A DNA stretch of 64,000 nucleotides, taken from contig JBAZKH010000006.1 in assembly GCA_041650935.1 (NCBI GenBank), positions 29,505 through 93,504 of the forward strand, read 5' to 3'. The notes under the pieces are model-generated. The model saw only the letters and a list, made by a program, of their open reading frames with translations, did not search any database and had not been told where the DNA came from. Position numbers and translations under genes: made by a program. Shown here piece by piece: positions 1 to 64,000 of this stretch (positions are counted from its first letter, which is position 1; every line of letters begins with the position of its first letter). The DNA comes from Candidatus Omnitrophota bacterium. GTDB taxonomy: Bacteria; Omnitrophota; Gorgyraeia; 2-01-FULL-45-10.

Positions 1-103
1 GGATGAAGTAACTTTTCCAGTTCTTATCGATTATGCGAAAAAAAATAATTTTAATTTAAGCACCAGAGAAATATAAGAATAGTTTTATTAGAAAGCTCAA
101 ACA

Positions 104-2311
104 ATGAATTTTTATGGATTAACTAATTTAATTGCTGCTATAACGAATACTGTTATTGGCCTTTTTATATTGATAAAGGGTTATAAGATTAGGCTGTGCA
201 AGATTTGGGGAATATTTACTTTATGTGTTGCACTATATGGGTGGGGTGCGTATAAGGCATCAGGGGCTGATAGTTATGAGTCAGCTTTTTTTTGGTGGCA
301 AGTATCATATGTAGGCGTTATTATGTTGCCTGCATTATTTGTAGATTTTGTATACAGATTTTTAGAAATCAAACGTTCCTCTTTAGTTAAGGTCGTTTAT
401 ATTTTATGTTTTCTAATTTTAGCCACAGATATATTAAGCAAATCTCTATTTATCGGGCATGTTAGCTTGAAGTTTAATAACTCAAAATGGTTTACTCCGG
501 CGTGGTGGGTATATCCTCCGGGTCCATTGCACATTTTCCACACGCTTGTTCTTTATTTTGGGGTGCTAACTTACTCGGTTATTAAGCTTATTCGTGCCTA
601 TAAAAACTCAAATTCCTTAAAGCAAATTCAGATCAGATATTTTGTTATTGCAATGATTTTAGGTTTTGCCGGAGGTGGTACTTCATATCTTCCTTGCCTT
701 AATATTAATGTTTATCCTTTATTCAATTTGACCGTTCCTATTTACACATTTATTATTGCCTACGCGATCATAAGACACCGCTTAATGGATATAGAAGTTA
801 TTATAAAGAAGACTCTTGTTTTTGCAGGTCTTTTTGCAGCAGCATTGACTGTGTTTATTTTGCCTCTCTTGCTTATTCAGGAATTTGTGTTATCGCGCAT
901 GAGCTTCGGTGGGAGAATTCTAAGCCTTAGCGTTAGTGCAGTTTTCATAATTCTTACACTAGAACCTCTCAAAAATTTTCTTATAAGAGTTACTGATAAA
1001 TATCTCTTTCAGAAAAAATACGATTATAACCAGACCATGACGCCTTATCTAGATAAGATAGTGACGGTGTCAAACCTTGAGGAAATCATCCCGGAGGGCG
1101 AGGAGATTTTGACGAAGACCCTGCATCCTGAAATCTCGGCTATTTTGTTATTAGATCAAGACAAAGATAAATATATCAAGTATAGCCCTAAAGGCGAAAA
1201 TAACGCTTTGGTTATTGCAAACAGTTCTCAGATCGTTGCTTATTTAAAGTCCGTAAAAAATATCTTATCTATTGAAAACGACAATGACAAGAAGATGAGC
1301 GAAGAGATAAAGCAGGAGATGCTTAGTCTTAAAGCCGCCTTAGCCATACCCCTGATGCTACGCGATGACCTGATAGGTATTATGGTTTTAGGCAAGAAGA
1401 AGTCTGATGAATATTATACGCACGATGATTTGAGTATACTTACGGGCTTGGCCCGTACGCAGGCTATCGCCATAAAGAACGCCCAGCTTACTAAGCAGAT
1501 TGCTCAAGCTAGCGAGAAAAAGGGTGTCGATAAGACCTCGATAGGCGCTGCTCATCAAATGAAAAATATTCTGGCCGAGATTAAAGTTGATACCGAAGCT
1601 ATGTACTTTGACGTTGCATATAGATATCCCAATCCAGATAATGTGACATTGGAACAGGCGAAATCTTTCATGATTTTCACAAAGGAGAAACTGGCAAAGG
1701 TATTAAGACAAACCGACAAAGGAACTGGCGCTCTTGACGCAATTCTATATCCGGCCAGAGCAAGGGATGATTTCGCATTAGTCGACATTCCTTCGGTTAT
1801 AAAACAGGCTATAACATCGTCGTCCCAGATAAAATCGAAATCCTTCTTGCAAGAAAATATTCCTGCTCCCGTTGTGACGAATAGTATCCATGAAAACTTC
1901 CCCAAGATAGTGGGTAATGAAAAGCTATTGGAGCAGACCTTCCAAAACCTTATAAATAATTCCTTTGACGCCATTTTTGCTTTATATAAGCGTATGAAAC
2001 CAGAAGCTTCCTATCTAGGCAAAATAACTGCTACAGCTAAAGATGAAGGGGATAAAATAACTATTAGTATTGAAGATAATGGTCTTGGCATGGATGATGA
2101 GACAAAAGAAAAGTTATTTGGCGGATTCTATACCACAAAATCGGCCGGGAGGGCAGGCCATGGCGCCGGACTGTATATTATGCAAGATTGGATTAACCAG
2201 CACAAGGGCAGGATCTCGTTTAAAACAGAATGGGGTAAAGGCACCACTTTTACGATAGAACTTCCAAAAACACAGGAGGGTTTCAATGGCTCTAAAAATG
2301 GTAATACTTGA
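104..2311 (+). CDS. Sensor histidine kinase, N-terminal multi-TM (7TM-like) sensor, GAF-like middle, C-terminal HisKA/HATPase_c
   Basis: N-terminus has hydrophobic helices in series. H-box-like AAHQMKN. C-terminal GLGMDDETKEKLFGGFYTTK...GAGLYIM...GTTFTIELP is a typical HATPase_c G1/G2 region. The stop overlaps the downstream receiver gene. Confidence 0.8.
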   Translation: MNFYGLTNLIAAITNTVIGLFILIKGYKIRLCKIWGIFTLCVALYGWGAYKASGADSYESAFFWWQVSYVGVIMLPALFVDFVYRFLEIKRSSLVKVVYILCFLILATDILSKSLFIGHVSLKFNNSKWFTPAWWVYPPGPLHIFHTLVLYFGVLTYSVIKLIRAYKNSNSLKQIQIRYFVIAMILGFAGGGTSYLPCLNINVYPLFNLTVPIYTFIIAYAIIRHRLMDIEVIIKKTLVFAGLFAAALTVFILPLLLIQEFVLSRMSFGGRILSLSVSAVFIILTLEPLKNFLIRVTDKYLFQKKYDYNQTMTPYLDKIVTVSNLEEIIPEGEEILTKTLHPEISAILLLDQDKDKYIKYSPKGENNALVIANSSQIVAYLKSVKNILSIENDNDKKMSEEIKQEMLSLKAALAIPLMLRDDLIGIMVLGKKKSDEYYTHDDLSILTGLARTQAIAIKNAQLTKQIAQASEKKGVDKTSIGAAHQMKNILAEIKVDTEAMYFDVAYRYPNPDNVTLEQAKSFMIFTKEKLAKVLRQTDKGTGALDAILYPARARDDFALVDIPSVIKQAITSSSQIKSKSFLQENIPAPVVTNSIHENFPKIVGNEKLLEQTFQNLINNSFDAIFALYKRMKPEASYLGKITATAKDEGDKITISIEDNGLGMDDETKEKLFGGFYTTKSAGRAGHGAGLYIMQDWINQHKGRISFKTEWGKGTTFTIELPKTQEGFNGSKNGNT

Positions 2312-2663
2312 AGATGAGGTCGGGTTGCGTGATAGCTTAAGAGATTTTTTTAAATCCGTCGGCCACACAGTATTCGCAACGGCAAGGGGTGACGAAGCTT
2401 TAGTAATGGTGGAGAAAGAATCACCGCATGTCATATTATGCGATCTACATCTGGAGGGTTCTCCAATAACGGGCATAGAAGTTTTAAAGCAGACGAGTCA
2501 GAAGCACCCGAACACTAAGGTCATAATTATGACTGGTTACGGCAAAGAAGAAGGCATAGTGAACGTCTGCAATCAATACAATCCTTATATGTTTTTGGGA
2601 AAGCCCGTAAGCATTATTAAGATTCAGGAGGCGTTGTCGGAAATAGAAAAGAATCTAAAATAA
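2286..2663 (+). CDS. Response regulator, receiver domain only (CheY-like)
   Basis: MVILEDEVGLRDSL...VILCDLHLEG...KVIIMTGYG matches the receiver fold with a phospho-acceptor Asp. It overlaps the upstream kinase gene, so the two are translationally coupled. Confidence 0.8.
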   Translation: MALKMVILEDEVGLRDSLRDFFKSVGHTVFATARGDEALVMVEKESPHVILCDLHLEGSPITGIEVLKQTSQKHPNTKVIIMTGYGKEEGIVNVCNQYNPYMFLGKPVSIIKIQEALSEIEKNLK

Positions 2664-2677
2664 AAAAGGGGATATCT

Positions 2678-2932
2678 ATGTGCAAAAACATAAATGAGGC
2701 GATGTCTATAGGTGTATCTCATCAACTGAAAAATAGCAGGGTCTGTATACAAGTAGATTTAGATATGCTTAAGCATCGTGTTGAGTGCTTACGCAATACT
2801 CCTTTGAAGGAGCACTATGAGGAAATTCAAAAAGACATCGATAAAATAGAAAAAGGGATATTGCTTATGGGGCAAACATTTAAAGCGCTTATGGGCCTGT
2901 CTATTGAGGATACAGGTAAACATGATAAATGA
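2678..2932 (+). CDS. Small hypothetical protein with H-box-like motif (SHQLKN), possible phosphotransfer/HisKA-like fragment
   Basis: GVSHQLKNSRVCIQVDLDML resembles the H-box AAHQMKNILAEIKVD of the upstream kinase. Confidence 0.3.
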   Translation: MCKNINEAMSIGVSHQLKNSRVCIQVDLDMLKHRVECLRNTPLKEHYEEIQKDIDKIEKGILLMGQTFKALMGLSIEDTGKHDK

Positions 2933-3380
2933 GAAACTTCATGTGTTGTTTCATGATCTAACGGGCGCAATAGGAGGCATTAATACTTTGTCGCAGATAT
3001 GCGCTGCATATATTACACAATTTAATCTTGAAAAACTAGAAGGGAAATTTAAAAACGAAATAACAAAGAACTTGAAGAATCTCTTGGCTTATCGCAAATC
3101 CGTTGGCGAAAAATTCAACCTCGTGATGGATACCTTGATTGAAATTGGCGAGCGAGACATCGCCGTAGCGCTGCAGAAGGATGTTTTGCAGGAAGTTGAA
3201 AAAATAAAGGACTTGGAAGCGGGAACCGACCTGCTATATAGCAGGCTTTTAAAAGATGATACCAAGGATAATTTATACTGTTTTTCTAAGGAGGTATCCG
3301 AATTTAAGACGGTATGCGATTCTATGATGAAAATCATAACAGACTGTAGGAATAAGCTTACCGTTTTAGGAAAATATTAG
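2904..3380 (+). CDS. Hypothetical protein with H-box-like motif (LFHDLTGAIGG)
   Basis: FHDLTGAIGGIN resembles the HisKA H-box (HELRTPL type). It overlaps the previous ORF. Confidence 0.3.
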   Translation: MRIQVNMINEKLHVLFHDLTGAIGGINTLSQICAAYITQFNLEKLEGKFKNEITKNLKNLLAYRKSVGEKFNLVMDTLIEIGERDIAVALQKDVLQEVEKIKDLEAGTDLLYSRLLKDDTKDNLYCFSKEVSEFKTVCDSMMKIITDCRNKLTVLGKY

Positions 3381-3445
3381 GGGAGGGGGCTTATATCTAT
3401 GTTTACAAAAGGAAAAGATAGTAAAGACAGTAGTCGCACAATTGG

Positions 3446-4102
3446 TTGTCAAATAAGATTATGGCAAAATCACTATTAGATAATAAAAAGAAAAAACGGA
3501 TAGGGTTGTTCCAGCTCTGGAACGAAATATTCATTGCTAGGAAGCTTGTTCGCGAGATAGAAGAAACAAAGCAAGAAATGGGGAAGAACTTCATGGCTCT
3601 TAAAGGACTTTCCGATCCTGTCGCGCGGTTGAAATGCTTGGAGGAAGCAGAAAAGGCTTTTAACAAAGGGAAGGCCTTGATGTATGAAATGAAAGACCGA
3701 CAAGTGCGCCTCCCTAACTATAAGGGACAAGAAGATCCAGCCTTAGAGTCAGAGCTTGAAGACTGGGGTGCATATATTTCTGGGCTTCGAATAATAAACA
3801 AGATCGCGGTTGAAGGGTATCTTCATGGAGACGCAATCGAGAAGTGGTCAGAGCTTCTTACCTGGTTTGGTTTTGACAATCCAAAGGTCGCAATGTCATT
3901 TACAATGAGAAAGCTTTGGAAAATAATTATTATAAGAGATCCTATATGCCGTCAGCTAGATGACCTGCCGCCTCTTATAATAAAAAGGCAACATGCGATA
4001 AGAAGAATATTACAACAGATGGGAGGCAAGTTCTATTATAAGGCTTCGCCTTCCTTTGGCGGAACAATAGTAACAGTTATGATACCTACTAATGAGGGAT
4101 AG
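3446..4102 (+). CDS. Hypothetical protein with degenerate GHKL/HATPase_c-like C-terminus
   Basis: The C-terminal QQMGGKFYYKASPSFGGTIVTVMIP parallels the G2-box/terminal strand of the two full kinases (GTTFTIELP, GTTFTLVF). Confidence 0.35.
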   Translation: MSNKIMAKSLLDNKKKKRIGLFQLWNEIFIARKLVREIEETKQEMGKNFMALKGLSDPVARLKCLEEAEKAFNKGKALMYEMKDRQVRLPNYKGQEDPALESELEDWGAYISGLRIINKIAVEGYLHGDAIEKWSELLTWFGFDNPKVAMSFTMRKLWKIIIIRDPICRQLDDLPPLIIKRQHAIRRILQQMGGKFYYKASPSFGGTIVTVMIPTNEG

Positions 4103-4125
4103 GTTATAGTCTACGGAAATATTGT

Positions 4126-4476
4126 ATGGAAAAGAAACCAAAAAAGTTTGTAAGTGCCGATGATCTTGAATGGCGCGAACTTAATCGCCGAGTAGGATCG
4201 TGTTCTAGGAAGGGCGATTGGCTGGGTGTAAGGTTGGCTTATGAAGACATGATTAAAATTTACAAACGTGAAAGCCAGGACTACTCGCATATAACAGAAT
4301 CCATAGAAAAAATAAATCAGAAAGCAAAGGAAGAAGCTAAATTTAAGAATATAAGCTGTCTTGTTATGCTGTTTATCTTCTGGTTTATCGGTTATTTTCT
4401 TATCTGGAAACCTATAGCATATATGGCAAAATCCTCTTCAACCCCTAATAAGTCCGATACTTCACATCGTCATTAG
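4126..4476 (+). CDS. Hypothetical membrane-anchored protein
   Basis: One predicted TM helix (LVMLFIFWFIGYFLIW) after a charged N-terminal domain. Confidence 0.3.
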   Translation: MEKKPKKFVSADDLEWRELNRRVGSCSRKGDWLGVRLAYEDMIKIYKRESQDYSHITESIEKINQKAKEEAKFKNISCLVMLFIFWFIGYFLIWKPIAYMAKSSSTPNKSDTSHRH

Positions 4477-4523
4477 CTGCAATAACGTCCGACTTAATTT
4501 TACAAGCCAAAATGGCATAGTTG

Positions 4524-4532
4524 TGATATAAT
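4524..4532 (+). promoter_or_regulatory. Extended -10 promoter element TGaTATAAT upstream of the 4571 ORF
   Basis: TGATATAAT at 4524-4532. A TTTACA -35-like hexamer at 4499-4504 sits at non-optimal 22-nt spacing. Confidence 0.35.
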
Positions 4533-4570
4533 CCGTATCCCTTGTTTTTCATCTATGCTCTGCCGCAATT

Positions 4571-4933
4571 ATGCCTAAATTAAAGAGTGTTAGAAATGTA
4601 ATCATTTTAGTCATGCTCGGCATCTGGACGCTGATTTTGGCGACGCCTTTTTCCGAAATCTTGGGTATTGTTCCGGACGGTTCAAGGGAAAGCGAGCAGG
4701 TCTTAGATGAGCTTATGTCGACGCCTTTCGACATAGCCGAGAAAACATTAAAAGAGTATTCCTGTGGGGTACAATTAAAATCTTCGCTTCAAAATACATG
4801 CGCTTTTTCGCAAACCCACAATTTCAATAACGAATCAATATCATGCAGCGCTGAATCGAAACCATTCCGCGAGAATTCAGTGTTTCGCGTCATGCCCAAG
4901 CTTTTTCAGTTATTCTCTGTTTACCGCTTTTGA
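4571..4933 (+). CDS. Hypothetical protein with N-terminal signal-anchor
   Basis: Hydrophobic N-terminus VIILVMLGIWTLILA. No recognisable domain. Confidence 0.3.
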   Translation: MPKLKSVRNVIILVMLGIWTLILATPFSEILGIVPDGSRESEQVLDELMSTPFDIAEKTLKEYSCGVQLKSSLQNTCAFSQTHNFNNESISCSAESKPFRENSVFRVMPKLFQLFSVYRF

Positions 4934-5295
4934 TTCTCTTCTTTTCAGAAACTCTCTAACCGTTAAGAAATTATTTTCTTTATCAATCCGTTAGTTTAAT
5001 TTTAAGACGGCTCTTATAAAGAACCCTTTGTCCTTACTTACAGAGGGCTTGCCGTAATAAAACATAATCCCATTTTACATAGCGGAATCCTTTATTGATG
5101 AGAGGATTCCGTTTTTCTATCTGTATCGGTTCAGAAAGGAGCCTGTGGTATATGGAGAACTGTCTTTTTAAATATCGTAGATCCTGTTCTCCTTTCACCA
5201 TACAGATTTCTTCAAAGTATCTGGCTCGTTCCTTGTACAAACCTCCGTGAAAAGATTCCCGATATGATTTCGATGTAAAGTGTTAACTCAAATGT

Positions 5296-5898
5296 TTGGC
5301 TCAAGGACCCTCTGATGCGAAAGGCGATTACCGCCGAGCTTGGCCGTTCGGGAATCTTTTCGAGGAGTGGGAAGTTGCGACAGCCAGAAGTCTTGTCGGC
5401 GAGTTCTGCGGCAAATGGAGCCTGTTAAAACGAGAAGGGTTTGAGGATTTATTACAAGAATGTCTCACGCACTGGTATTTCGCGAAAGACAAGTACGATC
5501 CAAAAGACAAAGCGTCAATGAAGACATTCATGCGGCGAGTCACAAGGAACAAGCTCGCTGACATTGTTAAAAGAATATACAGCGAGAAGAGAAAAGCCCT
5601 GCACGAAGCGGTCCCCCTCGATGAGTCCATTTTAACTGACAAGGAAGAAAGCGATCTTAGTGTCGAAAGCGACGCTTTGAAAAATATCTCATCCACCGAT
5701 TTAAACGCATCCCTCCGAAAAGCATTTCAAAAATTATCCCCGAAACAAAAGAAACTCTGCAAGCTTCTTTACGAAGAAGGCCTGAATATCAACGAGGCGA
5801 GCAAGTATTTTAAGACGCATCGAAGGACTGTCTACAAAGAAGTCGCTCGTATTCGGGAAATCTTCGAAAAAGAAGGCCTCAGGGATTACCTCAAATAA
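5296..5898 (+). CDS. Sigma-70 family (ECF-like) sigma factor, probably prophage-encoded
   Basis: Region-2-like DLLQECLTHWYFAKDKYDPKDKASMKTFMRRVTRNKLADIVK and region-4-like LSPKQKKLCKLLYEEGLNINEASKYFKTHRRTVYKEVARIREIFEK (HTH). The true start may be internal. Confidence 0.5.
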   Translation: MAQGPSDAKGDYRRAWPFGNLFEEWEVATARSLVGEFCGKWSLLKREGFEDLLQECLTHWYFAKDKYDPKDKASMKTFMRRVTRNKLADIVKRIYSEKRKALHEAVPLDESILTDKEESDLSVESDALKNISSTDLNASLRKAFQKLSPKQKKLCKLLYEEGLNINEASKYFKTHRRTVYKEVARIREIFEKEGLRDYLK

Positions 5899-5933
5899 TT
5901 TATTTTCAAAAAATCGGGCACAAATTCCAAAGG

Positions 5934-6236
5934 GTGTCGTATATGTATGATGGAGGCAAAATAGCAATGGCTTGTGCTCTAAAATTCAAGTTCAAAAAAG
6001 GCATCACCAAAAAACTGATCGAAAGTCAAATTGCGATCGCTGTTGTCACGGCTGAGTGCATGTTCGGCCAGGCGAAGGTTCGTCTTAACGCGGGCTATGT
6101 CGTATCGAAGAACAGGGCCGTGATCGATGTATCGAATAAGGTGGGCGAGTACATCGCGCAAGTTTTTACCGGGCTTATAACGCGCCAGATCGGCGAAGAT
6201 AAATTTACCGTTGATAGAGTGAAGACTAAGGGTTGA
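5934..6236 (+). CDS. Hypothetical protein
   Basis: An ORF only. A competing minus-strand ORF at 5979-6368 overlaps it, so which strand is real is uncertain. Confidence 0.2.
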   Translation: MSYMYDGGKIAMACALKFKFKKGITKKLIESQIAIAVVTAECMFGQAKVRLNAGYVVSKNRAVIDVSNKVGEYIAQVFTGLITRQIGEDKFTVDRVKTKG

Positions 6237-6352
6237 GTTATGAAAGTCATAAAGAGCTTGAAAAAAGTCTACAAGAACATGCACCCCTATTACCGCAGCA
6301 GGATGTTGAGAGCCAACTGTAAAATTCCTAAAAGAAAGAGCAAAAAGAATGT

Positions 6353-7272
6353 ATGAAATTCCTATCACTTTGTTCCGGTTGCGGAGGCATGGATCTCGGT
6401 ATAGAAAAGGCGGGCTTTAGATGCGTGGGCCAAGTAGAAATAATGCCGTATGCTTTAAAAGTCTTGAAGAAGAACTGGCCAAGCGTTCCAAAACATACGG
6501 ACGTCTTGACCTTATTGCGTTCGGCTTCCCTTGTCAGGATATATCGAACGCGAACCCGAAAGGAAAGGGTCTTAAGGGCGAGAAGAGCAATATCTTCTTC
6601 GAGTGTATGCGTGTTACGAGACTACTTGTGCCTACTTGGTTACTCATTGAAAACGTACCCCGACTCCTTTCAATTAACGAGGGCCGGGACTTTGCGCTTG
6701 TCCTCGAAAACCTTTCCAAAAGCGGGTACGGGTATTCATGGAGAGTTCTGGACAGTCAATACTTCGGAGTGGCCCAACGCCGCAAACGTCTCTTCATTGT
6801 CGGACGTTTTGGAGGAGCGTGTCCACCCGAAATATTATTTGAGCAGGCGTGCGGTCGCCGGCATGATCCAGCGCTCGAAGAAATGGGGCCGAGGGGGCTA
6901 TGTATTTCTACTAAGTGCGGGGACGGGCAGGACCCGACGGCTGAGACGTTTATCGCTTCAACGATTCGAGTCAATCGTGACGGGCAGGGAAGCCCTTTCA
7001 ACTTCGGGGGAGAGAATATCGTCGCGCATACGATCGGCGCGGGACAGCGAGGAAACGCTACCTTTATATGGCAAGACACTCATATTGCGCAAGCTAACTC
7101 CCACGGAAAAAGAAGCTCTGCAAGGGCTACCAAAGGATTGGACGCTCGCAGAGGAATCTTAATCGGTAATGCCGTAACTGTTCAGGTGGCAGAATGGATC
7201 GCAAAAAGGATCTATGACTACGAGAGAAAGAACGGGCTTATTAATGCAAGGGTTTCAGTATCTGGAGAATAA
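6353..7272 (+). pseudogene. DNA (cytosine-5) methyltransferase (Dcm family) disrupted by at least three frameshifts
   Basis: All canonical C5-MTase motifs are present but split over two reading frames.
- Motif I LCSGCGGMDLG lies in frame A (6353-).
- Motifs IV FGFPCQDIS, VI LIENVPRLL and VIII QRRKRLFIVG lie in frame B (6421-).
- Motif IX RKLTPTEKEALQGLPKDW is back in frame A (about 7084-7150).
- Motif X GNAVTVQVAEWIAKRI is again in frame B (7165-).
Frame switches fall near 6490-6510, about 7083 and about 7155. Confidence 0.65.
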
Positions 7273-7666
7273 CTTCTTTAACCTGTGTAAGACTCGCAAT
7301 ATTTATAAGATTTCGCAACTACTTCTTATCTATCTTCGAGGTCTTTATTATTATTTCGGGAAGCCCGCTTTTTACTGGAAGGATGAGCGCGTTATGCAGC
7401 ATCTAGGCATATCAAAGAATACGTTAAGGGACGCCCGTAATATCTTAAGAGAACGCGGCGCTATCGACTTTCAAACATTCTTAGGCAGAGGCAGGGCCGT
7501 TAAGTATCTTATCCTAAAGACTGAGCTTGCTCCTGAATTAAAAGGGTCAAAAATTAACCCTTTTGTGGATAACTCGAGAAAAGGGTCAGAATTTGAACGA
7601 AAAGGGTCAGATATTGACCCTTTAGGTCGTGCTCAAAAGGGTCAGAATTTGACCCCCAAGATATAA
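7214..7666 (+). CDS. HTH-domain protein, phage replication-initiator/organizer-like (HTH_36-like), iterons embedded in 3' end
   Basis: YLRGLYYYFGKPAFYWKDERVMQHLGISKNTLRDARNILRERGAIDF is a typical initiator-type winged HTH. The C-terminus is encoded by an iterated DNA repeat (KGS-x repeats). Real start possibly ATG 7244. Confidence 0.45.
   Translation: MTTRERTGLLMQGFQYLENNFFNLCKTRNIYKISQLLLIYLRGLYYYFGKPAFYWKDERVMQHLGISKNTLRDARNILRERGAIDFQTFLGRGRAVKYLILKTELAPELKGSKINPFVDNSRKGSEFERKGSDIDPLGRAQKGQNLTPKI
7541..7658 (+). repeat. Four iterons of AAAGGGTCA-N5-9-TGACCCTTT-like palindromes (putative replication origin / initiator binding array)
   Basis: Copy 1 at 7541-7564: AAAGGGTcaaaaattaACCCTTTT. 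Copy 2 at 7579-7596: AAAAGGGTCAGAATTTGA. Copy 3 at 7600-7623: AAAGGGTCAgatatTGACCCTTT, a perfect 9/5/9 palindrome. Copy 4 at 7636-7658: AAAAGGGTCAGAATTTGACCCCC. Confidence 0.6.
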
Positions 7667-7696
7667 GAGATATATATAACAGTAGAGTTATGGCTT

Positions 7697-8431
7697 GTGG
7701 ATAAGTCTATGGTTGAAGCTCAAACATTAAAAGCGTCAGTAAGGTTATCCCCAGAGTGGGAAGCGAAACTCGATAAGCTCTACGATCTAGGCGTAAGGCG
7801 GTTAAAAAGAGCGAGAAAAACCTTTTTTAGGAAATCGGATATTATCGTAACCGCATGGGACGCTCGATTATATCAGATCATCGAAAACGAACGGCGCAAA
7901 GTCTCGGGTAAAAATAGTCTTTGGGACAGGAAGCTTCGTAACCTAGTCGCAGGATGGAATATCTGGTATTACCAACTCTTGGGACATCCGCCGGTTTTGG
8001 TTAAGACGATTTATCGAAAACATAGCGATTGGCAATCGAGATTTTCTTATATGCTTAGGCGTTATTATCAAGAGCATAAACAGTATGGATGGGATAGAAA
8101 GTTCGATACGCTGCGAAAATGCTGGGCTGATACTGGAAAACAAATCAAAGGAGGAATAGGTTTTATGGACAAGACTATGCCGAATGAAAGGATAGGAATA
8201 ATCGAGTTAAGACAGATGCTTGTAAAGCAAGACCTTCGCTGCGCTCTGTCAGGAAGGGATCTTACTGCGTCCAACTGTTCTTTGGATCATATCGTGCCGC
8301 TGTCAAGAGGAGGCGTTCACACGAAAGAGAACGCACAACTCGTATGCGATGAGGTGAATAGAGCAAAGGGTATGATGACCGAGAGCGAGTTTATTGAGCT
8401 ATGCCAAGATGTTATCAAATGGAAAAAATAA
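7697..8431 (+). CDS. HNH endonuclease domain protein (phage, packaging-associated type)
   Basis: C-terminal LRCALSGRDLTASNCSLDHIVPLSRGGVHTKENAQLVCDEVNRAKG is an HNH motif (DH..N..N). Encoded upstream of the terminase genes. Confidence 0.7.
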   Translation: MDKSMVEAQTLKASVRLSPEWEAKLDKLYDLGVRRLKRARKTFFRKSDIIVTAWDARLYQIIENERRKVSGKNSLWDRKLRNLVAGWNIWYYQLLGHPPVLVKTIYRKHSDWQSRFSYMLRRYYQEHKQYGWDRKFDTLRKCWADTGKQIKGGIGFMDKTMPNERIGIIELRQMLVKQDLRCALSGRDLTASNCSLDHIVPLSRGGVHTKENAQLVCDEVNRAKGMMTESEFIELCQDVIKWKK

Positions 8432-8623
8432 ACAAGGGAGCGGGTCCTTACCGGCGCCCAGTGCGGGTCGGGCGAGGCGCGGCCTGTCAGTGATTACAGG
8501 ACAAAAAAACCGTGTCCGTGTCCCGACTTTTGAGGACCCCCGAGATCTCGTCACAAAAGGGGCAAAGAACCGCAATTAGCTGTGAATAAATGGGTTATGT
8601 CGGTAATTTAAGGAGAAAAGGGA

Positions 8624-9916
8624 GTGGCTAAGGTTAAGATAAATCATGAAATCAGGGACATTTTACTTAAAGACTTGTCCCCGGCACCATATAATCCGCG
8701 CGATATCTCTAACGAGGCCTTGTCGGGCCTGCGGCACAGTCTCGAGAAGTTCGGTTACCTGGACCTTCTCGTAGTAAACAAGCGAACGATGCATATTGTC
8801 TCGGGCCACCAACGCTACAAGATTCTTAAAGACGAAGGCGTGGAGTCGGTGCCCGTGCTTCTTGTGGACGTTGATGAGCTCTTAGAGCAGGCGATGAACG
8901 TTACTCTGAACAATCAGGAGATATCGGGTATCTGGACGAGCATGCTCTTTCCGATACTGGAGCGCCTGAGGCGGGAAATGCCGGAGGACTACAGCAGTTT
9001 AAGGCTTAGGAACCTGCGGGACTCGGTATCCAAGCTCGAACCCGAGAACTTAGGCACAGGCAAGACGCTTCCCGATGATATCCCCGAACCGCCCGAACCT
9101 ATTACTAAGCTAGGCGACCTGTGGATACTCGGAGAACACCGCCTTTTGTGCGGGGATTCGACAAAAGAGGAAGATGTCGCTCGTCTTATGAACGGCGAGA
9201 AGGCGGCTTTGTTCGCTACCGACCCTCCATATTGCGTGGACTACACAGGCGACAACCGCCCCGGCGCCGGCAAGGATTGGTCAAGCGTATATCACGAGAT
9301 CGACATTCCCGATGCAAAGGTGTTTTTGAAGAGTTTTTTGCAGATAGGCCTGAAATTCATAAAAGAGCATACGGCTATCTACGTCTGGCATGCCTCTAAG
9401 CGAAAGAGCTTAATCGAGACTATCTGCGATGAGCTCGGCATCCTCATTCATCAGGAGATCATCTGGGTTAAGCCCTGCACGATCCTTACCTATTCGTTTT
9501 ATTCTTGGAGGCACGAGCCGTGTTTACTCATGTGGGTTCGGGGCTTCAAACCGCCTTATAAGCCCGAAGACAAATCAATCGGCACCGTTTGGAGGATCGA
9601 TCTTTTAAGAAGAGGCGATCCGACAACTCCCGACTACTACACCGATGTGTGGGAAGTCGACTGGGAAGGTAAGAAGCGCAACACCGGCCTTAAGCACCCC
9701 ACCGTAAAACCGACCGAGGTATTCGCGATCCCCATGCGAGTTCATACCTCGGTTGGTGATATCTGCTATGAGCCGTTCTCGGGCTCGGGCAGTCAGATTA
9801 TAGCGGGCGAGCGCGTTAACAGGCGCGTCTATGCAATGGAGATAGAGCCGGTGTTCTGCGACGTGGCGGTGAAACGTTGGGAAGACTTTACTGGAAGAAA
9901 GGCGGTCAAGACTTAG
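8624..9916 (+). CDS. ParB-like nuclease domain fused to beta-class DNA methyltransferase (N6-adenine or N4-cytosine)
   Basis: N-terminal ParB/Srx motif: PYNPRDIS...HIVSGHQRYKILKDEGVESVPVLLVD. DPPY motif in ALFATDPPYCVDY. Motif I FxGxG in EPFSGSGSQ at the C-terminus. The order IV then I marks a beta-class MTase. Confidence 0.8.
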   Translation: MAKVKINHEIRDILLKDLSPAPYNPRDISNEALSGLRHSLEKFGYLDLLVVNKRTMHIVSGHQRYKILKDEGVESVPVLLVDVDELLEQAMNVTLNNQEISGIWTSMLFPILERLRREMPEDYSSLRLRNLRDSVSKLEPENLGTGKTLPDDIPEPPEPITKLGDLWILGEHRLLCGDSTKEEDVARLMNGEKAALFATDPPYCVDYTGDNRPGAGKDWSSVYHEIDIPDAKVFLKSFLQIGLKFIKEHTAIYVWHASKRKSLIETICDELGILIHQEIIWVKPCTILTYSFYSWRHEPCLLMWVRGFKPPYKPEDKSIGTVWRIDLLRRGDPTTPDYYTDVWEVDWEGKKRNTGLKHPTVKPTEVFAIPMRVHTSVGDICYEPFSGSGSQIIAGERVNRRVYAMEIEPVFCDVAVKRWEDFTGRKAVKT

Positions 9917-10543
9917 GTGGCGGAAGAAAGCAGCAATCTAATAAAGTTAGCCAGGAAGAAGCGGCATATTCATCTTGTCGAGAAACTCGGCAAAGGATCG
10001 CTCAGTCAAAAGGAAATGGACGAGCTCGCCGGTTACGAGAAAGAGGTCGAAGGGCAGGTGCCGGTCCTCGCTGACGGAACTGTGGATCTTGAGACGATCG
10101 CCATCTATCTTGAGAAGTCGGTTAAAAGCATCAGGCGTTATGTAGATGCAGGGATGCCTGCCGTAAAGAGCCCGGCAGGCGAGATATTGAGATTCAAGGT
10201 TTCGGATGCGTTCAAATGGTTTTATTCGCGCGAGGGCTATGACGACGGGTCAAGAACCAAGTGGGATATCGAGTACCGCAAGAATAAGGCCAAGCTCTCC
10301 GAGATCGAACTCAAAGAAAAAGAGCGTGAGCTCATTCCGTACGAAGAACACGTTACTATCTTAAAAAATCAGATTCGGGGCATAAAGGCGGGCTTCTTAA
10401 GGTTACCGAAATATATCGCGCCGAGGCTTTATCAGCAGGAGCCTAAGGTCATCTGCGAAATGCTCGATAATGAGCTTCGTTATGTAATAGGACAGTTTTC
10501 GGGGAGTTATCATGCCGCTCAAAGTAAGCAAAAAAATTCTTAA
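9917..10543 (+). CDS. Putative terminase small subunit
   Basis: Sits directly upstream of and overlaps the large terminase gene. Small, basic and HTH-like. No strong motif. Confidence 0.4.
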   Translation: MAEESSNLIKLARKKRHIHLVEKLGKGSLSQKEMDELAGYEKEVEGQVPVLADGTVDLETIAIYLEKSVKSIRRYVDAGMPAVKSPAGEILRFKVSDAFKWFYSREGYDDGSRTKWDIEYRKNKAKLSEIELKEKERELIPYEEHVTILKNQIRGIKAGFLRLPKYIAPRLYQQEPKVICEMLDNELRYVIGQFSGSYHAAQSKQKNS

Positions 10544-12350
10544 AACGGTAAAGCCGTATATCCGGGACGAATGGTCTTTGCCCGACAAAATATCGGTATC
10601 CGACTGGGCGGACCTGAACAGGAGATTAGACGTGAAGACTTCGGCCGAGCCGGGCCAGTGGAATACATCCAGGACGCCTTACTTAAAGGGCATCATGGAT
10701 GCGTTCTCGGATCCTTTCGTGGAAGAGATAACCGTCATGTCGGCATCGCAGGTCGGTAAGACCGAAGCGATGTATAACATGCTCGGCTTCTTGATCGATC
10801 AGGACCCCGGGCCTACGCTCATGGTTCTTCCGAGGATAGACGACGCAAGGAGTATTTCGACGAACAGGGTTTTGCCGATGATACAATCAAGCCCTTGCCT
10901 TATGCGTTATATCCCGCAAAATTCGGACGAAATCACAAAGCTCGAGTATCATTTCGATCGCATGATCCTTTATTTCGCAGGATCCAACTCGCCGTCTGAT
11001 CTCGCTTCACGGCCTATAAGATATTTGTTTTTAGATGAAGTCGACAAATATCCGAAATTCTCGGGCCGTGAAGCAGATCCGATAAAACTGGCATCCGAGA
11101 GGCAGAAGACCTTCTGGAATAAGAAGACCGTCAAAGTCTCGACTCCTACGACAAGAGACGGTTATATTTACCGTGAATACGAAAAATCGGACATGTCAAG
11201 ATTTCACGTTCCTTGTCCTCATTGCGGTAAGCTACAGACCCTCGCATTTGGCCAGATTAAGTGGCCCAAGGAGGAGTCGGGCCCCGAGACCATAAAAAAC
11301 GACAAGCTCGCATGGTACGAGTGTATCGAATGTAAGGGCAGGATCGATGATAATCAAAAATCGAGAATGATGCTTCAAGGCAAATGGATCCCCGAAGTTA
11401 AAACCCGCACCAAGCACAAGGGCTTTTGGATTAATTCGCTATATTCGCCGTGGCTTACTTGGAGCGATATAGCGGCCGAATTCTTAAGATCTAAGGATTA
11501 CATAGAACTGCTCATGAACTTCGTCAACTCATGGCTTGCCGAGGTATGGGAAGAAAAGATCGAAGAGACGACAATCGATAAACTGCGCACCCTGGCGCGC
11601 GACTACGAGGAAGGATCGGTGCCGGATGATTGCCTGGTTCTTACGGCCGGGGTCGACGTTCAGAAGGATCACTTCTATTACGCCATAAGAGGGTGGGGTT
11701 ATTATGAGGAGTCGTGGCTTGTCCGGGCCGGCCGGTGCGAATACTGGGACGATATAGTCGACATCATCTTTAAGACCGAATATAAGAGGTCGTCCTCGGA
11801 AGAAGCATTATCGGTCTATATGTCCTGTGTCGATTCGGGGTTTAAGACCGACGAAGTGTACAGATTCTGCCGTCATTGGGCCGACAAGACCAAGGCCGTG
11901 AAGGGGCAGGAGGAGATATCGGGCGGAAGGTTCTACCGCGCCACGAAGATTGATATAAACTCGCGAACCGGCTCCGTGATCCCCGGAGGCCTCGTTCTCT
12001 GGAATATCAACACCAACCAATATAAGGACAAGCTGAATCGTCTTATTACCTCAAAGGACCCTGTTAAGTGGCATATCTTCCGAAATCCAACGGACGAATA
12101 TCTCAATCAAATGTCATCGGAGCATAAGATCCTGATTCGCAATAAGACTACGGGCAGGGCAAGAGAACTTTGGCAGAAAAAGAAAGAAGCGATCGCAAAT
12201 CACTTTCTTGATGCGGAGGTTTACGCACTTGCCGCGGCCGATATCATAAGGGCCTTAAATATAAGAAAAGACGACTCTAAGAGAGTTTACAAAAAAGAAG
12301 CGGCGAATAAAGAATCATGGATCAGGCGAAGAGAAGGAACATGGTTATAG
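10512..12350 (+). CDS. Terminase large subunit, lambda gpA family
   Basis: N-terminal ATPase with SASQVGKTE Walker-A-like motif. Central Cys4 zinc finger CPHCGK...CIECKG, typical of gpA-type terminases. 612 aa. Confidence 0.85.
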   Translation: MPLKVSKKILKTVKPYIRDEWSLPDKISVSDWADLNRRLDVKTSAEPGQWNTSRTPYLKGIMDAFSDPFVEEITVMSASQVGKTEAMYNMLGFLIDQDPGPTLMVLPRIDDARSISTNRVLPMIQSSPCLMRYIPQNSDEITKLEYHFDRMILYFAGSNSPSDLASRPIRYLFLDEVDKYPKFSGREADPIKLASERQKTFWNKKTVKVSTPTTRDGYIYREYEKSDMSRFHVPCPHCGKLQTLAFGQIKWPKEESGPETIKNDKLAWYECIECKGRIDDNQKSRMMLQGKWIPEVKTRTKHKGFWINSLYSPWLTWSDIAAEFLRSKDYIELLMNFVNSWLAEVWEEKIEETTIDKLRTLARDYEEGSVPDDCLVLTAGVDVQKDHFYYAIRGWGYYEESWLVRAGRCEYWDDIVDIIFKTEYKRSSSEEALSVYMSCVDSGFKTDEVYRFCRHWADKTKAVKGQEEISGGRFYRATKIDINSRTGSVIPGGLVLWNINTNQYKDKLNRLITSKDPVKWHIFRNPTDEYLNQMSSEHKILIRNKTTGRARELWQKKKEAIANHFLDAEVYALAAADIIRALNIRKDDSKRVYKKEAANKESWIRRREGTWL

Positions 12351-12351
12351 A

Positions 12352-12582
12352 ATGGCTCGGTGGCTTGAGAGGCGAGAGGGATGGCTTAAAAATGTATCGC
12401 ATGGCGATCGCCCCTCTAATAACGAAATCAAGAAGAGCGAAGACTACGGCGTTAAATATGTCCCTCTTAAGTGCCCTAAGTGCGGATCGAAAAAAGTCAG
12501 GTGTTACGCGACGTATCTTCCGACGAGATATCATACTTGTAAGAGTTGCGGGCATAAATTTAAGTCAATAGAAGAGGATTAA
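12352..12582 (+). CDS. Small zinc-ribbon protein
   Basis: CPKCGSKK...CKSCGH Cys4 motif. Confidence 0.35.
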   Translation: MARWLERREGWLKNVSHGDRPSNNEIKKSEDYGVKYVPLKCPKCGSKKVRCYATYLPTRYHTCKSCGHKFKSIEED

Positions 12583-12639
12583 GTGAAAAATACCGATTTT
12601 TGTTTTGTAGTAACGACCTACTTGTTAATTTCAGGATTT

Positions 12640-12666
12640 ATACTATTCTTAAGTTAAGAATAGTAT
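12640..12666. repeat. Perfect 13/1/13 palindrome ATACTATTCTTAA-G-TTAAGAATAGTAT
   Basis: Seen directly in the sequence, in the intergenic region between the terminase module and the head genes. A possible operator or cos-associated site. Confidence 0.5.
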
Positions 12667-12710
12667 AGAAACCGAGGGGGCGGCCACCTCTTCGGCATTA
12701 TCCAGTAAAA

Positions 12711-12746
12711 ACCCGATTCCTTAGCTAAGGGGGAATCGGGTTTTTT
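12711..12746 (+). terminator. Rho-independent terminator
   Basis: Stem CCCGATTCC (12712-12720) pairs with GGAATCGGG (12732-12740) around an 11-nt loop, followed by TTTTTT. Confidence 0.6.
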
Positions 12747-12747
12747 A

Positions 12748-12984
12748 TTGGACAGGAGAAATCAGATGCCGGCACCGACAAAACAGGAAATGCTGGACGC
12801 AGTTGAAAACGCCATACACGCAAAGATGACGGGAGGCGCGGTTCAGTCTTACTCGATCTCCGGCCGCAACATCCAGTATTACAGTCTGGACGAGTTAAGG
12901 CGCCTGCGTGATCAGTTACGTCAGGAGATCGCGGCCGGTAAATCCGGCGGCACCACATACGCGAGGTTCGATAATCCGCAATGA
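12748..12984 (+). CDS. Head-to-tail joining protein gpW-like
   Basis: AIHAKMTGGAVQSYSISGRNIQYYSLDELRRLRDQLRQEIA parallels lambda W (LHDLMTGKRVATV...GRRVEF...L.KYI.EL). Lies between terminase and portal as in lambda. Confidence 0.55.
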   Translation: MDRRNQMPAPTKQEMLDAVENAIHAKMTGGAVQSYSISGRNIQYYSLDELRRLRDQLRQEIAAGKSGGTTYARFDNPQ

Positions 12985-14570
12985 CCAAAGAAAAGACTTT
13001 TATAGAAAAGTTATCGGGCGCATTCGACAAGGCGATATCGGTCTTTTCGCCGAAGGCGGGATTCAGGCGAAGGATGTATCGCGAGGCGATTAAGCTCTCC
13101 GAATCATTCACCGCTTATAAGGGCGCTTCGAGGTCACGCTTAAGGTCGAACTGGCTTCCGGGTCACGGATCCGCGGACGAGGACCTCTTGCCCGAGTTGT
13201 CGGACATAAGAGAGCGATCACGCGATCTAAACCGTAACGACGCCCATGCTTCAGGGATAACCGGCACTATGACTGTCAATGTCGTGGGGTCGGGGATCCG
13301 GCCTCAGTCAAGGATCGATAAGGAAGCTATCGGAATTGAGGAGCCTGTTCAAAGTGCGTTTCAAAAGCAGGCCGAGAAATGTTTTAAGAGATGGATTCCT
13401 TTCGCGGACGCGGGCGAGCGCATGGACTTCTACGAGATGCAGAATCTTATAGACAGGCAGATCCTTGAAAACGGCGAAGCGATCATTATGCCGCTTATGC
13501 TGCCTGACAAAGACAGGCCTTATGCGCTTGCGCTCCAGGCGGTCGAATCAGACCGGCTTGATACGCCCCCGGAGCTAAGAGGCGATAAGTCGGTAAGGTC
13601 AGGCGTAAGGGTAGGAGAAAGAGGCGAGCCGCTATCGTATTTCATAAGGAAGTCTCACCCCGGCGATTACAGATTCACGAAAGGCGAAGACAGGACTTTT
13701 ATCGAATACCCGGCCAAGAACGAATACGGCCGTAAGAATATCTTTCATCTCTATTACGTTCAGCGCTCGGGTCAAACAAGAGGGGTGCCGTTCTTCGCGC
13801 CCGTTCTCACGTATTTTAAGGACCTGTCGGAATACGCGGAAGCCGAGCTCGTGGCAGCCAGGATCGCAGCGTGTTTTTCGTTATTTATAACGAGTGAAGG
13901 ATCAAGTGATATCAGTCTTAATTCAGGACTTGATCGAAACTCCGCGGGCCAACTGATAGAAGGCTTAGAACCGGGCATGATTAAGCACCTGCTCCCCGGC
14001 GAAGATATAACGAGCTTTAACCCGCAGCGCCCGGGGGCCACGTTCGAGCCGTTTGTGGAGCGTATCTTAAAAGCTATATCGGCGGCTTTAGGACTTCCGT
14101 ACGAGCTCGTGGCCAAAGACTTCTCGAAGACGAACTACTCGAGCGCGCGGGCAGCGTTACTCGAGGCAAGACGCTATTTCAAGATGAGGCAGGAGTGGCT
14201 TGCCCGAAAACTCTGTCAGCCGGTCTGGGGAATGCTCTTGGAAGAGGCGTATCTAAAGGGCGAGCTTAAAGCGGATACCTTCTATGAGAAGAAAGAATAC
14301 TGGACGGGCGCATCATGGATCGCTCCCGGGTGGGAGTGGGTGGATCCTTTGAAAGAAGCGCAGGCAGCGGAAGTCGGCTTAAAGAACGGCATTATCACTT
14401 ATTCGGACCTTTACGCATCCGAGGGCAAGGACTGGGAAGAAAGTCTAGAGCAGAGAAAGCGCGAACAAGACAAAATCAAAGAATTAGGGTTGGAGGAGGT
14501 AATAAACAATGACACCAAAGCGAAAAACCAAACGGCGGGAGAAGTTCCGCAGGACACTCAGAATAACTAG
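12981..14570 (+). CDS. Portal protein, lambda (gpB) family
   Basis: 529 aa, directly after the W-like gene and before the protease, matching lambda A-W-B-C order. Confidence 0.75.
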   Translation: MTKEKTFIEKLSGAFDKAISVFSPKAGFRRRMYREAIKLSESFTAYKGASRSRLRSNWLPGHGSADEDLLPELSDIRERSRDLNRNDAHASGITGTMTVNVVGSGIRPQSRIDKEAIGIEEPVQSAFQKQAEKCFKRWIPFADAGERMDFYEMQNLIDRQILENGEAIIMPLMLPDKDRPYALALQAVESDRLDTPPELRGDKSVRSGVRVGERGEPLSYFIRKSHPGDYRFTKGEDRTFIEYPAKNEYGRKNIFHLYYVQRSGQTRGVPFFAPVLTYFKDLSEYAEAELVAARIAACFSLFITSEGSSDISLNSGLDRNSAGQLIEGLEPGMIKHLLPGEDITSFNPQRPGATFEPFVERILKAISAALGLPYELVAKDFSKTNYSSARAALLEARRYFKMRQEWLARKLCQPVWGMLLEEAYLKGELKADTFYEKKEYWTGASWIAPGWEWVDPLKEAQAAEVGLKNGIITYSDLYASEGKDWEESLEQRKREQDKIKELGLEEVINNDTKAKNQTAGEVPQDTQNN

Positions 14571-14626
14571 CGGTACCGAGATGGCCATGCCGAAGGAAGT
14601 TGATGTTGAGATAGAAGAGCGAAAGG

Positions 14627-15760
14627 ATGTCGAAAATGGCAAGTAAGGATATTTTGTTCAGGACTGATATCGCAAGGGGCGGTGCAAGGGTTGACCGTAA
14701 GACGGAAGTTATATCGGGTTTCGCGGTCGTAACGAAAGGCGTTACCAAAGACGAAAGGGGGGAGTTTGACGATGATGCATTAGACAAAGTGATTGAGCTC
14801 GGGAAAAAGTCGAAGATGGGAGTCAAATCGAGATTCGGGCATCCGAACATGTCGAATACGGCGCTCGGGACATTTTTGGGAAGGGTGAATAACTTTAAGA
14901 AAGACGGCGATATCGTTCGGGCCGATCTTCACATCGATCCTACGGCTCACAAGACGCCTGACGGTGACTTGGCCGATTATGTTATGAGCCTTGCCGAATC
15001 AGACCCGGAGGCATTCGGCTCGTCCATGGTCATTCACTGGGATGAAGAGTATCGCAGGGAAAAAGACGGGACGCTTTCAAAGGATAAAAACGGCAAGGAC
15101 CTGCCGCCCCTTATCAGGGTCAAGAAGCTCAATTCCGTAGATATCGTGGACGATCCCGCGGCCAATGACGGGCTATTCGGTGTGCCGTTCTTCTCGGGCA
15201 CAGTCAAGCCGTCGGCCGAGATGTCGGCTTTTCTGGACAGGTTCCTGGAAGAGCCTCTTGCGGTCGAGAAGATGATCTCGTTTTTGGAGAAGTACAGGGT
15301 TAACCGTGAATATAGAGAAAAAGCAGCACTAAAAGAAGGAGGAGGACAAATGTTGGAAGAATTGACAGTAGAGCAGTTGAAGAAAGAGAAACCCGATGTG
15401 TACAACTCAGTATTCGCGCTCGGGTCTGAGGAAGGCACGAAGAAGGGTTTTGAGGACGGAAAGACGAAGGAGCGCGAAAGGGCCGCATCTATTCTTAAGA
15501 AGTCGAAGGGCTTCAAGGATATGACGGACCTTGCGATCGATGCGGTCGAAAAGGGCCAGACCCTTGATCAGGCGACGATCGTTTTTCAGGACAAGCAACT
15601 GGAGGGCTTAAAGAAGGCCACGCCGGCAAGCCCCGGTCCTGACACGGAAGAGGGCAAGGATAAGGGGAAGACCCACCTTGAAAGGGCGCGGGCCTATAAG
15701 GCAGAGAACAAGTGCTCGATGACGGCGGCTTTGAAGGCCACCGCGGAGAAGAGGAAGTAG
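14627..15760 (+). CDS. Prohead protease (HK97/U35-like) fused to scaffold-like C-terminal region
   Basis: ISGFAVVTKGVTKDERGEFDDDAL and SRFGHPNMSNTALGTFLGRV resemble HK97-family protease motifs. The C-terminal half is charged and coiled-coil-like (EELTVEQLKKEKPD...KERERAASILKK). Confidence 0.5.
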   Translation: MSKMASKDILFRTDIARGGARVDRKTEVISGFAVVTKGVTKDERGEFDDDALDKVIELGKKSKMGVKSRFGHPNMSNTALGTFLGRVNNFKKDGDIVRADLHIDPTAHKTPDGDLADYVMSLAESDPEAFGSSMVIHWDEEYRREKDGTLSKDKNGKDLPPLIRVKKLNSVDIVDDPAANDGLFGVPFFSGTVKPSAEMSAFLDRFLEEPLAVEKMISFLEKYRVNREYREKAALKEGGGQMLEELTVEQLKKEKPDVYNSVFALGSEEGTKKGFEDGKTKERERAASILKKSKGFKDMTDLAIDAVEKGQTLDQATIVFQDKQLEGLKKATPASPGPDTEEGKDKGKTHLERARAYKAENKCSMTAALKATAEKRK

Positions 15761-15788
15761 TTCAATCTTAAGAGAAGGGGGATAAGAG

Positions 15789-16142
15789 ATGTCTCAGTTT
15801 AATATCGGATCAAAAGCTTTTACGGCGGGAGTGGTGCTCGAGCCTTACCGCAGGGTTAAGTTATCGACCGGGAGCGGATCTCAGGTCGAATACGCGGGCG
15901 CGGGCGAGGATTTTATCGGCTTTACCGCGGCCAAGGCGGATCAGGGTGCGTCCGTCTCGGTGGATTTGAGGACGAGCGGCAGGACCTTTAAGATGACGGC
16001 GGCCGGCATTATCGCGGCCGGAGGAGTTTTCTACGGGGCAGCTGACGGCAAGATCTCGGCCACCGTGTCGGGCTCTATACAGGGCAAGGTCCTCGAGGGC
16101 TCAGGCGCGGACGGGGAGATAGTCGAAGGGTTAACGGTCTAA
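15789..16142 (+). CDS. Putative head decoration protein (gpD-like position)
   Basis: 117 aa, Gly/Ala-rich, located between protease/scaffold and major capsid as in lambda. Confidence 0.35.
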   Translation: MSQFNIGSKAFTAGVVLEPYRRVKLSTGSGSQVEYAGAGEDFIGFTAAKADQGASVSVDLRTSGRTFKMTAAGIIAAGGVFYGAADGKISATVSGSIQGKVLEGSGADGEIVEGLTV

Positions 16143-16176
16143 TAAAACGCAACGCATAAGAAAGGGAGGATAAGAG

Positions 16177-17136
16177 ATGGGAGTTGATTATCAGGGTTCC
16201 AGAGCGGTACCGAGGTTAGAGCTCGGAGAAGCATCGCTGGAATACATCGAGCAACAGGACGAATTCATCGGGACGAGGGTTCTCCCGATATTCGAGACGA
16301 AGAAGAAGGCGAGTATATTCCCCGCCATCACTAGGGAAGTAATAACCCGGGAAGCTGACACGAGACGCGCCCCGCGCGGTAACTACAACCGTGACGGCAT
16401 CCAGGCCAAGGACAGGCAGTACGCCTGCGAAGAGTTCGGCCTTGAAGGGCCGCTCGACGACTCGGAGCGATCGCTCTATGCGACCGATTTCGATGCGGAG
16501 CTTACCACCGTGCAGATCGTGACCCGCAGGGTCCTGCAGGGTCAAGAGAGGAGGATCGCGGCCAAGATCTTCAACACGACCACCTTTACAGGAAGCGCCC
16601 TGTACACGGATTATTCGGCGGCTCCGTGGGATAACATATCCTCGAAGGTCATAGGCCAGGTGAGAGCGGCCAGGGAAAAGGTGAGGCAGAATACGGGTAT
16701 CGATCCGCAGGCCCTTATCTGCTCCAAGGCCAATATCGACAGGCTCCTAGACAATACGGACATCAAGGACGCGATTAAGTATGTAGCCCGGCTTACCGAA
16801 GCCGAGATACTTAACGCATTGGCCGATATCCTCGGGATAAAGCAGATACTGGTCGGTAAAGGTATCTATAACTCGGCCAAGGAAGGCAAGGTCTTCGCAT
16901 CGGCCGACATCTGGAACGACGATTACGCGATGCTCGCCGTGATCGACGCAAGCCAGAGACTGTCGAGCCCGTCCTTGGGAAGGACCTTCCTCTGGACGTT
17001 AGACTCGCCGGATAACGCGACCGTCGAGCAGTACCGGGACGACGCGGCAAGGAGCGATATATTCAGGGTTCGTCAGCACGTTGACGAGCACATAATCGAT
17101 CCTTATTTCGCGCATCTTCTGAAAGTAGACGCTTAA
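16177..17136 (+). CDS. Major capsid protein (lambda gpE-like)
   Basis: 319 aa, in the position of E. Followed by a stable hairpin. Confidence 0.55.
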   Translation: MGVDYQGSRAVPRLELGEASLEYIEQQDEFIGTRVLPIFETKKKASIFPAITREVITREADTRRAPRGNYNRDGIQAKDRQYACEEFGLEGPLDDSERSLYATDFDAELTTVQIVTRRVLQGQERRIAAKIFNTTTFTGSALYTDYSAAPWDNISSKVIGQVRAAREKVRQNTGIDPQALICSKANIDRLLDNTDIKDAIKYVARLTEAEILNALADILGIKQILVGKGIYNSAKEGKVFASADIWNDDYAMLAVIDASQRLSSPSLGRTFLWTLDSPDNATVEQYRDDAARSDIFRVRQHVDEHIIDPYFAHLLKVDA

Positions 17137-17202
17137 AAGGGGAGCGTAACGGATGCCGGGGGCGGTTTATTTTGACCGCTCCCGGATATCCAAAAGGCAA
17201 GT

Positions 17203-17550
17203 ATGTCATTAAAGCAGGGTTTAAGCCAGGACATCATAAATTGTTTCTTAAATACGGACGAGTTCGCCGAAGCGATTATCTATACTCCGAAAGGCGGATC
17301 CGCGAAAGAAATCAAGGCCATCGTAAATCGAAAGAGGATCGAGCCGGCTAACGAGGATTCAAACCGTTCTCTTTATAAAGAAGTCGAGATTATTATCGCA
17401 AATGATCCTACGCACGGGGTATCGTCTATCAACAAAGGTCAGGATGAAGTAAGTCTGCCCGAGGTCATGGGCGGGCCCGCCATATCATGGGTCGTTGTCG
17501 ATATTGTAAATCAGGATGACGGAGCATGGCAGTTGCTCCTGCAGAAATAA
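17203..17550 (+). CDS. Head-tail connector / head completion protein (putative)
   Basis: Position and size only. Confidence 0.3.
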   Translation: MSLKQGLSQDIINCFLNTDEFAEAIIYTPKGGSAKEIKAIVNRKRIEPANEDSNRSLYKEVEIIIANDPTHGVSSINKGQDEVSLPEVMGGPAISWVVVDIVNQDDGAWQLLLQK

Positions 17551-18163
17551 ACGTATGAACGAACTCACAGTCGAGATAAACACAAAGAATTTGGAAGCGG
17601 CGCTCCGGTTGTTTCCGAAAGAGCTTAAGTACGAGATAGCCGATGGCATGGATCATATCTCGAAGAGGTTTCTTGTCCGTTTCAGGCAAACCCGTCTTCA
17701 GGGACCTCCCGGGGTAAAAGGTCGTCCTCACGGAATATTTACATATTTTAAGAGGGTATGTCTTGTCTCGCAGGATATCGAAGGAATGGGCATGGTCATA
17801 TATTCGGAGTCAAAGATTGCGCGCCTGCACGAAGAAGGCGGGGTCGTCACGAATCCGGGAGGAAGAAATCTCGCCGTGCCTCTATCGAGAAGAACCGAGA
17901 TGTTTGTCGGGGGCGAATACCCGGGCAGGTTAAAGGCGCGGTATAAAGAGCCCTCTCTTATAAGAGGTATAAAGCCGATCCTCTTAAACGGAAAATGGTA
18001 TCTCGCGCGGGTCTTGAAGAAATTAAGGACGCCCCTGTTTATATTGAAGAATCAGATCCGCGTTAAGCCGAGGCTCGGCTTTTATGGAACGTGGGACAGC
18101 ATGCAAAACGAGCGCATAGAGATTCTTAATAAGTCGATCGAAAAGGCGTTAAGGACGATATGA
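17516..18163 (+). CDS. Tail completion / head-tail joining protein (putative)
   Basis: Position only. Probable real start near 17555 (MNELTV). Confidence 0.3.
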   Translation: MTEHGSCSCRNKRMNELTVEINTKNLEAALRLFPKELKYEIADGMDHISKRFLVRFRQTRLQGPPGVKGRPHGIFTYFKRVCLVSQDIEGMGMVIYSESKIARLHEEGGVVTNPGGRNLAVPLSRRTEMFVGGEYPGRLKARYKEPSLIRGIKPILLNGKWYLARVLKKLRTPLFILKNQIRVKPRLGFYGTWDSMQNERIEILNKSIEKALRTI

Positions 18164-18618
18164 CAGTTAGAGAAAGCATACTCGAAAACATCAAATCAAC
18201 TCTCGAAACAATCCGAATCGCAAACGGTTACGCAAACGATATCGCGAGCGTCCAGCGGTGGCTTCAAAAAGGCAATGTCTTCAGATCGGTTCCCTGCATA
18301 ATCATTAACGCCGGGCCCGAAGAGATAGAGCAAACCCCGAACCCGCTTGTCACCTGCAGATTCACCGTATATCTCGACGTTTTTATAAGACAGGAAGAGA
18401 CGGACACCGTATCAACCGATGCGTTACTCAATAGTCTTTTAGGCGATATCGAAAAGGCTTTGATGGTCGATTACAAAAGAGGCGGGTTTGCCGAGAATAC
18501 CAATGTCAAAAGCAACATGACGTTCGAGGCTGTCGAGGGCCAGCCGAACGCAGGCATCGTCGTGGAGCTTGAAATTATCTATCAGCACCTTATAACCAAC
18601 CCGGAAGTCGCGGGGTAA
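18160..18618 (+). CDS. Tail terminator-like protein (putative)
   Basis: Position upstream of the major tail gene. 152 aa. Confidence 0.3.
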   Translation: MTVRESILENIKSTLETIRIANGYANDIASVQRWLQKGNVFRSVPCIIINAGPEEIEQTPNPLVTCRFTVYLDVFIRQEETDTVSTDALLNSLLGDIEKALMVDYKRGGFAENTNVKSNMTFEAVEGQPNAGIVVELEIIYQHLITNPEVAG

Positions 18619-18633
18619 AAAGGAGGATTACCG

Positions 18634-19779
18634 ATGTTAAGTGTTAAAAGACAGATTGCAGCGAAAATAGAGGCCTCGGAAGGAGTTGCGGAAACATTGG
18701 TGGCCGCAGACGCGAAGATCCTGGCGTTCGATCCGAAAGTAAGTTTCGAGCCGGAGAGACTCGATCAAACGGCATCGCCTTCGTCATTATCGAAGCGGGC
18801 GAAACTTACGGGCAGGATCCCCGCTAATTTCGCTTACGCTATTAACTTAAGAGGCTCAGGTACGCTCGGGACGGCGCCCGAATGGGCGAAACTCTTAAGG
18901 TCCTGCGGGGTTCTAGAGTCAGCTCTAAAGTCGATCACGATAGGAGCCATAACCGGCGGTCCTTTTCAGCACGGAGAGCAGGTAACGGGGGGCACCTCTG
19001 GCGGTAAAGGAAGAGTCGTCATTGAGACCGCGACCGGCACCACGATTCTTTATTATGTCGTGGTAAGCGGTGTAATCCAAACAGGCGAGGTTCTTACAGG
19101 TTCTATTTCGGCTGCTACAGCAACGACAGGATCGGCTCCGCAGGCAGCGGGACTTGAATATAAGCTCACATGCGACGAGCTTCTCGTTCCGTCATTAACG
19201 ATGGCCTCTTATGAGGACGGCGTAATGAAGAAACTTCGAGGCGCGAGAGGAAACGCTGTCTTTAACTTCAAGGCCGGAGAACCCTGCAAGATTAACTTTA
19301 CGCACAAGGGCGTTAAGGAATCCGTATCGGATGCCGCGATGCTTTCGATCACGCAGGAGCAGACGAAAGGGCCGATATTCCAGAACGCATCGCTTGTAAT
19401 AGGCGCCTATGCGGCGAGGATCGGCGAACTTACTCTAGACATCGGAAACAAGATGTCGGAGGACGACGACGCCAACGCGGTGCTTGGCATCAGGTGTTTT
19501 TCGATAGGAGACAGGGAGCCTGTCGGGACGATGAATCCGAGGATGGTTTTGGGATCGGTAAACGACTTTTTCGGTCACTGGTTTTCGGATACCGAGAAGA
19601 AGCTCGATTTTACGATAGGATCCGTCGCCGGCAACAAGTTCAGGTTCTATATGCCTAAGATCCAGTATGACAAGATCGAGGATGAGACGCGCGACGGCAT
19701 AGCGCTCGCCAATATCTCGTTTACGCTTAATCAGAACCTGGAGTCGGGCGACGATGAGCTGACAATACTCGCATTATAA
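18634..19779 (+). CDS. Major tail protein (putative)
   Basis: 381 aa, immediately upstream of the G/GT chaperone pair and the tape measure. Confidence 0.45.
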   Translation: MLSVKRQIAAKIEASEGVAETLVAADAKILAFDPKVSFEPERLDQTASPSSLSKRAKLTGRIPANFAYAINLRGSGTLGTAPEWAKLLRSCGVLESALKSITIGAITGGPFQHGEQVTGGTSGGKGRVVIETATGTTILYYVVVSGVIQTGEVLTGSISAATATTGSAPQAAGLEYKLTCDELLVPSLTMASYEDGVMKKLRGARGNAVFNFKAGEPCKINFTHKGVKESVSDAAMLSITQEQTKGPIFQNASLVIGAYAARIGELTLDIGNKMSEDDDANAVLGIRCFSIGDREPVGTMNPRMVLGSVNDFFGHWFSDTEKKLDFTIGSVAGNKFRFYMPKIQYDKIEDETRDGIALANISFTLNQNLESGDDELTILAL

Positions 19780-19798
19780 AAGAGGAGGAAATAAGACC

Positions 19799-20224
19799 AT
19801 GATTACGGGAATAAACATTTACGAGACGCGGGCCTACAAGTCAAAGCTGGACCCGGACAAGAATAATCCCACCGTTTTTCACATAGGCATGCTCGATCCG
19901 TTCCTAAGGGCTCATATCGATGATGAGGTGACGAGCCTTGAAGTGAGCTCCAAAAACCCTGACGACAAGGCAAAGGCCAATATCTGCGCCTCTAAAAGGA
20001 ATCTCCTTGCGGTAAGGTTCGGTCTTAAGGGGTTAGAGAACTTCCTTGACCCGAGGACAAAAGAGCCGGTTAAGTTCGACACCATATCGATATCGGTAAA
20101 CGGCAAGAACTATAACGGTGTGTCCGAACCGATTCTCGCCATGCTCGGCAAGCTCCTTATGGACGAGCTCGCCGAGGTAATTCTAAAAGAGAACGCAATC
20201 AGTGAGGAAGAGCGAAAAAACTGA
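19799..20224 (+). CDS. Tail assembly chaperone G-like
   Basis: 141 aa. A slippery heptamer sits just before its stop. Followed by a -1 frame ORF and the tape measure. Confidence 0.5.
   Translation: MITGINIYETRAYKSKLDPDKNNPTVFHIGMLDPFLRAHIDDEVTSLEVSSKNPDDKAKANICASKRNLLAVRFGLKGLENFLDPRTKEPVKFDTISISVNGKNYNGVSEPILAMLGKLLMDELAEVILKENAISEEERKN
20215..20221 (+). other. Programmed -1 ribosomal frameshift slippery site A-AAA-AAC (G/GT type)
   Basis: The heptamer AAAAAAC in the G frame (…cga aaa aac tga) lies 1 nt before the stop. A -1 slip reads aaa aaa ctg ata ttg gcg…, which is the frame of ORF 20227-20544. Confidence 0.55.
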
Positions 20225-20226
20225 TA

Positions 20227-20544
20227 TTGGCGGTCTGGCTTACGAAACTCAAGCTAGACTGCCGGGCCTGCTCCGATCCCGAAAAAATCGAGCGAGGATG
20301 CGAGAAAGATTCGCCCATACAGGGCGCGTGGAAATTGGGCGACTGGGAATTTGAAAGATGTCCTTTAAAGATCGTAACGAGGGAAAGCTTAGACTACGTC
20401 CGGGCCTATATATTTTTTCAAAACGGATATCTTCCGCACGCGGGCGGGTGGACGGATCAGTCGGCAAAGTTTATAGACGCGGTGGAAATCATAGAGAACG
20501 AGATTTCAAAAATCAGGGAAGAGGCTGAAAAGAATGCCCACTAA
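20227..20544 (+). CDS. T-portion of tail assembly chaperone GT (expressed by -1 frameshift from 19799)
   Basis: In the -1 frame relative to G. Ends overlapping the tape measure start. Confidence 0.45.
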   Translation: MAVWLTKLKLDCRACSDPEKIERGCEKDSPIQGAWKLGDWEFERCPLKIVTRESLDYVRAYIFFQNGYLPHAGGWTDQSAKFIDAVEIIENEISKIREEAEKNAH

Positions 20545-22129
20545 CAGAGAACTCGAAATCATAATGAAGTTAAAAGACGAAGTGTCGAAGAAACTCCAGG
20601 GTGTTGAAGGGGCCTTCATGAGATTTGGCAACGGCATGGTGGCATTCTCCGGCAAAATGCGGGAGGTGGCAGGATCTATAAAGCAGGTTTCGCGGAACAT
20701 GGTACTTATAGGGGGCATTATAACGGGAGGGTTCGCAGTTGCCATAAAGACGGCCTCGCAGTATTCGGGCGACGTCGACCGGGCCGTTAAGAGCATGAAT
20801 TTAAGTTTTATAAGGCTTCAGGTTTCAATCGCTTCTGCCGTTGTGCCGGTCTTAAACGCTCTGGCCAACATAGTCTCGAATCTTGTCGGGTGGTTTAACT
20901 CGCTTGATAAGAATACGAGAAATTTTGTCCTTCAGGCGGTCTTTGCGACAGGAATTATCCTCACCCTGGCCGGAGGCTTCGGAAGGATGCTCGCAAGTCT
21001 CATTCAGATTATAGCCGTGCTCCCTTTAGCCGCCGGAAACCTCTTAAGATTCGTCGCCATGCATCCTTATGTCTTGGGTATTGTGGCGGGCCTCGCGGCC
21101 ATGGCCGGCATATTGGCTGTTCTTATTATCTTCTGGGACAGGCTTCGAGGGATCGTTCAGCCGTTCATAACGACCTTGGAGATAGCGCTTAACGCTATAT
21201 TTTCGCTGGCAAATCTCATCTCTTCGAGTATATGGGCGTTATTCGAGGTGATCCTCAATGCTATTTCATGGACGCTTGATAAGATTAATAAACTGCCGCT
21301 TCCTAAGAAGTGGCACGACGCACTTAATGACGCAAAGAACGCGGTCAGCGGTTTTTCGGCCGAGATCGATAAAGTAAGGCTCGACAGCCTCGAGATGGCA
21401 TTGGCTCACCTGGAGCTTGCCTGGGACGGATTCACAAAAGGGACCTCGGCAGCCGGCGATGAGCTGGACAAACTTCACGCGGCATTTAAAAACATGAAAT
21501 TAGGATTTAAGGATATATGGAAGGATTTGACGAAGACCCCGCCTATTGAGGGTATATCAAAGTGGGCGAGTCTTGTTGAGCAGACCGTAAAGCGTCTTGC
21601 CGACGCCATGTCGCAGTCGCTCGGTAACTTCTTCTATAACGTCCTTACGCAACAGATAACGAGCGCCAAAGACGCATTTATCGAGTTCGGCAATTCAGTC
21701 TTAAGGATCCTTACGGATGTTCTCGCGCGCCTGATCCTCGAAATTACTCTCGCTCAAACTATCCGTCAGCTTACGGGGATCGCTTCTTTCTCATTCTTTC
21801 ATAAGGGCGGGGTGGTAAGAAGGGCCCATGCGGGGTTTTTGGCGAGCGATGAGGTTCCGATCATAGCGCAGGCGGGCGAGGGCGTAATAACTAAAAAGGG
21901 AGTCAGGGCCTTGGGCGGTCCTGAGGGTCTTTCAAGACTTAACAGGGGCGAGGCGCCCGGATCAAGTGCCCTTACTATAAACCCGACTGTTGTTATACAG
22001 GCCTTTGACGCCCAGTCGGGCGCAGATTATGTTGTCAAGAATAAGGACAGGATCGGCCAGGCGGTCGTGGAAGGGATATTAAAAAATAAAGTGATGCTTC
22101 GGAAAACAATCAGTAAATACTGCACATAA
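20534..22129 (+). CDS. Tail tape measure protein
   Basis: 531 aa, hydrophobic/Gly-Ala-rich segments (MVLIGGIITGGFAVAIKTA, ILTLAGGFGRMLASL), located after the G/GT pair. Confidence 0.6.
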   Translation: MPTNRELEIIMKLKDEVSKKLQGVEGAFMRFGNGMVAFSGKMREVAGSIKQVSRNMVLIGGIITGGFAVAIKTASQYSGDVDRAVKSMNLSFIRLQVSIASAVVPVLNALANIVSNLVGWFNSLDKNTRNFVLQAVFATGIILTLAGGFGRMLASLIQIIAVLPLAAGNLLRFVAMHPYVLGIVAGLAAMAGILAVLIIFWDRLRGIVQPFITTLEIALNAIFSLANLISSSIWALFEVILNAISWTLDKINKLPLPKKWHDALNDAKNAVSGFSAEIDKVRLDSLEMALAHLELAWDGFTKGTSAAGDELDKLHAAFKNMKLGFKDIWKDLTKTPPIEGISKWASLVEQTVKRLADAMSQSLGNFFYNVLTQQITSAKDAFIEFGNSVLRILTDVLARLILEITLAQTIRQLTGIASFSFFHKGGVVRRAHAGFLASDEVPIIAQAGEGVITKKGVRALGGPEGLSRLNRGEAPGSSALTINPTVVIQAFDAQSGADYVVKNKDRIGQAVVEGILKNKVMLRKTISKYCT

Positions 22130-22134
22130 AATTT

Positions 22135-22713
22135 ATGGAAATATTCGACGAAAAACCCGGCTTTGTTTATTTGGAAGATATCGAGTATTCGACGCTCATA
22201 AACGAGGCCGAATCAGGTAAAGAGAAACGCCGTAATAAATGGCCGGAGGGTTGCGCCAAGAGGACCTTCAAGCTTACCTATAAGACGATAACACAGACGC
22301 GTTACAGTTCAATCCTGCAGTTCTTTAACGATCGATCCGGCATGAAAGAGGCCTTTTACTGGGAGAACTTTAATGAAAGCCCCATATCAAAGATTTATCC
22401 GTCGGGTATAGTTGTCGATCCCGATTACCAAGGCCAGGACACGACCAATTTAAGGAATTATCCGATTATCCAATACAGCGAAACTATCTATGACGATGCG
22501 GTCGCGCTTACGCGCGGGGTGCATTATTCGATCGTAGACCTGACAGGCGAGATAACGTGGCTTATAAAACCGTCTAACGGATCCGTGATAACGGCGGACT
22601 ACCGTTTTTACAGAGTTGTGAGGTTTGATAACGACAAGTTGTCGCCGGAGAGAATAGCGTTCGAGAAGTATAACTTAGAGCTTTTATTAAAAGAGATTGA
22701 GCCGAGGATGTAA
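22135..22713 (+). CDS. Minor tail protein (gpM-like position)
   Basis: Position after the tape measure. Confidence 0.35.
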   Translation: MEIFDEKPGFVYLEDIEYSTLINEAESGKEKRRNKWPEGCAKRTFKLTYKTITQTRYSSILQFFNDRSGMKEAFYWENFNESPISKIYPSGIVVDPDYQGQDTTNLRNYPIIQYSETIYDDAVALTRGVHYSIVDLTGEITWLIKPSNGSVITADYRFYRVVRFDNDKLSPERIAFEKYNLELLLKEIEPRM

Positions 22714-23591
22714 TGACTAGACCCCTGTCGCCTAATACCATTACGGAAAAGAATAAACCCGAGTCGGAAGATATTTTGAGCTTCGTAGATATCTTCCTGG
22801 AAGGCGAGACATTACATTTCGTGAATAACGCTGTAAACCTCAACTTCTTCGACCTCGATGGAAATCCCGCACTCTATCAGGGACTTAAGATGACGCGCGA
22901 GAAGAAAGAGGACTCGATGGATATGGAGATACAGACCGTGTCTGCAGGATTAGATAACGTCGATCGTGGTATGTCCAGTTACATCGCATCGAAAGATTTC
23001 AGGGATCGCCGTATCGTGATACGGGCCTGTTTTCGTAATCTCATATCGGACGGCGCTAACGCATGGAAGGTATTTGACGGGTTTATAGATAAGCCGAATA
23101 TCTCGGAACATGATTTTACGATCGAGCTTGTACCGCGCCTCGGCCGGGGGACGCTTAACTCGAAGATAGGCGTAAAACAGCAACTTCCCTGCAGGCTTCC
23201 TTTCGCAGGCGCAAAGTGCGCTTACGGCAAGGATCCGGAGGTCCTTAAAGACGAAAAGACAGCCCAGATCGTAGATTCGGGGACAACCGGCTACATTGTC
23301 GACAGCGCCCGGATCGAAGCGGACGATTACTGGAACTTCGGGTTTGTGACGTTCGCTCTCGATACATTGACCGTTGCGTTAAGGGGTATTACTCGCATGA
23401 TAAACGACTTTGTATCGGCCGAATGTAAGATTCATTTTAAGATTGCGCTTCATATCGCACCCCAGGCCGGCGATACATACAAGATAGAGCGCGGATGCGA
23501 CCTTACGCTCGATAGTTGTCAGAATAAGTTTAATAACGACGTAAATTACGGGGGCATTCATACTCTGCCGGCAACGATGGTGAGGACATGA
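22713..23591 (+). CDS. Minor tail protein L-like (with C-terminal Cys cluster)
   Basis: Four Cys in CRLPFAGAKC...GCDLTLDSC, reminiscent of the Fe-S cluster of gpL. In the correct position. Confidence 0.45.
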   Translation: MTRPLSPNTITEKNKPESEDILSFVDIFLEGETLHFVNNAVNLNFFDLDGNPALYQGLKMTREKKEDSMDMEIQTVSAGLDNVDRGMSSYIASKDFRDRRIVIRACFRNLISDGANAWKVFDGFIDKPNISEHDFTIELVPRLGRGTLNSKIGVKQQLPCRLPFAGAKCAYGKDPEVLKDEKTAQIVDSGTTGYIVDSARIEADDYWNFGFVTFALDTLTVALRGITRMINDFVSAECKIHFKIALHIAPQAGDTYKIERGCDLTLDSCQNKFNNDVNYGGIHTLPATMVRT

Positions 23592-26500
23592 CGAAATTAT
23601 CAGTACCGCAAAAATATATCGGCATACCTTTCAAAGAGAACGGAGACAGCTTTGACGGGGCCGATTGTCTTAATCTCGCGAAACTCTACGCCGAAAACGA
23701 ACTCGGCGTAAAGGTTACGAGGATGCCGGCAGATATAAATGAGGCTCAAGATAAGCGCACAAAGTATTTAAGTCTTTTAGAAGAAATCCCTCTATCCGAT
23801 ATTATCCCCGGGGACGTCCTGTTTTTCTCATTTAAGGACAGATGGCATTGCGGAATGTATGTCGGGTATAACAAGGTCCTTCATACGATAAGGCCCCTGT
23901 TTTCAGGCAGAAAATCCCGTAGCATGATATCGCCTATAAGGGACGAGTGGCGAAGGTCCTACATAGGTGCAATAAGGACTAAGGGAAAGACGGAAGTGAC
24001 TGTGCCGGATGCGGGCGATCTGGGAGTCGTGGCCATCGTGATCGCAATTATAGGCACGATATATTCGGTCTACACGGCAATAACGGCTCCCAAGCCCAAT
24101 TTTGGCAATGACCTTGCAAGCCCTAAATACGGCACGAAGTATGGTTTTGACGCTATATCGAACACCATATCGAACGAGCTCATATATCCGCTTCCTTTCG
24201 GCCGTAATAAATACGGCGGTAACATTATCTGGAACAAGAAAGACGGCGATAATATCCACATGTTTCTGCTTCTCGGTATCGGGAAGATTAACTCGATATC
24301 GGATGTCAGAGTCAACGACATCCCCATAGAGGAGCTTCCCGGGTGCTCTTATACGGCGTATTTGGGTACGCCCGATCAGGTTGTCGATCCCAGGGCCGGC
24401 GGAGAGGTCAAGGGGCTTCGTAATATAGCATACTTGGCCGTGACCTTGGTGCCGTCCGAAAAACTCCCTGGAGGAGATCCGACCGTAACCTGCATTTACG
24501 AGGGTTTTCTCATGAAGACCTGGACTGGATCCATTTGGACAGGTGAGAACTATTCCCGAAATCCCGCGGCCTGCTTAAGAAAACTCTTAATAATTCCTCG
24601 AGAAGACGGCGGGGCCGGTGTGAGCGAATCAGAGCTCGACGACGCATCGTTCGGCGAGTGCTACGACAGGTGCAAGATTCTATTAGATGATGGAGACGAG
24701 GGTTTGAGTGAGCGTCATTTATTCGACTTCGTGTTCGATGCCGAGAGACCGATCCATGACGCTATTATGGAAATTCTGCAACCCTACGGCATGTACCTGG
24801 TAGTGGGCGAAAAGATAAGTCTTAAGATGTTAAAGCCGGACGATTCCGTCTATGACTTCGACATGGACAATATCAAAGAGGGTTCTTTTAAGTATTATTA
24901 CGCCTCGAAGAACGACTCGCTTAATGACGTAACCGTTAAATACGGGGATCCCGAGCAGAACGATGTCGCGATAGACGCAAAATCCGTCGACCTATACGAC
25001 CAGATTAAGACCGGGGCCGTTCGTAAGGGCGAGTATATGTTTTTAGGCCTGTCGAGATTTGCCGAGGCCTCGCGCAGGGCCGAGTTCATAAAGAATGAGA
25101 CGAACGTAAACATAATATTCGCCGAATTTGATATGGATATAGACGCACTTCATTGCGCGGTCGGGGATGTCGTAACCGTAAGCCACGATCTTACCGGCTG
25201 GAACAGAAAACCTTTCCGTATCATAAAGATAACCGAGGAAAGCGATTTTACCCGCCATGCCGTATTAAAAGAGGAGAACTCCTCGATATATAACGATGCT
25301 TTCGGATCCGTTATAGCATCGCTTGATTACGGATCGCCTCCGAATCCTTACAGGCCTGTCTCGGACGTTACGGGCCTTGTTACCCAGGAGAGCGCCTATT
25401 ATCTGCATAAGGACGGCACGGTGGGAACAGATATCGTCATATCGTGGAACGCACCGGCCGATGCCTCGAAGCAGTTCTTAAAATATTATCAGATTGAACT
25501 AAAAAAAGGATCGGCGGGCTACAAAACGATAGGCTTTACCTCCGGCAGTAACTTTACGATTTACAGCGTGGAAGCTGAGATCACCTATAACGTCAGAATT
25601 AAAACAGTTTCGATTAATGATGTCTTGTCGGACGGCGTTGTCTCAAGTCCTCTTACGGTCCTCGGAAAACTTGCCGCACCTTCCAATGTGACCGGCTTTG
25701 AAGCATATCAGGAAGGCAACCTTTTAAAGTTCAGTTGGAACGCCATTCCCGATGCGGACCTTGCGCGCTACGTCATAAAGAAAGGATCGGAATGGGGAAC
25801 GGGCCAGACGATAGCCGAGCTTATCGATACGACCGAATTCATGTATCCGGTAGGAGAGACCGGCGTTGTCACGTTTATGATTAAGGCCGTCGATACTTCA
25901 GGCAATGAATCAGCGGCCCCGGGGATCGATACCATAACGATCGTGCCGCCTCCCGAGATGAATTTCATTAACACGTTCGATCCATGGAGCGTTAACCACG
26001 AATATAAATTATCGAACCTTGAACTCGTAAAACGAAGCGACTACAGCCCTGATTATGTCAGGAGCGTATTTGCGCTCATGACAAGCGTAACGTGGGAGGA
26101 TAGAGAGGCCGAGGCAAAGACTTGGGAACAGCAGGAATCTGACTTGGGCCTTATATTAGACGAGCCGGTTAAGTCCTCGGGTTATTACGAGATGGTCACG
26201 CCCTTGGACCTTGAGACGATATTTGAGTTTAAGATATTTACGGATGTCCTTTATAAGAACGTATCCGGAGGAACTCTCGCCGTACAGATTTCAATAAGCG
26301 AAGACGGTGTTAATTACTCGAGCTTTACCGCCATAAACGCGAATGCCACTTACCGCGCAAGATACCTAAAGTTTAAATTTACTCTTTCCGCGACCGATAC
26401 CAATAAGAATGTCTATTTTTACGCCTGTTCTATTTTCGTGAACGCTCCATCCATAAGAGTAGCGTGGGCCAGAGACGTGGCTATTCCCGTGGGAGGCAAG

Positions 26501-26683
26501 ACCGTGATATTCGGAGTGGGGCTCAGTTTTCCGCCGAGAGTCAATACGGCGATTATTAACGGCATAAAAGGAATAGTCGTAATAAGCAATAAAACAAAGG
26601 ATCAGATGGATGTCAGGGTGTATGACCTTACGGGTTCCGCGATAGGCACCGCAGAGATCGACTGGGAGGCGAGAGGCTATTAA
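23588..26683 (+). CDS. Tail tip / host specificity protein: N-terminal NlpC/P60 (gpK-like) domain fused to a gpJ-like region with fibronectin type III domains
   Basis: N-terminal DCLNLAKLY...GDVLFF...HCGMYVG...VLH carries an NlpC/P60 Cys-His signature. FN3-like YQIELKKGSAGYKTIGFTSGSNFTIYSVEAEITYNVRIKTVS. 1031 aa. Confidence 0.6.
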   Translation: MTKLSVPQKYIGIPFKENGDSFDGADCLNLAKLYAENELGVKVTRMPADINEAQDKRTKYLSLLEEIPLSDIIPGDVLFFSFKDRWHCGMYVGYNKVLHTIRPLFSGRKSRSMISPIRDEWRRSYIGAIRTKGKTEVTVPDAGDLGVVAIVIAIIGTIYSVYTAITAPKPNFGNDLASPKYGTKYGFDAISNTISNELIYPLPFGRNKYGGNIIWNKKDGDNIHMFLLLGIGKINSISDVRVNDIPIEELPGCSYTAYLGTPDQVVDPRAGGEVKGLRNIAYLAVTLVPSEKLPGGDPTVTCIYEGFLMKTWTGSIWTGENYSRNPAACLRKLLIIPREDGGAGVSESELDDASFGECYDRCKILLDDGDEGLSERHLFDFVFDAERPIHDAIMEILQPYGMYLVVGEKISLKMLKPDDSVYDFDMDNIKEGSFKYYYASKNDSLNDVTVKYGDPEQNDVAIDAKSVDLYDQIKTGAVRKGEYMFLGLSRFAEASRRAEFIKNETNVNIIFAEFDMDIDALHCAVGDVVTVSHDLTGWNRKPFRIIKITEESDFTRHAVLKEENSSIYNDAFGSVIASLDYGSPPNPYRPVSDVTGLVTQESAYYLHKDGTVGTDIVISWNAPADASKQFLKYYQIELKKGSAGYKTIGFTSGSNFTIYSVEAEITYNVRIKTVSINDVLSDGVVSSPLTVLGKLAAPSNVTGFEAYQEGNLLKFSWNAIPDADLARYVIKKGSEWGTGQTIAELIDTTEFMYPVGETGVVTFMIKAVDTSGNESAAPGIDTITIVPPPEMNFINTFDPWSVNHEYKLSNLELVKRSDYSPDYVRSVFALMTSVTWEDREAEAKTWEQQESDLGLILDEPVKSSGYYEMVTPLDLETIFEFKIFTDVLYKNVSGGTLAVQISISEDGVNYSSFTAINANATYRARYLKFKFTLSATDTNKNVYFYACSIFVNAPSIRVAWARDVAIPVGGKTVIFGVGLSFPPRVNTAIINGIKGIVVISNKTKDQMDVRVYDLTGSAIGTAEIDWEARGY

Positions 26684-26698
26684 ATGGAAGGATATTGC

Positions 26699-26824
26699 AT
26701 GACGTGCCAAAAGATTATGACGATGAAAGACGTCCGGGCCAAGACCTTGAAGAATAAAGATAAGATCTACGAGGGCAAGTGCGAAACTTGCGGCACCGCA
26801 ATTTATAAGAAGCGAGGTAACTAA
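26699..26824 (+). CDS. Small zinc-ribbon peptide (41 aa)
   Basis: MTCQ...GKCETCG. Its stop overlaps the start of the tail fibre gene (TAATG). Confidence 0.25.
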   Translation: MTCQKIMTMKDVRAKTLKNKDKIYEGKCETCGTAIYKKRGN

Positions 26825-27864
26825 TGGAAAGACATTATTTCGACGAGAACCAACCGCAAGGATCCATGTCGCTCATGAATCTGCGAAATTCATTAAGAGC
26901 GCTCTTCCAGGGCGATATTATGCCGCTTCGGCCGAGAGCAAGCTTTGTCCTGGACGATATGGAATACCCTACCGATTCGCAGGCTCAAAGCGTTTGGTCG
27001 GGAGCCGGATGCACGGTTACCCATTCATCGACCAAACAAGAGGGAAACTTCGCCCTGCAGGTTGTGATCGACGCGACGACCAACAGGCAGGTTACGAAGA
27101 TAAAGTCACTCGATCTCTCGGCTTTTAAAGAGATCCTTGTGTGGGAGAGGTGCTCGGGCGCGTCTCAGGCATTCAGGTTCTTTTTAGAGGATGCATCGGG
27201 CCATGTGAGCTACTGGCTTCTTACGAGCCACGCTACGGCCGGTACATGGAAGCAGGATATTTTAAATCTCGCGGCACCTGATGGGAACAACGGAACACCT
27301 GCCGTTTTATCGAACATCACGGATTATGGATTTTATCAACTCCCGGCAAGTCAGACCTTTATATTCGATACGATCAAAGCACGTTGCGGGATGAGTGTGG
27401 CGATAGATTCCTGCGAGATAGGAAGTTTCTATAAGCAGGCGTATATCGGGGGCCAGCCGATATCGATGACCGCAAAAGCATCGCCTGCCATTACGGCGCC
27501 CGCGGCAAACCCGAGGATCGATATCCTCGTGGTCAATTCGGCCGGGACCTTGGCATGGATCGCGGGTGCGGAGGCAGCGAATCCGGTTCCTAACTGGGCC
27601 GGTATTCCGTCAGCTCGTATTCCGATATGCCTTGTCTATTGCAAGACCACCATGGCGAAGGTAGTTGACTATGAGGATAAAGACGCGAATCCAAACGAAG
27701 GCTTTATATACAGCGATATAAGGCCTCTTTACTGGGCTGCGGTGAGTAACTTATCGGCCTTATCGGATGTCTCGATATCGGGCCTGGCCAATAACCATGT
27801 GCTTCGGTATAACTCAACGTCGGGCAAGTGGGAGAATAAAACCCCGCGGGCCGTTTACGCTTAA
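26824..27864 (+). CDS. Tail fibre / receptor-binding protein (putative)
   Basis: Position after the tail tip. Beta-rich sequence. No specific motif. Confidence 0.35.
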   Translation: MERHYFDENQPQGSMSLMNLRNSLRALFQGDIMPLRPRASFVLDDMEYPTDSQAQSVWSGAGCTVTHSSTKQEGNFALQVVIDATTNRQVTKIKSLDLSAFKEILVWERCSGASQAFRFFLEDASGHVSYWLLTSHATAGTWKQDILNLAAPDGNNGTPAVLSNITDYGFYQLPASQTFIFDTIKARCGMSVAIDSCEIGSFYKQAYIGGQPISMTAKASPAITAPAANPRIDILVVNSAGTLAWIAGAEAANPVPNWAGIPSARIPICLVYCKTTMAKVVDYEDKDANPNEGFIYSDIRPLYWAAVSNLSALSDVSISGLANNHVLRYNSTSGKWENKTPRAVYA

Positions 27865-27874
27865 AAGGTGAAAG

Positions 27875-28438
27875 ATGGGCAATTACGTTTCAGGAGCACC
27901 GAAGGATTCAGGCGGTAATCCGATCCCAGTTACCTGGACGGATGATCCGCTCGAGCAGGATACGACAGAGACCAAGAAACAGCACCTCGTCGAGATGAGG
28001 GCGGCCCTGCAGGCCTTGGACGGCCACTATCACGTCTTTAATGGGAACAACTCGCAAAGCGAGCTCCCGGACGTAGCCGTGTCGTGGCTTGTGCCGAGCG
28101 CGAATATCGTAATCGATGAGACGTTTGTCGCGGCACAGCACATAAACGAGATAATAGGTTTTATAAAGAACTTTGTCGGGCATTACCATTACGTTCCGGG
28201 ATACGGTGTAAACTCGACAACTTATTCGCCGAGCTTCAGTTTTGAGGACGATCCTGTCGGTGCCGATGTTACCTGGATCAAGGCAAGCGCCCACGAGGAG
28301 CTGAGGACGCATTTGGAAAGTCTGGCGGGTCATACGCATTCTGTATGCTGCGAGTGCGAATGCACCTGTACTTGTACCTGCGAGTGCACATGCGCGTGTA
28401 CCTGCACCTGCGAATGCCGGTGCGACGGGGAGATGTAA
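27875..28438 (+). CDS. Fibre-like protein with three helix+GHxH repeats and a C-terminal (Cys-X)13 tail, candidate substrate of the downstream radical SAM enzymes
   Basis: Three repeats ending GHYHVF, GHYHYV and GHTHSV. The C-terminus is CCECECTCTCTCECTCACTCTCECRCDGEM, i.e. 13 alternating Cys. An AAGGTGA RBS precedes the ATG. Its stop lies immediately before the rSAM start. Confidence 0.5.
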   Translation: MGNYVSGAPKDSGGNPIPVTWTDDPLEQDTTETKKQHLVEMRAALQALDGHYHVFNGNNSQSELPDVAVSWLVPSANIVIDETFVAAQHINEIIGFIKNFVGHYHYVPGYGVNSTTYSPSFSFEDDPVGADVTWIKASAHEELRTHLESLAGHTHSVCCECECTCTCTCECTCACTCTCECRCDGEM

Positions 28439-28440
28439 AG

Positions 28441-29550
28441 ATGAACTCTTGTTATTTAATGATGACGAACCGCTGCAATATGAACTGCTCTTACTGTTAC
28501 GAGAGGAAGTTTTTCAGGGGCAATCTGAAAGACATATCCGAAGAGACGGCAAAACAGGCGGTCGACTTCTTGGTCGCTAGTCATAAGCCGGGCAATAAGG
28601 CACGTCCTAATGAGGATATCAATATCTGTTATTTCGGGGGAGAACCTACATTAAACTGGGAGGTTCTTAAAAAGAACATCGTATATGTGCGCTCGATCGA
28701 AAAAGAAAAGAAGTTAAAGTTCGGCTTGTATCTTTTAACGAACGCAAAAGAGTTGCCTAAGGACGAGAAGGAGTTCTTTGGGGTCCTTCGAGATAACGGC
28801 GTAAAGATGCAGGTGTCCTTGGACGGCTGCAAGGAAGCCCATGACTCGACAAGAGGTCATTTCGACGTGATCGTAAAGAATACTCGAAAGATAATCGAAA
28901 ATCTTAATCGGCACATAATCGTGAGGATGACCGTTACGCCGGCTAATATCAGGCACGCTTATTCAAGCTTCAGAGCCATGGCGGAGCTCTCATGCACGGT
29001 CAACATGGTGCCGATCGTAGAGGAAGAGTGGACTAGTGATGCGATCGCCATAGCCAAGGAAGAATTCAAAAAGATTATGAATTACTATCAGAAGCTCTCG
29101 CGCATTAAGCCGGTAAAGTTTAACGTGGCCGAGAACTGTATTGACGGAGGATTCAGGCATTGTCAGACAGGAGCTTCCATGGTTTCGATTACCGTGGACG
29201 GCATCGTATATCCGTGTCACAGATTTCAGTTTCACCCCCAGCCGGAGAAAAACTGGAAGATGGGGGATGTGTTTAAAGGCGTGGAGCGATATCCGAATTT
29301 TAACGGCATATTCGCGAAGTGTTATTCGTGCGAGACCAATATCTGCCACCCATGTCCGTCCGCTTTTATCTTAAAGAACAGCGGCCGGGCCCCGGACTAT
29401 TACTGCAAATGGAATAAGGAGATCGAGGAGCTCGTAAGACCGCAGGCCTCGGAGGTAAGAAGCTATAACGAAAAAGAAGTCTACACGAAGAAACTCGATC
29501 TCATATTGGAAGGGTTGGGAGAAATACAGAAGTGCGTAAAAAAATCTTAA
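28441..29550 (+). CDS. Radical SAM enzyme with C-terminal SPASM domain (peptide-maturase/anSME-like)
   Basis: CNMNCSYCY (CxxxCxxC) near the N-terminus. SPASM-like C-terminal Cys array C(IDGGFRH)C...YPC...CYSCETNICHPCPSAF...YYC. The listed ORF start at 28345 is a spurious extension through the Cys-codon repeat. Confidence 0.8.
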   Translation: MNSCYLMMTNRCNMNCSYCYERKFFRGNLKDISEETAKQAVDFLVASHKPGNKARPNEDINICYFGGEPTLNWEVLKKNIVYVRSIEKEKKLKFGLYLLTNAKELPKDEKEFFGVLRDNGVKMQVSLDGCKEAHDSTRGHFDVIVKNTRKIIENLNRHIIVRMTVTPANIRHAYSSFRAMAELSCTVNMVPIVEEEWTSDAIAIAKEEFKKIMNYYQKLSRIKPVKFNVAENCIDGGFRHCQTGASMVSITVDGIVYPCHRFQFHPQPEKNWKMGDVFKGVERYPNFNGIFAKCYSCETNICHPCPSAFILKNSGRAPDYYCKWNKEIEELVRPQASEVRSYNEKEVYTKKLDLILEGLGEIQKCVKKS

Positions 29551-30821
29551 TAGTAAATCCTCCTGTCTTTACGCCGAAGCCGTGGAATAGCGTGGAAAAT
29601 GGCTCCATGGGGCCTTATGTCTTGGCTTCGTATTTGAGAGCCAACGGCGAGGAGGTTGCGCTGTTCGATTTTCTTACGGGAAGGAGGGGACTTGACGGAT
29701 GGGAAGATGTAAAGGTGGAAAGGGTCGCAAGGGCCGGTAATTACCTGGAGGAGCACCTTCAGAAGCGAATATATTATGCCGGCGCAAGTGAAAGGCACTA
29801 TATCGATTACCTTAAGGCCTACAAGCCGGATGAGGTATGGGTGTCGTGCCTTTTCACTTTCTACTGGGAAGGGGTCAAGTTTGTCTACGATGCCACAAGA
29901 GACTTTAACCCTTTAATCAAAATAAAACTGGGCGGTAACTATCCGACGCTTTGCCCGAGTCATGCGAGAGAGAACTTTCCGTGCGCGGATATAGTGGTTT
30001 CGGATCCGTGCGATATGAAGAGGTTTCAGAATATCGATATCGGGTTATACAGGGCTATCCCGCGGATGTTTCCGATACTTACCTCCGTGGGGTGTCCTTT
30101 CTCATGCGCATGGTGCGCGGTGCCTAAGCTTGAAGGCAGTACCATGAAGTTTAAAGATTCTTATGATGTGGTTTCGGATATCGAGGAAAAGTACCATTAC
30201 GGCATCAAGTCCTTCAGATTCATCGATTCTCACCTCCTGGCCGACTACGAGACGCATTTTAAGATAATCCTGGAAGAGCTTATAAAGAAGCCGTGGCGGG
30301 CCGAGCTTCATTCTTACGGAGGGCTTAATCCTCTTTATATAACGCAAGGCATACTCGAGCTCATGGCCGAGGCGGGATTTGTCAGGATCCAGCTTCCTAT
30401 CGAGACGATCAATGAAAATATACTGGAAAACAATAAGAGGGCCGTTTCGGCGATGAGGTGGGCGCTTGCAGTATGGAAACTTCGCAGGATTAAGAATTTT
30501 GAGATTACAAGCTATGTCTTATGCGGTATCCCGGGCCAGACTATTAAGGATATTTATAGGACGATCAATTTTGTAGAGGATCACGGCGTTACACCTGTGC
30601 CGTTATTTTTTACGCCTATACCCGGAACCCGATATGAGGACACAAGGCCTCTCGAGGACCTGCATCCGTACCTATTTCCTTACGCGTCAGGCGAGATGCC
30701 GGCTTCGGAACTTGAAAGAATACAGTCGAATTACTATACCGGGGGTATTCATGTTTCGGAAGCGATAACGGGGCCCAAGACCGTCTACGAGTCAGGGCCC
30801 GCGGTAAAGGTGGCAAGATGA
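29532..30821 (+). CDS. B12-binding domain radical SAM enzyme (class B, possible methyltransferase)
   Basis: N-terminal Rossmann-like B12-binding region (KILIVNPPVF...GPYVLASYLRANGEEVALFD). rSAM motif GCPFSCAWC (Cx3Cx2C). Overlaps the upstream rSAM gene. Confidence 0.75.
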   Translation: MRKKILIVNPPVFTPKPWNSVENGSMGPYVLASYLRANGEEVALFDFLTGRRGLDGWEDVKVERVARAGNYLEEHLQKRIYYAGASERHYIDYLKAYKPDEVWVSCLFTFYWEGVKFVYDATRDFNPLIKIKLGGNYPTLCPSHARENFPCADIVVSDPCDMKRFQNIDIGLYRAIPRMFPILTSVGCPFSCAWCAVPKLEGSTMKFKDSYDVVSDIEEKYHYGIKSFRFIDSHLLADYETHFKIILEELIKKPWRAELHSYGGLNPLYITQGILELMAEAGFVRIQLPIETINENILENNKRAVSAMRWALAVWKLRRIKNFEITSYVLCGIPGQTIKDIYRTINFVEDHGVTPVPLFFTPIPGTRYEDTRPLEDLHPYLFPYASGEMPASELERIQSNYYTGGIHVSEAITGPKTVYESGPAVKVAR

Positions 30822-31144
30822 TTCCTGTATGCCCGGAGTGCTCTAAGTTCGGAGATCCGACAAAGCTTTACATTGAGGGGACGAAATTAGTCTGTAAGGG
30901 TTGCGGTTTCGTGTATCCGAGCGAGTTCAAAGAAGAGGATGGGATGATTCTTTCAAAGGGCATAATAGAGCTTAATCCGAAGCCGGACTCGATCATGTAT
31001 GTGAAGGTTATAGATATGAAGGATCCGTCACGGCAGAGTTGCGAGGTTATAGAAACCTTGCCTCTCGTTCCTATTTTAAACGGCAGGGCCGTTAAATCCT
31101 ACACTGTGCGGGCCCGCTATGAGCTTGAGGTTTATTATGAATGA
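30818..31144 (+). CDS. Small zinc-ribbon protein, paralog family member 1
   Basis: CPEC...CKGC ribbon. C-terminal GRAVKSYTVRARYELEVYYE module shared with ORFs 31667 and 31854. Confidence 0.4.
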   Translation: MIPVCPECSKFGDPTKLYIEGTKLVCKGCGFVYPSEFKEEDGMILSKGIIELNPKPDSIMYVKVIDMKDPSRQSCEVIETLPLVPILNGRAVKSYTVRARYELEVYYE

Positions 31145-31679
31145 GAAGTCATCCTTTTGGGATGTCGTAAAAGCTCTAGGGCTAACGGAAGAAGATATCG
31201 TCATGGAATATAAGGCGTGGTTTATGTGGCACAACAGGACAAAGCCGGATCTGGTGCTGACGCTACTCATGGACTGGCGGTTCAGGGCCCTTTCAAAGGC
31301 GCGGTTCTATCTCGAGGTCATCTTAAAGACAAAGGATAAGAGGGCCGAGTTATTCGATATGCGTGAGTTCGAGAAGGCGCTTAACGAAGAGGTGACCGTA
31401 TACAGGGGTAACGCCGGGGTATTCAATCCCGCATACGAGGAGAAGTTTCATTTTGTGGCGATGACGGCCTCGTTCGATACGGCTCTAATGTTTGCCAAGT
31501 ATCCGGATGCCAAGGCAACGCATTTGCCGGCGCCTCCCGAACATAAGCAGTACTGGGTTATAGGGGTGACATTGCCCTTAAAAAACATCATGGCATACAG
31601 GGACCTGTCCGATCTCGAGGTCTGGATCGGAAAAGAATATTACAAAAACGCGAAGGTGCTTGTTCAATGCGGCGTATAG
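31119..31679 (+). CDS. Hypothetical protein
   Basis: 186 aa, no recognisable motif. Embedded in the operon. Confidence 0.3.
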   Translation: MSLRFIMNEKSSFWDVVKALGLTEEDIVMEYKAWFMWHNRTKPDLVLTLLMDWRFRALSKARFYLEVILKTKDKRAELFDMREFEKALNEEVTVYRGNAGVFNPAYEEKFHFVAMTASFDTALMFAKYPDAKATHLPAPPEHKQYWVIGVTLPLKNIMAYRDLSDLEVWIGKEYYKNAKVLVQCGV

Positions 31680-31852
31680 AGTTTATCGCTAGCCCGGAAA
31701 CAAGGCTTGAAATTCAGGAGACGGATAAGGATAAGAATATCCTGATCTGCCCGGCTCAAAAGTTAGAGAGGCATCCTTATATCGGAGGAAGGGCCGTAAA
31801 ACAGTACAAGGTAAAAATAGAATACGAAGCGATACCGCTTATCGGAGGTTAA
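31667..31852 (+). CDS. Small protein, paralog family member 2 (C-terminal module only)
   Basis: GRAVKQYKVKIEYEAIPL shared module. Confidence 0.35.
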   Translation: MRRIEFIASPETRLEIQETDKDKNILICPAQKLERHPYIGGRAVKQYKVKIEYEAIPLIGG

Positions 31853-31853
31853 T

Positions 31854-32183
31854 ATGATGGAATGCCCCAGGTGCGAAGAAAAGATTAAGCTCGTAAAAAC
31901 AGGCAGCGAGCTCGTATGCCCTAACTGCAAGTACGTTGATCCGAAACCCGCGCCCGCGGGCGACAGTTTCGTTGTGGCGGAGAAAACCGTATCTTTCGAG
32001 TGCGGGCCCGAAGACGTAATCAATCTCTTTAAAGACGTTGTGGTGCCGGGCGAAAAAGAGAATAAAGGGTTTTCGCGCGAGTTCGTATTAAAGCAGGTCC
32101 TTGAAAAAGAGCCGTTCGTGGGATCGGCAAAGGTGAAGAAATATTTGGTCGAGGCGCAGTATAAAGTTACGGCAATAGTATAA
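31854..32183 (+). CDS. Small zinc-ribbon protein, paralog family member 3
   Basis: CPRC...CPNC ribbon. C-terminal GSAKVKKYLVEAQYKVTAIV module. Confidence 0.4.
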   Translation: MMECPRCEEKIKLVKTGSELVCPNCKYVDPKPAPAGDSFVVAEKTVSFECGPEDVINLFKDVVVPGEKENKGFSREFVLKQVLEKEPFVGSAKVKKYLVEAQYKVTAIV

Positions 32184-32204
32184 AAAACGAAAGGAGAAAA
32201 GGTT

Positions 32205-32498
32205 ATGGGTAAAGAAGTTATCGGTTTTGAGGAGGTCACGGTAGATGACACGGTTAAGGTTCTCACGGCTTCCATCTATGCCCCGGCGCAGGGCCGGCAG
32301 GCCTCCAGGGCCATGATTACGGTTGAAGGCGGGAATATACGCTACAGGGTAGACGGTGGAAACCCCACATCCGCGTCCGGGCATCTTGCCACGGAAGGCG
32401 ATATTTTCGCGCTTGAGTCTATCTACGAAATAAAGAATTTCAAGGCGACTAGGGTCAGTACCGCATCGGGAAAGCTAGTAGTCAGTTACGAAGAGTGA
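32205..32498 (+). CDS. Hypothetical protein
   Basis: 97 aa ORF with a good RBS (AAAGGAGAAAAGG). Confidence 0.3.
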   Translation: MGKEVIGFEEVTVDDTVKVLTASIYAPAQGRQASRAMITVEGGNIRYRVDGGNPTSASGHLATEGDIFALESIYEIKNFKATRVSTASGKLVVSYEE

Positions 32499-32516
32499 GA
32501 AAGGGGAAATTTTATT

Positions 32517-33023
32517 ATGCTGTTTTTCCGAATAGTAAAATTTATAAGAGGCGTCCTGAAGACGGGGCAGACATACTCTAATCATCAGTATGACGACGGC
32601 TATTATCAGAAAGGCCTCCCGAAATACAACGACAGGTTTGTAGATAATCAGGACGGTACCATAACCGATAAGATCACCGGGCTTATGTGGGTAAAAGAAG
32701 TCTCGGCGTTGGGAGCGCCTTTTAATGCCGTCATGAACTGGGAGAGCGCCCTCAATAACTGCGAGAGCCTTGTTTACGCGGGGCATTCCGACTGGAGGGC
32801 TCCGAATATCAATGAAATACAAACTCTCATCGACTTCGGGAGGGCTAACCCTTCGATAAACACGGTCTTCTTCCCGAATACTCCGTGGGAGGGATTCTGG
32901 TCTAGTTCAGCTCTCTCGACTAACGGCTGGTTGGTCTGGTGCATATCTTTTGCGGACGGTTACAGATTTAATACGGGTCAGGACAGCAATTATTACGTCC
33001 GCCCCGTAAGGAATGCGTTTTAA
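32517..33023 (+). CDS. DUF1566 (Lcl C-terminal domain-like) protein, tail fibre-associated
   Basis: DKITGLMWVKE...WESALNNCESL...HSDWRAPNINEIQTL is the characteristic DUF1566 signature. Confidence 0.55.
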   Translation: MLFFRIVKFIRGVLKTGQTYSNHQYDDGYYQKGLPKYNDRFVDNQDGTITDKITGLMWVKEVSALGAPFNAVMNWESALNNCESLVYAGHSDWRAPNINEIQTLIDFGRANPSINTVFFPNTPWEGFWSSSALSTNGWLVWCISFADGYRFNTGQDSNYYVRPVRNAF

Positions 33024-33031
33024 GCTGACAA

Positions 33032-33343
33032 ATGGGAGTGATAATTATGCGGAGTGCTAGAAGATTAAACGGCAGGTGGACGAGATTTATTACTCCCATC
33101 CTTGTCACGATCGCAATATTCATGCTCGGCAATATCACGATGCAGATCTCGAAACTGGATGAGAAGATATTTCATCATATCTCGAATGCCGAGATCCACG
33201 CGCCGAGGACGCAGTTCGTCTCAAAGGCGGAGTTCGACGTCCAATGCAAGTTTGTTGAGCGCGAGAACGATCGCATCGTAAGGGCGATAGAGGATCTTCG
33301 CTGCGACATAAAGGGAAAGTTTGATGGAAGAGAAGAGCGTTAA
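33032..33343 (+). CDS. Small membrane protein (holin/spanin-like candidate)
   Basis: Single TM (ITPILVTIAIFMLGNI) followed by a charged coiled-coil tail. Confidence 0.3.
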   Translation: MGVIIMRSARRLNGRWTRFITPILVTIAIFMLGNITMQISKLDEKIFHHISNAEIHAPRTQFVSKAEFDVQCKFVERENDRIVRAIEDLRCDIKGKFDGREER

Positions 33344-33507
33344 AATCGTCTTGGAGATGGATGTCCATGCGTACAAGAAGATTGCTTTTACCATAAAGGA
33401 TCACAAGGGCATGCTTTTTAAGCTGAAAATTAACGACCTGATAAGAAAGGACCTTGTCAGGGACATGGATATCATAAAGAGGATCCTGGAAGCTTCAGAG
33501 GTTAAAG

Positions 33508-33828
33508 ATGGCAGACGCTGAAAAGTTCGACATATTCAAGTTTTTCGGAAGCTTCGCTCAGATGCTTCCGTGGGTCAAGACCTTAAGGTACACCTTAGGT
33601 ATCTTAGGAGTCGGTTTTATCGGTTTAACAATCTACAGAGCATATTTCATGCCTACCAAAAGAGAGGTAACCCAGATCGTGGCCGAGGCGGGTTCCCGTG
33701 TCAGTTTGATTAGGAGGGAGGACAAAAGGGGAATTACCGTTACGCCGTTTATCGAAGGTTACGGCTTCGCAGAATCCGACAAAAGGACAGGTGCCGGTGC
33801 AAAAGCTGGCATAAGGATCGACTTCTAA
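33508..33828 (+). CDS. Small membrane protein
   Basis: Single TM (LGILGVGFIGLTIY). Confidence 0.3.
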   Translation: MADAEKFDIFKFFGSFAQMLPWVKTLRYTLGILGVGFIGLTIYRAYFMPTKREVTQIVAEAGSRVSLIRREDKRGITVTPFIEGYGFAESDKRTGAGAKAGIRIDF

Positions 33829-33900
33829 AACCTCGCAGAAACTCCTTGCAATCCCCGCAAGATACGGTAACCTTGCCCCAAGTTAAGGGGGTGATATCGA

Positions 33901-34251
33901 ATGACCAAGAAAGAGTCGAGAAAAATTCTCATGGATATTCATGAGAAGCATTACGGCAAGAATGGCTCGATTAAGAACAAGAAAGCGAAAAAGACCGCCG
34001 AGGATCGCAAGATCGCGGAGGCGGTTTCTCCGGTACTCGCCAATAAGAGCCGCAACGACCTTATGCTCGAGGCAAAAGCCAAGGGCATAAAAAACTTCCG
34101 CATCCTTAATAAGGCGGAGCTTTACAAGGTCCTCGATCCGGCTACGATTCAGCAGGAAATAGACGGCATTGTAAGCGACGCCGTTATAAGGTGGAAGTCA
34201 GGGTGGTCGAAGAATAAGACCGCCGGCAAGAAAGAGGAAGGCCAGAAATGA
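33901..34251 (+). CDS. Rho_N-like (SAP-like) small basic protein
   Basis: SRNDLMLEAKAKGIKNFRILNKAELYKVLD resembles the Rho termination factor N-terminal helix-extended-helix motif. Confidence 0.35.
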   Translation: MTKKESRKILMDIHEKHYGKNGSIKNKKAKKTAEDRKIAEAVSPVLANKSRNDLMLEAKAKGIKNFRILNKAELYKVLDPATIQQEIDGIVSDAVIRWKSGWSKNKTAGKKEEGQK

Positions 34252-36464
34252 AATACGAAGACAGGGAGCTTTTAGGTCGCATCATTCACTATTATCACAC
34301 ACGCCTGTTTGACGAGCAAAGGGCCCATGAATATTTAAAGAAGACGGGTCTTAGTAATCAGGAGACGTGTATACAGTTTAAGTTGGGATTCACCGGGGGT
34401 CTTGCAAGCGCCGTTCCGGACGATCCCGAGACGCTGAACAAGCTTAAACGGCTGGGGATACTCGGTGAGGACTTAAACGAGACGCTCCCTGATTCGCTCG
34501 TAGTTCCGATAAGAAGCGAGGGCAAGACTTACGCGAGCGTCATGGGTATAAGCTTAGCGGATAACAAGGAGAAGTTTCTGCCCGGGAACGAAGCCCTGTT
34601 TAATATGGAAGCGCTTAAGGCATCCAAAGAGATATATCTTACGGATTCGATCCTGAACGCGCTTCTACTATATACGATAGGGTTGCGCGAGACGGCATCG
34701 GTAATAGGGGAGGCTATTACCGATGTCCATCTCAAGCTTTTCGAGAAGTTTCAGACGAAATCGGTAACGCTTCTTGTTTCCGGTAATAATCTTCAGCGGT
34801 TTTCCAAGAAGATTAAGTCTCAAGGCATCGCCGTGGGCTATATCGATATCGATCCGAAGTCGCTTCCCCGGCTTATGCTGGAAGGCCTTAAGAAGGACTA
34901 TTGTTTAAGTCTGGTAAAAGAGCCGGAGATTAACCCGGCCGAGCCCATTATAGAGGAAAGGGGCGAGGAGATATTCTACGAGTTTGAGGACAGGCGTTAC
35001 AGGATAAGGAGACTGGATCCCTTCAGGCTCGATGCCTTAAGGGTAAATCTTAAAGCCACGCATCAGAACCTGTGGCATCTCGATACGATCGATCTATACG
35101 CCGAGCGGCAGAGGCGTAATTTCGTAATGATGGCAAGGAAGCTTATCAGGCTCGATCAGGGTTTTCTTTTTCAGGATATATTGAAGATAACCGAGGACCT
35201 GGAGGATAGGCAGGCAAAAATAATATTAGAGAAGAAGGAGAAGTTTCAGGAGATGCCGCCTCACGAGAAAGACGAGGCGATGACGTTCTTAAGGAGTGAC
35301 GATATCGTATCCGAAATATTGAAAGACTACGCCGGTCTCGGGATCGTGGGCGAAGAGACGAATATTCTCACAGGCTATTTTACGCTTATTTCCCGAAAGC
35401 TCGATCATCCGCTCTCAGTCATTCTTTGCGGGTCTAACGTATCGGGCAAGGATGCTTTAAAGGATGCGCTTCTTGATACGGTGCCGGAGGCCGATATCGA
35501 ACGCTTCACGAAACTTTCGCCTCAGGTGCTCTTTTACAGGGATGAGCTCTCGCTTCAGCACAGGATCCTTGCGATAGACGACGAGGGGTCGCTTAAGGAA
35601 CTTAACGCTATCCTTACCAGTCTTCAAAATAAGGGCCTGTCGTATTCGGTTACGCATAAAAGCCCCGAAACGGGCAAGCTTAGGAGCCACGATTATAAGG
35701 TAAAAGGGCCGGTGTCGGTTTTGGCGAGCGTATCCGATACGAAACTCATTAAAAATTTATCTGCCCGATTTATCGTACTGAAAGTGGACGAATCCAGGGA
35801 TCAGACGAAGAAGATTCTCTCAAAGCAACGTGAGGACGATACTCTTCAGGGGATATTGAAGGATAAAAAGGGCGAAGCGATAAGGCGCAAGCACCGTAAC
35901 GCGCAAAGGCTTCTTAAATCCTTAAAAGTCGTTAATCCCTACGCTAAGGACCTTGAAGGCGCGGATGGTCTGCCGGATGCCCGGAGCATGCAACCGAAGT
36001 ACTTAAGTCTTATTAAGGCGATATGCCTCTTAAGACAGTGTCATAAGGAGATTAAGCGCATAGAGGATTCGGAAGAGGAATATATAGAGGTGGACCCGAC
36101 CGATATCGAGATCGCAAACGACGTTATGGCCGGGATGCTTAAGTCGGCGCAACCTCTTTCGGAAGAGGCAGAAAAGGCCTTAAGGGATATCGAGGACCTC
36201 ATTGCCGAGAAATCAGGCGTCCATAACGCGTCAAAAGAGGGCATTGCGTTCACTATTAAAGAGCTGGCCGCATTCTCGCACCTATCCGATTACAGGGCGC
36301 GTTCCGTGACAGATGAGTTGGCCGAATCGGGCAGGATCGAGCTTGTGGCAGGATCCAACGGCAAGACGATGCAATATAGCCTCTCGGGGCCGGACAGGAA
36401 CGTTATACCAGAGCTTTTGAAACCTTTTGAAAATCAGGTCAAAAGGTCTGGCGTTCGTAAGTAG
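34248..36464 (+). CDS. Phage replication protein, DnaG-like (degenerate Toprim) N-terminal domain plus P-loop helicase-like C-terminal region
   Basis: LVVPIRSEGKTYASVMGISL...KFLPGNEALFNMEAL parallels the DnaG catalytic core (FPIrd.Grvigf...KYlNsPet.lf.K...Lyg). Later GSNVSGKD is P-loop-like. 738 aa. Confidence 0.45.
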   Translation: MKYEDRELLGRIIHYYHTRLFDEQRAHEYLKKTGLSNQETCIQFKLGFTGGLASAVPDDPETLNKLKRLGILGEDLNETLPDSLVVPIRSEGKTYASVMGISLADNKEKFLPGNEALFNMEALKASKEIYLTDSILNALLLYTIGLRETASVIGEAITDVHLKLFEKFQTKSVTLLVSGNNLQRFSKKIKSQGIAVGYIDIDPKSLPRLMLEGLKKDYCLSLVKEPEINPAEPIIEERGEEIFYEFEDRRYRIRRLDPFRLDALRVNLKATHQNLWHLDTIDLYAERQRRNFVMMARKLIRLDQGFLFQDILKITEDLEDRQAKIILEKKEKFQEMPPHEKDEAMTFLRSDDIVSEILKDYAGLGIVGEETNILTGYFTLISRKLDHPLSVILCGSNVSGKDALKDALLDTVPEADIERFTKLSPQVLFYRDELSLQHRILAIDDEGSLKELNAILTSLQNKGLSYSVTHKSPETGKLRSHDYKVKGPVSVLASVSDTKLIKNLSARFIVLKVDESRDQTKKILSKQREDDTLQGILKDKKGEAIRRKHRNAQRLLKSLKVVNPYAKDLEGADGLPDARSMQPKYLSLIKAICLLRQCHKEIKRIEDSEEEYIEVDPTDIEIANDVMAGMLKSAQPLSEEAEKALRDIEDLIAEKSGVHNASKEGIAFTIKELAAFSHLSDYRARSVTDELAESGRIELVAGSNGKTMQYSLSGPDRNVIPELLKPFENQVKRSGVRK

Positions 36465-36510
36465 CTATATACAGGTAAGATAGAGAAGTAGACATTAACC
36501 TTTTGAGCTT

Positions 36511-37494
36511 TTGATGGAAAATCACGTTAAAGAGTTAGGCATAAAAGAACTGGCGGATTTTAAGCTGTATTTTAAGCTGCAAGGCTACGCCGATGGCAGC
36601 ATCCATCAATACGTCACCTATATGAAAGAATTTCTGCAGTATATAAAGGAAAAATCGATAGAGAAGTTGTCCGAGGTTACGCCGGAGGTAATATCCAAAT
36701 ATCAGCTGTATCTATCCACTGTTAAGCGCAAGCGCCCGGACAAAAAGAACCTGTCGATGATAACGCAGATCCATAAGATTGTGGCGATAATGCACTTCTT
36801 CAGATTTTTGGTAAGAGAGAAAAACTATCTATACGATCCCACGAGCCACATCAAGCTAAGAACCCCTCCGAGAAAGCGCGTCAGGGAGGTATTGTCCAAG
36901 AAGGAGATGTTAAGGCTCTTAAACGCCCCCAACCCCGAAACTCCTTTGGGGTTACGGGATAAGGCGTTACTGGAGCTGTATTATTCCTGCGGCATAAGGA
37001 ATACCGAATCGAGGATGCTTACGGTAAAAGACGCTGACCTCGAGAATAGACTCGTAAGGATCCGGTTTCCGAAAGGCGGAGGAGATCAGGGAGGAGATCA
37101 GACAGTACCTATCGGAAGGATCGCAGCATTGTATATAGACGAATATATAAGAAATGCCAGGCCGAAGCTCCTTAAAAACGATTTGGAAGAGACGCTGTTT
37201 CTGTCCAAGAACGGCAAGCCCTTAAGTGACGGCATGCCGGCGCATATAGTCCAGAAATACGCCGCAATCGCCAAGATTAATCGGAAAACAGACGCTCATA
37301 CTTTAAGGCATACGTGCGGAACTCATTTATATGATAACGGCGCTGATATAAGGTGCATTCAGGAACTACTCCGTCACAAGTCATTGGATACAACCCAGAT
37401 TTACATCGACGTCAAGGCCACGAAGTTGCGCAAGGTCTTGGAGAAGACCCATCCCAGGGAAAGGGGAATAGTATATGCTCCCGCTATTGAATGA
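36511..37494 (+). CDS. Tyrosine recombinase (integrase family), trio member 1
   Basis: HTLRHTCGTHLYDNGADIRCIQELLRHKSLDTTQIYIDV carries the R-HxxR-H-Y catalytic signature. Confidence 0.85.
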   Translation: MMENHVKELGIKELADFKLYFKLQGYADGSIHQYVTYMKEFLQYIKEKSIEKLSEVTPEVISKYQLYLSTVKRKRPDKKNLSMITQIHKIVAIMHFFRFLVREKNYLYDPTSHIKLRTPPRKRVREVLSKKEMLRLLNAPNPETPLGLRDKALLELYYSCGIRNTESRMLTVKDADLENRLVRIRFPKGGGDQGGDQTVPIGRIAALYIDEYIRNARPKLLKNDLEETLFLSKNGKPLSDGMPAHIVQKYAAIAKINRKTDAHTLRHTCGTHLYDNGADIRCIQELLRHKSLDTTQIYIDVKATKLRKVLEKTHPRERGIVYAPAIE

Positions 37495-38425
37495 GTTTAA
37501 GGACGGGCTCGAAAAGGAAGGCCTTCGTCAGTGCACGATCGAGAATATGGTAAGGCACGTTAATTTTTTCGCGAAATACTACAAGTCTTTCGATATGAGA
37601 AAGGTCTCGAGTAAAGATATCAAAAAATTCAAAATATACATCATGCTGGAGCATATTACCGAGAAAGGCAAAAATAAAGGCAAGAAGATATGCGTCGAAT
37701 ATGTCATATCCATACTATGTTCTTTGATGAAATACTTCAAATTTTTGGCGCAGAGAAGACATATATTTTTCGATCCGACGCTTGACTTGGAATTCCCGAA
37801 GAAGAATCCGCATTTTCCGGATTATATACCGAGCGAAAAAGATGTGCAGGAGCTGTTGCAAAAGCCGGATACGAATACTTACTGGGGGATAAGGGACAGG
37901 CTCTTATTTGAGCTTGCCTATACCTGTCCGCTACGAAACCAAGAACTTGGACGACTATGCATTCAGGATATCGATATGAAGGATAGATACATTTATCCGA
38001 AAAGAGAAAAAGGCGGGTATGAGTGCGGCATACCGATAACGGATTCTACGCATCAAATTTTGGAGAAATATCTTTCGATATCGCGCCCCCGGCTTTTGAA
38101 AGGAGCAAAAACCCCCACGATGACCGATAGATTGTTTATAACTATATACGGTGGTCCCTTCAAGAAGACTACCATAGACGATATATTCGCAAAATACCGG
38201 GGAGATAAGAGGATACATCCTCACTTGATGAGGCATGCCTGCGCCGTCCATATGCTGAAAGGCGGGGCAAGGATAAGGGATATTCAGGTTCTGTTGGGCC
38301 ACAGGCGACTGACCTCGACCAATCGCTATACTCGCCTGACAGCCAACGATATTAAAGACATACAAGATAAATATCATCCAAGGGAGAGGAGTGCTAGACG
38401 TGCTGCCGCTGTTGGACGAATTTAA
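37475..38425 (+). CDS. Tyrosine recombinase, trio member 2
   Basis: HPHLMRHACAVHMLKGGARIRDIQVLLGHRRLTSTNRYTRL. Overlaps member 1 by 20 nt. Confidence 0.85.
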   Translation: MLPLLNEFKDGLEKEGLRQCTIENMVRHVNFFAKYYKSFDMRKVSSKDIKKFKIYIMLEHITEKGKNKGKKICVEYVISILCSLMKYFKFLAQRRHIFFDPTLDLEFPKKNPHFPDYIPSEKDVQELLQKPDTNTYWGIRDRLLFELAYTCPLRNQELGRLCIQDIDMKDRYIYPKREKGGYECGIPITDSTHQILEKYLSISRPRLLKGAKTPTMTDRLFITIYGGPFKKTTIDDIFAKYRGDKRIHPHLMRHACAVHMLKGGARIRDIQVLLGHRRLTSTNRYTRLTANDIKDIQDKYHPRERSARRAAAVGRI

Positions 38426-40247
38426 GCAGAAGTTATTAAAGGAACACAAGCTTATAACTATGACCAACACGATAAGTATATGCTTTATGCTGGAAGACTG
38501 GTATGGGTCAGACCGCATGGAGAAGATAACATGCGAAGACCTTGATCGATTCAAAAAATATCTTATGACAGAATACATTACGCGTACTGGCGGGCATTAT
38601 CATCTTTCAACCATCGTAGCGAGGTTCGAAGGGCTAAAGAAATATTTTGCGTTTTTGATGGAGAAGAAATATATATCGAAGGACCCCATGTGCGGTCTTG
38701 AGTTCCCGAAGACAAAACCGCAACTGCCACCGTGGCTGCCTACAGAGAAAGAAGTCCGTGAGCTTATAAATAAAGTCGACGCAAGCTCGCCTCAGGGCTC
38801 GTCCGATAAGGCGGTAATCGCACTAATGTCGATCATGCCGTTAAAGAATAAGGAAGTGGGGCCACTTACGGTAGACCAGGTGGACATAGAGAATAGATGC
38901 GTATATCCTATAAAAGGATCGAAAGAGCTCGCGATACCGATGCCCGATCCTATCTTTGAAATACTGAATAAGTATATTACGAAGGATCGTTATCATATAG
39001 TCAAGTGGCTTAAAGCCCCGACAGACTTACTTTTCGTAAGCAGGCTCGGGACGGCGTTCTTTGAGTCAACGCTGAATAATATATTCTCTAGATATAACAG
39101 ATATGCTCCGCGCGAGAAGCGCATATATCCGTATCTTATGCGGCCGGCTACGGCCAACCATATGCGAAAAAGGGGAATGAAACTCGAGGACATCCATAAG
39201 ATCTTGGGCGTAAAATACAGAACCGTCGGTACCTATACAACTCTTGCCAGAAATGAAATAAGGGCGGAAGAGGAAAGATACGTGGCAAAGATACCTTTGT
39301 TCAAGGAGTTTAAAGAGAAACTCGTAAAAGACGAGTTATCCCCGAACATGATTCACAACGCTTTGAAGGCGATCATATTCTTTGCCAAGTATTTAAAGAG
39401 CGATGATATGAAAAAGATCACCCCTGCCGATATCGGAAGGTGCAAAAATTATGTTTTAAACGAGTATATTACCATCGAGAATAGAAAATTAACCGAACAA
39501 GAGGTGGCTTTGAGGTTGCGTGCTTTAAAGACATATTTCAATTTTCTTGCGGAGAGCAGGTATCTTTCGTCAGATCCGGCTGTAGATATAAAGATTCCGG
39601 ACGTCCCTCCTCGCATAAATTGGTATCGGCCGACAGATGAAGCTATAGAAGAGTTCGCATCTAGACCTGATCCGTATACATACGTAGGCATGCGAGATGC
39701 TGTGATAATACGATTGTGGCACCTTACCGCGTTAAAACCCAATGAGCATATGGATCTAAAAGTGCAAGATATAGATTTGAATAAGAAAGTGCTTTATGTG
39801 CCAGGGCCAAGACGTCGCACCTTGAAATTGGATGATAAAACATATAAGGCCGTCGAGCGATATCTTACCAAATCCAGGCCTGTATTCTTGAAGAAAGCCA
39901 AGGAGCCTACCGATAAGTTATTTATGAATGAATGGGGAGGTCCTCTTGCTCTATGTAGTATGTATGATATATTTTGGAAATATAAGGGCGACAGGAAGAT
40001 TAAACCATGCATTTCAAGGCATGCGAGGGCTCTCAAAATGTTTCGTGACGGCTCCAGCGCCGAAGAAGTTAAAAAGGCCTTAGGTTTTAGATCTATTAGA
40101 TCGTGCCAAGCTTATAAAGCGATGGTTGCGAAGGATGTAACTGGTTTCTATAAGAAGGATCGCTTTGAGGAGAAGGTCAGGCTTATTAGACGAGAAAAAC
40201 CCGCTTACCATTCAGATAATTCCAATCTTGTAACACTTCCCAAGTAG
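38391..40247 (+). CDS. Tandem double tyrosine-recombinase-fold protein, trio member 3
   Basis: Two successive recombinase modules: YPYLMRPATANHM...ILGV...GTY and ISRHARALKMF...ALGF...CQAY. Both lack the second conserved His. 618 aa. Overlaps member 2 by 35 nt. Confidence 0.65.
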   Translation: MLDVLPLLDEFKQKLLKEHKLITMTNTISICFMLEDWYGSDRMEKITCEDLDRFKKYLMTEYITRTGGHYHLSTIVARFEGLKKYFAFLMEKKYISKDPMCGLEFPKTKPQLPPWLPTEKEVRELINKVDASSPQGSSDKAVIALMSIMPLKNKEVGPLTVDQVDIENRCVYPIKGSKELAIPMPDPIFEILNKYITKDRYHIVKWLKAPTDLLFVSRLGTAFFESTLNNIFSRYNRYAPREKRIYPYLMRPATANHMRKRGMKLEDIHKILGVKYRTVGTYTTLARNEIRAEEERYVAKIPLFKEFKEKLVKDELSPNMIHNALKAIIFFAKYLKSDDMKKITPADIGRCKNYVLNEYITIENRKLTEQEVALRLRALKTYFNFLAESRYLSSDPAVDIKIPDVPPRINWYRPTDEAIEEFASRPDPYTYVGMRDAVIIRLWHLTALKPNEHMDLKVQDIDLNKKVLYVPGPRRRTLKLDDKTYKAVERYLTKSRPVFLKKAKEPTDKLFMNEWGGPLALCSMYDIFWKYKGDRKIKPCISRHARALKMFRDGSSAEEVKKALGFRSIRSCQAYKAMVAKDVTGFYKKDRFEEKVRLIRREKPAYHSDNSNLVTLPK

Positions 40248-40343
40248 TAAATTCAAACCTTATAAAAAATCGATAATACCGTCTTGTTAGAATTTGGGTA
40301 CTGGTGTCTCTATGCCTATTAAGCCTCCGTAATACCGTTTGGC

Positions 40344-42443
40344 ATGGATACTTTGATAAATGCCGGCATAAACGGTATAGTAGATGGCGAAAACCTTCCG
40401 ACACAGATTGAGGCTCTTGCCATGGCCTTTCAAACCCAGATAACATCAAAAGTTACGGCCGAAGTTATCTCTTTTAGTATAAAGCAAGCGGGAGAATTAT
40501 TAGGCGTGTCTCCCGCCCTGAGTTCGTATCTGGCGTCGGCAGGCACGGCGATCTCATCGTCATTTATAAAGAATAGTTTTCTTTCGCAATTCGACCTGTC
40601 CAATTTTGTAAAAGATGCTTTCAATAGCACGATAGTTTCGGTAGACGTGGATTTACTTGAAAACATAAACCCCGCATTCTCTGCCTTAAAGTCCGCGGGA
40701 TTAATGGGTGCCATCGAAAATATACTTGATGCCGGAGGTGTTTTTGAAGGGGCGTTCAGTATTCTTAGTAAAATAGTTCCTTCCGCTTTCAAGACGACAG
40801 GTGATTTAGTTACGGGCTTCTTTGGCGGGGCGAAGACTTTTATAGAACTTGTAACCGACTCAGGTCCGCTTGCGGCCATGAATAGCGCTCTTAATTCATT
40901 ATTTACAAGGCAAACTATCGAAACTGTGGCGGCCCAAGGCGGCGTGGAAGAGTTGCCTGTTGAGACAATATTCCTAAACGGTAAGGTTGCCCAAAAGATA
41001 ACCTTAAATGATAATGCGGCGCTATACATGGATGAAAACGGCGACCTGATATCGGTAGAAGAGAATGGTGTCACATGCACAGGTCCATTTGCCTGGACGC
41101 CCGAAGACGGGCTTAAATTAAGAAGCGGCACTGTATCGGGAAGTATGGAGACAGGCTATAACATATGGGCCGAAATAGATGACGGCTCGGCCCGGCATAT
41201 TGAAATACAGAACGCGGACGGCGAGGAGATTGTAACGATAGACCCGGAGACTACCGGCAAAACTATAGATTTGAGTACGATGTCCGTTCAGACTGTGCCG
41301 GAATTCAATTTTACCGTTCTGAACGCGATAATATCTTTTGCGAATATCTATATAGCCAAGATAAATCAGGACTTTGTGGAATCGATAACTCAAAAAGTTG
41401 CCGCCATTTCCGCCGGCTCACTATTTGGTGAGTCAAATAAATTCCTGTATACCCTGGCGAATGGTATATGTAATACTGAAATCGATCCAAATACGCCACC
41501 TCAATATATAAAAAACTTAGAGCAAGATATGGTAAATCGTGGCAATGGTGATATATCGATTAGCGACATTATCCCGGTAATACTTTATAAAGGAATGACA
41601 GAATCGTCGGACTTTAATACAGTCCTCGATGTCATTAAATGGGTAGCGGAGTCGCAAGGGGTGTATAAAGATAGCCTTACCGAAAAAGCCCGGGCTGATT
41701 TAGTCGCGTACTTTGTCGCGCATCCCTCGGAATGGAACAGGCCTATAGTGGCAATGGGATATTCTGGTGGTCTCATGCCTTTAGTTGAAGCTATGTCCTC
41801 GTCGGTGTATAATGTTAAGACGCTGGTAGGGTTAGGTGCTGCAACAGCGTATATAAAGAAAGACCTAATCCCTATTCTGTGCGACCTTACTAATTATGTC
41901 TCCAACAGAAAGGCAGACGCTGTCAGGTTTGTTCTGGAAAAACTGAATATCGGACAGCAGCTTATAAACCAGTTTGTAGAATATGTTCGTACGTATGATT
42001 CTACAAGTACGGTTATTTCAAATTCCGCAAAAGAAATTATTAAAGAAATACTGAACGTAACCGGATTGGACGAAATGACATTTCCATTCCTGGCGCAATC
42101 AAAGACCGACCTTATAGTTAACGTTTGGGGTACAAAAGACATGCTTTATGAAGTCGGCATAGCCGGGCAGAGGACGAATCTCTGCGGCAAAAACACTTAT
42201 AACATAGAGATTGTTGGTGCAACTCACTTTGACTACATGAGACGTGATGCCTTAGATGCTAAAAACCCGCCCGATACATGGAATAATACAGTGGCGAGTT
42301 TTGTGGCGGATTTAATAATAGCAAGTGAAGATAGTTATAATCTAGACAAGTTTTTAACGAAAAAAATATCGGAAGGTCTTTTGTATATGGACTATGCAAG
42401 AGGCGTATATGTTGTCCGACTTCCAGGGTGTGATATATGCTAG
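40344..42443 (+). CDS. Large protein with C-terminal GxSxG alpha/beta-hydrolase (lipase/esterase-like) region, possible lipase effector
   Basis: GYSGGLMPLVEAM (GxSxG), with a downstream ATHFDYM His candidate. No signal peptide. Confidence 0.4.
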   Translation: MDTLINAGINGIVDGENLPTQIEALAMAFQTQITSKVTAEVISFSIKQAGELLGVSPALSSYLASAGTAISSSFIKNSFLSQFDLSNFVKDAFNSTIVSVDVDLLENINPAFSALKSAGLMGAIENILDAGGVFEGAFSILSKIVPSAFKTTGDLVTGFFGGAKTFIELVTDSGPLAAMNSALNSLFTRQTIETVAAQGGVEELPVETIFLNGKVAQKITLNDNAALYMDENGDLISVEENGVTCTGPFAWTPEDGLKLRSGTVSGSMETGYNIWAEIDDGSARHIEIQNADGEEIVTIDPETTGKTIDLSTMSVQTVPEFNFTVLNAIISFANIYIAKINQDFVESITQKVAAISAGSLFGESNKFLYTLANGICNTEIDPNTPPQYIKNLEQDMVNRGNGDISISDIIPVILYKGMTESSDFNTVLDVIKWVAESQGVYKDSLTEKARADLVAYFVAHPSEWNRPIVAMGYSGGLMPLVEAMSSSVYNVKTLVGLGAATAYIKKDLIPILCDLTNYVSNRKADAVRFVLEKLNIGQQLINQFVEYVRTYDSTSTVISNSAKEIIKEILNVTGLDEMTFPFLAQSKTDLIVNVWGTKDMLYEVGIAGQRTNLCGKNTYNIEIVGATHFDYMRRDALDAKNPPDTWNNTVASFVADLIIASEDSYNLDKFLTKKISEGLLYMDYARGVYVVRLPGCDIC

Positions 42444-43201
42444 CAAGGATTCTATCTGTTATAGTGATAACAGTATTGTCATCTTCCAGCTTATTTTGTG
42501 AAGAAACATTACCATCTAGAATTGATAATGCCACTCAAAAAATTATAAAAAGAACAAATCTTGAGCGGGAAGGGCGTCTTTATGCAAAACAAGGCTTATA
42601 TGACGAGGCACTCGCGAAGTATAAAGCGGCCATGGATCCTTCCTTGCTTAATTATGACCATGAAGTATCTACGGCTAAGTGGTCTATCGAAGAAATTTAT
42701 AAGCGACAAGGGAAATTTGAGCAAGCTCTAGAAATGGTGAACGATAAGTTAAAAACTTTTAAGGCTCAAACTCCCAATGATAATATATTTACAGGAAACG
42801 ACGAGCTTGGTAAGGAACGCCTCGAACTTTTGGCGCTTATAAAAGCTCGTGACACTAAAAATAAAAAACCCATTTATGAATATATAGATTATATAAAAAC
42901 AAAATCGAAATATGCGAAATTACTTCCACCAAAAGGTTATATTACAGGGGGAAGCGATGTACTTATAGATAACCTAATCCACCTCTACGACTACCTTCAC
43001 GACTACGATGCCGGTATCGCTTTTATGGATGAAATAATCAAATACCACACCCAGCATAAGGACAAAAACCACAGGTCTGCTCATGCCAAAGATGTCAAAG
43101 AATACATCCGCGTCAAAAAGGCCTGGGAACTTGACAAAAAAACCGGCCAGCATGGACATTTGCAAGGTGTGATCCGAACCTCCGATGTAATATCGTGGTG
43201 A
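42437..43201 (+). CDS. Secreted TPR-like protein, putative cognate immunity protein
   Basis: N-terminal signal peptide (MLARILSVIVITVLSSSSLFC). Start overlaps the stop of the upstream gene by 7 nt. Confidence 0.35.
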   Translation: MLARILSVIVITVLSSSSLFCEETLPSRIDNATQKIIKRTNLEREGRLYAKQGLYDEALAKYKAAMDPSLLNYDHEVSTAKWSIEEIYKRQGKFEQALEMVNDKLKTFKAQTPNDNIFTGNDELGKERLELLALIKARDTKNKKPIYEYIDYIKTKSKYAKLLPPKGYITGGSDVLIDNLIHLYDYLHDYDAGIAFMDEIIKYHTQHKDKNHRSAHAKDVKEYIRVKKAWELDKKTGQHGHLQGVIRTSDVISW

Positions 43202-43228
43202 CGCAGATATAACGAGTCATGCAAAAAC

Positions 43229-43253
43229 GCCACAAACCCCTTGTGGCATTTTT
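43229..43253 (+). terminator. Rho-independent terminator GCCACAA-ACCCC-TTGTGGC + ATTTTT
   Basis: Perfect 7-bp stem, 5-nt loop and a T-run, immediately after the 42437-43201 stop. Confidence 0.6.
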
Positions 43254-43334
43254 GAAATTGACATAGCTATATCTAGGTAGTATTTGTCAAGGCTTATCCA
43301 AGTAGATAGTTTAAAAGGACACTATACGTTCATT

Positions 43335-43358
43335 TCCACAACCCCTTGTGGCATTTTT
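43335..43358 (+). terminator. Second copy of the same hairpin, CCACAA-CCCC-TTGTGG + CATTTTT
   Basis: Near-identical repeat 106 nt downstream of the first. Confidence 0.45.
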
Positions 43359-43643
43359 ATACCGGGTTAGCTTGTTTTTCCTCAAAAAGTAGGGTATAAT
43401 TATAATTTATCCGATTTACATATGTTATTAATTGGCTCAATAGACATTGTTAAAGGGTAATAACATATGATAGCATGCTTTTATGGAAGAAAGCATGACG
43501 GTTTTTAACGAAGTCATGGATTATCTCAAGATATACAAGATTATCGAGCAGGAAGCTTGTGGATTTTGTTGCAAAAGAATGTCTTATGCATGGGTTGGTT
43601 AAAAAATAAGGTGTAGAGACGGTATGCGGAGAGGTATTTTAGC

Positions 43644-44879
43644 ATGAAGAAACGAGTTGTTATAACAGGTGTGGGTGCTATTGCTTCCAATAGTATTGGT
43701 ATAGATGAATTTTGGGATGCTCTTAAAGCTGGTAAGAGTGGTATTAAAAAAATAACCAGTTTTGATACGAAACAATTCCCGACAAAAGTTGCCGGGGAGA
43801 TTACCGACTTTAACCCGGAAAAATTCCTTGATCTTAAACAGGCAAGAAGGATGGATAGGTTTGTTCAATTCGCAGTTTCGGTAGCGAAGATGGCGGTTAA
43901 AGATTCCGGCTTAAACATAAAAGAGGAAGATTCTAAGCGTATTGGAGTTATTACAGGCACTGCTACAGCCGGTCAGGGTTGGGTATTCACGCAATACGAA
44001 ATATTCCGGTCAAAGGGGTATAAAAGACTCAATCCTTTTACGGCAGCTTCGACCTTCCCTAACGCATCATCTTCTCAAATATCTCTTGAGTTCAAAATTA
44101 ACGGTCCAAGCGAGACATTCTCAACCGGCTGTGCCTCTGGTGGTATTGCTATGGGTCATGCACTTGAGCTAATCCGGAACAATAAGATTGATATTGCGAT
44201 TGTTGTAGGAAGTGAAGCATTGCTTTATGCGCCGATATTTGGAACATATTGTGTTGCTCGAATTATGTCAACCAAAGACGGGAGCATAATAAAAACACCT
44301 GCGCCTTTTGATAAAAATAGAGACGGCATGGTGTTAGCTGAAGGTGCCGGTTGCATAATTTTAGAAAGTCTTGATCATGCGAAAAAACGCAAAGCCCAAA
44401 TGTATGCAGAGTTTATCGGATGGGGTGAAACATGCGATGCATATCATATAATATCAACCGAACCCCACGGAAAAGAAGCAGAGCGCGCTATCCTGATGGC
44501 TATAGAAGATAGCGGTATAAAGCTAGACGATATTAATTATGTAAAGATGCATGGCATAGGTGATTCCGTTAACGATAAGATTGAAACGCAGGTTATGAAA
44601 CGAGTTTTCGGGAAAAAGGCTTATGATATTCCTATGACATCGATCAAGTCTATGATAGGGCATACCCAAGGTGCCTGCAGCGTTCTAGAGACGGTTTCAA
44701 CTGTTCTTGCGATGAAAAATAGTATGATTCCACCCACGATTAATTATGAGACGCCGGATCCCGAATGTGACTTAGACTATGTACCAAATAATGCCAGGTC
44801 TTATAAGATAAGTTGTGCTTTGATAAACACCTTTGGATTTGGCGGAAAAAACGTATCGCTAATCATTAAAAAAATATGA
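43644..44879 (+). CDS. Beta-ketoacyl-ACP synthase (KAS II / FabF-like)
   Basis: Active-site Cys in FSTGCASGGIAMGHA. His motifs HGIGD and GHTQGA. Terminal GFGGKN. Confidence 0.85.
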   Translation: MKKRVVITGVGAIASNSIGIDEFWDALKAGKSGIKKITSFDTKQFPTKVAGEITDFNPEKFLDLKQARRMDRFVQFAVSVAKMAVKDSGLNIKEEDSKRIGVITGTATAGQGWVFTQYEIFRSKGYKRLNPFTAASTFPNASSSQISLEFKINGPSETFSTGCASGGIAMGHALELIRNNKIDIAIVVGSEALLYAPIFGTYCVARIMSTKDGSIIKTPAPFDKNRDGMVLAEGAGCIILESLDHAKKRKAQMYAEFIGWGETCDAYHIISTEPHGKEAERAILMAIEDSGIKLDDINYVKMHGIGDSVNDKIETQVMKRVFGKKAYDIPMTSIKSMIGHTQGACSVLETVSTVLAMKNSMIPPTINYETPDPECDLDYVPNNARSYKISCALINTFGFGGKNVSLIIKKI

Positions 44880-46219
44880 AAATACTACTTATAAGGCCAT
44901 CAAGCTATGATGGCGTAGGCAAATTAAGGCGTTTCAAAAAAGCGTATATGCCTTTTTTGACGCTTCCACTTATCAAGGCATTAACGCCTAAAAATGTTGA
45001 AATAAGGCTTATAGACGAATATCTTGACGAAGTGGATTTTAAGGCACAGCCTGACTGTGTAGGAATCACAGGTTTAACTTCGAACATAAAAAGAAGCTAT
45101 GAGATAGCGAATAAGTTTAGAAGTAAAGGTGTAAGGGTAGTCTTGGGTGGCCACCACGTTACTGCATTACCTGATGAAGCGTTGCAACATGCTGATGCAG
45201 TAGTTATTGGCGAGGCTGAAAATGTTTGGGAAGATTTGATAAATGATTTATATAGCAAAAAACTAAAAAGAATCTACTCATGCGATACACTTTTTGATTT
45301 GAAAAATTCAATAATTCCTGACTATTCATCAATTGATCTAAAAAGGTATTTAAGCGCGCCATTTGCCAGAGGTCCTCTTTTTCCAATTCAGGCCACAAGA
45401 GGATGTCCCTTTGATTGCGAGTTTTGTTCTGTCGCATCTTTTTTTAAAGGCACATTTCGTACTAAACCTGTTAGTTTAATTTTAAAAGAAATAAAGCAAC
45501 TTCGAGCCACATATTACTTTTTTGTAGATGATAACATAATTGGTAATCCTTCCTACGCAAAGGAGTTGTTTGCTGCTCTGGTACCTTTAAAGATCCACTG
45601 GATAGGGCAATTTAGTACTACCATTCTCAAATTCCCAGAATTAGTCGAATTGGCGGGTAAGAGTGGGTGTACATCTGCATATATAGGGATAGAAAATTTA
45701 TCAGATAAAAATTTAAAAAGCGTAAAAAAAATTAATAAGATAAATGAATATTCTGATCTTTTAAATATGCTAAACAGAAATGGCATAAAGCCTTTTGTCA
45801 GTATGATACTCGGGATGGAAGATGATGATAAGGATGTATTTATACGTAATCTTGATTTTTTGATAAAAAATAAGGCAGGCAAAGCGTATTTCTATATTTT
45901 AACACCTTTCCCAGGGACCCCTCTTTTTGAAAGAATGAATAAGGAAAATAAAATAATAACTAAAGACTGGAATTGTTACGACGGATCTCGGGCTGTATTT
46001 AAACATAGTAGACTATCTTGTAAAGAGTTGGAAGACGGCTTGTGGTATTCGTACAGAAGATTTTTTTCGTTGTCCCAAATATTTAAAAGAAATTTTACAT
46101 ACTTATTTAAGAATCCATTGATGTATTTGGTGTTACTGTTTTATGATATGTATTTCCATAGTGCCATTTTAAAAAATACCCACCCCTTGAGCGAAGGGGG
46201 TAAGCATAGGATAAATTAA
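44876..46219 (+). CDS. B12-binding domain radical SAM enzyme
   Basis: N-terminal B12-binding fold (KILLIRPSSYDG...VGITGLTS...VVLGGHHVT). rSAM motif GCPFDCEFC. Overlaps the KAS gene. Confidence 0.8.
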   Translation: MKILLIRPSSYDGVGKLRRFKKAYMPFLTLPLIKALTPKNVEIRLIDEYLDEVDFKAQPDCVGITGLTSNIKRSYEIANKFRSKGVRVVLGGHHVTALPDEALQHADAVVIGEAENVWEDLINDLYSKKLKRIYSCDTLFDLKNSIIPDYSSIDLKRYLSAPFARGPLFPIQATRGCPFDCEFCSVASFFKGTFRTKPVSLILKEIKQLRATYYFFVDDNIIGNPSYAKELFAALVPLKIHWIGQFSTTILKFPELVELAGKSGCTSAYIGIENLSDKNLKSVKKINKINEYSDLLNMLNRNGIKPFVSMILGMEDDDKDVFIRNLDFLIKNKAGKAYFYILTPFPGTPLFERMNKENKIITKDWNCYDGSRAVFKHSRLSCKELEDGLWYSYRRFFSLSQIFKRNFTYLFKNPLMYLVLLFYDMYFHSAILKNTHPLSEGGKHRIN

Positions 46220-46222
46220 ATC

Positions 46223-46786
46223 ATGTTGTTATGTGATATGGTATTTTTAATTTTTAGTATTCTACTCTGTGCTTATATCATTATAGACTTTATACTGAAT
46301 ATTAAGAATGAATGGCAGGAGAAAATAATTTTTCGGTGGAGTCAACCGCTAGCTATTGCATTGCTGGTAGTAATCGTAATAAGTACTGTATCCGAACGGT
46401 ATATTGCTAAGAGAGATATCAATTATGTAATATCGTTGGTAGGTATCATATTGTTTTTAACAGCCTTTTTGTTACGTATTTGGTCAAAAAAAAGCTTAGG
46501 ACAATATTATAGCTCGCATATCCAAGTAAAAAATAATCATCGCATTGTAGAGAATGGGCCTTACAAAATAATGCGGCATCCTTATTATTTCAGTATCATT
46601 ATCGGCGCCCTAAGTTTCCCCCTAATAGTGAATGCGTATTTTTCATTTTGTCTCGCTCTTATTACTATTGTTCCGCTCATTGTAATTAGGTGTTACATAG
46701 AAGAAGCAATGTTATTGCAAAGATTCGGAAACCAATATCGGAAATATATGGAAAAGACAAAGCTATTTTCTAATAGAGAGAATTAA
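46223..46786 (+). CDS. ICMT/PEMT-family integral membrane methyltransferase
   Basis: Multi-TM protein with the diagnostic NGPYKIMRHPYYFS motif. Confidence 0.6.
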   Translation: MLLCDMVFLIFSILLCAYIIIDFILNIKNEWQEKIIFRWSQPLAIALLVVIVISTVSERYIAKRDINYVISLVGIILFLTAFLLRIWSKKSLGQYYSSHIQVKNNHRIVENGPYKIMRHPYYFSIIIGALSFPLIVNAYFSFCLALITIVPLIVIRCYIEEAMLLQRFGNQYRKYMEKTKLFSNREN

Positions 46787-48861
46787 TGAATTATTACATC
46801 ATTTCCAGCTTAGCCATCATATTATGCGGTTTTGTTTTAGCGGCCTTTGTATTATTCAAAAACATGAAGGGGCTTATCAGCAAGCTATTTGTTTTTTGGA
46901 CAATGAGCGGTGTAGTTTGGGGTTTTGGATTGTATAAATTATTTACCGCCAATTTTCATAATGAGGCACTATTTTGGGGTAAGTTCTCTCATGCCGGTGC
47001 AATCTTTATTCCAGCCTTCTTCTTGCATCTTGTTTACTCCTTAACAAATAAAAAAGCACAAAAAATAGTATTTATAGGATATGCCATTAGTTGTACGTTA
47101 TTGTTGTGTGATTTCACGCCATTATTTATAAAGGATGTAGTAGCAAAGCTGAATTTCAAATATTATTATGTTCCCAACATAGCTTATCATTTCTTTACAT
47201 TATATTTCTTTTCAGGAATAACGTATGCTCATTATGTAGCGTATAAACAATTTCGTCTCGAAAGTGGGTTAAAACGTAAGCAACTCAAATGTTTTTTAAT
47301 AGCTTTTGTTCCCGCTTTTTTCGGTGGCTTTACAACATTTTTATTGGTTTATAACATTCCTATCCCCCCAATAGGATTAATCTTAATACCCCCATATACC
47401 ATTATAATCGCATACGCAATCGTGCGTCACCAACTAATGGACATCGAAGTCATAATAAAGAAGACCCTTGTCTTTGCGACGCTATTTACGCTGGTCTTCG
47501 GTATCTTTGTCGGAGTAGCGCTTCTATTACAGCATGTTATCGGCGCCGGCAACAACCTGTTAGGCTTTGCCATAAGCTCTCTTATTATCGTCTTCACCGT
47601 CCGGCCGCTTGAGATATTTCTTATAAAAATCACCGATCGCTATCTATTCCAAAAGAAATACGACTATAAGCATCTCATAAGGGAATTTATGGATGAGTTA
47701 AGGACGATGGTCCTGAATACTGCCGGCATAGCGCAGTCAACGATAGATTTTCTCAATACCTCTATCCGTCCCACGATTGCCGCGGTCTTTTTGTATAATA
47801 AATTTACGAATAAATACGATCTTATAACTTCCAGCGATTTTAAAGAGAAAGATTTTAAGATAGCAAATGATTCAATGACTATCAAAGCATTAGGCGAGAC
47901 CGGCAAGATCATAAAAATAAACGATGACAAGCTGATCTCTTTGAAAGAACGGGATCAATTCATAGTGTTAGGTATCGGATTAATAATCCCCCTTTTAATA
48001 CATAAAGAATTGATAGGCCTTCTTTGCTTGGGGAAGAAAAAATCAGATGAAGATTATGCGGAAGAAGATATTGAAACATTATCCGGCCTGTCGGGCGCTT
48101 TAGCGATCTCGCTTAATAATGCTCAACTTTTTGACGAAAGGGCTGACGCGGAGAAGAGGGCGCTCGTTGGCACAATTGCGACAGGCATTAATCACGAGAT
48201 TGGCAACCCTCTTAATATAATAACGATAAAACTCGACACTTTCAGGATATTGGCAAAAGAAGGTTTACTCGCCCATAAGACTAAAGAAGAAATAATAGAC
48301 GAAGTCGATAAGATGACAAAGATCTGTCTCGATAGCACCCAGAGGATCGCCGAAATAACAAAGCAGGTAGCCGAGTTTGCCAAACCGGATAAGAAACTGA
48401 TTTTCGACAAGGTCAATGTTAATGAAACTATCGATGAAACTATAGTTTTTCTTAAGCATGGAATGATTCTGGATGCCGGGAAGATCGAAAAAAATATTTT
48501 GTGCGATCCTGTTTACGCGATAGCGGACAGGGGCCAGCTAAAGCAGATCCTTTTTAACCTGATTAAGAATGCTTCTCACGCGATCGATAATGAAACCGGT
48601 AGAATAGTGGTAAGCGTTGACAGGAATAACGTGGGAGAGATTATCATTAAAATTACTGACAATGGTCATGGGATGCCGAAAAATGTTTTAGAGAAGGTAT
48701 TCACGCCATTTTTTACAACTAAAGAACCGGGAAAAGGCACCGGACTTGGCCTTGCCCTGGTGAAAATTATGATAGATAGAAACAACGCCAAAATTAAAGT
48801 TGAAAGCGAGGAGGGGGAGGGGACAACCTTTACCCTGGTTTTTAAGGGAGGCCTATTATGA
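46786..48861 (+). CDS. Sensor histidine kinase, paralog of ORF 104-2311 (7TM-like N-terminus, GAF-like middle, HisKA/HATPase_c)
   Basis: Shares VRHQLMDIEVIIKKTLVFATLF and ITDRYLFQKKYDY blocks with the first kinase. H-box INHEIGNPL. C-terminal GHGMP...GKGTGLGLALV...GTTFTLVF. Confidence 0.8.
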   Translation: MNYYIISSLAIILCGFVLAAFVLFKNMKGLISKLFVFWTMSGVVWGFGLYKLFTANFHNEALFWGKFSHAGAIFIPAFFLHLVYSLTNKKAQKIVFIGYAISCTLLLCDFTPLFIKDVVAKLNFKYYYVPNIAYHFFTLYFFSGITYAHYVAYKQFRLESGLKRKQLKCFLIAFVPAFFGGFTTFLLVYNIPIPPIGLILIPPYTIIIAYAIVRHQLMDIEVIIKKTLVFATLFTLVFGIFVGVALLLQHVIGAGNNLLGFAISSLIIVFTVRPLEIFLIKITDRYLFQKKYDYKHLIREFMDELRTMVLNTAGIAQSTIDFLNTSIRPTIAAVFLYNKFTNKYDLITSSDFKEKDFKIANDSMTIKALGETGKIIKINDDKLISLKERDQFIVLGIGLIIPLLIHKELIGLLCLGKKKSDEDYAEEDIETLSGLSGALAISLNNAQLFDERADAEKRALVGTIATGINHEIGNPLNIITIKLDTFRILAKEGLLAHKTKEEIIDEVDKMTKICLDSTQRIAEITKQVAEFAKPDKKLIFDKVNVNETIDETIVFLKHGMILDAGKIEKNILCDPVYAIADRGQLKQILFNLIKNASHAIDNETGRIVVSVDRNNVGEIIIKITDNGHGMPKNVLEKVFTPFFTTKEPGKGTGLGLALVKIMIDRNNAKIKVESEEGEGTTFTLVFKGGLL

Positions 48862-49220
48862 GTAAAAAAATTCTCATATTGGATGATGAAGGCGAATATT
48901 TAGTCTCTTTAGGCAATTTTTTACAAGAATTCAAATTTGCGGTTTGCATAACAATGACAACCACGCAGGCGCTCGAGACTATCAAGCTCGATAAGCCGGA
49001 CCTGGTATTATTCGATTATAAATTACCGGATATGGACGGCGACCATTTTCTTAAAAAGGCCAAGGAACTTAGCCCGTCAACTTCTTATATATTAATCACG
49101 GCATGGAATGACCCCGTCATCTTAGAAAGATTCAAAAAAATGGGCGTAAAAGAAGTGATTGTAAAACCTATTAATCTCGAAGAGCTTCTAAAAAGCATTA
49201 ACATTATCCTTAAAGAGTAA
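48858..49220 (+). CDS. Response regulator, receiver domain only
   Basis: KILILDDEG...LVLFDYKLPDMDG...YILITAW. Coupled to the upstream kinase. Confidence 0.75.
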   Translation: MSKKILILDDEGEYLVSLGNFLQEFKFAVCITMTTTQALETIKLDKPDLVLFDYKLPDMDGDHFLKKAKELSPSTSYILITAWNDPVILERFKKMGVKEVIVKPINLEELLKSINIILKE

Positions 49221-49245
49221 ATTCCTGATATGGTACAGTTTTTCA

Positions 49246-52200
49246 TTGACAATTGCTAAAAAAAGCGTATACTTTTTTACAATAAATATGACGCGTAATT
49301 CCCTGATCAAAAACTTCGCGCTTGCATTTTTATTTACCACCCTTATAATTTATGCCAATCCGGCATATGCCGCCAATCGTTCCCCCGCAGTAGGTGTAAT
49401 TACTCCCGATAATGGCACGTCGGCCCCGACACAGCGTGTAACATTTACGACCAGCTATTCCGATCCCGACGGCGCAAGCGATATAAGCCTTGCGCACCTT
49501 CTTATTAATACTACAGCAACCCCGCAAAATTGTTTCGCGGCCTACTACGACAATAAGCTCAATAAGCTTTATTTTGCAAACGATAAGGGTGTTATGGTAG
49601 GAGGGTATACTCCGGGTTCGTCCAGAACGATATCGAATTCGTATTGTAAACTCGAATGCTCTAAGACGGTGGTTGCCAAAACCGCCAATACCATTACCGT
49701 AACCTGGATGGTGGTCTTTAAACGGTCGTTCTCGGGGACGATCTATGACGCCTATCTGAAGGTAAACGATAAACAGAATGCTTCCACCGGCTGGGTCAAA
49801 AAGGGTGCATGGGCTGTAAATTTCCCGCCCAAGGTTGGCACGCTTAGTCCATCAAGGGGGACTTCCGTGCCGGGTCAAGAGATAATTATCTCTTCCAAGT
49901 ATCGGGATCGCGATAAAGGCGATAATATAAAACTTGCCTACCTGTTAATAAACACTTCGACCGAATGTCGGAATTGCCCGGCCGTATACTACGACAATAG
50001 CGCGAATAAGCTCTACATGTTGAATGATCAGGGAGACACAAGTGTCGGAGGCTTTGCCCCGGGATCTTCCAATATTATCGAAAATTCTTATTGCAAGCTT
50101 AATTGTTCCGCTACGCAAGTTACCAAGTTCAGCACCAATATGACCGTAAAATGGGACGTGACTTTTAAGCACCTTTTTGCCGGCAAGACTTACGACGTTT
50201 ATTTAAAGGCGGTCGATAAGACAGACTCTTCAACGGGCTGGGTTAAGAAGGGTGTGCGGATGGTGAAGGTTACGGATACAGTTGCGCCCGTTGGCAAGGT
50301 TGTGATAAATAGCGGAGCCGAATATACCAATACTGCAGCGACGAATCTGAAGCTATCGGCACAGGATAATTCCGGCGGGTCAGGGCTTTCTCAGATGCGG
50401 TTTTCGAACGATGACGTCAATTGGTCCTCTCCAGAAGCATATGCCACTACGAAGACGTGGATGTTGTCGTCCGGCGACGGGAATAAGACGGTCTATGTTA
50501 AGTTTTCTGACCTTGCAGGCAATTGGTCGAGTGCCTATTCCGATTCGATAAAACTCGATACCATACCGCCGCGTGTGATTATAACCAGCCCGCAGGATGG
50601 CGCTATTGTTACTGTCCCCGATCTTACCGTGAGTTATACATCCGACGGTGTTTCGAAGACAAAACAGCTTACGCTTCTGGAAGGCGATAATCTTATAACG
50701 ATAACAGAGACAGATCAGGCGGGGAATATCGGTACGGCATCGATGCATGTAAGGTTAAATACGGTCCCGCCGATACCTATAACCGACGTTAATGTTTCAC
50801 CAGGCATCATCTCGCCTAATGGAGACGGAAAAGCGGATACCGCCACTATCAACGCTACTGCCGGCATCCCTTGCGACTACACGATCACGATAAAAAACTC
50901 CTCTGGCACACCCGTAAAGACATTCCAAGGCCACAGTGCTACAGGAGCTATCTCCCGTGTCTGGGACGGTAAGAACGGATCGGGCGCCACTCAACCCGAA
51001 GGCACATATACCTACTATATAGACGTCACCGACGGGGTAAGCACAGCCCACACTGTTCCGCAAGCCATATATATCGATATTACTTCCCCTCAGGCAAGTG
51101 TCGTAGCTCCGTTAGCGGGCAATATCTCAGGAACTGTTCCTATAAAGGTCCTCGCAAATGACAGCCGGTGGAGGCAGGGTGATTGGAGCGCCGCCACATT
51201 ATACTACGGTCAGGGTTCAAGCCCTTCGCAGTGGATCATGCTAAATCGTTCTTATCTTCCGCTTGTTCTGGATAACGAAGGCCAGGCACCCGTGTTGTAC
51301 AGTTGGGATACCACAACTCTCGCAAACGGCGACTATGTTATAAAGTGGGTGGTTGTCGATGCTGCCGATAACGTTACGACTGTCAATGTGCCTGTAACAG
51401 TAACCAACGCCGGCCCTGACATAGCCAACCTCACCGTCGCCCCGAACCCGTTCTCGCCCGACGGAAGCGGGACGTGGATAGACCTTACGACCGGTGAGGT
51501 CTTCCAGGATCCAGGCCCGAACCGCGTCCTGGATGACATTGCGGCTATATCGTTCAATGTCTCAACCCACAGCTTCTTCAACATACGCGTGCTCGATTCT
51601 TCGGATAATCTAGTCAAACAACTTGTTTATAGCGCTCTCTATCCCGACTCCGCAACCCATAAGATCGAATTACAATGGGATGGCCGTAACGATAGCGGCG
51701 CATTAGTGCCTAATGGCCAGTACAAACTTGTTGTGAACGGGGGAAGTGTCCAGAAGGAAAAGTCTATCAACATAACTGTCGACAAAATGCCGTTTATCAC
51801 CGTTGCCAATATAGCCCCGAATCCTTTTTCACCAGATGGCGATGGTACCGACGAAGTTACCGCCATCTCTTACAATATTTCCGAAATATCGTATGTTACA
51901 GTCGAAATTTATAATCAGCAAAATTCTTTGGTTCGTACCCTGGTCAATCGTGAGCTGTTCCCGGCTGGAGATCATCTTCATATCTGGGATGGTAAAGACG
52001 CCCAGGGCGCAGCTATTCCAGAGGGTAGATATACAATAAAGATTAGCGCCCAGGCTCAAACCGGAAACGATGCTGAACCTGTCTATCTGAACGTAGGCGT
52101 CCTCTTCATTTCCAACATACATATCTCGACAGATAGTATAAATCCTTACGTGGGCGATACGGTCAGCATAATTTATCAGATGGCAAAGAGCAGTGTCCTC

Positions 52201-53034
52201 ACCATAAAGGTTTACGATCCGTCAAATTCCCCGGTGCGGACTCTTATATCGAACCAGAGCCGGCAGGCAGGGGCTCATTCCGAAGTTTGGAACGGCAGAG
52301 ATAACGCAAATCAGATCGTGAATGATGGACCGTACTACTTCGTGATTGAAGATAGCGCAAGCGGCCTGCCTCAGGTAATTTACGACCCGCGCGGGACAGG
52401 AGGAAAGGATATTTCGAAAAGCATAAATTTTGCTGCCTCTAATTTTAATCCGCTGCTCAACCAGTTTTGTATTATGAATTATAATCTGCCCCAGGCCGCC
52501 AGGATCAATATCAAAGTCCGCAGTGAGAGGTTCAGCGGCCCTGCCATCAAGGTGATAAGGTACGAGGAGCCGACCGCGCACGGTATCCATCAGGCTACCT
52601 GGGACGGCAGGGATGAATCCGGCAACTTTGTCGATATGAGATCATTCACATTCGGCCTTTGGGGGTATACACTCGATGAGAATTCTGTCATAGTCTGCGG
52701 CGGCAGGCCCGTCATAAGCGATCTAAACGTAAGCCCGGTACGGTTCAGCCCATATGTCAATCCTTATAGCACGAATGCTTCCCAGGCAACCGTATCGTTT
52801 AATCTCTCGAAGCTTGCGGACGTCACGATAAATATTTATAATTCCAAAGGTAATTTAGTGCGCGCGCTGGTGACTAATCAGGCAAGCGCTCAGGGCGCCA
52901 ATGCCTTTGTGTGGGACGGCAAAGATAACTCCGGGAACCTTGTCCCTAACGACTATTACAGGATAATGGTCCAGGCCGGTAAGAATGGTAACTATTCGGA
53001 AACGTGTACGGCGCATAGCGAAATATGTTATTAA
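49246..53034 (+). CDS. Giant secreted surface protein with duplicated N-terminal modules and multiple FlgD-Ig-like repeats
   Basis: Signal peptide present. Two homologous N-terminal modules, each ...SDPDGASDISLAHLLINT...YYDNKLNKLYF... Repeated NPFSPDGDG...(V/I)YN...LVRTL Ig-like units. Confidence 0.5.
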   Translation: MTIAKKSVYFFTINMTRNSLIKNFALAFLFTTLIIYANPAYAANRSPAVGVITPDNGTSAPTQRVTFTTSYSDPDGASDISLAHLLINTTATPQNCFAAYYDNKLNKLYFANDKGVMVGGYTPGSSRTISNSYCKLECSKTVVAKTANTITVTWMVVFKRSFSGTIYDAYLKVNDKQNASTGWVKKGAWAVNFPPKVGTLSPSRGTSVPGQEIIISSKYRDRDKGDNIKLAYLLINTSTECRNCPAVYYDNSANKLYMLNDQGDTSVGGFAPGSSNIIENSYCKLNCSATQVTKFSTNMTVKWDVTFKHLFAGKTYDVYLKAVDKTDSSTGWVKKGVRMVKVTDTVAPVGKVVINSGAEYTNTAATNLKLSAQDNSGGSGLSQMRFSNDDVNWSSPEAYATTKTWMLSSGDGNKTVYVKFSDLAGNWSSAYSDSIKLDTIPPRVIITSPQDGAIVTVPDLTVSYTSDGVSKTKQLTLLEGDNLITITETDQAGNIGTASMHVRLNTVPPIPITDVNVSPGIISPNGDGKADTATINATAGIPCDYTITIKNSSGTPVKTFQGHSATGAISRVWDGKNGSGATQPEGTYTYYIDVTDGVSTAHTVPQAIYIDITSPQASVVAPLAGNISGTVPIKVLANDSRWRQGDWSAATLYYGQGSSPSQWIMLNRSYLPLVLDNEGQAPVLYSWDTTTLANGDYVIKWVVVDAADNVTTVNVPVTVTNAGPDIANLTVAPNPFSPDGSGTWIDLTTGEVFQDPGPNRVLDDIAAISFNVSTHSFFNIRVLDSSDNLVKQLVYSALYPDSATHKIELQWDGRNDSGALVPNGQYKLVVNGGSVQKEKSINITVDKMPFITVANIAPNPFSPDGDGTDEVTAISYNISEISYVTVEIYNQQNSLVRTLVNRELFPAGDHLHIWDGKDAQGAAIPEGRYTIKISAQAQTGNDAEPVYLNVGVLFISNIHISTDSINPYVGDTVSIIYQMAKSSVLTIKVYDPSNSPVRTLISNQSRQAGAHSEVWNGRDNANQIVNDGPYYFVIEDSASGLPQVIYDPRGTGGKDISKSINFAASNFNPLLNQFCIMNYNLPQAARINIKVRSERFSGPAIKVIRYEEPTAHGIHQATWDGRDESGNFVDMRSFTFGLWGYTLDENSVIVCGGRPVISDLNVSPVRFSPYVNPYSTNASQATVSFNLSKLADVTINIYNSKGNLVRALVTNQASAQGANAFVWDGKDNSGNLVPNDYYRIMVQAGKNGNYSETCTAHSEICY

Positions 53035-53049
53035 GACAAGAGGACGAAG

Positions 53050-53466
53050 ATGATTAAAAGAATTGTTCTGACCCTGTTTCTCGTAAGCGCGTTTACCGTT
53101 TTCGCCTCGGCGGCGGAAAAATTGCCTAAGAATGCGGTAAACGTAAAATTGGTATTTCCCGCCGCCGCTAATACCGCAATGAGGGCGCCGGCGCCCATAG
53201 CGGAACCGCAGGAGATAGCCGGGCAGGTCTTCGTCGATTTTGTGCCGCACCCGGAGGGCGTTGAGAAGGACAGATACCTTGTGGAATATTTTTTAGACGA
53301 CCAGCTTATTTATAAAACTACGGCAAGCGGAACGTTTAAATATACGCTGGATACCGCGAAATACGAAAACGGCCGGCATAAACTCATAGTAAACTTCTGG
53401 GATGATTCAGGCCCGTCGGCTATCGGTGTACGGGAAGTAGTGATAAATAATAAGTCGGGGGCGTAG
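53050..53466 (+). CDS. Small secreted protein
   Basis: Signal peptide (MIKRIVLTLFLVSAFTVFASA). Sits immediately upstream of the Rhs gene. Confidence 0.3.
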   Translation: MIKRIVLTLFLVSAFTVFASAAEKLPKNAVNVKLVFPAAANTAMRAPAPIAEPQEIAGQVFVDFVPHPEGVEKDRYLVEYFLDDQLIYKTTASGTFKYTLDTAKYENGRHKLIVNFWDDSGPSAIGVREVVINNKSGA

Positions 53467-53467
53467 A

Positions 53468-56400
53468 ATGAAAAGAGCGCGTTCAAAAATATCGGCCGGC
53501 ATTGCGCTAGTATTCTTCGCGGCCAATCTGTTTTTACCCTCCAACTCATTCGCAGAACTACCATGCTGGAACGATAGCTGGCTCGCCTCTGCTACAGGCG
53601 GGGTTGCCGGCGCTACCGGGGCTCAAAAAGGCGATTTCAACAAGAAGGGCTGCACGAAGGCCGGCGATCCGGTCGACGTCGCTAACGGCTGTTACTCCTA
53701 CCGGATCCAGGACGCTATTATCCCGTCACGCGGCCTAAATCTCGAGATAACGCGTTACTACAACTCTCTCGATATATACGAAGGCCCGTTCGGCATCGGC
53801 TGGAGCCATAACTACAACATATTCCTGCTGCCGACTTCAGACGGAAACGAGGTGTATGTCATAAGACGTAACGCCGACGGCTCCAAAGATAAATTCCTTC
53901 GAAATCCCGACGGGTCATACGCCGCGCCTGCCGGCTGTTACGACACTCTTACAAAGGACATGTCGGGCTACACCATCCGTGATAAGCATGGTTCAAGGCA
54001 GGCCTTTAGCCTGGACGGAAAACTTATGTATGTTTCCGATAGAAATTCGAACAGGATTTATTTTGAGTACGATCCGGCGACCGGAGTCTTAAAGAAAGCC
54101 GCCGATTCTCTCGGCAGGTGCTTCGAATTCACTTACAATTCGAGCCACAAAGTAACTTCGATAAAAGATCATACCGGCCGCGTAAATAGCTACGGCTATG
54201 ACGGCGCCGGCAATATGACCACACACACCGGACCTGGGACCGATGGCTATCCTGCCGGCCTTACGACGGGCTATTCCTACGATAGCCAGCACAGGATAGA
54301 ATCGATCACCGATCCTAAGGGGCAGACATATCTATCGATAGTCTACAATGACGACGGCCGGGTATGGCGTCTCACCTACGGCGCGGGCGTATATGTCTTC
54401 GCCTATCAGGCCAACCTAACCATATTAACCGACCCAAGGGGCAATGTCGTAGAATATGTGCTGAACCCCGATGGCACGGTCAAGGCTAAGAAACAGAACG
54501 GCCGCCAGACAAGGTACGAATACAATGCGGCCAGGGAACGTGTGAAAGTCTTCCATCCGAGGGGTAACTGGGTCAAATATGCCTATGACGATAAGGGCAA
54601 TATCCTTGAGGTCAGGGAGAAGATGATAAACGCTCCTGACGTCGAAGACGCGGCAAACGATATTTTGACAAGATTCGCTTATGAACCGGACTTTAATTTT
54701 ATAAAGACCGTTACCGACCCGATGGGCAATGTGACATCTTATACTTATGATGGGGCAGGTAACTTAAAAAAGATCACTTACCCGCAGGTGAACGGCGCGG
54801 TGCCGATAGTCGAATTAAGTTACAATACCTACGGCCAGCTCGAAACCGTTACCGACCCTAACAGTATAGTGGCCAAATACACCTATTATCCCGACTCGTG
54901 GTATTTAAATAAGATAATATGCGATTACGGCACGGGAAGGTTTAATTACACGACCGAGTACGCATATGACCAGGCCGGCAACGTCGCTTCGATTAAAGAC
55001 CCGCAAGGTTACACGACTACCTTCCAGCATAACGCGCTTAACCAGGTTACGAGATCGATCGCGCCTGCGCCCTTTAGCTATGTTACAAAATATTTCTACG
55101 ACAAGACCGGTAACGTCGCAAGGGCGGAGCGGCAGACAAACGATAACGGAACGGCATGGCAGATCACAGTCTACAGATACAATATCGCGGACAAGCTCGA
55201 GACGGTCACCGATAACCTCGGCAACGTCACTACCTTCGGCTACGACGAAAATTATAACCGCACTTCCGCGCGTGACGCGGAATTGAAGATCACAACCTAT
55301 TTTTACGAGGAGAGAGACCTTCTCTGGAAGGTGATAGACGCCGAAGGCAATACTACAGAGTACGCATATGATGAGAACGGCAACTTAAAAGAAGTTAAAG
55401 ACCCATCAGGCAACCTTACCGTATATACCTACGACGACTTCGACCGGCTGACGAAAACCACGTATGCCGATAGTTCAGCAGAAGAGTATATTTATGATAC
55501 TAACTCGAACATTACTTATAAGACGTTGCCCGATGCAAAGATCGTCTATTATGAATACGATGCCCTCAACAGGCTTATCGGGAAAGGGTTTTCCCCGAAG
55601 TGGGTACTTCCTTCGAGTATAGTTACATACGGCTACGATACCGCTTCGCGATTAACCGATGTCGTGGCTTCGGCCGGTACGACCCATTACGGTTACGACA
55701 ACCTCAATCGCGTTACCAATATAACGTACCCGGATACAAAGCAAGTCTCCTATGAATACGACGCCAATTCTAATCGTACGAAGTTTGTCTACCCTGACGC
55801 AAGTTTTATAACGTACGAATACGACCACCTAAACAGGTTGAGCGCGATAAAAGACGCCTCATCCCAGCCGGTAGTCAGATACTCTTACGACGCCTTATCG
55901 AGACGCGCGAAGACGACCTACGCTAACAGCACCGAGATCGCTTACTCCTATGACGGCCTGAATCGTCTCGAAGAGATCGCCAGCCATAAGACCGGTGAAC
56001 CGGCCAATATTTCGCAGTATTCCTACACATACGATAAGGCAGGCAACCGTAAAACGATGACGGCTTCGGAAGGCGTCCACAGTTACACCTACGACGATAT
56101 CTACCAGTTAAAGACAGCGAGCTATCCCGGCGGATACTTTTTGCCAAGCGTGGCTTTTGACTATGACGCGGCAGGTAATCGTACTTCAAGTACTGGAGAC
56201 GCAGTAATAAGCTATGTCCCGAATAGCCTCAACCAGTACGCCTCGGTTGGCGGTGTAAACTATTCCTACGATCCTAATGGTAATCTTACAAATTCTGCCA
56301 CGAATACATACAGTTACGACTATGAGAATAGACTTACCTCAGCTACCACGCCCAGCCATACAGCAAGCTATGGTTACGATGCGTTCGGCAGGCGTATCTC

Positions 56401-57244
56401 TAAGACGGTGGATGGGGTTACCACCACTTATCTTTACGACGGTGATGACATAATTGCTGAATATGATAGTTCAGGTAACCTTGTAACTAAATACGTCTAT
56501 GGAGATAGCATAGACGAGCCAGTCTGTATGATGACCGCTGGTAGCGGAGGTTTCAACCTCCGCTACTATCACTACGACGGTCTTGGTTCAGTAACAAATC
56601 TTACAGACTCAACTGGGGCGACAGTTGAGAGTTACTCCTACGATGTCTTTGGTAAGCCCAGTACAGTTTCAGCCGTGGGTAACAGGTATATGTTTACGGG
56701 GAGAGAATATGATGCGGAGACGGGATTATATCACTATCGGGCAAGAGCTTACTCGCCAGAGCTTGGGAGGTTTTTACAAACTGACCCGATTGGATATTGG
56801 GGCGGTATAAATCTTTATACTTACTGTGATAATAATCCTGTAAGTTATATTGACCCATTGGGGTTATTCGTTTTTGGAAAGCGTCCTTTGGAAGGGAAGC
56901 CTTGGTTTGATAATGCTTCTGATAATAGAGCAGATGATTACTTGAATACGGAACTCTCTCACGAGCACGGATTCTTTGAAGATGGCTCTGGGGAAAATGT
57001 TGGATTCGGCCCAAAAGGACGTTTCTCAGAAGACCCGATGGGTAAAGGATATAGATATGGCACCGAGCATTATGATGACGAACTTATGCGGGAAGCTTTG
57101 AAAAATGTAAAAGACGGCAAGTATTCTAATTGGCCTTGGAGTAAGAACAACTGTCAAGACTGGGCAGAACGGTTGCGTAGAGAATATGAAAGACTGAAGA
57201 AAGAAAAAGAGAGAAACCAAACCAAGTGCAAAGGTAAAAAATAA
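53468..57244 (+). CDS. Rhs/YD-repeat polymorphic toxin with C-terminal variable toxin domain
   Basis: Signal peptide, many YD repeats (YEYDANSNRT, YSYDALSRR, ...). The RHS core ends YRARAYSPELGRFLQTDPIGYWGGINLYTYCDNNPVSYIDPLGL, followed by a roughly 125-aa unique C-terminal domain. Confidence 0.85.
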   Translation: MKRARSKISAGIALVFFAANLFLPSNSFAELPCWNDSWLASATGGVAGATGAQKGDFNKKGCTKAGDPVDVANGCYSYRIQDAIIPSRGLNLEITRYYNSLDIYEGPFGIGWSHNYNIFLLPTSDGNEVYVIRRNADGSKDKFLRNPDGSYAAPAGCYDTLTKDMSGYTIRDKHGSRQAFSLDGKLMYVSDRNSNRIYFEYDPATGVLKKAADSLGRCFEFTYNSSHKVTSIKDHTGRVNSYGYDGAGNMTTHTGPGTDGYPAGLTTGYSYDSQHRIESITDPKGQTYLSIVYNDDGRVWRLTYGAGVYVFAYQANLTILTDPRGNVVEYVLNPDGTVKAKKQNGRQTRYEYNAARERVKVFHPRGNWVKYAYDDKGNILEVREKMINAPDVEDAANDILTRFAYEPDFNFIKTVTDPMGNVTSYTYDGAGNLKKITYPQVNGAVPIVELSYNTYGQLETVTDPNSIVAKYTYYPDSWYLNKIICDYGTGRFNYTTEYAYDQAGNVASIKDPQGYTTTFQHNALNQVTRSIAPAPFSYVTKYFYDKTGNVARAERQTNDNGTAWQITVYRYNIADKLETVTDNLGNVTTFGYDENYNRTSARDAELKITTYFYEERDLLWKVIDAEGNTTEYAYDENGNLKEVKDPSGNLTVYTYDDFDRLTKTTYADSSAEEYIYDTNSNITYKTLPDAKIVYYEYDALNRLIGKGFSPKWVLPSSIVTYGYDTASRLTDVVASAGTTHYGYDNLNRVTNITYPDTKQVSYEYDANSNRTKFVYPDASFITYEYDHLNRLSAIKDASSQPVVRYSYDALSRRAKTTYANSTEIAYSYDGLNRLEEIASHKTGEPANISQYSYTYDKAGNRKTMTASEGVHSYTYDDIYQLKTASYPGGYFLPSVAFDYDAAGNRTSSTGDAVISYVPNSLNQYASVGGVNYSYDPNGNLTNSATNTYSYDYENRLTSATTPSHTASYGYDAFGRRISKTVDGVTTTYLYDGDDIIAEYDSSGNLVTKYVYGDSIDEPVCMMTAGSGGFNLRYYHYDGLGSVTNLTDSTGATVESYSYDVFGKPSTVSAVGNRYMFTGREYDAETGLYHYRARAYSPELGRFLQTDPIGYWGGINLYTYCDNNPVSYIDPLGLFVFGKRPLEGKPWFDNASDNRADDYLNTELSHEHGFFEDGSGENVGFGPKGRFSEDPMGKGYRYGTEHYDDELMREALKNVKDGKYSNWPWSKNNCQDWAERLRREYERLKKEKERNQTKCKGKK

Positions 57245-57323
57245 GCGGAAGAAGTAATATAGTTTACAACTTATTCTTTAAGAGATGCGGACGGGTGCGT
57301 GATAAAAAAGAGAGGATGGGAAT

Positions 57324-57932
57324 ATGGTGGTGATGGGTATCGTATTATTACTTATTTTGGTTATATTAGTCGTGATAGTTGTAAAGGCTCCATTACCTTT
57401 GTGGGGGAAAATAGGTTTTTTATTAGTTCTTGTTGTTAGTATTTTCCTTGTAAAGGCCATAAGGGGATTTTTACCTTTACCAATAGGTATACGGCACCTT
57501 GTCAACTTAACGATACAACCAAAGGATTTATATACACCCATAATAACGGACGAGTTTCTGTTTTACGAAAAAGGTTATACTAAAACATACCCTTTAATAG
57601 CCAGGCATCTTGATATTTATGAGTTAGGATTTTTAAGTTGGGAAAATATCATCCCATCAAAGTATAGATTTGATGGAAAGCTACAGGCAGATTTTTTCTG
57701 GAAAGACCAGTTGTTATTCTCCAAGGTAATAACTTCAATCAATAGTGGTGTATATGCTGAAAAAGATATGGCACACTATAAGGAGGTTTCCCTGCTAAAG
57801 TTTGACATACCATTAGAGGGGAAATATGCGAAGAACATTAGCGTTAGAATAACTGTTTTAGAGCCAGCATTAGAATTAAAAGCATACAAAGATTCTGTTA
57901 AGTTTTATGTAGCTGTGAGTTCAACTCCCTAA
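57324..57932 (+). CDS. Putative Rhs immunity protein (membrane-anchored)
   Basis: Immediately downstream of the toxin CT. N-terminal TM helix. Confidence 0.4.
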   Translation: MVVMGIVLLLILVILVVIVVKAPLPLWGKIGFLLVLVVSIFLVKAIRGFLPLPIGIRHLVNLTIQPKDLYTPIITDEFLFYEKGYTKTYPLIARHLDIYELGFLSWENIIPSKYRFDGKLQADFFWKDQLLFSKVITSINSGVYAEKDMAHYKEVSLLKFDIPLEGKYAKNISVRITVLEPALELKAYKDSVKFYVAVSSTP

Positions 57933-57948
57933 ATATAGAGGAAATAGG

Positions 57949-57973
57949 TGCCATCCCAGAAGGTGCCACCCTT
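57949..57973 (+). repeat. REP-like element copy 1 (GGTGCCATCCCAGAAGGTGCCACCC)
   Basis: Identical 25-mer at 59287-59311 and as reverse complement at 60019-60043. All three are preceded by GAAATA. Confidence 0.7.
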
Positions 57974-58095
57974 GTAGCACAGTTCTTTGACAGCCTCCTT
58001 CCTATGACGGCGATGACATAATCGCTGAATATGATGCGTCAGGTAACCTCGTAACTAAATACGTCTATGGTGATAGTATAGACGAGCCAATAAGG

Positions 58096-58923
58096 ATGGA
58101 GAAAGGAGGGCAGAGTTACTATTATCATTCGGATGGGTTGGGGTCGGTAACTAACCTTACTGACTCAACTGGAGCAACTGCTGAAAGCTATTCCTATGAT
58201 GTCTTTGGCAAACCTAGCACTACCTCTGCTATCGGTAATCGCTATATGTTTACAGGCAGGGAATACGATGCTGAGACGGGGTTATACCATTACAGAGAAC
58301 GTAGTTACTCACCACAGATAGGACGCTTCCTCCAGAGAGATCCGCTACAGATAGACGATGAGAATACATACAGCTATTGCAGTAATGACCCCATCAACTA
58401 TATAGACCCGCATGGACTTCAAATGGTTTCCATAGGCACTTCTGAAGGACCAGTCTGGACACCGCCTCCAGGGCTTGGACCAACCTGGGCACCTCCTCCA
58501 GGCATAACAATACCTCCTGGGGGCTTGCCTGGAAGCGGGATATTGTATAACACGGCGGGTGGTGCATTAGGTGCAGGTGCTTTAACAGGCGCAGCTACAG
58601 TAGGCGGTTTTGCCGTGAGCAATCCGAAAATTACTCTTCATGGAAGTCAAGATTCAGATAGCGGTGTTTCAAAGATGGGAATAGTGCAGAGGGTTAGAGA
58701 CTGGTGGAACAATTTATGGAACAAGAATAATCAGAAGAAACCACCTGGTAAAAATGTGTGGTGGGATGAAAAACGAAAAAGATGGGTAGATGACGAGTAT
58801 GTGTATACATGGGATAAAAAACCTCATAAAAAAAGAGGTGGAGGGTCGCATTGGGACAGAGGACCTTTAAAAGGCGGAAAGGGAGAATGGTCTCCAGACG
58901 GCGCAAGCTGGTATCCAAAATAG
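58096..58923 (+). CDS. Orphan rhs C-terminal cassette (RHS core fragment + alternative toxin domain)
   Basis: Nucleotide and protein homology to the 3' core of the main rhs gene begins at about 57997 (YDGDDIIAEYD...), with no start codon there. Contains DPINYIDPHGL followed by a distinct Pro/Gly-rich CT. Confidence 0.6.
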   Translation: MEKGGQSYYYHSDGLGSVTNLTDSTGATAESYSYDVFGKPSTTSAIGNRYMFTGREYDAETGLYHYRERSYSPQIGRFLQRDPLQIDDENTYSYCSNDPINYIDPHGLQMVSIGTSEGPVWTPPPGLGPTWAPPPGITIPPGGLPGSGILYNTAGGALGAGALTGAATVGGFAVSNPKITLHGSQDSDSGVSKMGIVQRVRDWWNNLWNKNNQKKPPGKNVWWDEKRKRWVDDEYVYTWDKKPHKKRGGGSHWDRGPLKGGKGEWSPDGASWYPK

Positions 58924-58935
58924 GGGTGAAGTGTT

Positions 58936-59274
58936 ATGTCTGATATTAAATGTTCCTGTGGAAGCAAAGATGTCTTTGCTTATGAATTGGTTAAATGTAA
59001 AAAATGCGGCAAAGTCATAAAAGATTTTTCAGAAGGACTGAAAAAGGGGTGGAAACTAAAAATAACTTATAATGAAGATAAATCTGGCGAAATATGGATA
59101 CGAGGCAACAAAAGCGGCTTGGAATTCTTGGCAAGCTGTTGCCTTGCCATAATAGGAAAAAATGACCCATCCGGACATATTCATCTTCAATGGCAAATGA
59201 ATAATTTGTTGCCAGGTTCAACAGAAACGCTTTTAGAATATTCTGATTACGCAGAGAATTATCAAGAGAAATAG
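58936..59274 (+). CDS. Putative immunity protein for the orphan toxin (zinc-ribbon)
   Basis: CSCGS...CKKCGK motif. Immediately downstream of the orphan CT. Confidence 0.4.
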   Translation: MSDIKCSCGSKDVFAYELVKCKKCGKVIKDFSEGLKKGWKLKITYNEDKSGEIWIRGNKSGLEFLASCCLAIIGKNDPSGHIHLQWQMNNLLPGSTETLLEYSDYAENYQEK

Positions 59275-59286
59275 GTAGTGGAAATA

Positions 59287-59311
59287 GGTGCCATCCCAGA
59301 AGGTGCCACCC
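59287..59311 (+). repeat. REP-like element copy 2
   Basis: Identical to copy 1. Located 120 nt upstream of the RAYT gene. Confidence 0.7.
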
Positions 59312-59431
59312 ATAGCATCATTCTGCTTAGCTAAAGTATTTTAAAATAATTTGCAACAAAATAGCCTCATTTTGCGTCTTTATATATGAGGGGATACGTT
59401 ATCCCCACTAGACGAAAAAGGAGGTATTTTT

Positions 59432-60019
59432 ATGGGTAGACCTAATAGGATCCTGGTAGATGGTGGAGTGTATCATATAATAAATCGGGGGCATAATAGA
59501 TATAAAGTTTTCAATTCGTTGGATGATTATAAGGCATATAAAGACATAATACGAAGATATAAGGAGGATTTTAAGTTCGATCTTTTTCATTATTGTCTCA
59601 TGCCCAACCACATACACCTGCTACTGAGAATATCTAGAGGTATTGAGCTTCCGCGTCTTATGCAAGCTATGACACAGGCATATGCAAAGCATTATAAGAA
59701 GCAATATAAGTTTATCGGTAACCTCTTCCAGGGCAGGTATAAGAGCCCATACATAGATAAAGACGAGTATCTATTAGAATGCGGCAGATATATTGAAAGA
59801 AATCCGCTGAGGGCTCATATGGTTAGCGACCTTTCGCAGTATAATTTTTCAAGTTATAATTTCTACGCTGGAGGCAAAAAAGATGATATAATTACTGAAA
59901 ATCCACTTTATAAAGCACTATCATCCGATCCTTCAATGCAGAAGCGACTATACAGAGAGTACCTATTGCAAGAAAGGCCATACGAAAATATTATAGATAA
60001 AGAATTCAAGATATCCTAG
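59432..60019 (+). CDS. REP-associated tyrosine transposase (RAYT, IS200/Y1 HUH family)
   Basis: HUH motif in YCLMPNHIHLLL. Catalytic Tyr context GNLFQGRYKSPYIDKD. About 195 aa. Flanked by inverted REP copies. Confidence 0.75.
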   Translation: MGRPNRILVDGGVYHIINRGHNRYKVFNSLDDYKAYKDIIRRYKEDFKFDLFHYCLMPNHIHLLLRISRGIELPRLMQAMTQAYAKHYKKQYKFIGNLFQGRYKSPYIDKDEYLLECGRYIERNPLRAHMVSDLSQYNFSSYNFYAGGKKDDIITENPLYKALSSDPSMQKRLYREYLLQERPYENIIDKEFKIS

Positions 60020-60043
60020 GGTGGCACCTTCTGGGATGGCACC
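60019..60043 (-). repeat. REP-like element copy 3 (inverted), overlapping the RAYT stop codon
   Basis: GGGTGGCACCTTCTGGGATGGCACC is the reverse complement of copies 1 and 2. Confidence 0.7.
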
Positions 60044-60428
60044 GTTTTTTTGGGGTGGAAATTTATAGAGACGCTTCCCGGTAACATCCGGAAAGCGCCT
60101 CTATTTTTTTATCTAACGGTTGCCGGTAATAGAGGCAGTTTATCCCTCACCTATAAAGACGCAAAAACCGGTCAATTTGTTGCAGTTATTTTGCGAAAAT
60201 TGACTATATGCCGGCCATGTGATATATTTTAGTCAGTTCTTTTCATAAGATACAAGCAGTACATTACCATAAAGCAGGGTTCGGCCTTGCTAACCGTTAA
60301 GTATGGTAGGGTGTAATGCTTTGCCCGAAAGGGTAAAGGGAGAATTGCAGCCTTATCGGATTTACTTAACGGTTGCCGGTAATGGATGTGCGCTCCCTTT
60401 TTTGTTTTTAACAAAGGTAAAATTTATG

Positions 60429-60457
60429 TTGACAAAAAATCAAATATATAATATACT
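60429..60457 (+). promoter_or_regulatory. Sigma-70-type promoter TTGACA-N17-TATACT
   Basis: TTGACA at 60429-60434 and TATACT at 60452-60457, upstream of the receiver gene. Confidence 0.55.
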
Positions 60458-60498
60458 CAGGTACCTTAACCCAAGTGCGAAGAAAGGGGCTATTCATA

Positions 60499-60882
60499 AT
60501 GCGCGAGAATAAGAGGAATGCTGTAATCCTGGTAGTCGATGACGAGAGGGAGGCGACGATGAGCTTAAGGGGTTTCTTTGCGGCCCTGGGCTATGATATG
60601 CTTACGGCCTTTGACGGCAAGGAGGCCCTGGAGATCATAGACTCGGGCAGGAGGATCGATCTTATCCTCCTCGATATCAGGATGCCCGGTATCGACGGTA
60701 TCCAGATATTAGAACACCTCCGGCAGACCGATTCCGGGACAAAGGTTATAGTGATCACCGCATATGATAAAGATGTGAAGGACGAGGTCGAGGGGCTCGG
60801 CGTAGACGGTTTCTTAACCAAGCCGATAGACTTGTCCAAACTGATCGACAATGTCCGCCGCGTGATCGATAGAAAGGAATAA
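60499..60882 (+). CDS. Response regulator, receiver domain only
   Basis: AVILVVDDERE...LILLDIRMPGIDG...KVIVITAYD. Probable ATG at 60499 with an AAAGGGG RBS. The listed ORF starts at 60475. Confidence 0.7.
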   Translation: MRENKRNAVILVVDDEREATMSLRGFFAALGYDMLTAFDGKEALEIIDSGRRIDLILLDIRMPGIDGIQILEHLRQTDSGTKVIVITAYDKDVKDEVEGLGVDGFLTKPIDLSKLIDNVRRVIDRKE

Positions 60883-60967
60883 AAAAATCTCGTTTATGGG
60901 AAAAAATAACCTCGATATAGGATTAATCGAAATAAAAACATCGCTACGCGAACGGATAAAGATTTAA

Positions 60968-61189
60968 TGGATAAACAATACGATTTCATTCGCTAGAGAT
61001 AAATACAGTAATCCGTCTATTTACTACATGGAATGGGCAGGTGATTGGAACTTGGTCTATCGAGATGAGGAAGAATTTAAATGTATTTTTAAAGAAGCCG
61101 GGTTTACTGATGATCAATTAAAGATTCAGTATGAACAGCAGGGGATAATGCAGTATATGATCGCCAGCGCGAAACCTGAAGAGATCTAA
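60968..61189 (+). pseudogene. Remnant 3' fragment of a class I SAM-methyltransferase-like gene
   Basis: Open frame without a plausible full-length start. Encodes ...EWAGDWNLVYRDEEEFKCIFKEAGFTDDQL..., typical of an MTase C-terminus. Confidence 0.25.
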
Positions 61190-61293
61190 TTCATAAAAAG
61201 CCAAAAGAAGTTCTCCGTCGCAGCCGACATTTAAATGTCGGCTACAATATCGTCGGGCAACTTCTCTATGCTAATCTATTACCGCAAGCTTCG

Positions 61294-61322
61294 TTGACAA
61301 AGTATACATTTTAGTGTATACT
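61294..61322 (+). promoter_or_regulatory. Promoter TTGACA-N17-TATACT with embedded GTATAC operator palindromes for the TA operon
   Basis: TTGACA at 61294-61299 and TATACT at 61317-61322. GTATAC at 61302-61307 and 61316-61321. Confidence 0.55.
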
Positions 61323-61342
61323 TCATTACGGAGGTGGGGAAG

Positions 61343-61615
61343 ATGACAAAAAGCGTGACGCTGAAGACACTGCGGCCCAGATTACCGCAAATCATCGATG
61401 AAATCGATTCGAAGATGGACAGGTTCATCGTGACCAGGCGAGGCAAACCCGTGGCCATGATAATGTCAGTCGATGATTACGAGAGCATCCTGGAGACTAT
61501 AGATATTCTTTCCGATAAGAAGCTCGTGAAGAAGATAAAGAAAGCGGAATCGGATATCCGTAAGGGCAGTGTAAAGGCGCTTGGTGAAGTTGAAGAGGAA
61601 TTAGGGCTTGTATAA
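61343..61615 (+). CDS. Phd/YefM-family antitoxin
   Basis: MTKSVTLKTLRPRLPQIIDEI...FIVTRRGKPVAMIMSVDDYESILETIDILSD. GGAGGTGGGG RBS. Confidence 0.8.
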   Translation: MTKSVTLKTLRPRLPQIIDEIDSKMDRFIVTRRGKPVAMIMSVDDYESILETIDILSDKKLVKKIKKAESDIRKGSVKALGEVEEELGLV

Positions 61616-61871
61616 GATAGCCTTAGCCAGACAGGCGGAAAAAGAATATAGGGACCTTTTCCGGAGAGAGAAGGTCATCTTCGTCCGCATAAGAAAAGCA
61701 ATCCACGCCATCGCCAAAGATCCGCGCCAGGGTAAAGCTCTTAAATTCGAGCTAAAGCGGCTGTGGTCTTACCGGGTCGGTCCATACCGCATAATCTACA
61801 GCATCGAACATTCTATCCTTACGGTCTATATTATCGATATCGGCCATCGCCGCGAGATATGCAGAGTGTAA
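61608..61871 (+). CDS. RelE/ParE-family toxin
   Basis: LKRLWSYRVGPYRIIYSIEHSILTVYIIDIGHRREI. Overlaps the antitoxin gene. Confidence 0.75.
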   Translation: MYKIALARQAEKEYRDLFRREKVIFVRIRKAIHAIAKDPRQGKALKFELKRLWSYRVGPYRIIYSIEHSILTVYIIDIGHRREICRV

Positions 61872-61942
61872 GAAAACAAGCGGCCTGTACCCAATTATGC
61901 TTGACCCGGCAGTCTGATAGTTATATACTTAAAATAACTCCT

Positions 61943-64000
61943 ATGCGAAAGCTATTAACCTTTCTGAATATTTGGCCTGTCCTTATCATTCTCTCTATAG
62001 TTCCATTCCTGTTTCCCGCGTCAGCCCAGGCAGACGAAGCGTCTTATATAATCGTTCACGTCCATAATCCCGAAGGTATTGAGATAGCGAGCATCCCTAA
62101 CGGGGTGGACACGGTAAGTTCCGACGGTTCTCAAGGCGCGGAAATTTACGACGGCGATAATTTTATCGCAGGCGGCGCTTACAATACCGGGACTCATTGT
62201 AAGCCTATCGAGATCTCATCCGGTTCCCATACCATAAAAGCCAAATTTAACGGTATGACTAAAGAAGAGGATGTCACCCTCGATCCGGGCCAGACAAAGA
62301 TAGTGGTATTTACCTTCCAGAGAACAAACCGCATAGATGATGTGGCGGGCTCTTTTCCTATGAATTACAACGATACCGTCTCCGCATCCGGATGGACCGA
62401 TGTTCACGCCGCGATCTGGGAAAATACCGATCTATATTCGATGGGCGGTGATTTTGACGTGATGTATTGCACTGCCAATATTTCGTTAACAGTTGCCGGT
62501 TCCGTTACTTCTTTAGGGGATAACCGGTTCCGGATGGAGCATCACATAGCGGCCGCGTCATCCTCTTTCGGCGACTCCCATCCGCCCGCACCAAATGTAG
62601 GATGGGGCTTTGTCGCGACCGGATTTTCGTTAATAAATAAAGTAAATTATCATATCGATCTTCCGCATACGTGCGATCGCTGGTTTATCCAGGGATGGGG
62701 GCTTATTTCGAAAACCGGATGCGCGAGCCTTGAGGACAGCGACGGCAACCAGACGGGGATAAGCAGTTTTCTCGAAGACGTGCCGGGGCATTATTATACG
62801 ATCTCCGTGCCTTACGGTATTTACCATATCCGGGCAGGTTTTAAGTTGAATGCCGGCCAGTATTGGAGGATGGGTTCGGTTATGGGCAATCCCGAACAGG
62901 AATACGTAACCCCCGGCTGCAGCCAGGACGTGGAGTTCCCGCGGTATGTAACGGACGTTCCTTACAACCTCTCCGGCGCAGGCCTTGGGAATCAGCTCAT
63001 CGTCGAAGGCGGGACAGATAAGGAATCCTACGGGATAAATGACGAGGTTAAAATTTCCTGCGTGGTTAAAGACGGGACCAGCGGCGAGATCTTATCCGCC
63101 GATACTATTATCGCGGAAATAACCCTGCCGGACGGTTCGAAAGAAGAAGTCTCGTTATCGGAAGTAGAGACCGGGAAGTATGAGGGCGCTTTTACCGGCA
63201 CATCCCAGGTAGGAAGTTATTCTATCGGCGTGGACGCAAAGAAAGCCGATTATGCCGATGGTACGAAAGAGATAGATTTCCCGGCTACTATGCTGGAAAT
63301 ATTGGACGGTTCCAGTTTTTCTTCCGGAGCTGAAATCTCCGATTCACCCGAAAAGCTCGTCTCTATTGACGGCATAAAGATGAAAGGCGTTGCGGCAGAC
63401 GGGGCGGCCAGGCTTCTTTTACGGATAAAGACGGGCGTTTCCGCGCAGGTGTCGCTTTCTCTGGAAGGCGGTACGGGTGACAAGTCGGAGGACGGTGTTC
63501 TTCGTTCCATAGACAGGAAAGAGAAGCAGGAGGGAAACTCCATCGAGGCGCATACCGTAAGCACAAGTAAAGGAGACATCGCATTTGCCATTTATCAGGC
63601 GCCGGTTAATTTTGTGCGCGGTCCTGACGATACGACGGCTCCTTTAAGATCGATGATGTTAAGGGTAGTGGTAAATAGTGACGACGCCTTGGCGCATTAT
63701 AACTTCCTGGAAGATATCAGGATCGCCAGGCCGCCCGTTGTTTTTATACATGGGATATGGTCGAGCCAGCTCTGCTGGCTTAATTTCGAGAACAAAGTCT
63801 ATGACGCTATCCCGGGTATCTACACTGTCATAGCCGATTATGAAGCCACGAATGCGGACTATTTTACCATCAACATGTGGGTCGTGCGCCAGTACCTTAA
63901 TAAAGCCAGGGCTGTGATGCGCGAGAGCGGTATCGCCATGGTTCGCGCCGATATAGTCGCTCATAGTATGGGCGGCATATTGTCGCGGCTATGGTCATGT
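61943..64000 (+). CDS. Secreted protein with C-terminal alpha/beta-hydrolase (lipase-like, GxSxG) domain, 3' partial (runs off the window)
   Basis: Signal peptide (MRKLLTFLNIWPVLIILSIVPFLFPASAQA). Hand translation shows no stops through 64000. VVFIHGIWSS...IVAHSMGGILSRL lipase signature near the end. Confidence 0.5.
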   Translation, partial: MRKLLTFLNIWPVLIILSIVPFLFPASAQADEASYIIVHVHNPEGIEIASIPNGVDTVSSDGSQGAEIYDGDNFIAGGAYNTGTHCKPIEISSGSHTIKAKFNGMTKEEDVTLDPGQTKIVVFTFQRTNRIDDVAGSFPMNYNDTVSASGWTDVHAAIWENTDLYSMGGDFDVMYCTANISLTVAGSVTSLGDNRFRMEHHIAAASSSFGDSHPPAPNVGWGFVATGFSLINKVNYHIDLPHTCDRWFIQGWGLISKTGCASLEDSDGNQTGISSFLEDVPGHYYTISVPYGIYHIRAGFKLNAGQYWRMGSVMGNPEQEYVTPGCSQDVEFPRYVTDVPYNLSGAGLGNQLIVEGGTDKESYGINDEVKISCVVKDGTSGEILSADTIIAEITLPDGSKEEVSLSEVETGKYEGAFTGTSQVGSYSIGVDAKKADYADGTKEIDFPATMLEILDGSSFSSGAEISDSPEKLVSIDGIKMKGVAADGAARLLLRIKTGVSAQVSLSLEGGTGDKSEDGVLRSIDRKEKQEGNSIEAHTVSTSKGDIAFAIYQAPVNFVRGPDDTTAPLRSMMLRVVVNSDDALAHYNFLEDIRIARPPVVFIHGIWSSQLCWLNFENKVYDAIPGIYTVIADYEATNADYFTINMWVVRQYLNKARAVMRESGIAMVRADIVAHSMGGILSRLWSC

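Follow-up and report, generated by a model that had tools for sequence, protein, structure and literature searches.

A candidate prophage replication origin within a small winged-helix protein gene of a Candidatus Omnitrophota bacterium

A cluster of four repeats in the 3′ end of a small prophage gene, putative sites for the winged-helix protein that the gene encodes, forms a candidate prophage replication origin together with two DnaA boxes and an AT-rich tract, a reading that is reasonably probable on the sequence evidence. The repeats lie in the window, the whole 64,000-nt stretch of DNA that was analysed, and by their sequence are real, conserved and putatively bound by protein. An earlier note on this DNA had proposed a putative phage ori, a proposal that gains support from the AT-rich tract adjoining the repeats and from the conservation of the repeats at the DNA level. 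The layout is most likely a familiar, lambda-like one rather than a novel element type.

The repeat array is composed of four AAAGGGTCA-type units (7541-7655), of which three have dyad symmetry; none is assigned a strand. Unit 1 (7541-7563; AAAGGGTCA AAAAT TAACCCTTT) is 8/9 symmetric, unit 3 (7601-7623; AAAGGGTCA GATAT TGACCCTTT) is a perfect 9/5/9 palindrome, and unit 4 (7636-7655; AAAGGGTCA GAATT TGACCC) has 6 symmetric pairs. Unit 2 (7580-7596; AAAGGGTCA GAATT TGA) is a half site made of the left arm and 3 nt of the right arm. The longer string AAAAGGGTCA occurs in four copies starting at 7540, 7579, 7600 and 7635, with start-to-start distances of 39, 21 and 35. The earlier description of four units within about 120 nt, one of them a perfect 9/5/9 palindrome (7601-7623), is borne out, and so is the location of the array inside the 3′ end of its gene, ORF 7214-7666. 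All five exact copies of AAGGGTCA on both strands of the 64-kb window fall in 7542-7644; 1.3 are expected, and none of 100 shuffles gave five. Allowing up to 2 mismatches, GGGTCAN5TGACCC has four matches, which are precisely units 1-4.

Two perfect DnaA boxes (TTATCCACA), both on the minus strand, are the only exact ones in the 64-kb window (starts 7564 and 7696; 0.41 expected). Box 1 (7564-7572) abuts unit 1 and is encoded as F-V-D-N, with an identity of 0.97 across clade 1 and an exact match in 9/10 clade-1 loci. Box 2 (7696-7704) lies past the stop codon in the window, where it shares bases with the earliest potential start codon of the HNH ORF; it is present in all ten clade-1 loci, exact in nine and CGTGGATAA in L001. 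Some loci translate it, as T/I-V-D-N in P0004 and P0005, and in other loci it is non-coding. The earlier note's description did not include these boxes. No DnaA box was found in clade 2 or in more distant relatives, and the boxes are therefore dispensable for the module as far as these sequences go.

Directly after unit 4, an AT-rich tract (7660-7695, no strand assigned; GATATAAGAGATATATATAACAGTAGAGTTATGGCT) with 28% GC is a candidate DNA-unwinding element, in line with the earlier suggestion to look for an adjacent AT-rich region. The tract is the local GC minimum and ranks among the 1.3% of 36-nt prophage windows with the least GC, a modest distinction given 53 comparably AT-rich islands in the prophage (31.5 kb). 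Clades 1 and 2 and L023 all have an AAGAGAT(A/T)(T)AAACCATTA-like motif behind their last unit, in coding and non-coding settings alike.

Comparison among relatives reveals that selection acts on the DNA of the array, with a fixed geometry. In eight clade-1 loci, identity at codon positions 1/2/3 is 0.82/0.89/0.51 over the N-terminal part of the gene, a pattern that marks 7244-7537 as coding, versus 0.76/0.83/0.85 over the array; at third positions, the array (0.85) differs from the rest of the gene (0.51) with a Mann-Whitney p of 1.4e-10. In these eight clade-1 loci, the arms and DnaA box 1 have identities of 0.86-0.97, compared with 0.48-0.71 for centres and spacers; for unit 1, the values are 0.89-0.96 for the arms and 0.64 for the centre. 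Unit 1 is missing from clade 2, and unit 2, with a left-arm identity of 0.975, is found in both clades. Across 16 loci from the two clades, which share ~55% protein identity, an 84-nt alignment of the array has zero gaps and 40 invariant columns, and 91% of cells in unit 3 are symmetric. The 39/21/35 spacing is likewise maintained gap-free in related loci. Conservation of the repeats in related prophages, which the earlier note had named as a check, holds wherever a related locus extends over the 3′ end of the gene.

The tail of the protein reads KGS...KGS...KGS...KGQ and the array RNA folds better than its shuffles (z = -4.35), observations that would suit repeats arising as a by-product of a KGS-x peptide repeat or as mRNA hairpins. 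This explanation is scarcely credible. Units 1-3 share the codon phase AAA GGG TCA (K-G-S), but unit 4 is read as AAG GGT CAG (K-G-Q) with a one-base offset, because the spacing of 35 is not divisible by 3; the earlier reading of the coding sequence as KGS-x repeats thus holds for units 1-3 and fails for unit 4. This offset in frame therefore makes the array a DNA repeat, not a peptide repeat. Third codon positions in the array are conserved equally with first and second positions, the tail is predicted to be disordered, and the AT-rich motif and DnaA box 2 are retained where they are non-coding. As for RNA structure, the arms are conserved by sequence, and covariation is not significant (36/500 shuffles reached it). 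No Rfam family matches at threshold, with matches far below gathering scores, and inverted repeats of whatever kind yield a low folding energy by themselves.

In more distant relatives, the architecture persists with other repeat sequences. L023 and L024 (48% identity) have the arms GACTATGAAAGA/TCTTTCACAGTC with the 21- and 35-nt spacing unchanged, L006 and L007 have AAACCCTTCA/TGAAGGGTTT at the same place, and L008-L010 (27-40% identity) carry at least five GG(A/T)AACACAA repeats. Judged from these sequences, the repeat changes together with the protein in distant relatives.

The gene that houses the array (7214-7666, plus strand) is a 150-aa ORF, and the ATG at 7241 is the start in most homologues. 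Its product has a winged-helix fold at residues ~17-105, modelled with AF2 pLDDT of 85-94 over the domain. The array spans codons ~109-148, beyond the folded domain, and encodes residues 111-150, which are predicted to be disordered (AF2 pLDDT <50). The protein ends 11 nt past the array and has no C-terminal domain for recruiting a helicase or loader. Close homologues measure 122-167 aa and more distant ones up to 195 aa, with at most short tail extensions, and the best-scoring of ~184 family representatives are mostly 110-190 aa. The protein is, in short, only the DNA-binding half of a typical initiator.

Replication is also the theme of the family's relationships. The searches gathered 26 homologues. 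Of 21 family members compared with PHROGs, 18 match phrog_186 (DnaD-like helicase loader); other matches are to phrog_270 (15 members), phrog_19658 (7), phrog_428 (4) and phrog_678 (2). All PHROG families matched by the 21 members belong to replication and none to any other category, and viral fold matches are labelled replication initiator, replisome organizer or GpO N-terminal. The 7214-7666 protein itself matches PHROGs only weakly (E = 0.0017 and 0.0038), and no Pfam family, Phage_rep_O included, matches it at E <= 0.01. A sequence profile search of the PDB returned no solved-structure homologue, only generic HTH matches at E > 0.2, and blastn (DNA) and tblastn (protein) searches of GenBank phages returned no close annotated relative. 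The label 'initiator-like HTH' in the earlier note is supported by the winged-helix fold, the exclusively replication/DnaD-like PHROG matches and the replication-module context of distant homologues. That context takes several forms. The L010 homologue carries its iterons mid-gene with an AT-rich stretch behind them, and a DnaC-like loader gene comes next; in L023, genes for a DnaD-like/Phg_2220_C protein and then a DnaB-like helicase come after the homologue; and in P0125, this winged helix is fused to a DnaB_C helicase domain.

In the window, the gene's neighbours encode a C5-methyltransferase, an HNH endonuclease and a ParB-methyltransferase, and no helicase loader or DnaB-type helicase gene adjoins it. 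The only replication enzyme found in the window is a 738-aa protein (34248-36464, plus strand), likely the phage primase(-helicase) that would serve the candidate origin, with an N-terminal DnaG-type primase core and, after it, a P-loop NTPase region. Residues 7-176 match TIGR01391 dnaG (E = 3.7e-6), further matches are to phrog_6444 DNA primase (E = 3.7e-4) and PDB 2au3 primase (E = 0.035), and a Walker-A-like GSNVSGKD and a Walker-B-like ILAIDDE are apparent on reading the sequence. The earlier note regarded the array as oddly far from this primase. The placement is not odd, because a prophage carries the phage genome in circularly permuted order: with the prophage ends joined, ~9 kb separates the primase gene from the array, and only integrases and a few early genes lie in between.

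The element integrates and has tyrosine recombinases. Its limits, at about 2.4-40 kb, derive from gene content and GC only; a search of its ends found no direct repeat of at least 13 nt linking 2-5.3 kb with 33-44 kb, and no tRNA gene. The host phylum, Candidatus Omnitrophota, is uncultivated.

The order of sigma factor, winged-helix gene and packaging genes is conserved in relatives. The position just upstream of packaging genes in clade 1 and L006 counts against an origin, as a regulator of late genes or an accessory site for packaging would fit there too. The protein might accordingly regulate the transcription of its own gene or of the late/packaging operon downstream, with the palindromes as its operators. 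Palindromic sites are typical of dimeric repressors, the clade-1 gene is flanked by a phage sigma factor on one side and the ParB-methyltransferase/terminase operon on the other, and the gene precedes terminase in L006 too. An operator array is nevertheless rather unlikely. Distant homologues either neighbour DnaB- or DnaC-like genes or form a fusion with a DnaB helicase, PHROG matches of the family include no regulator, and the site has no further copy elsewhere in the 64 kb. A promoter/terminator scan found nothing at the array, and no sigma-70-like promoter was found on the plus strand at 7400-7800, although the promoters of this phylum and of the phage sigma factor may be of another type. 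Operators would also leave two conserved DnaA boxes and the AT-rich tract unexplained.

A second possibility raised by the packaging genes is that the array belongs to a cos/pac recognition region, with the winged-helix protein as a packaging specificity factor. Downstream of the array come a GC-rich, conserved non-coding element (8431-8620) at ~0.8 kb, a distance that is only ~100 nt in relatives without the HNH insertion, and the small terminase gene at 2.3 kb; there is also a large terminase of the lambda gpA type. A packaging role is quite improbable even so: the module is away from terminase genes in L023, L008-L010 and L019 and is not co-inherited with them, a separate small terminase exists (phrog_57, E = 1.3e-11), and the stronger candidate for cos is the GC-rich element, which has TGTCAGTG / GTGTCCGTGTCC repeats of its own. 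The DnaA boxes would again be unexplained.

SPP1 gp38 binds a second site, oriR (PMC6316719), a precedent for some other cis site of the same protein, such as a centromere-like partition site, an incompatibility site or a titrating copy-control site. Such a function is highly improbable: the prophage integrates and has tyrosine recombinases, a search for a partition NTPase found none, and the ParB-N domain is fused to a methyltransferase that is unlinked to the module in clade 2 and L023. The DnaA boxes and the AT-rich tract suit an origin better. The ParB-methyltransferase was also considered as the array-binding protein and rejected, given that its gene is unlinked to the module in clade 2 or L023.

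An origin is thus the preferred reading, and its sequence features suggest how it might work. The array (7541-7655) would offer four binding sites to the winged-helix protein of the same gene, and dimers of this protein would occupy the dyad-symmetric units, a binding mode proposed because the units are palindromic. Bound dimers might assemble further into a higher-order nucleoprotein complex, in the manner of lambda O on its four 19-bp iterons. Together with host DnaA at the flanking boxes, this complex would destabilise the adjacent AT-rich tract, where the helicase would then be loaded. Since the 7214-7666 protein has no recruiting C-terminal domain, the helicase would be supplied by other proteins, with delivery by host DnaA/DnaB, by the phage primase/P-loop protein (34248-36464) or by both.

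The closest parallels are with origins that lie inside the gene of their own initiator, a principle known since lambda and SPP1. The candidate is probably of this style, with a minimal initiator and DnaA boxes. In lambda, the O-some forms when O dimers bind four 19-bp iterons (PMC3985674). The putative sites described here resemble ori-lambda and gene O in having four ~20-bp (19-23 bp) repeats with dyad symmetry (3/4 units here) within initiator coding sequence, in placing the repeats in a protein segment outside any domain, in having an AT-rich region directly on one side, and in a dimeric binding mode, here implied by the palindromes (PMC3985674). The differences are equally plain. The 7214-7666 protein has no Pfam Phage_rep_O match, and the 'O-like' phrog_678 is matched by only 2/21 members; the protein ends right after the array, without a domain like that recruiting lambda P-DnaB. 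Unlike ori-lambda, the array has two perfect DnaA boxes interleaved with it and occupies the 3′ end of the gene rather than the middle, although the L010 homologue has the lambda-like, mid-gene arrangement.

SPP1 encodes the replisome organizer gp38, the loader gp39 and the DnaB-type helicase gp40. The homologue, DnaD-like protein and DnaB-like helicase of L023 mirror genes 38-39-40 in their order. At oriL, gp38 repeats lie within gene 38 and adjoin an AT-rich DUE (PMC6316719). The candidate origin shares with oriL the repeats of a (here putative) origin-binding protein in its own gene beside an AT-rich tract, and the protein shares with gp38 an N-terminal winged-helix domain and a family affinity to DnaD-like/replisome-organizer PHROGs. 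SPP1 repeats are direct, whereas these are palindromic, and the window has no adjoining loader or DnaB helicase gene, although L010 (DnaC-like) and L023 (DnaD-like and DnaB_C) do have such neighbours.

Iteron-plasmid origins (for example P1 oriR, pSC101, RK2 and F) are similar in combining initiator repeats, host DnaA boxes and an AT-rich tract. By analogy, this combination suggests an element-encoded specificity factor that cooperates with host DnaA in helicase loading. Iteron-plasmid Rep has two winged-helix domains and binds direct repeats as a monomer. The prophage system differs in its single modelled winged helix, its palindromic sites, its in-gene origin and its residence in an integrating prophage.

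These comparisons raise the possibility, which we advance tentatively, that the family represents a 'minimal' phage initiator: one ~100-residue winged helix, encoded by a gene that ends in its own origin, that confers only origin specificity, with helicase loading left either to host DnaA, acting through the interleaved boxes, or to the primase/P-loop protein of the phage. If so, the system would be a hybrid, its in-gene palindromic origin being of the lambda type and its DnaA dependence of the plasmid type. Those relatives that have the 21/35-nt geometry and unrelated arms would then be natural orthogonal initiator-origin pairs, from phages of Omnitrophota and Planctomycetota, which are, to our knowledge, phyla without any replication genetics.

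The in-gene position of the origin would not surprise a specialist. If the origin reading is correct, it supplies a concrete candidate origin and initiator for a prophage of Candidatus Omnitrophota, for which we know of no genetic tools, and the ~500-bp origin-plus-initiator cassette would be the kind of part needed for building replicons. A fixed geometry with a swapped recognition sequence would also be a clean natural case of initiator/site coevolution, in which initiator and sites evolve together because both share one stretch of DNA.

Two minor features of the locus deserve mention. An apparent compensatory change in unit 4 (GGGTCA..TGACCC versus GGGTGA..TCACCC) was rejected, because both one-sided C/G intermediates exist (L003/L022 and L019/L021); on this sequence evidence, the variable position is degenerate. 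A DnaA-box-like TTATCCCCA with 1 mismatch (7745-7753, plus strand) lies in the opposite orientation inside the HNH gene and is given low weight; it is common only to L026, another carrier of the HNH gene.

Four repeat units occupy 7541-7655, in the 3' end of a 150-aa winged helix-turn-helix (wHTH) gene (7214-7666, plus strand). AAAAGGGTCA begins at 7540, 7579, 7600 and 7635 (start-to-start spacing 39, 21 and 35 nt). Unit 1 (7541-7563) is an 8/9 palindrome, unit 2 (7580-7596) has only the left arm plus TGA, unit 3 (7601-7623) is the perfect 9/5/9 palindrome AAAGGGTCA GATAT TGACCCTTT, and unit 4 (7636-7655) has 6 symmetric pairs, much as the earlier note described the units of 7541-7658. All five exact copies of the octamer AAGGGTCA on both strands of the whole 64 kb fall in 7542-7644; 1.3 copies are expected in 64 kb, and none of 100 shuffles reaches five. 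The loose pattern GGGTCAN5TGACCC has four matches, identical with units 1-4, and no further copy of the site lies outside the array within the 64 kb window. The clustering exceeds chance. Units 1-3 are read as AAA GGG TCA (KGS) and unit 4, shifted by one base, as AAG GGT CAG (KGQ); the description of the array as KGS-x repeats thus holds for the first three units and fails for the fourth, whose offset makes the repeat a translated DNA repeat and not a peptide repeat.

Repeat conservation in related loci, a point raised in the earlier note, is borne out. A search of 5.8 billion clusters yields 26 homologues of the wHTH protein, and an exhaustive profile search finds 184 family representatives among 1.84 billion, the best-scoring mostly 110-190 aa. 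The source genomes of the relatives are MAGs of Candidatus Omnitrophota and a single one of Planctomycetia. Among the 26 loci fetched for comparison, a repeat array is present in all whose sequence covers the 3' end of the gene. Clade 1 (the window, L001, L005, L011-L016 and L026) has units 1-4 and two DnaA boxes; clade 2 (L002, L003, L017-L022; ~55% protein identity) has units 2-4 and no DnaA box. Sixteen loci of the two clades align without gaps over 84 nt, with 40 invariant columns. Across eight aligned clade-1 loci, identity at codon positions 1/2/3 is 0.82/0.89/0.51 in the N-terminal domain (7244-7537), a normal coding signature, and 0.76/0.83/0.85 in the array (7538-7658), where third-position conservation matches that of the other positions (Mann-Whitney p = 1.4e-10). 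Within the array, the same loci show identities of 0.86-0.97 in the arms and DnaA box 1 and of 0.48-0.71 in the unit centres and spacers. That the units matter as a peptide repeat or an RNA hairpin is scarcely credible, given the conserved third positions, the frame offset of unit 4, the retention of sequence where it is non-coding and a covariation signal that is not significant.

The reverse complement, TGTGGATAA, of the DnaA box consensus TTATCCACA is present at 7564-7572, abutting unit 1, and again at 7696-7704, 41 nt past unit 4. The window has no other exact DnaA box (0.41 expected), and the earlier note had missed both. An AT-rich region does lie beside the array, as anticipated: GATATAAGAGATATATATAACAGTAGAGTTATGGCT, between unit 4 and DnaA box 2, is 28% GC and the local GC minimum. 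It ranks among the lowest 1.3% of prophage 36-nt windows, but because the prophage has 53 such islands the tract alone is modest evidence. DnaA box 2 and the AT-rich motif are kept both when translated (homologous proteins P0004 and P0005) and past the stop codon (window, L011, L014). Past the last repeat, clades 1 and 2 and L023 all carry the motif AAAGAGATTAAACCATTA(G/A)A (window 7670-7690; L001 2047-2062; L003 2325-2345; L023 2318-2335), L023 despite its unrelated iterons. Where translated the motif reads (E)IKPL(E/D); it may act as DNA (within the unwinding region or as a site for a host factor), as a short peptide, or in both ways.

Distant homologues carry different repeat sequences at the same position in the gene. 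L023 and L024 (48% protein identity) share GACTATGAAAGA / TCTTTCACAGTC, L006 and L007 (56% in the N-terminal domain) share AAACCCTTCA / TGAAGGGTTT, and L008-L010 (27-40%) have at least five GG(A/T)AACACAA repeats with an AT-rich stretch after them. The L023 array retains the 21 + 35 nt spacing of window units 2-3-4. The sites track the wHTH gene, not the ParB-methyltransferase or the terminase. Swapped sequence with constant geometry, always in linkage with the wHTH gene, is the expectation if its product binds the sites. A packaging accessory site is improbable, since the module is found without terminase genes in other loci and a conserved GC-rich element (8431-8620) that carries repeats of its own is the better cos candidate. 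A partition or titration site is more improbable still, its partner genes being absent.

AlphaFold2 with the family alignment predicts a confident winged helix at residues ~17-105 (pLDDT 85-94) and a disordered array-encoded tail (residues 111-150). The window protein has no Pfam match and its own PHROG matches are weak. Many viral fold matches are labelled replication initiator, replisome organizer or lambda GpO N-terminal. Among 21 family members, 18 match phrog_186 (DnaD-like helicase loader; best E = 6.9e-8), 15 phrog_270, seven phrog_19658, four phrog_428 and two phrog_678 (O-like), and none matches a PHROG family outside the replication category; the label "initiator-like HTH" is supported. 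In L010 the homologue is a 290-aa protein with mid-gene repeats and a C-terminal domain, and a DnaC-like loader gene comes next. At L008 6025-6962 two ORFs make up the initiator homologue, with the break directly past the repeat array. Each half has a match to phrog_23776, a family that the intact L010 protein matches over its full length; this suggests that truncation at the origin can yield N-terminal-only proteins such as that of the window. Downstream of the L023 homologue come a DnaD-like/Phg_2220_C protein and a DnaB-like helicase. In P0125, a remote family member of 416 aa, residues 2-106 are fused directly to a DnaB_C helicase domain (164-414, E = 3e-73), which would put an origin-binding domain and a replicative helicase in one polypeptide. 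Upstream of the initiator, the SNF2-type helicase of L010 (2420-5209) is 350 aa longer than that of L008 (3653-5392); the extra block sits exactly in the GLGKT Walker A motif, ends in THNT and looks like an intein with a homing-endonuclease domain.

The conservation, the swapped repeats and the replication-family protein support the earlier reading of a putative phage ori, and a phage replication origin within its initiator gene is the probable function of the array, if by no means a certain one. Dimers of the wHTH domain would bind the dyad-symmetric units and build a higher-order complex, host DnaA would fill both DnaA boxes, and the AT-rich tract between unit 4 and DnaA box 2 would open for helicase loading. 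Because the protein ends at the array, without a C-terminal recruiting domain, helicase delivery would rely on DnaA, the phage primase/P-loop protein, or both. In clade 1 and L006 the wHTH gene precedes the late operon, a position that would fit an operator array. This reading is nevertheless unlikely: the affinities of the family are exclusively with replication, homologues are linked to helicases, DnaA boxes are present and there are no further sites.

A replication origin of this kind is alike in layout to ori-lambda in gene O, whose sites adjoin an AT-rich region, although by sequence the window protein falls outside the lambda O family and it lacks the C-terminal domain. In lambda, four ~19-bp sites are bound by O dimers (PMC3985674). 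The array also resembles SPP1 oriL, located in gene 38 (PMC6316719). Iteron plasmids share the DnaA boxes, but their two-domain Rep and direct repeats are both absent here. The distinctive traits of the window system are its proposed minimal initiator and interleaved DnaA boxes.

The prophage spans roughly 2.4-40 kb at a GC of ~0.49, above that of the host, between a host-like histidine kinase (104-2311) and host fatty-acid synthesis genes (43644 onward); no att repeats or tRNA gene marking its ends were found. A phage sigma factor (5296-5898), a frameshifted C5-methyltransferase (6353-7272), the wHTH gene, an HNH endonuclease (7697-8431), a ParB-N/methyltransferase fusion (8624-9916), small (9917-10543) and lambda gpA-type large (10512-12350) terminases and, past 12350, structural genes follow in order, and L005 and L011 repeat the order of sigma factor, wHTH gene, ParB-methyltransferase and terminase. 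The array had seemed oddly placed, far from the DnaG-like primase/P-loop protein (34248-36464), but the prophage is a permuted phage genome, which explains the distance: with its ends joined, the two lie roughly 9 kb apart. The primase/P-loop protein (738 aa) combines a weak DnaG-type primase core (residues ~7-207) with a P-loop region (GSNVSGKD, ILAIDDE) and has no Pfam match; the sole match of its C-terminal part is phrog_12057, of unknown function, and it may be a divergent primase-helicase. Three tandem tyrosine recombinases at the right end (36511-40247; 327, 316 and 618 aa) recall "recombinase in trio" elements and may be either phage genes or a separate inserted element.

The C5 methyltransferase lies in two overlapping frames, 6353-7162 (N-terminal SGCGG) and 6421-7272 (FPCQ and the remainder), shifted near 6490-6510; a pseudogene, a programmed shift and an assembly error are all conceivable. 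The HNH gene, whose earliest possible start (GTG at 7697) overlaps DnaA box 2, is an insertion separating the array from the conserved GC-rich element. The window and L026 have this insertion; L001, L005, L011, L012, L014, L015 and L016 lack it, and in these loci the element comes within ~100 nt after the wHTH gene. The element itself (8431-8620; GGGTCC..GCGGGTCGGGCGAGGCG..TGTCAGTGATTACAGG..GTGTCCGTGTCCCGAC) is non-coding, highly conserved, common to the window and clade-1 loci, and upstream of the ParB-methyltransferase and terminase genes; contig L013 stops a few bases short of it. Its L005 counterpart has several TGTCAGT repeats. The element is a candidate cos site for the lambda gpA-type terminase, and its repeats would be bound by the small terminase.

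Follow-up and report, generated by a model that had tools for sequence, protein, structure and literature searches.

The SPASM radical SAM (rSAM) enzyme QhpD installs several Cys-to-Asp/Glu thioethers in QhpC, the gamma-subunit of quinohemoprotein amine dehydrogenase. In SCIFF, the acceptor is Thr and the product is a Cys-Thr gamma-thioether. PapB, from the PapB/PapA (freyrasin) ranthipeptide system, joins Cys to an Asp/Glu that follows it after 0-6 residues (PMC9413430). The locus described here lies in a prophage of an Omnitrophota bacterium within a window of 64,000 nucleotides, the whole stretch of DNA that was analysed. It encodes a 187-aa protein with a Cys-rich tail, a SPASM enzyme and a second, B12-type rSAM (Table 1). 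The conserved trio suggests that a phage late protein is modified enzymatically in a way not described before, and we found no published description of such a cassette. We lean, with modest confidence, towards a phage-borne protein-maturation cassette in which both rSAMs modify the Cys tail and the product is probably a virion-associated tail-fibre accessory. The original prediction had proposed modification of a virion fibre tip. The sequence features that it described are all present where it placed them, and its interpretation stands in part, for the gene unit, the maturase type of the SPASM enzyme and the placement in a virion/tail-fibre module.

Table 1. Features of the cassette and its neighbours (positions in the window).
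Feature	Position	Strand	Basis or remarks
Fibre-like protein, 346 aa, directly upstream of the Cys-tailed gene	26824..27864	+	PHROG
Cys-tailed protein, 187 aa, presumed substrate	27875..28438	+	ORF and 45 distinct homologous loci
N-terminal domain of the Cys-tailed protein, three tandem ~45-aa beta-alpha repeats	27875..28345	+	
(Cys-X)n tail, residues 158-183, CC + 12 x (X-Cys), X = E/T/A/R	28346..28423	+	
Radical SAM/SPASM enzyme, 369 aa, PapB/SCIFF-like, without N-terminal RRE	28441..29550	+	Pfam Radical_SAM, NCBIfam, PDB
Rossmann (B12-binding-like) + radical SAM enzyme, 429 aa	29532..30821	+	Pfam, AF2, Foldseek
Zinc-ribbon protein, 108 aa, accessory	30818..31144	+	Confined to type-A cassettes; paralogous to 31667..31852 and 31854..32183
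186-aa protein, accessory, no assigned function	31119..31679	+	Type-A loci only
61-aa protein	31667..31852	+	Shares C-terminal segment of both zinc-ribbon proteins
Zinc-ribbon protein, 109 aa	31854..32183	+	Paralogue of 30818..31144
97-aa protein	32205..32498	+	Conserved downstream of the cassette, type-A and type-B loci
Lcl_C (DUF1566) domain protein	32517..33023	+	Pfam PF07603, E 1.1e-31; conserved downstream

The 187-aa protein ends in ...GHTHSV-CCECECTCTCTCECTCACTCTCECRC-DGEM. Thirteen strictly alternating Cys had been reported in this tail; the count is correct, and one extra Cys forms the CC doublet, giving 14. Three helix-HxH repeats had also been reported. These are borne out as true tandem repeats (hhalign of the sub-alignments, probability 97.6-98.7%), each with a helix before its motif (GHYH at 50-53, GHYH at 102-105 and GHTH at 152-155) and each closed by an invariant HxH (H51/53, H103/105 and H153/155). 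In the AF2 model the N-domain (160 aa) is confidently folded and the tail is disordered. Every complete orthologue, even at 38% identity, retains the Cys tail, and across orthologues the tails have 8-16 Cys. The CCECEC core and the HxH motifs are invariant while the tail codons turn over synonymously, a pattern that points to selection. No homology or fold match to known virion proteins was detected for the 187-aa protein, and many non-phage proteins, secreted or on the surface, contain its repeat module.

The sensible start of the SPASM gene is the ATG at 28441, two bases past the TAA stop (28436-28438) of the Cys-tailed gene; the mechanical ORF start at 28345 is in frame +1 relative to the Cys tail. 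Conserved in the enzyme are a CX3CX2C motif (C12/16/19) and the full SPASM Cys array that was originally noted, with all seven Cys, although the Pfam SPASM model failed to match it at E 0.01. Among the curated NCBIfam models, PapB scores best for the window enzyme (171.5 bits, with SCIFF at 126) and for all three divergent SPASM clades (171, 208 and 215 bits), but all scores are under the family cut-offs, which for PapB is 340. The models that follow are SCIFF/CteB, nif11, CcpM, QhpD and CXXX-repeat, and with few exceptions the remaining top models describe Cys-directed maturases of peptides or proteins. The anSME model reaches 44 bits, QueE-like scores are negligible, and NifB-type models are absent among the best 25 models. 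These matches support placing the enzyme in the peptide/protein-maturase part of the superfamily.

The comparison with PapB/PapA shows likenesses in the substrate, which is rich in Cys that are followed within a few positions by acidic residues, and in the model scores, even though these are about half of the family cut-off. However, Cys occurs at every second residue here rather than in CX3D/E motifs, and the substrate is 187 aa long with a folded domain instead of a short leader peptide. No RRE domain was detected in the SPASM enzyme, nor in or beside the cassette at any locus. Furthermore, the genes here lie in a phage late operon without a protease or exporter and always include a second, B12-type rSAM. 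SCIFF and its thioether maturase CteB (ScfB) provide the closest solved structure (5wgg, E 3e-21) and the closest non-orthologous relatives (about 30% identity), and the Thr acceptor of SCIFF fits the Thr-rich tail. The alignment begins at CteB residue 101; the ~100-aa RRE-containing N-terminal extension of CteB is absent here. SCIFF also differs in being a ~45-aa peptide with six Cys, with no second rSAM, and it is not phage-borne. QhpD, whose model is among the top matches (88-133 bits, below its cut-off of 453), offers a different likeness, as its modified subunit remains a functional part of a larger assembly instead of being set free as a natural product. Its substrate has another fold and Cys spacing, and QhpC belongs to a periplasmic enzyme rather than to a phage. 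Finally, the bioinformatically defined CXXX-repeat (TIGR04115/04119), CefB (NF038107, Cys-every-fifth) and CcpM systems likewise pair a periodic-Cys substrate with an adjacent SPASM maturase. Their models are among the matches here, all below cut-off, but the period is 4 or 5 rather than 2 and they are chromosomal peptide systems.

The gene of the second enzyme begins with a GTG at 29532, overlapping the SPASM gene by 19 nt, and the ATG of the gene that follows (30818) overlaps its stop codon. It had been predicted to be a B12-binding rSAM. The rSAM half of that assignment has support (Pfam Radical_SAM, 56 bits; C188/C192/C195 invariant), whereas the B12-binding match is sub-threshold (26.1 bits against a cut-off of 32.1). 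The AF2 model (pLDDT 88.5) has the Rossmann + rSAM architecture of the class-B (cobalamin) rSAMs whose substrates are proteins or peptides (MgmA, Mmp10, PoyB/C and TsrM), although identity to these is only 13-17%. The top Foldseek matches are TsrM, MgmA, MtaB/MiaB/RimO, AprD4, OxsB, TokK and CysS, with TsrM and MgmA as the best fold matches and MgmA (9ccb) as the best PDB sequence match. The methylthiotransferases and AprD4 match almost as well, and the fold also fits non-cobalamin enzymes (MiaB/RimO, AprD4). Fold and architecture only suggest that the enzyme may use cobalamin.

Homologues of the Cys-tailed protein were found at 45 distinct loci, all on phage contigs or in Omnitrophota prophages; Ca. 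Velamenicoccus archaeovorus is among the hosts. Every distinct locus whose downstream sequence spans 2.8 kb or more carries both rSAM genes (27 of 27), and where it spans 1.2 kb or more at least one of them is adjacent (33 of 33). The genes are tightly packed, with a 2-nt gap or an overlap. Two loci (L065 and L066) have the permuted order SPASM-substrate-B12. Tails ending in ...QEQCCSECDCGD go with SPASM clade B (20/20 loci) and tails ending in ...EM/HI/QI with clade A (13/13). Between cassette types the enzyme clades are only 31-33% identical, compared with about 70% for the N-domains; the enzymes therefore track the tail. This strongly supports a link between enzyme and substrate. As the trio survives permuted order and enzyme-clade replacement, the comparison also supports the view that the three genes form a functional unit.

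Based on these comparisons, we propose a model for the cassette. The folded helix-HxH N-domain, which may also bind metal, would take the docking role that leader peptide and RRE have in classical RiPP systems, and the unstructured (Cys-X)n tail would be the part that is modified. The RRE-less, PapB/SCIFF/QhpD-like SPASM enzyme would most likely use 5'-deoxyadenosyl radical chemistry to join Cys sulfurs to side-chain carbons of the interleaved Thr/Glu/Asp/Gln. Such reactions would turn the C-terminus into a rod densely stapled by thioethers and resistant to proteases. The C-E-C-E-C spacing is chemically plausible because PapB accepts 0-6 intervening residues (PMC9413430). The Rossmann + rSAM enzyme would add a second radical modification, most likely C-methylation by analogy with MgmA and TsrM. 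As originally noted, no protease or transporter accompanies the cassette; thus, the modified tail would remain attached to its domain. Expressed with the late (tail-fibre) genes, the protein would probably be incorporated into virions and work there as a tail-fibre accessory.

Another reading, which we regard as unlikely, is that the cassette is RiPP-like cargo (a moron) and the 187-aa protein an unusually long precursor that functions outside the virion. Whether or not a host protease cuts it, the modified Cys-rich product would be set free when the cell lyses, or by lysogens, and would serve the predatory Omnitrophota host or the phage as a toxin, metallophore or signal. The nearest relatives of the enzymes are RiPP maturases, the 187-aa protein lacks similarity to known virion proteins, and nif11/NHLP-type precursors have long leader-like domains. 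In phages of the window type the cassette lies at the tail-fibre/lysis junction, which is a classic site of moron genes. However, no protease, exporter, immunity gene or RRE was found in or beside the cassette at any locus, and the folded N-domain is strongly conserved, more so than the enzymes, unlike a disposable leader. Two other loci (L002 and L003) have structural (tail-fibre/virion) genes on both sides of the cassette, and in the window only 10 nt separate the fibre gene from the Cys-tailed gene.

A distinctly improbable reading is a metallothionein-like or gpL-like tail-tip cofactor, in which the HxH triads and the 14 Cys of the tail bind metals or iron-sulfur clusters without covalent cross-links and the rSAMs act elsewhere or only aid cluster or metal loading. 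The needle-like gp37 fibres of T4 coordinate Fe2+ through HxH motifs, and tail-tip proteins of the lambda gpL type contain a [4Fe-4S] cluster; these are likewise products of tail-module genes. Nine His and 14 Cys are conserved in the 187-aa protein, and the hosts are anaerobic, a setting in which thiolate-metal sites are stable. On the other hand, we detected no sequence or fold relation to gp37 or gpL, and neither is known to need dedicated rSAM enzymes. Metal binding leaves the strict co-inheritance of two rSAMs and the perfect co-variation of clade and tail type unexplained, and the SPASM enzyme is far closer to Cys-cross-linking maturases than to cluster-assembly enzymes. Cross-linking and metal binding can coexist. 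The idea that the Cys run is a frameshifted or slipped TGY-ACN repeat beside coincidental rSAM genes can be rejected with near certainty: the +1 frame is also open through the repeat, and CT unit number differs among close relatives (for example, L007 and L012), consistent with some slippage, but proteins 38-93% identical share the frame, the stop codon and the CCECEC core, the Cys (TGT/TGC) and Thr (ACN) codons vary synonymously, and 45 independent loci were found.

The prophage had been called lambda-like. It is siphovirus-type (TerL, portal, major capsid protein, tape measure, DUF2460 and gp84/BR0599) and has an NlpC_P60 + Phage-tail_3 J-like protein, after which the cassette comes in the window type, but its tail tip is, strictly speaking, RcGTA/phiJL001-like and not lambda's own. 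Across the loci, the cassette lies within virion/tail-fibre modules in three different phage architectures. The fibre-like protein has PHROG matches limited to a C-terminal motif (residues 305-343), and its orthologues (87-93% identical) are syntenic. This motif, ...LRYNSTSGKWENKTPRAVYA, recurs in otherwise unrelated upstream genes elsewhere; the upstream proteins of L031 (190 aa) and L061 (230 aa) end in ...PPRAVYA and ...TAKYA. The predicted DUF1566 neighbour was found downstream, and in the L003 phage the Lcl_C gene lies upstream of the cassette. An unrelated 136-kb phage has an analogous order of tail fibres, Cys-repeat-tailed proteins, five rSAM genes and an endolysin.

The Cys-tailed protein is accompanied by its two radical SAM (rSAM) genes in all phage loci with enough flanking sequence. 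We scanned viral, genome and metagenome contigs and found 45 distinct loci; both rSAM genes were present in all 27 that extended at least 2.8 kb downstream, and at least one adjacent rSAM gene in all 33 that extended at least 1.2 kb. The triad of precursor, SPASM-type rSAM and B12-type rSAM, as put forward in the original prediction, thus recurs among phages. Two loci, L065 and L066, have the SPASM gene first, followed by the substrate and then the next gene; therefore, the adjacency outlives rearrangement. A 153.5-kb JGI contig encodes an identical B12-type protein, relatives carry the annotation Candidatus Omnitrophota MAG, and the complete Ca. Velamenicoccus archaeovorus LiM genome contains one version of the cassette (NZ_CP019384.1, about 1.900-1.921 Mb).

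In the window, the stop of the second rSAM gene overlaps the ATG of the following gene at 30818, and small genes on the same strand run without gaps from the cassette to the Lcl_C/DUF1566 protein. The mechanically called ORF start of the SPASM gene at 28345 is merely the +1 frame of the Cys repeat.

Features of the cassette and of the prophage region around it (window positions)
Feature	Position	Strand	Size	Remarks
C-5 cytosine DNA methylase; ParB_N-N6/N4 DNA methylase fusion	6421-7272; 8624-9916
Upstream phage genes				Large terminase, portal, major capsid protein, tube-like protein, tape measure, DUF2460, gp84/BR0599
J-like protein, upstream			1031 aa	NlpC_P60 + Phage-tail_3 + fn3
Fibre-like gene	26824..27864		346 aa	Stop 10 nt ahead of the Cys-tailed gene start
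Cys-tailed protein	27875..28438	+	187 aa	C-terminus HTHSV-CCECECTCTCTCECTCACTCTCECRC-DGEM
Cys tail	28346..28423		residues 158-183	14 Cys: CC doublet and twelve X-Cys pairs
SPASM rSAM gene	28441..29550		369 aa	ATG two bases past the TAA of the Cys-tailed gene
Second rSAM gene	29532..30821		429 aa	GTG start; 19-nt overlap with the SPASM gene
Three small paralogues	30818-32183		108, 61, 109 aa
orf97	32205..32498
Lcl_C/DUF1566 protein	32517..33023			PF07603, E 1e-31
Downstream genes				Small membrane proteins, a 738-aa protein, and the three tandem tyrosine recombinases of the next row
Tyrosine recombinases	36511-40247		327, 316, 618 aa	Right prophage end
Beta-ketoacyl synthase and B12-binding rSAM protein	43644-46219
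FlgD_ig/CHU_C protein and RHS-repeat protein	49246-57244		1262, 1258 aa

The SPASM enzyme has a CX3CX2C motif (C12/C16/C19) that is conserved in the three divergent versions of the enzyme, clades A (the window type), B and C, and in SCIFF maturases. It matched Pfam Radical_SAM at 39.9 bits (cut-off 29.5) and also matched Fer4_12. All phage clades retain the seven SPASM cysteines (C241, C259, C294, C297, C302, C305 and C322); the Pfam SPASM model PF13186 fell short of E 0.01 for the window protein. The best NCBIfam model was the PapB ranthipeptide maturase (NF047865), with 171.5 bits for the window enzyme, 207.8 bits for clade B (locus L031) and 214.6 bits for clade C (L002), all below the curated cut-off of 340 bits. 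For the window enzyme, PapB was followed by the SCIFF maturase, nif11, CcpM, QhpD, CXXX-repeat, HxsB and CefB models. Database relatives pass from orthologues of at least 43% identity straight down to SCIFF maturases at about 30%. The phage enzymes are a clade of their own, related to the PapB family but distinct from it. The suspicion that this might be an anSME/QueE-type enzyme was not borne out, and a viperin-type identity was rejected as well: anSME scored 44 bits and pVip 46 bits against 171 for PapB, and the QueE-like PHROG gave E 9e-4. The best solved structure was the thioether synthase CteB, with an alignment that starts only at CteB residue 101. The phage enzymes begin 10-20 residues ahead of CX3CX2C (about 10 in the window enzyme), so they are without a fused RRE, and no neighbouring protein had a PqqD/RRE Pfam match.

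In the second enzyme, the CX3CX2C cysteines C188/C192/C195 are invariant in 24 sequences, and Pfam Radical_SAM scored 56.2 bits. The B12-binding model PF02310 reached 26.1 bits in the window protein against a cut-off of 32.1, and several orthologues have a precomputed PF02310 match. Weak NCBIfam matches were to PhpK-type, lipid B12-rSAM, MiaB/RimO and MCR Gln methylase models. A confident AF2 model (pLDDT 88.5) matched TsrM, MgmA, OxsB, TokK and CysS, and also MtaB/MiaB/RimO and AprD4. The sequence and fold matches therefore indicate a Rossmann plus rSAM architecture. Our leading guess is that this enzyme may be a cobalamin-dependent methylase. Two distant B12-rSAM relatives (P0166 and P0168) lie in housekeeping contexts and were uninformative.

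Enzyme type and tail end vary together. Both enzymes of clade B are only 31-33% identical to those of clade A, while the substrate N-domains of the two types are about 70% identical; the clade B SPASM enzyme is 428-430 aa long with a C-terminal extension. Tails ending in ...QEQCCSECDCGD occurred with clade B in 20 of 20 loci, and tails ending in ...EM, HI or QI with clade A in 13 of 13. We read this perfect match as enzyme-tail specificity combined with recombination inside the substrate gene. The distal tail end switches together with the enzymes (L007-L018, L030 and L031 compared with the window), and the sequences point to a recombination breakpoint in the substrate gene, close to where the Cys tail begins. 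Type-A cassettes have four extra accessory genes after the enzymes. The three small paralogues that follow the enzymes in the window share a C-terminal 'P-x-x-G-x-x-VK-x-Y-x-V-x-x-x-Y' motif, and a zinc ribbon is present at the N-terminus of two of the three. All were found only with clade-A cassettes; in L065, too, the substrate is followed by a related 108-aa gene.

The cassette is co-oriented with, and lies inside, the virion structural/tail module of phages. Its expected position among tail-fibre and structural genes was confirmed in three phage architectures. In the window and in L001/L005/L007-type loci it follows a J-like protein and a fibre gene, and in window- and B-type loci orf97, the Lcl_C gene and small membrane proteins come after it. 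In L002 its neighbours are a Phage_Tail_Tip/tail-fibre protein on one side and a 1115-aa DUF2793 tail-fibre protein on the other. In L003, a different phage, the order is major capsid protein, SU10-type adaptor, Lcl_C, cassette, virion structural protein. The fibre-like genes upstream (26824-27864 in the window, L031:9419-9991 and L061:154-846) are otherwise unrelated and have a common end, ...PRAVYA or ...AKYA, which may be a docking motif.

Based on these results, we propose that the three genes are most likely a protein-maturation cassette. In SCIFF, Thr serves as an acceptor. A PapB/SCIFF/QhpD-like enzyme would form Cys-to-side-chain thioethers in the tail, the second enzyme would add methyl groups or another radical modification, and the modified product would remain attached to its N-domain. 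PapB tolerates spacings of 0-6 residues and uses Asp/Glu as acceptors (PMC9413430). The best precedent for a product that is kept in this way is QhpC. We favour a putative virion-associated role for the product, because the cassette is placed in structural modules of three architectures, is tightly coupled to the fibre genes and comes without machinery for release.

Known SPASM maturases act on RiPP natural products and on a few enzyme subunits, QhpC among them. That the product is a RiPP-like cargo we consider unlikely. A canonical RiPP has a short precursor with a disposable leader, whereas this substrate has 187 aa, of which residues 1-160 are a folded, highly conserved three-repeat domain. 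Canonical systems also have a leader protease and/or an exporter; here, as anticipated, there was no protease, transporter or leader-like short peptide, and the genes of 26.8-36.5 kb and those of the homologous loci include no peptidase or transporter family. PapB-type maturases use an RRE for leader binding; here none is fused or nearby. Additionally, no cassette locus had an immunity-like gene.

In the N-domain, AF2 modelled residues 1-160 confidently (pLDDT 81, pTM 0.77) with a disordered tail, and hhalign resolved three tandem repeats of the form xPVxWTDDPl...T-x-IKA-x-H-x-x-ELR...L-x-G-HxH. The last HxH is two residues ahead of the CC doublet. The three HxH pairs may form a putative metal site at a pseudo-threefold axis, from which the tail would emerge. 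A purely metal-binding tail would leave the strict co-inheritance of the two rSAM genes unexplained, and we regard it as quite improbable. At E<=1e-3, 1,929 representative proteins carry the repeat unit without HxH (about 35 aa, 'WTDxxL..G.T.IKAxHxxELRxAI'), for which Pfam has no name. Typically three copies lie at the C-terminus, both in long Ig-/propeller-rich (surface/fibre-like) proteins and in small secreted ones. Only some carriers are phage-like. We rejected the repeat as specific to tail fibres: only two of ten long examples had a PHROG match, and others resembled bacterial surface proteins. The version with HxH and Cys tail is a specialised offshoot. A few carriers of the repeat (P0222 and P0237, from the set P0187-P0318) have irregular Cys-rich regions after the repeats. 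The substrate resembled no known virion protein in sequence or fold: it had no match in PHROG, Pfam or NCBIfam, a best E of 0.3 in BFVD, and no match in 50,697 GenBank phage records. No curated NCBIfam or Pfam family covers it, and none has Cys at every second residue.

The tail itself is conserved. Among 18 database homologues (38-90% identity), every complete one keeps it; none of the three HxH pairs varies, and the CCECEC core is nearly invariant. A profile search added about a dozen more divergent full-length members. The number of Cys per tail ranges from 8 to 16 across loci. Cys codons switch between TGT and TGC, and Thr codons take all four ACN forms, which shows selection on the protein, not a DNA repeat translated out of frame. 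Thus the worry that the tail might be lost in orthologues or arise from a frameshift in a low-complexity repeat can be dropped, as orthologue conservation and synonymous codon turnover rule out an artefact.

A similar design is seen in L019, a 135.8-kb viral contig (IMGVR_UViG_3300032251_000001; region 7626-12871). Two tandem proteins of about 200 aa have C-terminal halves of the form (CxCxCNYx)n, preceded by '...PIRASIIELLKAL..I.NHC'. The order is two tail-fibre genes, an rSAM gene, the two Cys-repeat proteins and four more rSAM genes, one of which has a SPASM domain; still further downstream is an endolysin. These proteins have no significant homology to the window protein (hhalign E 0.06), so we treat L019 as an analogy. 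The shared design seems either to have arisen in an unrelated phage or to have diverged past recognition there.

In its full form our proposal is tentative: a small metal-binding fibre accessory protein might have its (Cys-X)n C-terminus converted by dedicated rSAM enzymes into a covalently thioether-laddered, methylated rod in the virion tail tip, in phages of anaerobic Omnitrophota and, independently, in at least one large unrelated phage. If true, which we hold possible rather than probable, it would be the first virus structural protein modified post-translationally by radical-SAM enzymes. It would also mean a new RRE-independent recognition by a SPASM maturase, in which a folded protein domain replaces the leader/RRE pair, and would offer a naturally RRE-free PapB-like enzyme with a compact tag (CCECECTCTC...) for peptide stapling. 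For the phage, it would mean a new way of hardening or functionalising its tail tip in an anoxic habitat. The members of the phylum Omnitrophota are ultra-small predators or epibionts; to our knowledge, their phages are essentially unstudied. Searches of the full-text literature and of GenBank phages turned up no described phage cassette of this sort, and in the literature we found no SPASM maturase of a phage late/structural protein. The enzyme classes are already known. What is new is the folded-protein substrate with Cys at every second residue, the absence of an RRE, the obligatory B12-type rSAM partner and the phage tail-module context.

Because of its RcGTA/phiJL001-type tail tip, this siphovirus prophage can be called lambda-like, as it had been, only in a broad sense. 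Bacterial genes (histidine kinases, ECF sigma factor, KAS, RHS) lie outside roughly 5.9-42 kb, where GC content falls as well; therefore, the element is integrated. A defence role for the cassette was rejected, as PADLOC found no defence system and nothing past rSAM-core similarity. In a promoter/terminator scan, sites were no commoner than chance. The two DNA methylase genes lie in the early/packaging region, just upstream of the terminase. The three consecutive recombinases resemble a tyrosine-recombinase-trio element more than a single phage integrase. Among host genes, a beta-ketoacyl synthase is followed directly by a B12-binding rSAM protein (PF02310 44.6 bits); this pair is of the lipid B12-rSAM type, is unrelated to the phage enzyme and does not by itself show cobalamin synthesis or import by the host. 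Further on, a protein with five FlgD_ig domains and CHU_C domains (type IX secretion signal), followed by an RHS-repeat protein, is large surface or toxin-type cargo adjoining the prophage.

Follow-up and report, generated by a model that had tools for sequence, protein, structure and literature searches.

The window analyzed here, a 64,000-nucleotide stretch of an Omnitrophota contig (JBAZKH010000006.1), contains a prophage tail-fibre cassette in which two radical SAM (rSAM) genes are followed by three small related genes, designated A, B, and C. All of the cassette genes described below lie on the forward strand. The A/B/C block is situated in the tail-fibre region, 3' of GTA-like distal tail genes (DUF2460, BR0599, and Phage-tail_3/NlpC-P60) and before the genes encoding p97 and an Lcl_C protein. 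A blastn search of the region against GenBank phages returned no match.

The fibre-like protein of the cassette (187 aa; 27875..28438) contains three H..ELR.AL..L.GHxH repeats and ends in a C-terminal tail, CCECECTCTCTCECTCACTCTCECRCDGEM (nt 28346-28435), with a CxCxC pattern in which the residues between cysteines are mostly Glu or Thr, and also Ala or Arg. This tail is conserved in 46 loci identified by its DNA pattern (12 viral, 2 genome, and 32 metagenome loci, with some contigs counted twice). An rSAM gene is located 3' of the fibre gene in each locus with a readable downstream flank except L032 and L053, where an A-type gene occupies this position. The rSAM pair probably takes the 187-aa fibre as its substrate. 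The first member of that pair is a SPASM radical SAM maturase (28441..29550; 369 aa counted from M33 of the listed ORF, and 369-370 aa in gene calls from related loci) that resembles PapB and SCIFF maturases. Its NCBIfam matches include rSAM_PapB (2.7e-50; 171 bits, under the 340-bit cut-off), SCIFF maturase (1.8e-36), and QhpD (3.9e-25). The CxxxCxxC motif begins at residue 12, the NCBIfam alignment begins at model position 4, and the enzyme has no N-terminal RRE domain. The second member is a B12-binding radical SAM enzyme (29532..30821; 429 aa; Pfam Radical_SAM 6e-15 and B12-binding 8e-6), whose best NCBIfam matches are class-B methyltransferase-type families, all under their cut-offs. It lies directly upstream of A and is translationally coupled to it, the ATG of A overlapping its stop codon (ATGA).

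Protein A (108 aa; 30818..31144) comprises a Cys4 ribbon (C5, C8, C26, and C29), a linker motif (F-x-E-x-D-G), a beta module of four strands, and a conserved YYE at the C terminus. Protein B (61 aa; 31667..31852) consists of the beta module without a ribbon and has a single conserved Cys-Pro, and protein C (109 aa; 31854..32183) joins a Cys4 ribbon (C4, C7, C22, and C25) to a beta module that carries an 8-aa insertion and lacks the YYE end. The three ORFs occur where the first-pass annotation had placed them, and a Shine-Dalgarno-like sequence precedes each start (aaaggtgg for A, aaggtg for B, and ggagg for C). For each protein, separate orthologues and more distant relatives occur in (pro)phage contigs of the Omnitrophota type. 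Orthologues of A share 75-92% identity and are accompanied by distant A-types, 12 of 16 of which keep an aromatic-aromatic-acidic C terminus; orthologues of B, 55-71 aa long, form at least 28 clusters; and those of C include P0001, P0006, P0011, P0013, and P0018, with P0048 and P0060 as distant relatives. C is absent from the L014-type lineage. All three proteins are under purifying selection over their full length, with dN/dS values (0.09-0.11 for A, 0.18-0.21 for B, and 0.07-0.21 for C) similar to those of the rSAM enzymes. Beyond the ribbon they contain at most one cysteine, which is not conserved across subtypes. The A, B, and C subtypes each retain their own signature in distant loci, indicating distinct, non-redundant roles.

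Between A and B lies a gene for a 180-aa protein, p180 (31137..31679), that travels with the A/B/C block and has homologues in this cassette only. It matched nothing in Pfam, NCBIfam, or PADLOC. By eye, p180 contains R...TAS...DxEVWI motifs in the order typical of ADP-ribosyltransferases. This assignment is statistically unsupported, as a PDB profile search retrieved only the Plx2A ADP-ribosyltransferase toxin (5urp) at E 0.15, and hhalign comparison with T4 ModA/ModB gave a non-significant probability of 0.2%. Downstream of C, p97 (32205..32498) is a conserved beta protein of 96-97 aa found in cassettes with and without A/B/C. Its sequence ends in ...TYE, and we considered it as a hidden fourth paralogue; hhalign against the A/B/C profile gave a probability of 0.6%, and p97 is unrelated to the module. 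The conserved fibre cassette ends with the Lcl_C (DUF1566) gene (32517..33023; 168 aa; PF07603, 1.1e-31), whose position is conserved in related loci.

The relatedness of A, B, and C suggested by the first-pass annotation is significant by pairwise BLASTP, independent profiles, and hhalign, and we regard the three as true paralogues. Pairwise alignments reach 2e-7 over 103 aa for A and C, 1e-5 over 53 aa for A and B, and 3e-6 over 29 aa for B and C. An A-type profile built without window sequences matches window C at 4e-15 and window B at 1.8e-7, and at E<=10 it finds no match outside the A/B/C family among 847 six-frame ORFs of the window. In hhalign, A and C align at 99.2% probability (2.6e-19, 101 columns), and B aligns with the C-terminal half of A at 97% (1.1e-10, 59 columns). 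The common module, originally put at about 25 aa, in fact spans about 60 aa, the whole of B, and is made up of four strands and a conserved loop, P-[YF]-x-G-x-K-x-V-K-x-Y. The N termini had been described as differing; B is indeed the module alone, but homology between A and C extends from end to end and takes in the Cys4 ribbon that both possess. Likewise, the triplication seen in the window is lineage-specific, with related loci carrying zero, one, two, or three members. A weak Trm112p match of B raised the idea that the module is a degenerate copy of the ribbon; hhalign found no similarity between the N-terminal and C-terminal halves.

An AlphaFold2 (AF2) model of A (pLDDT 91.8) consists of the ribbon and four beta strands (residues 43-52, 58-65, 73-81, and 97-105), contains no helices, and predicts a flat four-strand sheet without a compact core. 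Searching PDB and BFVD with this model yielded structural relatives of nothing past the ribbon. No family in Pfam, PHROGs, NCBIfam, or PADLOC covers the module; scans of the three proteins yielded zinc-ribbon matches alone, all below threshold, and so did a Pfam search with 52 members of the family. The possibility that the module is a KOW-like or otherwise ubiquitous domain is not borne out: the best 25 of 60 families matched by the 52 members at E<=0.1 include no such domain, and A, B, and C of the window match none at E<=1. A, B, and C belong to a previously undescribed protein family that combines a zinc ribbon with a four-stranded beta-sheet module. Our literature search found no description of the family or the cassette, and IMG/VR queried with A or P0050 returned no related loci.

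As first proposed, A, B, and C share one operon with both rSAM genes, and the co-occurrence extends to the whole, far more diverged family. Wherever the gene upstream of a family member can be read, it is either an rSAM gene or a Cys-tailed fibre gene, and the member directly follows it. Direct adjacency to an rSAM gene, often with overlapping stop and start codons, is observed in the window, in L001, L004, L005, L012, and L014, and for the distant A-types P0050, P0055, P0065, P0061, and P0053. The alternative position, directly 3' of a Cys-tailed fibre gene that itself follows a SPASM rSAM gene, occurs in L011/L056 and L053; in L032 an A-type also follows the fibre gene, and the gene upstream of the fibre is off the contig. 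The linkage persists at 22-33% identity and across at least three gene orders.

Comparison of related loci shows that the A-p180-B-C block, an optional insert between the B12 enzyme and p97, accompanies one subtype of the PapB-like SPASM and B12 rSAM pair rather than the fibre. A directly follows the B12 enzyme in all nine type-1 loci with readable flanks, whereas the family is absent from all 21 type-2 loci, in which the fibre is 71-75% identical to that of the window and the SPASM and B12 enzymes only 31-33%. Ca. Velamenicoccus archaeovorus LiM (L029) provides one example of a type-2 enzyme pair. A relaxed hmmsearch for hidden relatives in type-2 loci found only a recurrent ORF of ~85 aa located 5' of the fibre gene (CxxC...C..H..C), which is not the module. 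Conversely, L012 encodes a more diverged fibre (63%) yet retains type-1 enzymes and A/p180/B/C. The correlation with enzyme subtype is imperfect, since in type-3 loci A lies directly after the fibre gene, the SPASM enzyme has a type-2-like C terminus, and the B12 enzyme is not adjacent; the same slot holds either A and a ParB-like gene or a B12 enzyme. The 21 type-2 cassettes that lack A/B/C despite a closely similar fibre indicate that these proteins are accessory rather than core, and dispensable for the chemistry as such.

Several known systems share features with A, B, and C. Proteins of the YjdM/PhnA family (TIGR00686; Zn_Ribbon_YjdM plus a PhnA C-terminal domain) resemble A and C in their length of ~110 aa, N-terminal Cys4 ribbon, and all-beta C-terminal part. 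By hhalign, the family ribbon matches a 9-sequence YjdM profile at 90% probability (E 1.5e-6, 33 columns) and an A-only profile does so at 91%, the matches covering 32-33 columns; PF08274, the YjdM ribbon, gives a below-threshold match in 5 of 52 members, and A and C have weak NCBIfam YjdM matches. Homology of the module to YjdM/PhnA was rejected. Although a single E. coli YjdM sequence gave 95% over 62 columns, the 9-sequence profile left the ribbon alone, and the C-terminal beta domain of YjdM/PhnA has no counterpart in the A/B/C module. Trm112/UPF0434 proteins are likewise small zinc-ribbon proteins, and share with A and C a C-x-x-C-G-x-x-Y-P...D-G pattern. Trm112p (PF03966) is the commonest weak Pfam match (17 of 52 members; best E 5.9e-4, all under the gathering score), window A scoring 17.9 bits against a cut-off of 22. 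Trm112 is a non-catalytic partner that acts through beta-strand pairing, the binding mode that we propose for A/B/C; it differs in lacking a counterpart of their beta module and in partnering class I methyltransferases, not rSAM enzymes. A rubredoxin-type carrier was rejected, as the Cys pairs are 14-17 residues apart as opposed to ~29, a PDB profile search gave E 0.95, and B has no ribbon.

Two further comparisons concern proteins encoded beside rSAM maturases. Like A, B, and C, chaperones of the RRE/PqqD type are small and adjoin SPASM rSAM maturases. The RRE is a winged helix-turn-helix, built of three helices and a three-strand sheet, whereas A is modeled as a ribbon and four strands with no helices, and we found no sequence or structural match between the two. 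That the fold is no RRE/PqqD winged helix counts against a partner role. Substrate docking through an RRE is reported for PapB-type enzymes (PMC12373016). The maturases in the window have no fused RRE, making a separate partner protein plausible. Substrates of the ranthipeptide/SCIFF and QhpC types are also encoded next to a PapB/SCIFF/QhpD-like maturase, but have a Cys-rich core, a feature that A/B/C lack and that here is found on the 187-aa fibre. QhpD cross-links a folded protein. We rejected A/B/C as ranthipeptide or sactipeptide precursors, given cysteines confined to the ribbon bar one that is non-conserved, uniform conservation, a full-length dN/dS of 0.07-0.21, and a confidently predicted fold.

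We tentatively propose, with somewhat less than even confidence, that A, B, and C act as non-catalytic partners, or docking proteins, for the RRE-less rSAM enzymes that mature the fibre. Three roles had been floated initially (substrate recognition or chaperoning, fibre-assembly adaptors, and additional modified substrates), and the first fits best because of the rSAM linkage, the co-inheritance with an enzyme subtype, and the lack of an RRE on the maturases. It is further supported by evidence that A/B/C behave as folded proteins (dN/dS 0.07-0.21; pLDDT 91.8). We infer their binding, the partner or partners involved, and the chemistry on the fibre along the following lines. Based on family matches, the PapB/SCIFF-type SPASM enzyme would probably install thioether cross-links in the CxCxC tail, and the B12-dependent enzyme would probably methylate the fibre. 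A/B/C would most likely bind the enzymes, the extended Cys-rich tail, or both by strand pairing, and this binding would serve one subtype of the enzyme pair by docking, stabilizing, or holding its substrate.

An unlikely reading is that A/B/C are themselves extra protein-level rSAM substrates, akin to QhpC or RiPP precursor paralogues, modified in the conserved loop or last strand (G-x-K-x-V-K-x-Y...Y-E) or at the YYE C terminus. They adjoin the maturases and are inherited with them, and such co-inheritance is equally expected of substrates, which counts against a partner role. In addition, several paralogues with a common C-terminal motif are often seen in precursor families, the SPASM enzyme also resembles QhpD, most distant A-types have the aromatic-aromatic-acidic end, and the acceptors of PapB-type enzymes are Asp/Glu or a C-terminal carboxylate (PMC12373016). 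However, the YYE end is missing in B and C, no cysteine outside the ribbon is conserved across subtypes, and the whole 60-aa module is conserved with a predicted fold (pLDDT ~92); neither a split into leader and core nor a hypervariable core is seen. The confident fold and the lack of a Cys-rich core weaken this role, as does the presence in the cassette of an obvious Cys-rich substrate.

We also consider it unlikely that A/B/C serve in the structure or assembly of the tail fibre, whether as adaptors, tip decorations, or Tfa- or gp38-like chaperones, and that their proximity to rSAM genes reflects no more than a common fibre module. Their location between the distal tail genes and p97/Lcl_C suits such a role, as does that of type-3 A directly 3' of the fibre gene, the classical place of a fibre assembly gene; three paralogues could match a trimeric fibre, and the flat modeled sheet suggests packing on a partner. 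Nevertheless, the block tracks enzyme subtype, not fibre, which is 71-75% identical in the 21 loci without A/B/C. Moreover, distant A-type genes show coupling to the stop codon of a B12-rSAM gene, and PHROGs and Pfam reveal no likeness to known Tfa or fibre chaperone families. It is improbable that A/B/C are "moron" genes, accessory and unrelated to the system, that occupy a permissive slot in the fibre operon, for instance as regulators with a zinc ribbon or as anti-defence proteins that work with p180, itself a possible ADP-ribosyltransferase. The insert is optional, the type-3 slot is variable, and p180 shows the motif order and a weak Plx2A match, but random insertion does not predict an rSAM linkage this persistent, PADLOC gave no matches, and the p180 assignment lacks statistical support.

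A more elaborate version of the partner role, which we regard as a long shot, is that A/B/C form a hetero-oligomeric jig in which the three Cys-rich tails of a trimeric fibre would be held while the RRE-less rSAM enzymes install methylations and thioether staples, the latter within or between chains. Such staples might replace disulfides without requiring oxygen in phages that infect strict anaerobes, and in the extreme form the conserved acidic C terminus of A would itself be covalently linked to a fibre cysteine. Either form, if correct, would be a partner of a new class, one that presents substrate to radical SAM enzymes modifying a virion at the protein level.

Small partner proteins decide which substrates radical SAM maturases act on, and to our knowledge nearly all partners known so far are winged helices of the RRE/PqqD type. 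If A/B/C are indeed docking partners, the family would represent a second, structurally unrelated type, with three specialized subtypes, that acts on a folded virion protein, not a peptide. It would likewise offer a way into reconstituting what seems to be covalent stapling of a phage tail-fibre tip by rSAM enzymes in Omnitrophota, a phylum for which, according to a 2026 paper, phage associations had not previously been reported (PMC13452462). Whatever they do, A/B/C and their relatives make up a clean new domain family of unknown function, and its genomic context is sharply defined.

Three small proteins, A (30818-31144), B (31667-31852) and C (31854-32183), are encoded in a tightly packed cassette within a prophage-like element of the window. 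This element (~6-37.5 kb; GC ~0.49, versus 0.37-0.44 in the flanks) codes for a lambda-type large terminase, a portal and GTA-like distal tail proteins (DUF2460, BR0599 and a 1031-aa Phage-tail_3/NlpC-P60 protein). Starting 3' of the 1031-aa tail protein gene, the order is a 46-aa CxxC...CxxC zinc ribbon with a weak DUF5679 match (26684-26824), a 346-aa protein, a 187-aa fibre-like protein (27875-28438), a SPASM radical SAM (rSAM) enzyme (28441-29550; 369 aa counted from its real start), a B12-binding rSAM enzyme (29532-30821), A, a 180-aa protein (p180, 31137-31679), B, C, a 96-97-aa protein (p97, 32205-32498) and an Lcl_C/DUF1566 protein (32517-33023). Stop and start codons overlap or abut, and Shine-Dalgarno-like sequences are present. 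Three consecutive tyrosine recombinase genes (36511-40247; 327, 316 and 618 aa, all Phage_integrase) lie at the right end of this element, a triplet reminiscent of recombinase-in-trio elements. In the lower-GC flank (43644-46219), a 447-aa ORF (44876-46219) is weakly similar to the phage B12-rSAM enzyme (E 5.5e-7), and a 411-aa ORF lies just upstream of it.

Both the ORFs themselves and the motifs that the first-pass annotation gives for them are present in the window sequence, and their proposed relatedness is borne out by similarity far above chance in pairwise BLASTP (A-C 2e-7, A-B 1e-5, B-C 3e-6), an independent profile and hhalign. A profile of A-type proteins from outside the window matches C (4e-15) as well as B (1.8e-7), with no further match among 847 six-frame window ORFs, and hhalign aligns A with C at 99% over 101 columns and B with the C-terminal half of A at 97% over 59 columns. 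From these results, the proteins do share a C-terminal module, of ~60 residues rather than the ~25 originally described; as judged by alignment, A and C are homologous from end to end. The possibility that ribbon and module are repeats of one another was ruled out by hhalign comparison. Purifying selection acts on each of the three genes (dN/dS 0.07-0.21), to a degree comparable with the neighboring enzymes (0.05-0.14). Because of this selection and the conserved orthologues on the plus strand, we regard a 170-aa antisense ORF spanning B and C (31763-32275, minus strand) as an artefact.

When the three-sequence alignment served as query in a word-indexed search, 46 clusters were recovered. They sort without overlap into A orthologues (108 aa), C orthologues (109 aa) and B orthologues (55-69 aa); those with a named source are from Candidatus Omnitrophota MAGs. 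A profile run exhaustively against 1.84 billion cluster representatives picked out 28 at E<=1e-3, including two distant C-types, four distant B-types and 16 distant A-types (104-116 aa; 22-33% identity to A, with P0047 at 57%). The CxxC...CxxC ribbon is complete in all 16 distant A-types, the F-x-E-x-[DNQS]-G linker motif is kept in 14 and an aromatic-aromatic-acidic C-terminus (YYE, YYD or FYE) in 12. Within the module, conservation is highest in every subtype at a loop before the last strand, P-[YF]-x-G-x-K-x-[VI]-K-x-Y. In one related locus (L044, reverse strand, forward coordinates ~333-545), a 60-aa ORF, MPGTEKRAGVCDFDLESNDVVVVTVVKPNGDAYIVYKEKMVEEDGKINYNLTADYKVKTK, directly follows the B12-rSAM gene; its sequence (...INYNLTADYKVKT) resembles a module-only member that has diverged strongly. 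Against the family HMM this ORF reaches no better than E 1.7; therefore, the family may be wider than profiles detect.

Structure prediction with AF2 improved from pLDDT 69 with a shallow alignment to pLDDT 91.8 (pTM 0.62) with a diverse 52-sequence alignment. The latter model comprises a ribbon (1-35) and four long strands (43-52, 58-65, 73-81, 97-105) and lacks helices; a Foldseek search of the predicted structure against BFVD gave no match below E 1. Pfam found only sub-threshold zinc-ribbon families among all 52 members (17 hit Trm112p, 10 the TFIIB ribbon and 5 the YjdM ribbon), and PHROGs and PADLOC scans gave no useful match. A and C match YjdM/PhnA weakly in NCBIfam. In profile-profile comparison with an alignment of YjdM from E. 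coli and eight homologues carried on plasmids, the ribbon of the family matches (33 columns, 90%), but the module alone reaches a probability of at most 1.1%, and we rejected its identity with the YjdM C-terminal domain. Since the fold, Pfam, PHROGs, PADLOC and YjdM comparisons gave no module match, we infer that the module is not a known domain; the search for a ubiquitous known domain, which would have counted against the first-pass reading, thus came out negative. Literature searches returned no account of the cassette or of these proteins. They make up a new domain of unknown function, combining a zinc ribbon of common type with a beta module lacking detectable relatives, and the genomic context of the family is unusually sharp.

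The enzymes encoded upstream of A suggest the chemistry involved. The SPASM enzyme is nearest to thioether-forming maturases in NCBIfam (PapB ranthipeptide maturases 2.7e-50, SCIFF maturases 1.8e-36, CcpM, QhpD 3.9e-25), all below curated cut-offs. PapB uses as acceptors the carboxylate-bearing residues Asp and Glu C-terminal to Cys, and docks its substrate via a RiPP recognition element (RRE) (PMC12373016); the window SPASM enzyme has no RRE. Immediately 5' of this PapB-like gene, the fibre gene encodes three H..ELR.AL..L.GHxH repeats and, at the C-terminus, the run CCECECTCTCTCECTCACTCTCECRCDGEM (28346-28435), in which the residues alternating with Cys are for the most part Glu or Thr, with some Ala and Arg. 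The repeats may be comparable to the HxH metal sites known in T4 fibre tips. From its sequence, the 187-aa protein looks like a virion protein with a ranthipeptide-like, rSAM-modified tip, and the family matches point to covalent stapling and methylation as likely modifications of the tail-fibre tip in these anaerobe-infecting phages.

Genomic context is the most informative evidence on the family. We gathered loci by exact-protein look-ups and a DNA pattern encoding the tail sequence CCECECTCT of the fibre (12 IMG/VR contigs, 32 JGI metagenome loci and two GTDB genomes, one a complete chromosome, Ca. Velamenicoccus archaeovorus LiM), and scored all of them with local HMMs. The tail motif, found in 46 pattern-fetched loci, some of them the same contig twice, adjoins an rSAM gene or, in L032 and L053, an A-type gene wherever the downstream flank is readable. 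The scored loci show three arrangements. Type 1 has the order fibre-SPASM (369-370 aa)-B12-A-p180-B-C-p97-Lcl_C (window, L001, L004, L005, L006, L012, L035, L037; partially L030); the L014 lineage lacks C, and in L044 the diverged, HMM-missed ORF follows fibre-SPASM-B12. Type 2, in 21 loci including L022 (7606-11684) and L029 (NZ_CP019384.1, strain LiM), has fibre-SPASM (~427 aa, with a helical C-terminal extension)-B12 (450 aa)-p97-Lcl_C, with neither a family member nor p180; a different ~85-aa CxxC...C..H..C protein occupies the place of the window 46-aa ribbon (e.g., L022 6744-7055). Type 3 has SPASM (type-2-like C-terminus)-fibre-A-ParB-like protein (L011/L056, L053; in L032 SPASM is off the contig). 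The ~100-aa protein after A (L011 1478-1780; L032, reverse strand) bears a ParB/Srx-like ...GKKY[RI]I[VT].G..R motif and the next gene encodes an fn3-like fibre protein. L038 has a B12-rSAM gene in the slot of A and the ParB-like gene. On short contigs, distant A-types each lie directly 3' of an rSAM gene: this gene codes for a B12-type enzyme in the case of P0050, P0055 and P0065, and for a Pfam Radical_SAM protein in that of P0061. The gene preceding P0053 encodes another protein, read by eye as a putative rSAM enzyme: it shows part of a CxxxCxxC motif at the edge of the contig, and its C-terminal motifs are rich in Cys. The SPASM gene of L006 (981-2246) and p180 of L008 (708-1324) are each split into two ORFs, reflecting either frameshift pseudogenes or assembly errors.

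The window was compared protein by protein with type-2 loci and with L012, a type-1 locus. Fibre is 71-75% identical to its type-2 counterparts (63% to L012), p97 48-51% and Lcl_C 48%, whereas SPASM and B12 are only 31-32% and 33% identical to type 2 versus 62% and 56% to L012; A, p180, B and C, absent from type 2, are 51%, 49%, 38% and 40% identical to L012. This contrast indicates that the A-p180-B-C block moves with the type-1 enzyme pair and not with the fibre, and the type-1/type-2 pair appears to be exchanged as a module. In type 3, the association also reaches beyond type-1 enzymes and beyond B12. p180, found only inside the block, has invariant motifs YRG, (A)MTA[SN]F and DxE[VI]WI, ordered and roughly spaced as in R-S-E ADP-ribosyltransferases; its match to Plx2A is weak (E 0.15), and comparison with T4 ModA/ModB by hhalign was not significant.

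Co-movement with the enzymes argues for a functional tie to them, as partner or substrate. We tentatively favor A, B and C as partner or docking proteins of the maturases because of their strict rSAM adjacency and translational coupling, co-inheritance with enzyme subtype, the RRE missing from the SPASM enzyme, enzyme-like selective constraint and stable specialization into three subtypes; against this role, their fold is unlike any RRE, and type-2 cassettes need no such protein. Co-inheritance would equally suit additional rSAM substrates, as would the conserved acidic C-terminus, but a confidently predicted fold with no Cys-rich or variable core makes this unlikely. The interpretation in the first-pass annotation is partly supported: the data argue for a tie to the rSAM enzymes and against a purely structural role on the fibre. 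Assembly or structural factors would fit the type-3 gene order, yet the type-1/type-2 contrast leaves them rather doubtful. Unrelated morons are improbable, as rSAM linkage persisting to 22% identity would go unexplained. As partner or docking proteins, A, B and C may represent a variant of an already known kind, the small accessory proteins of rSAM maturases.
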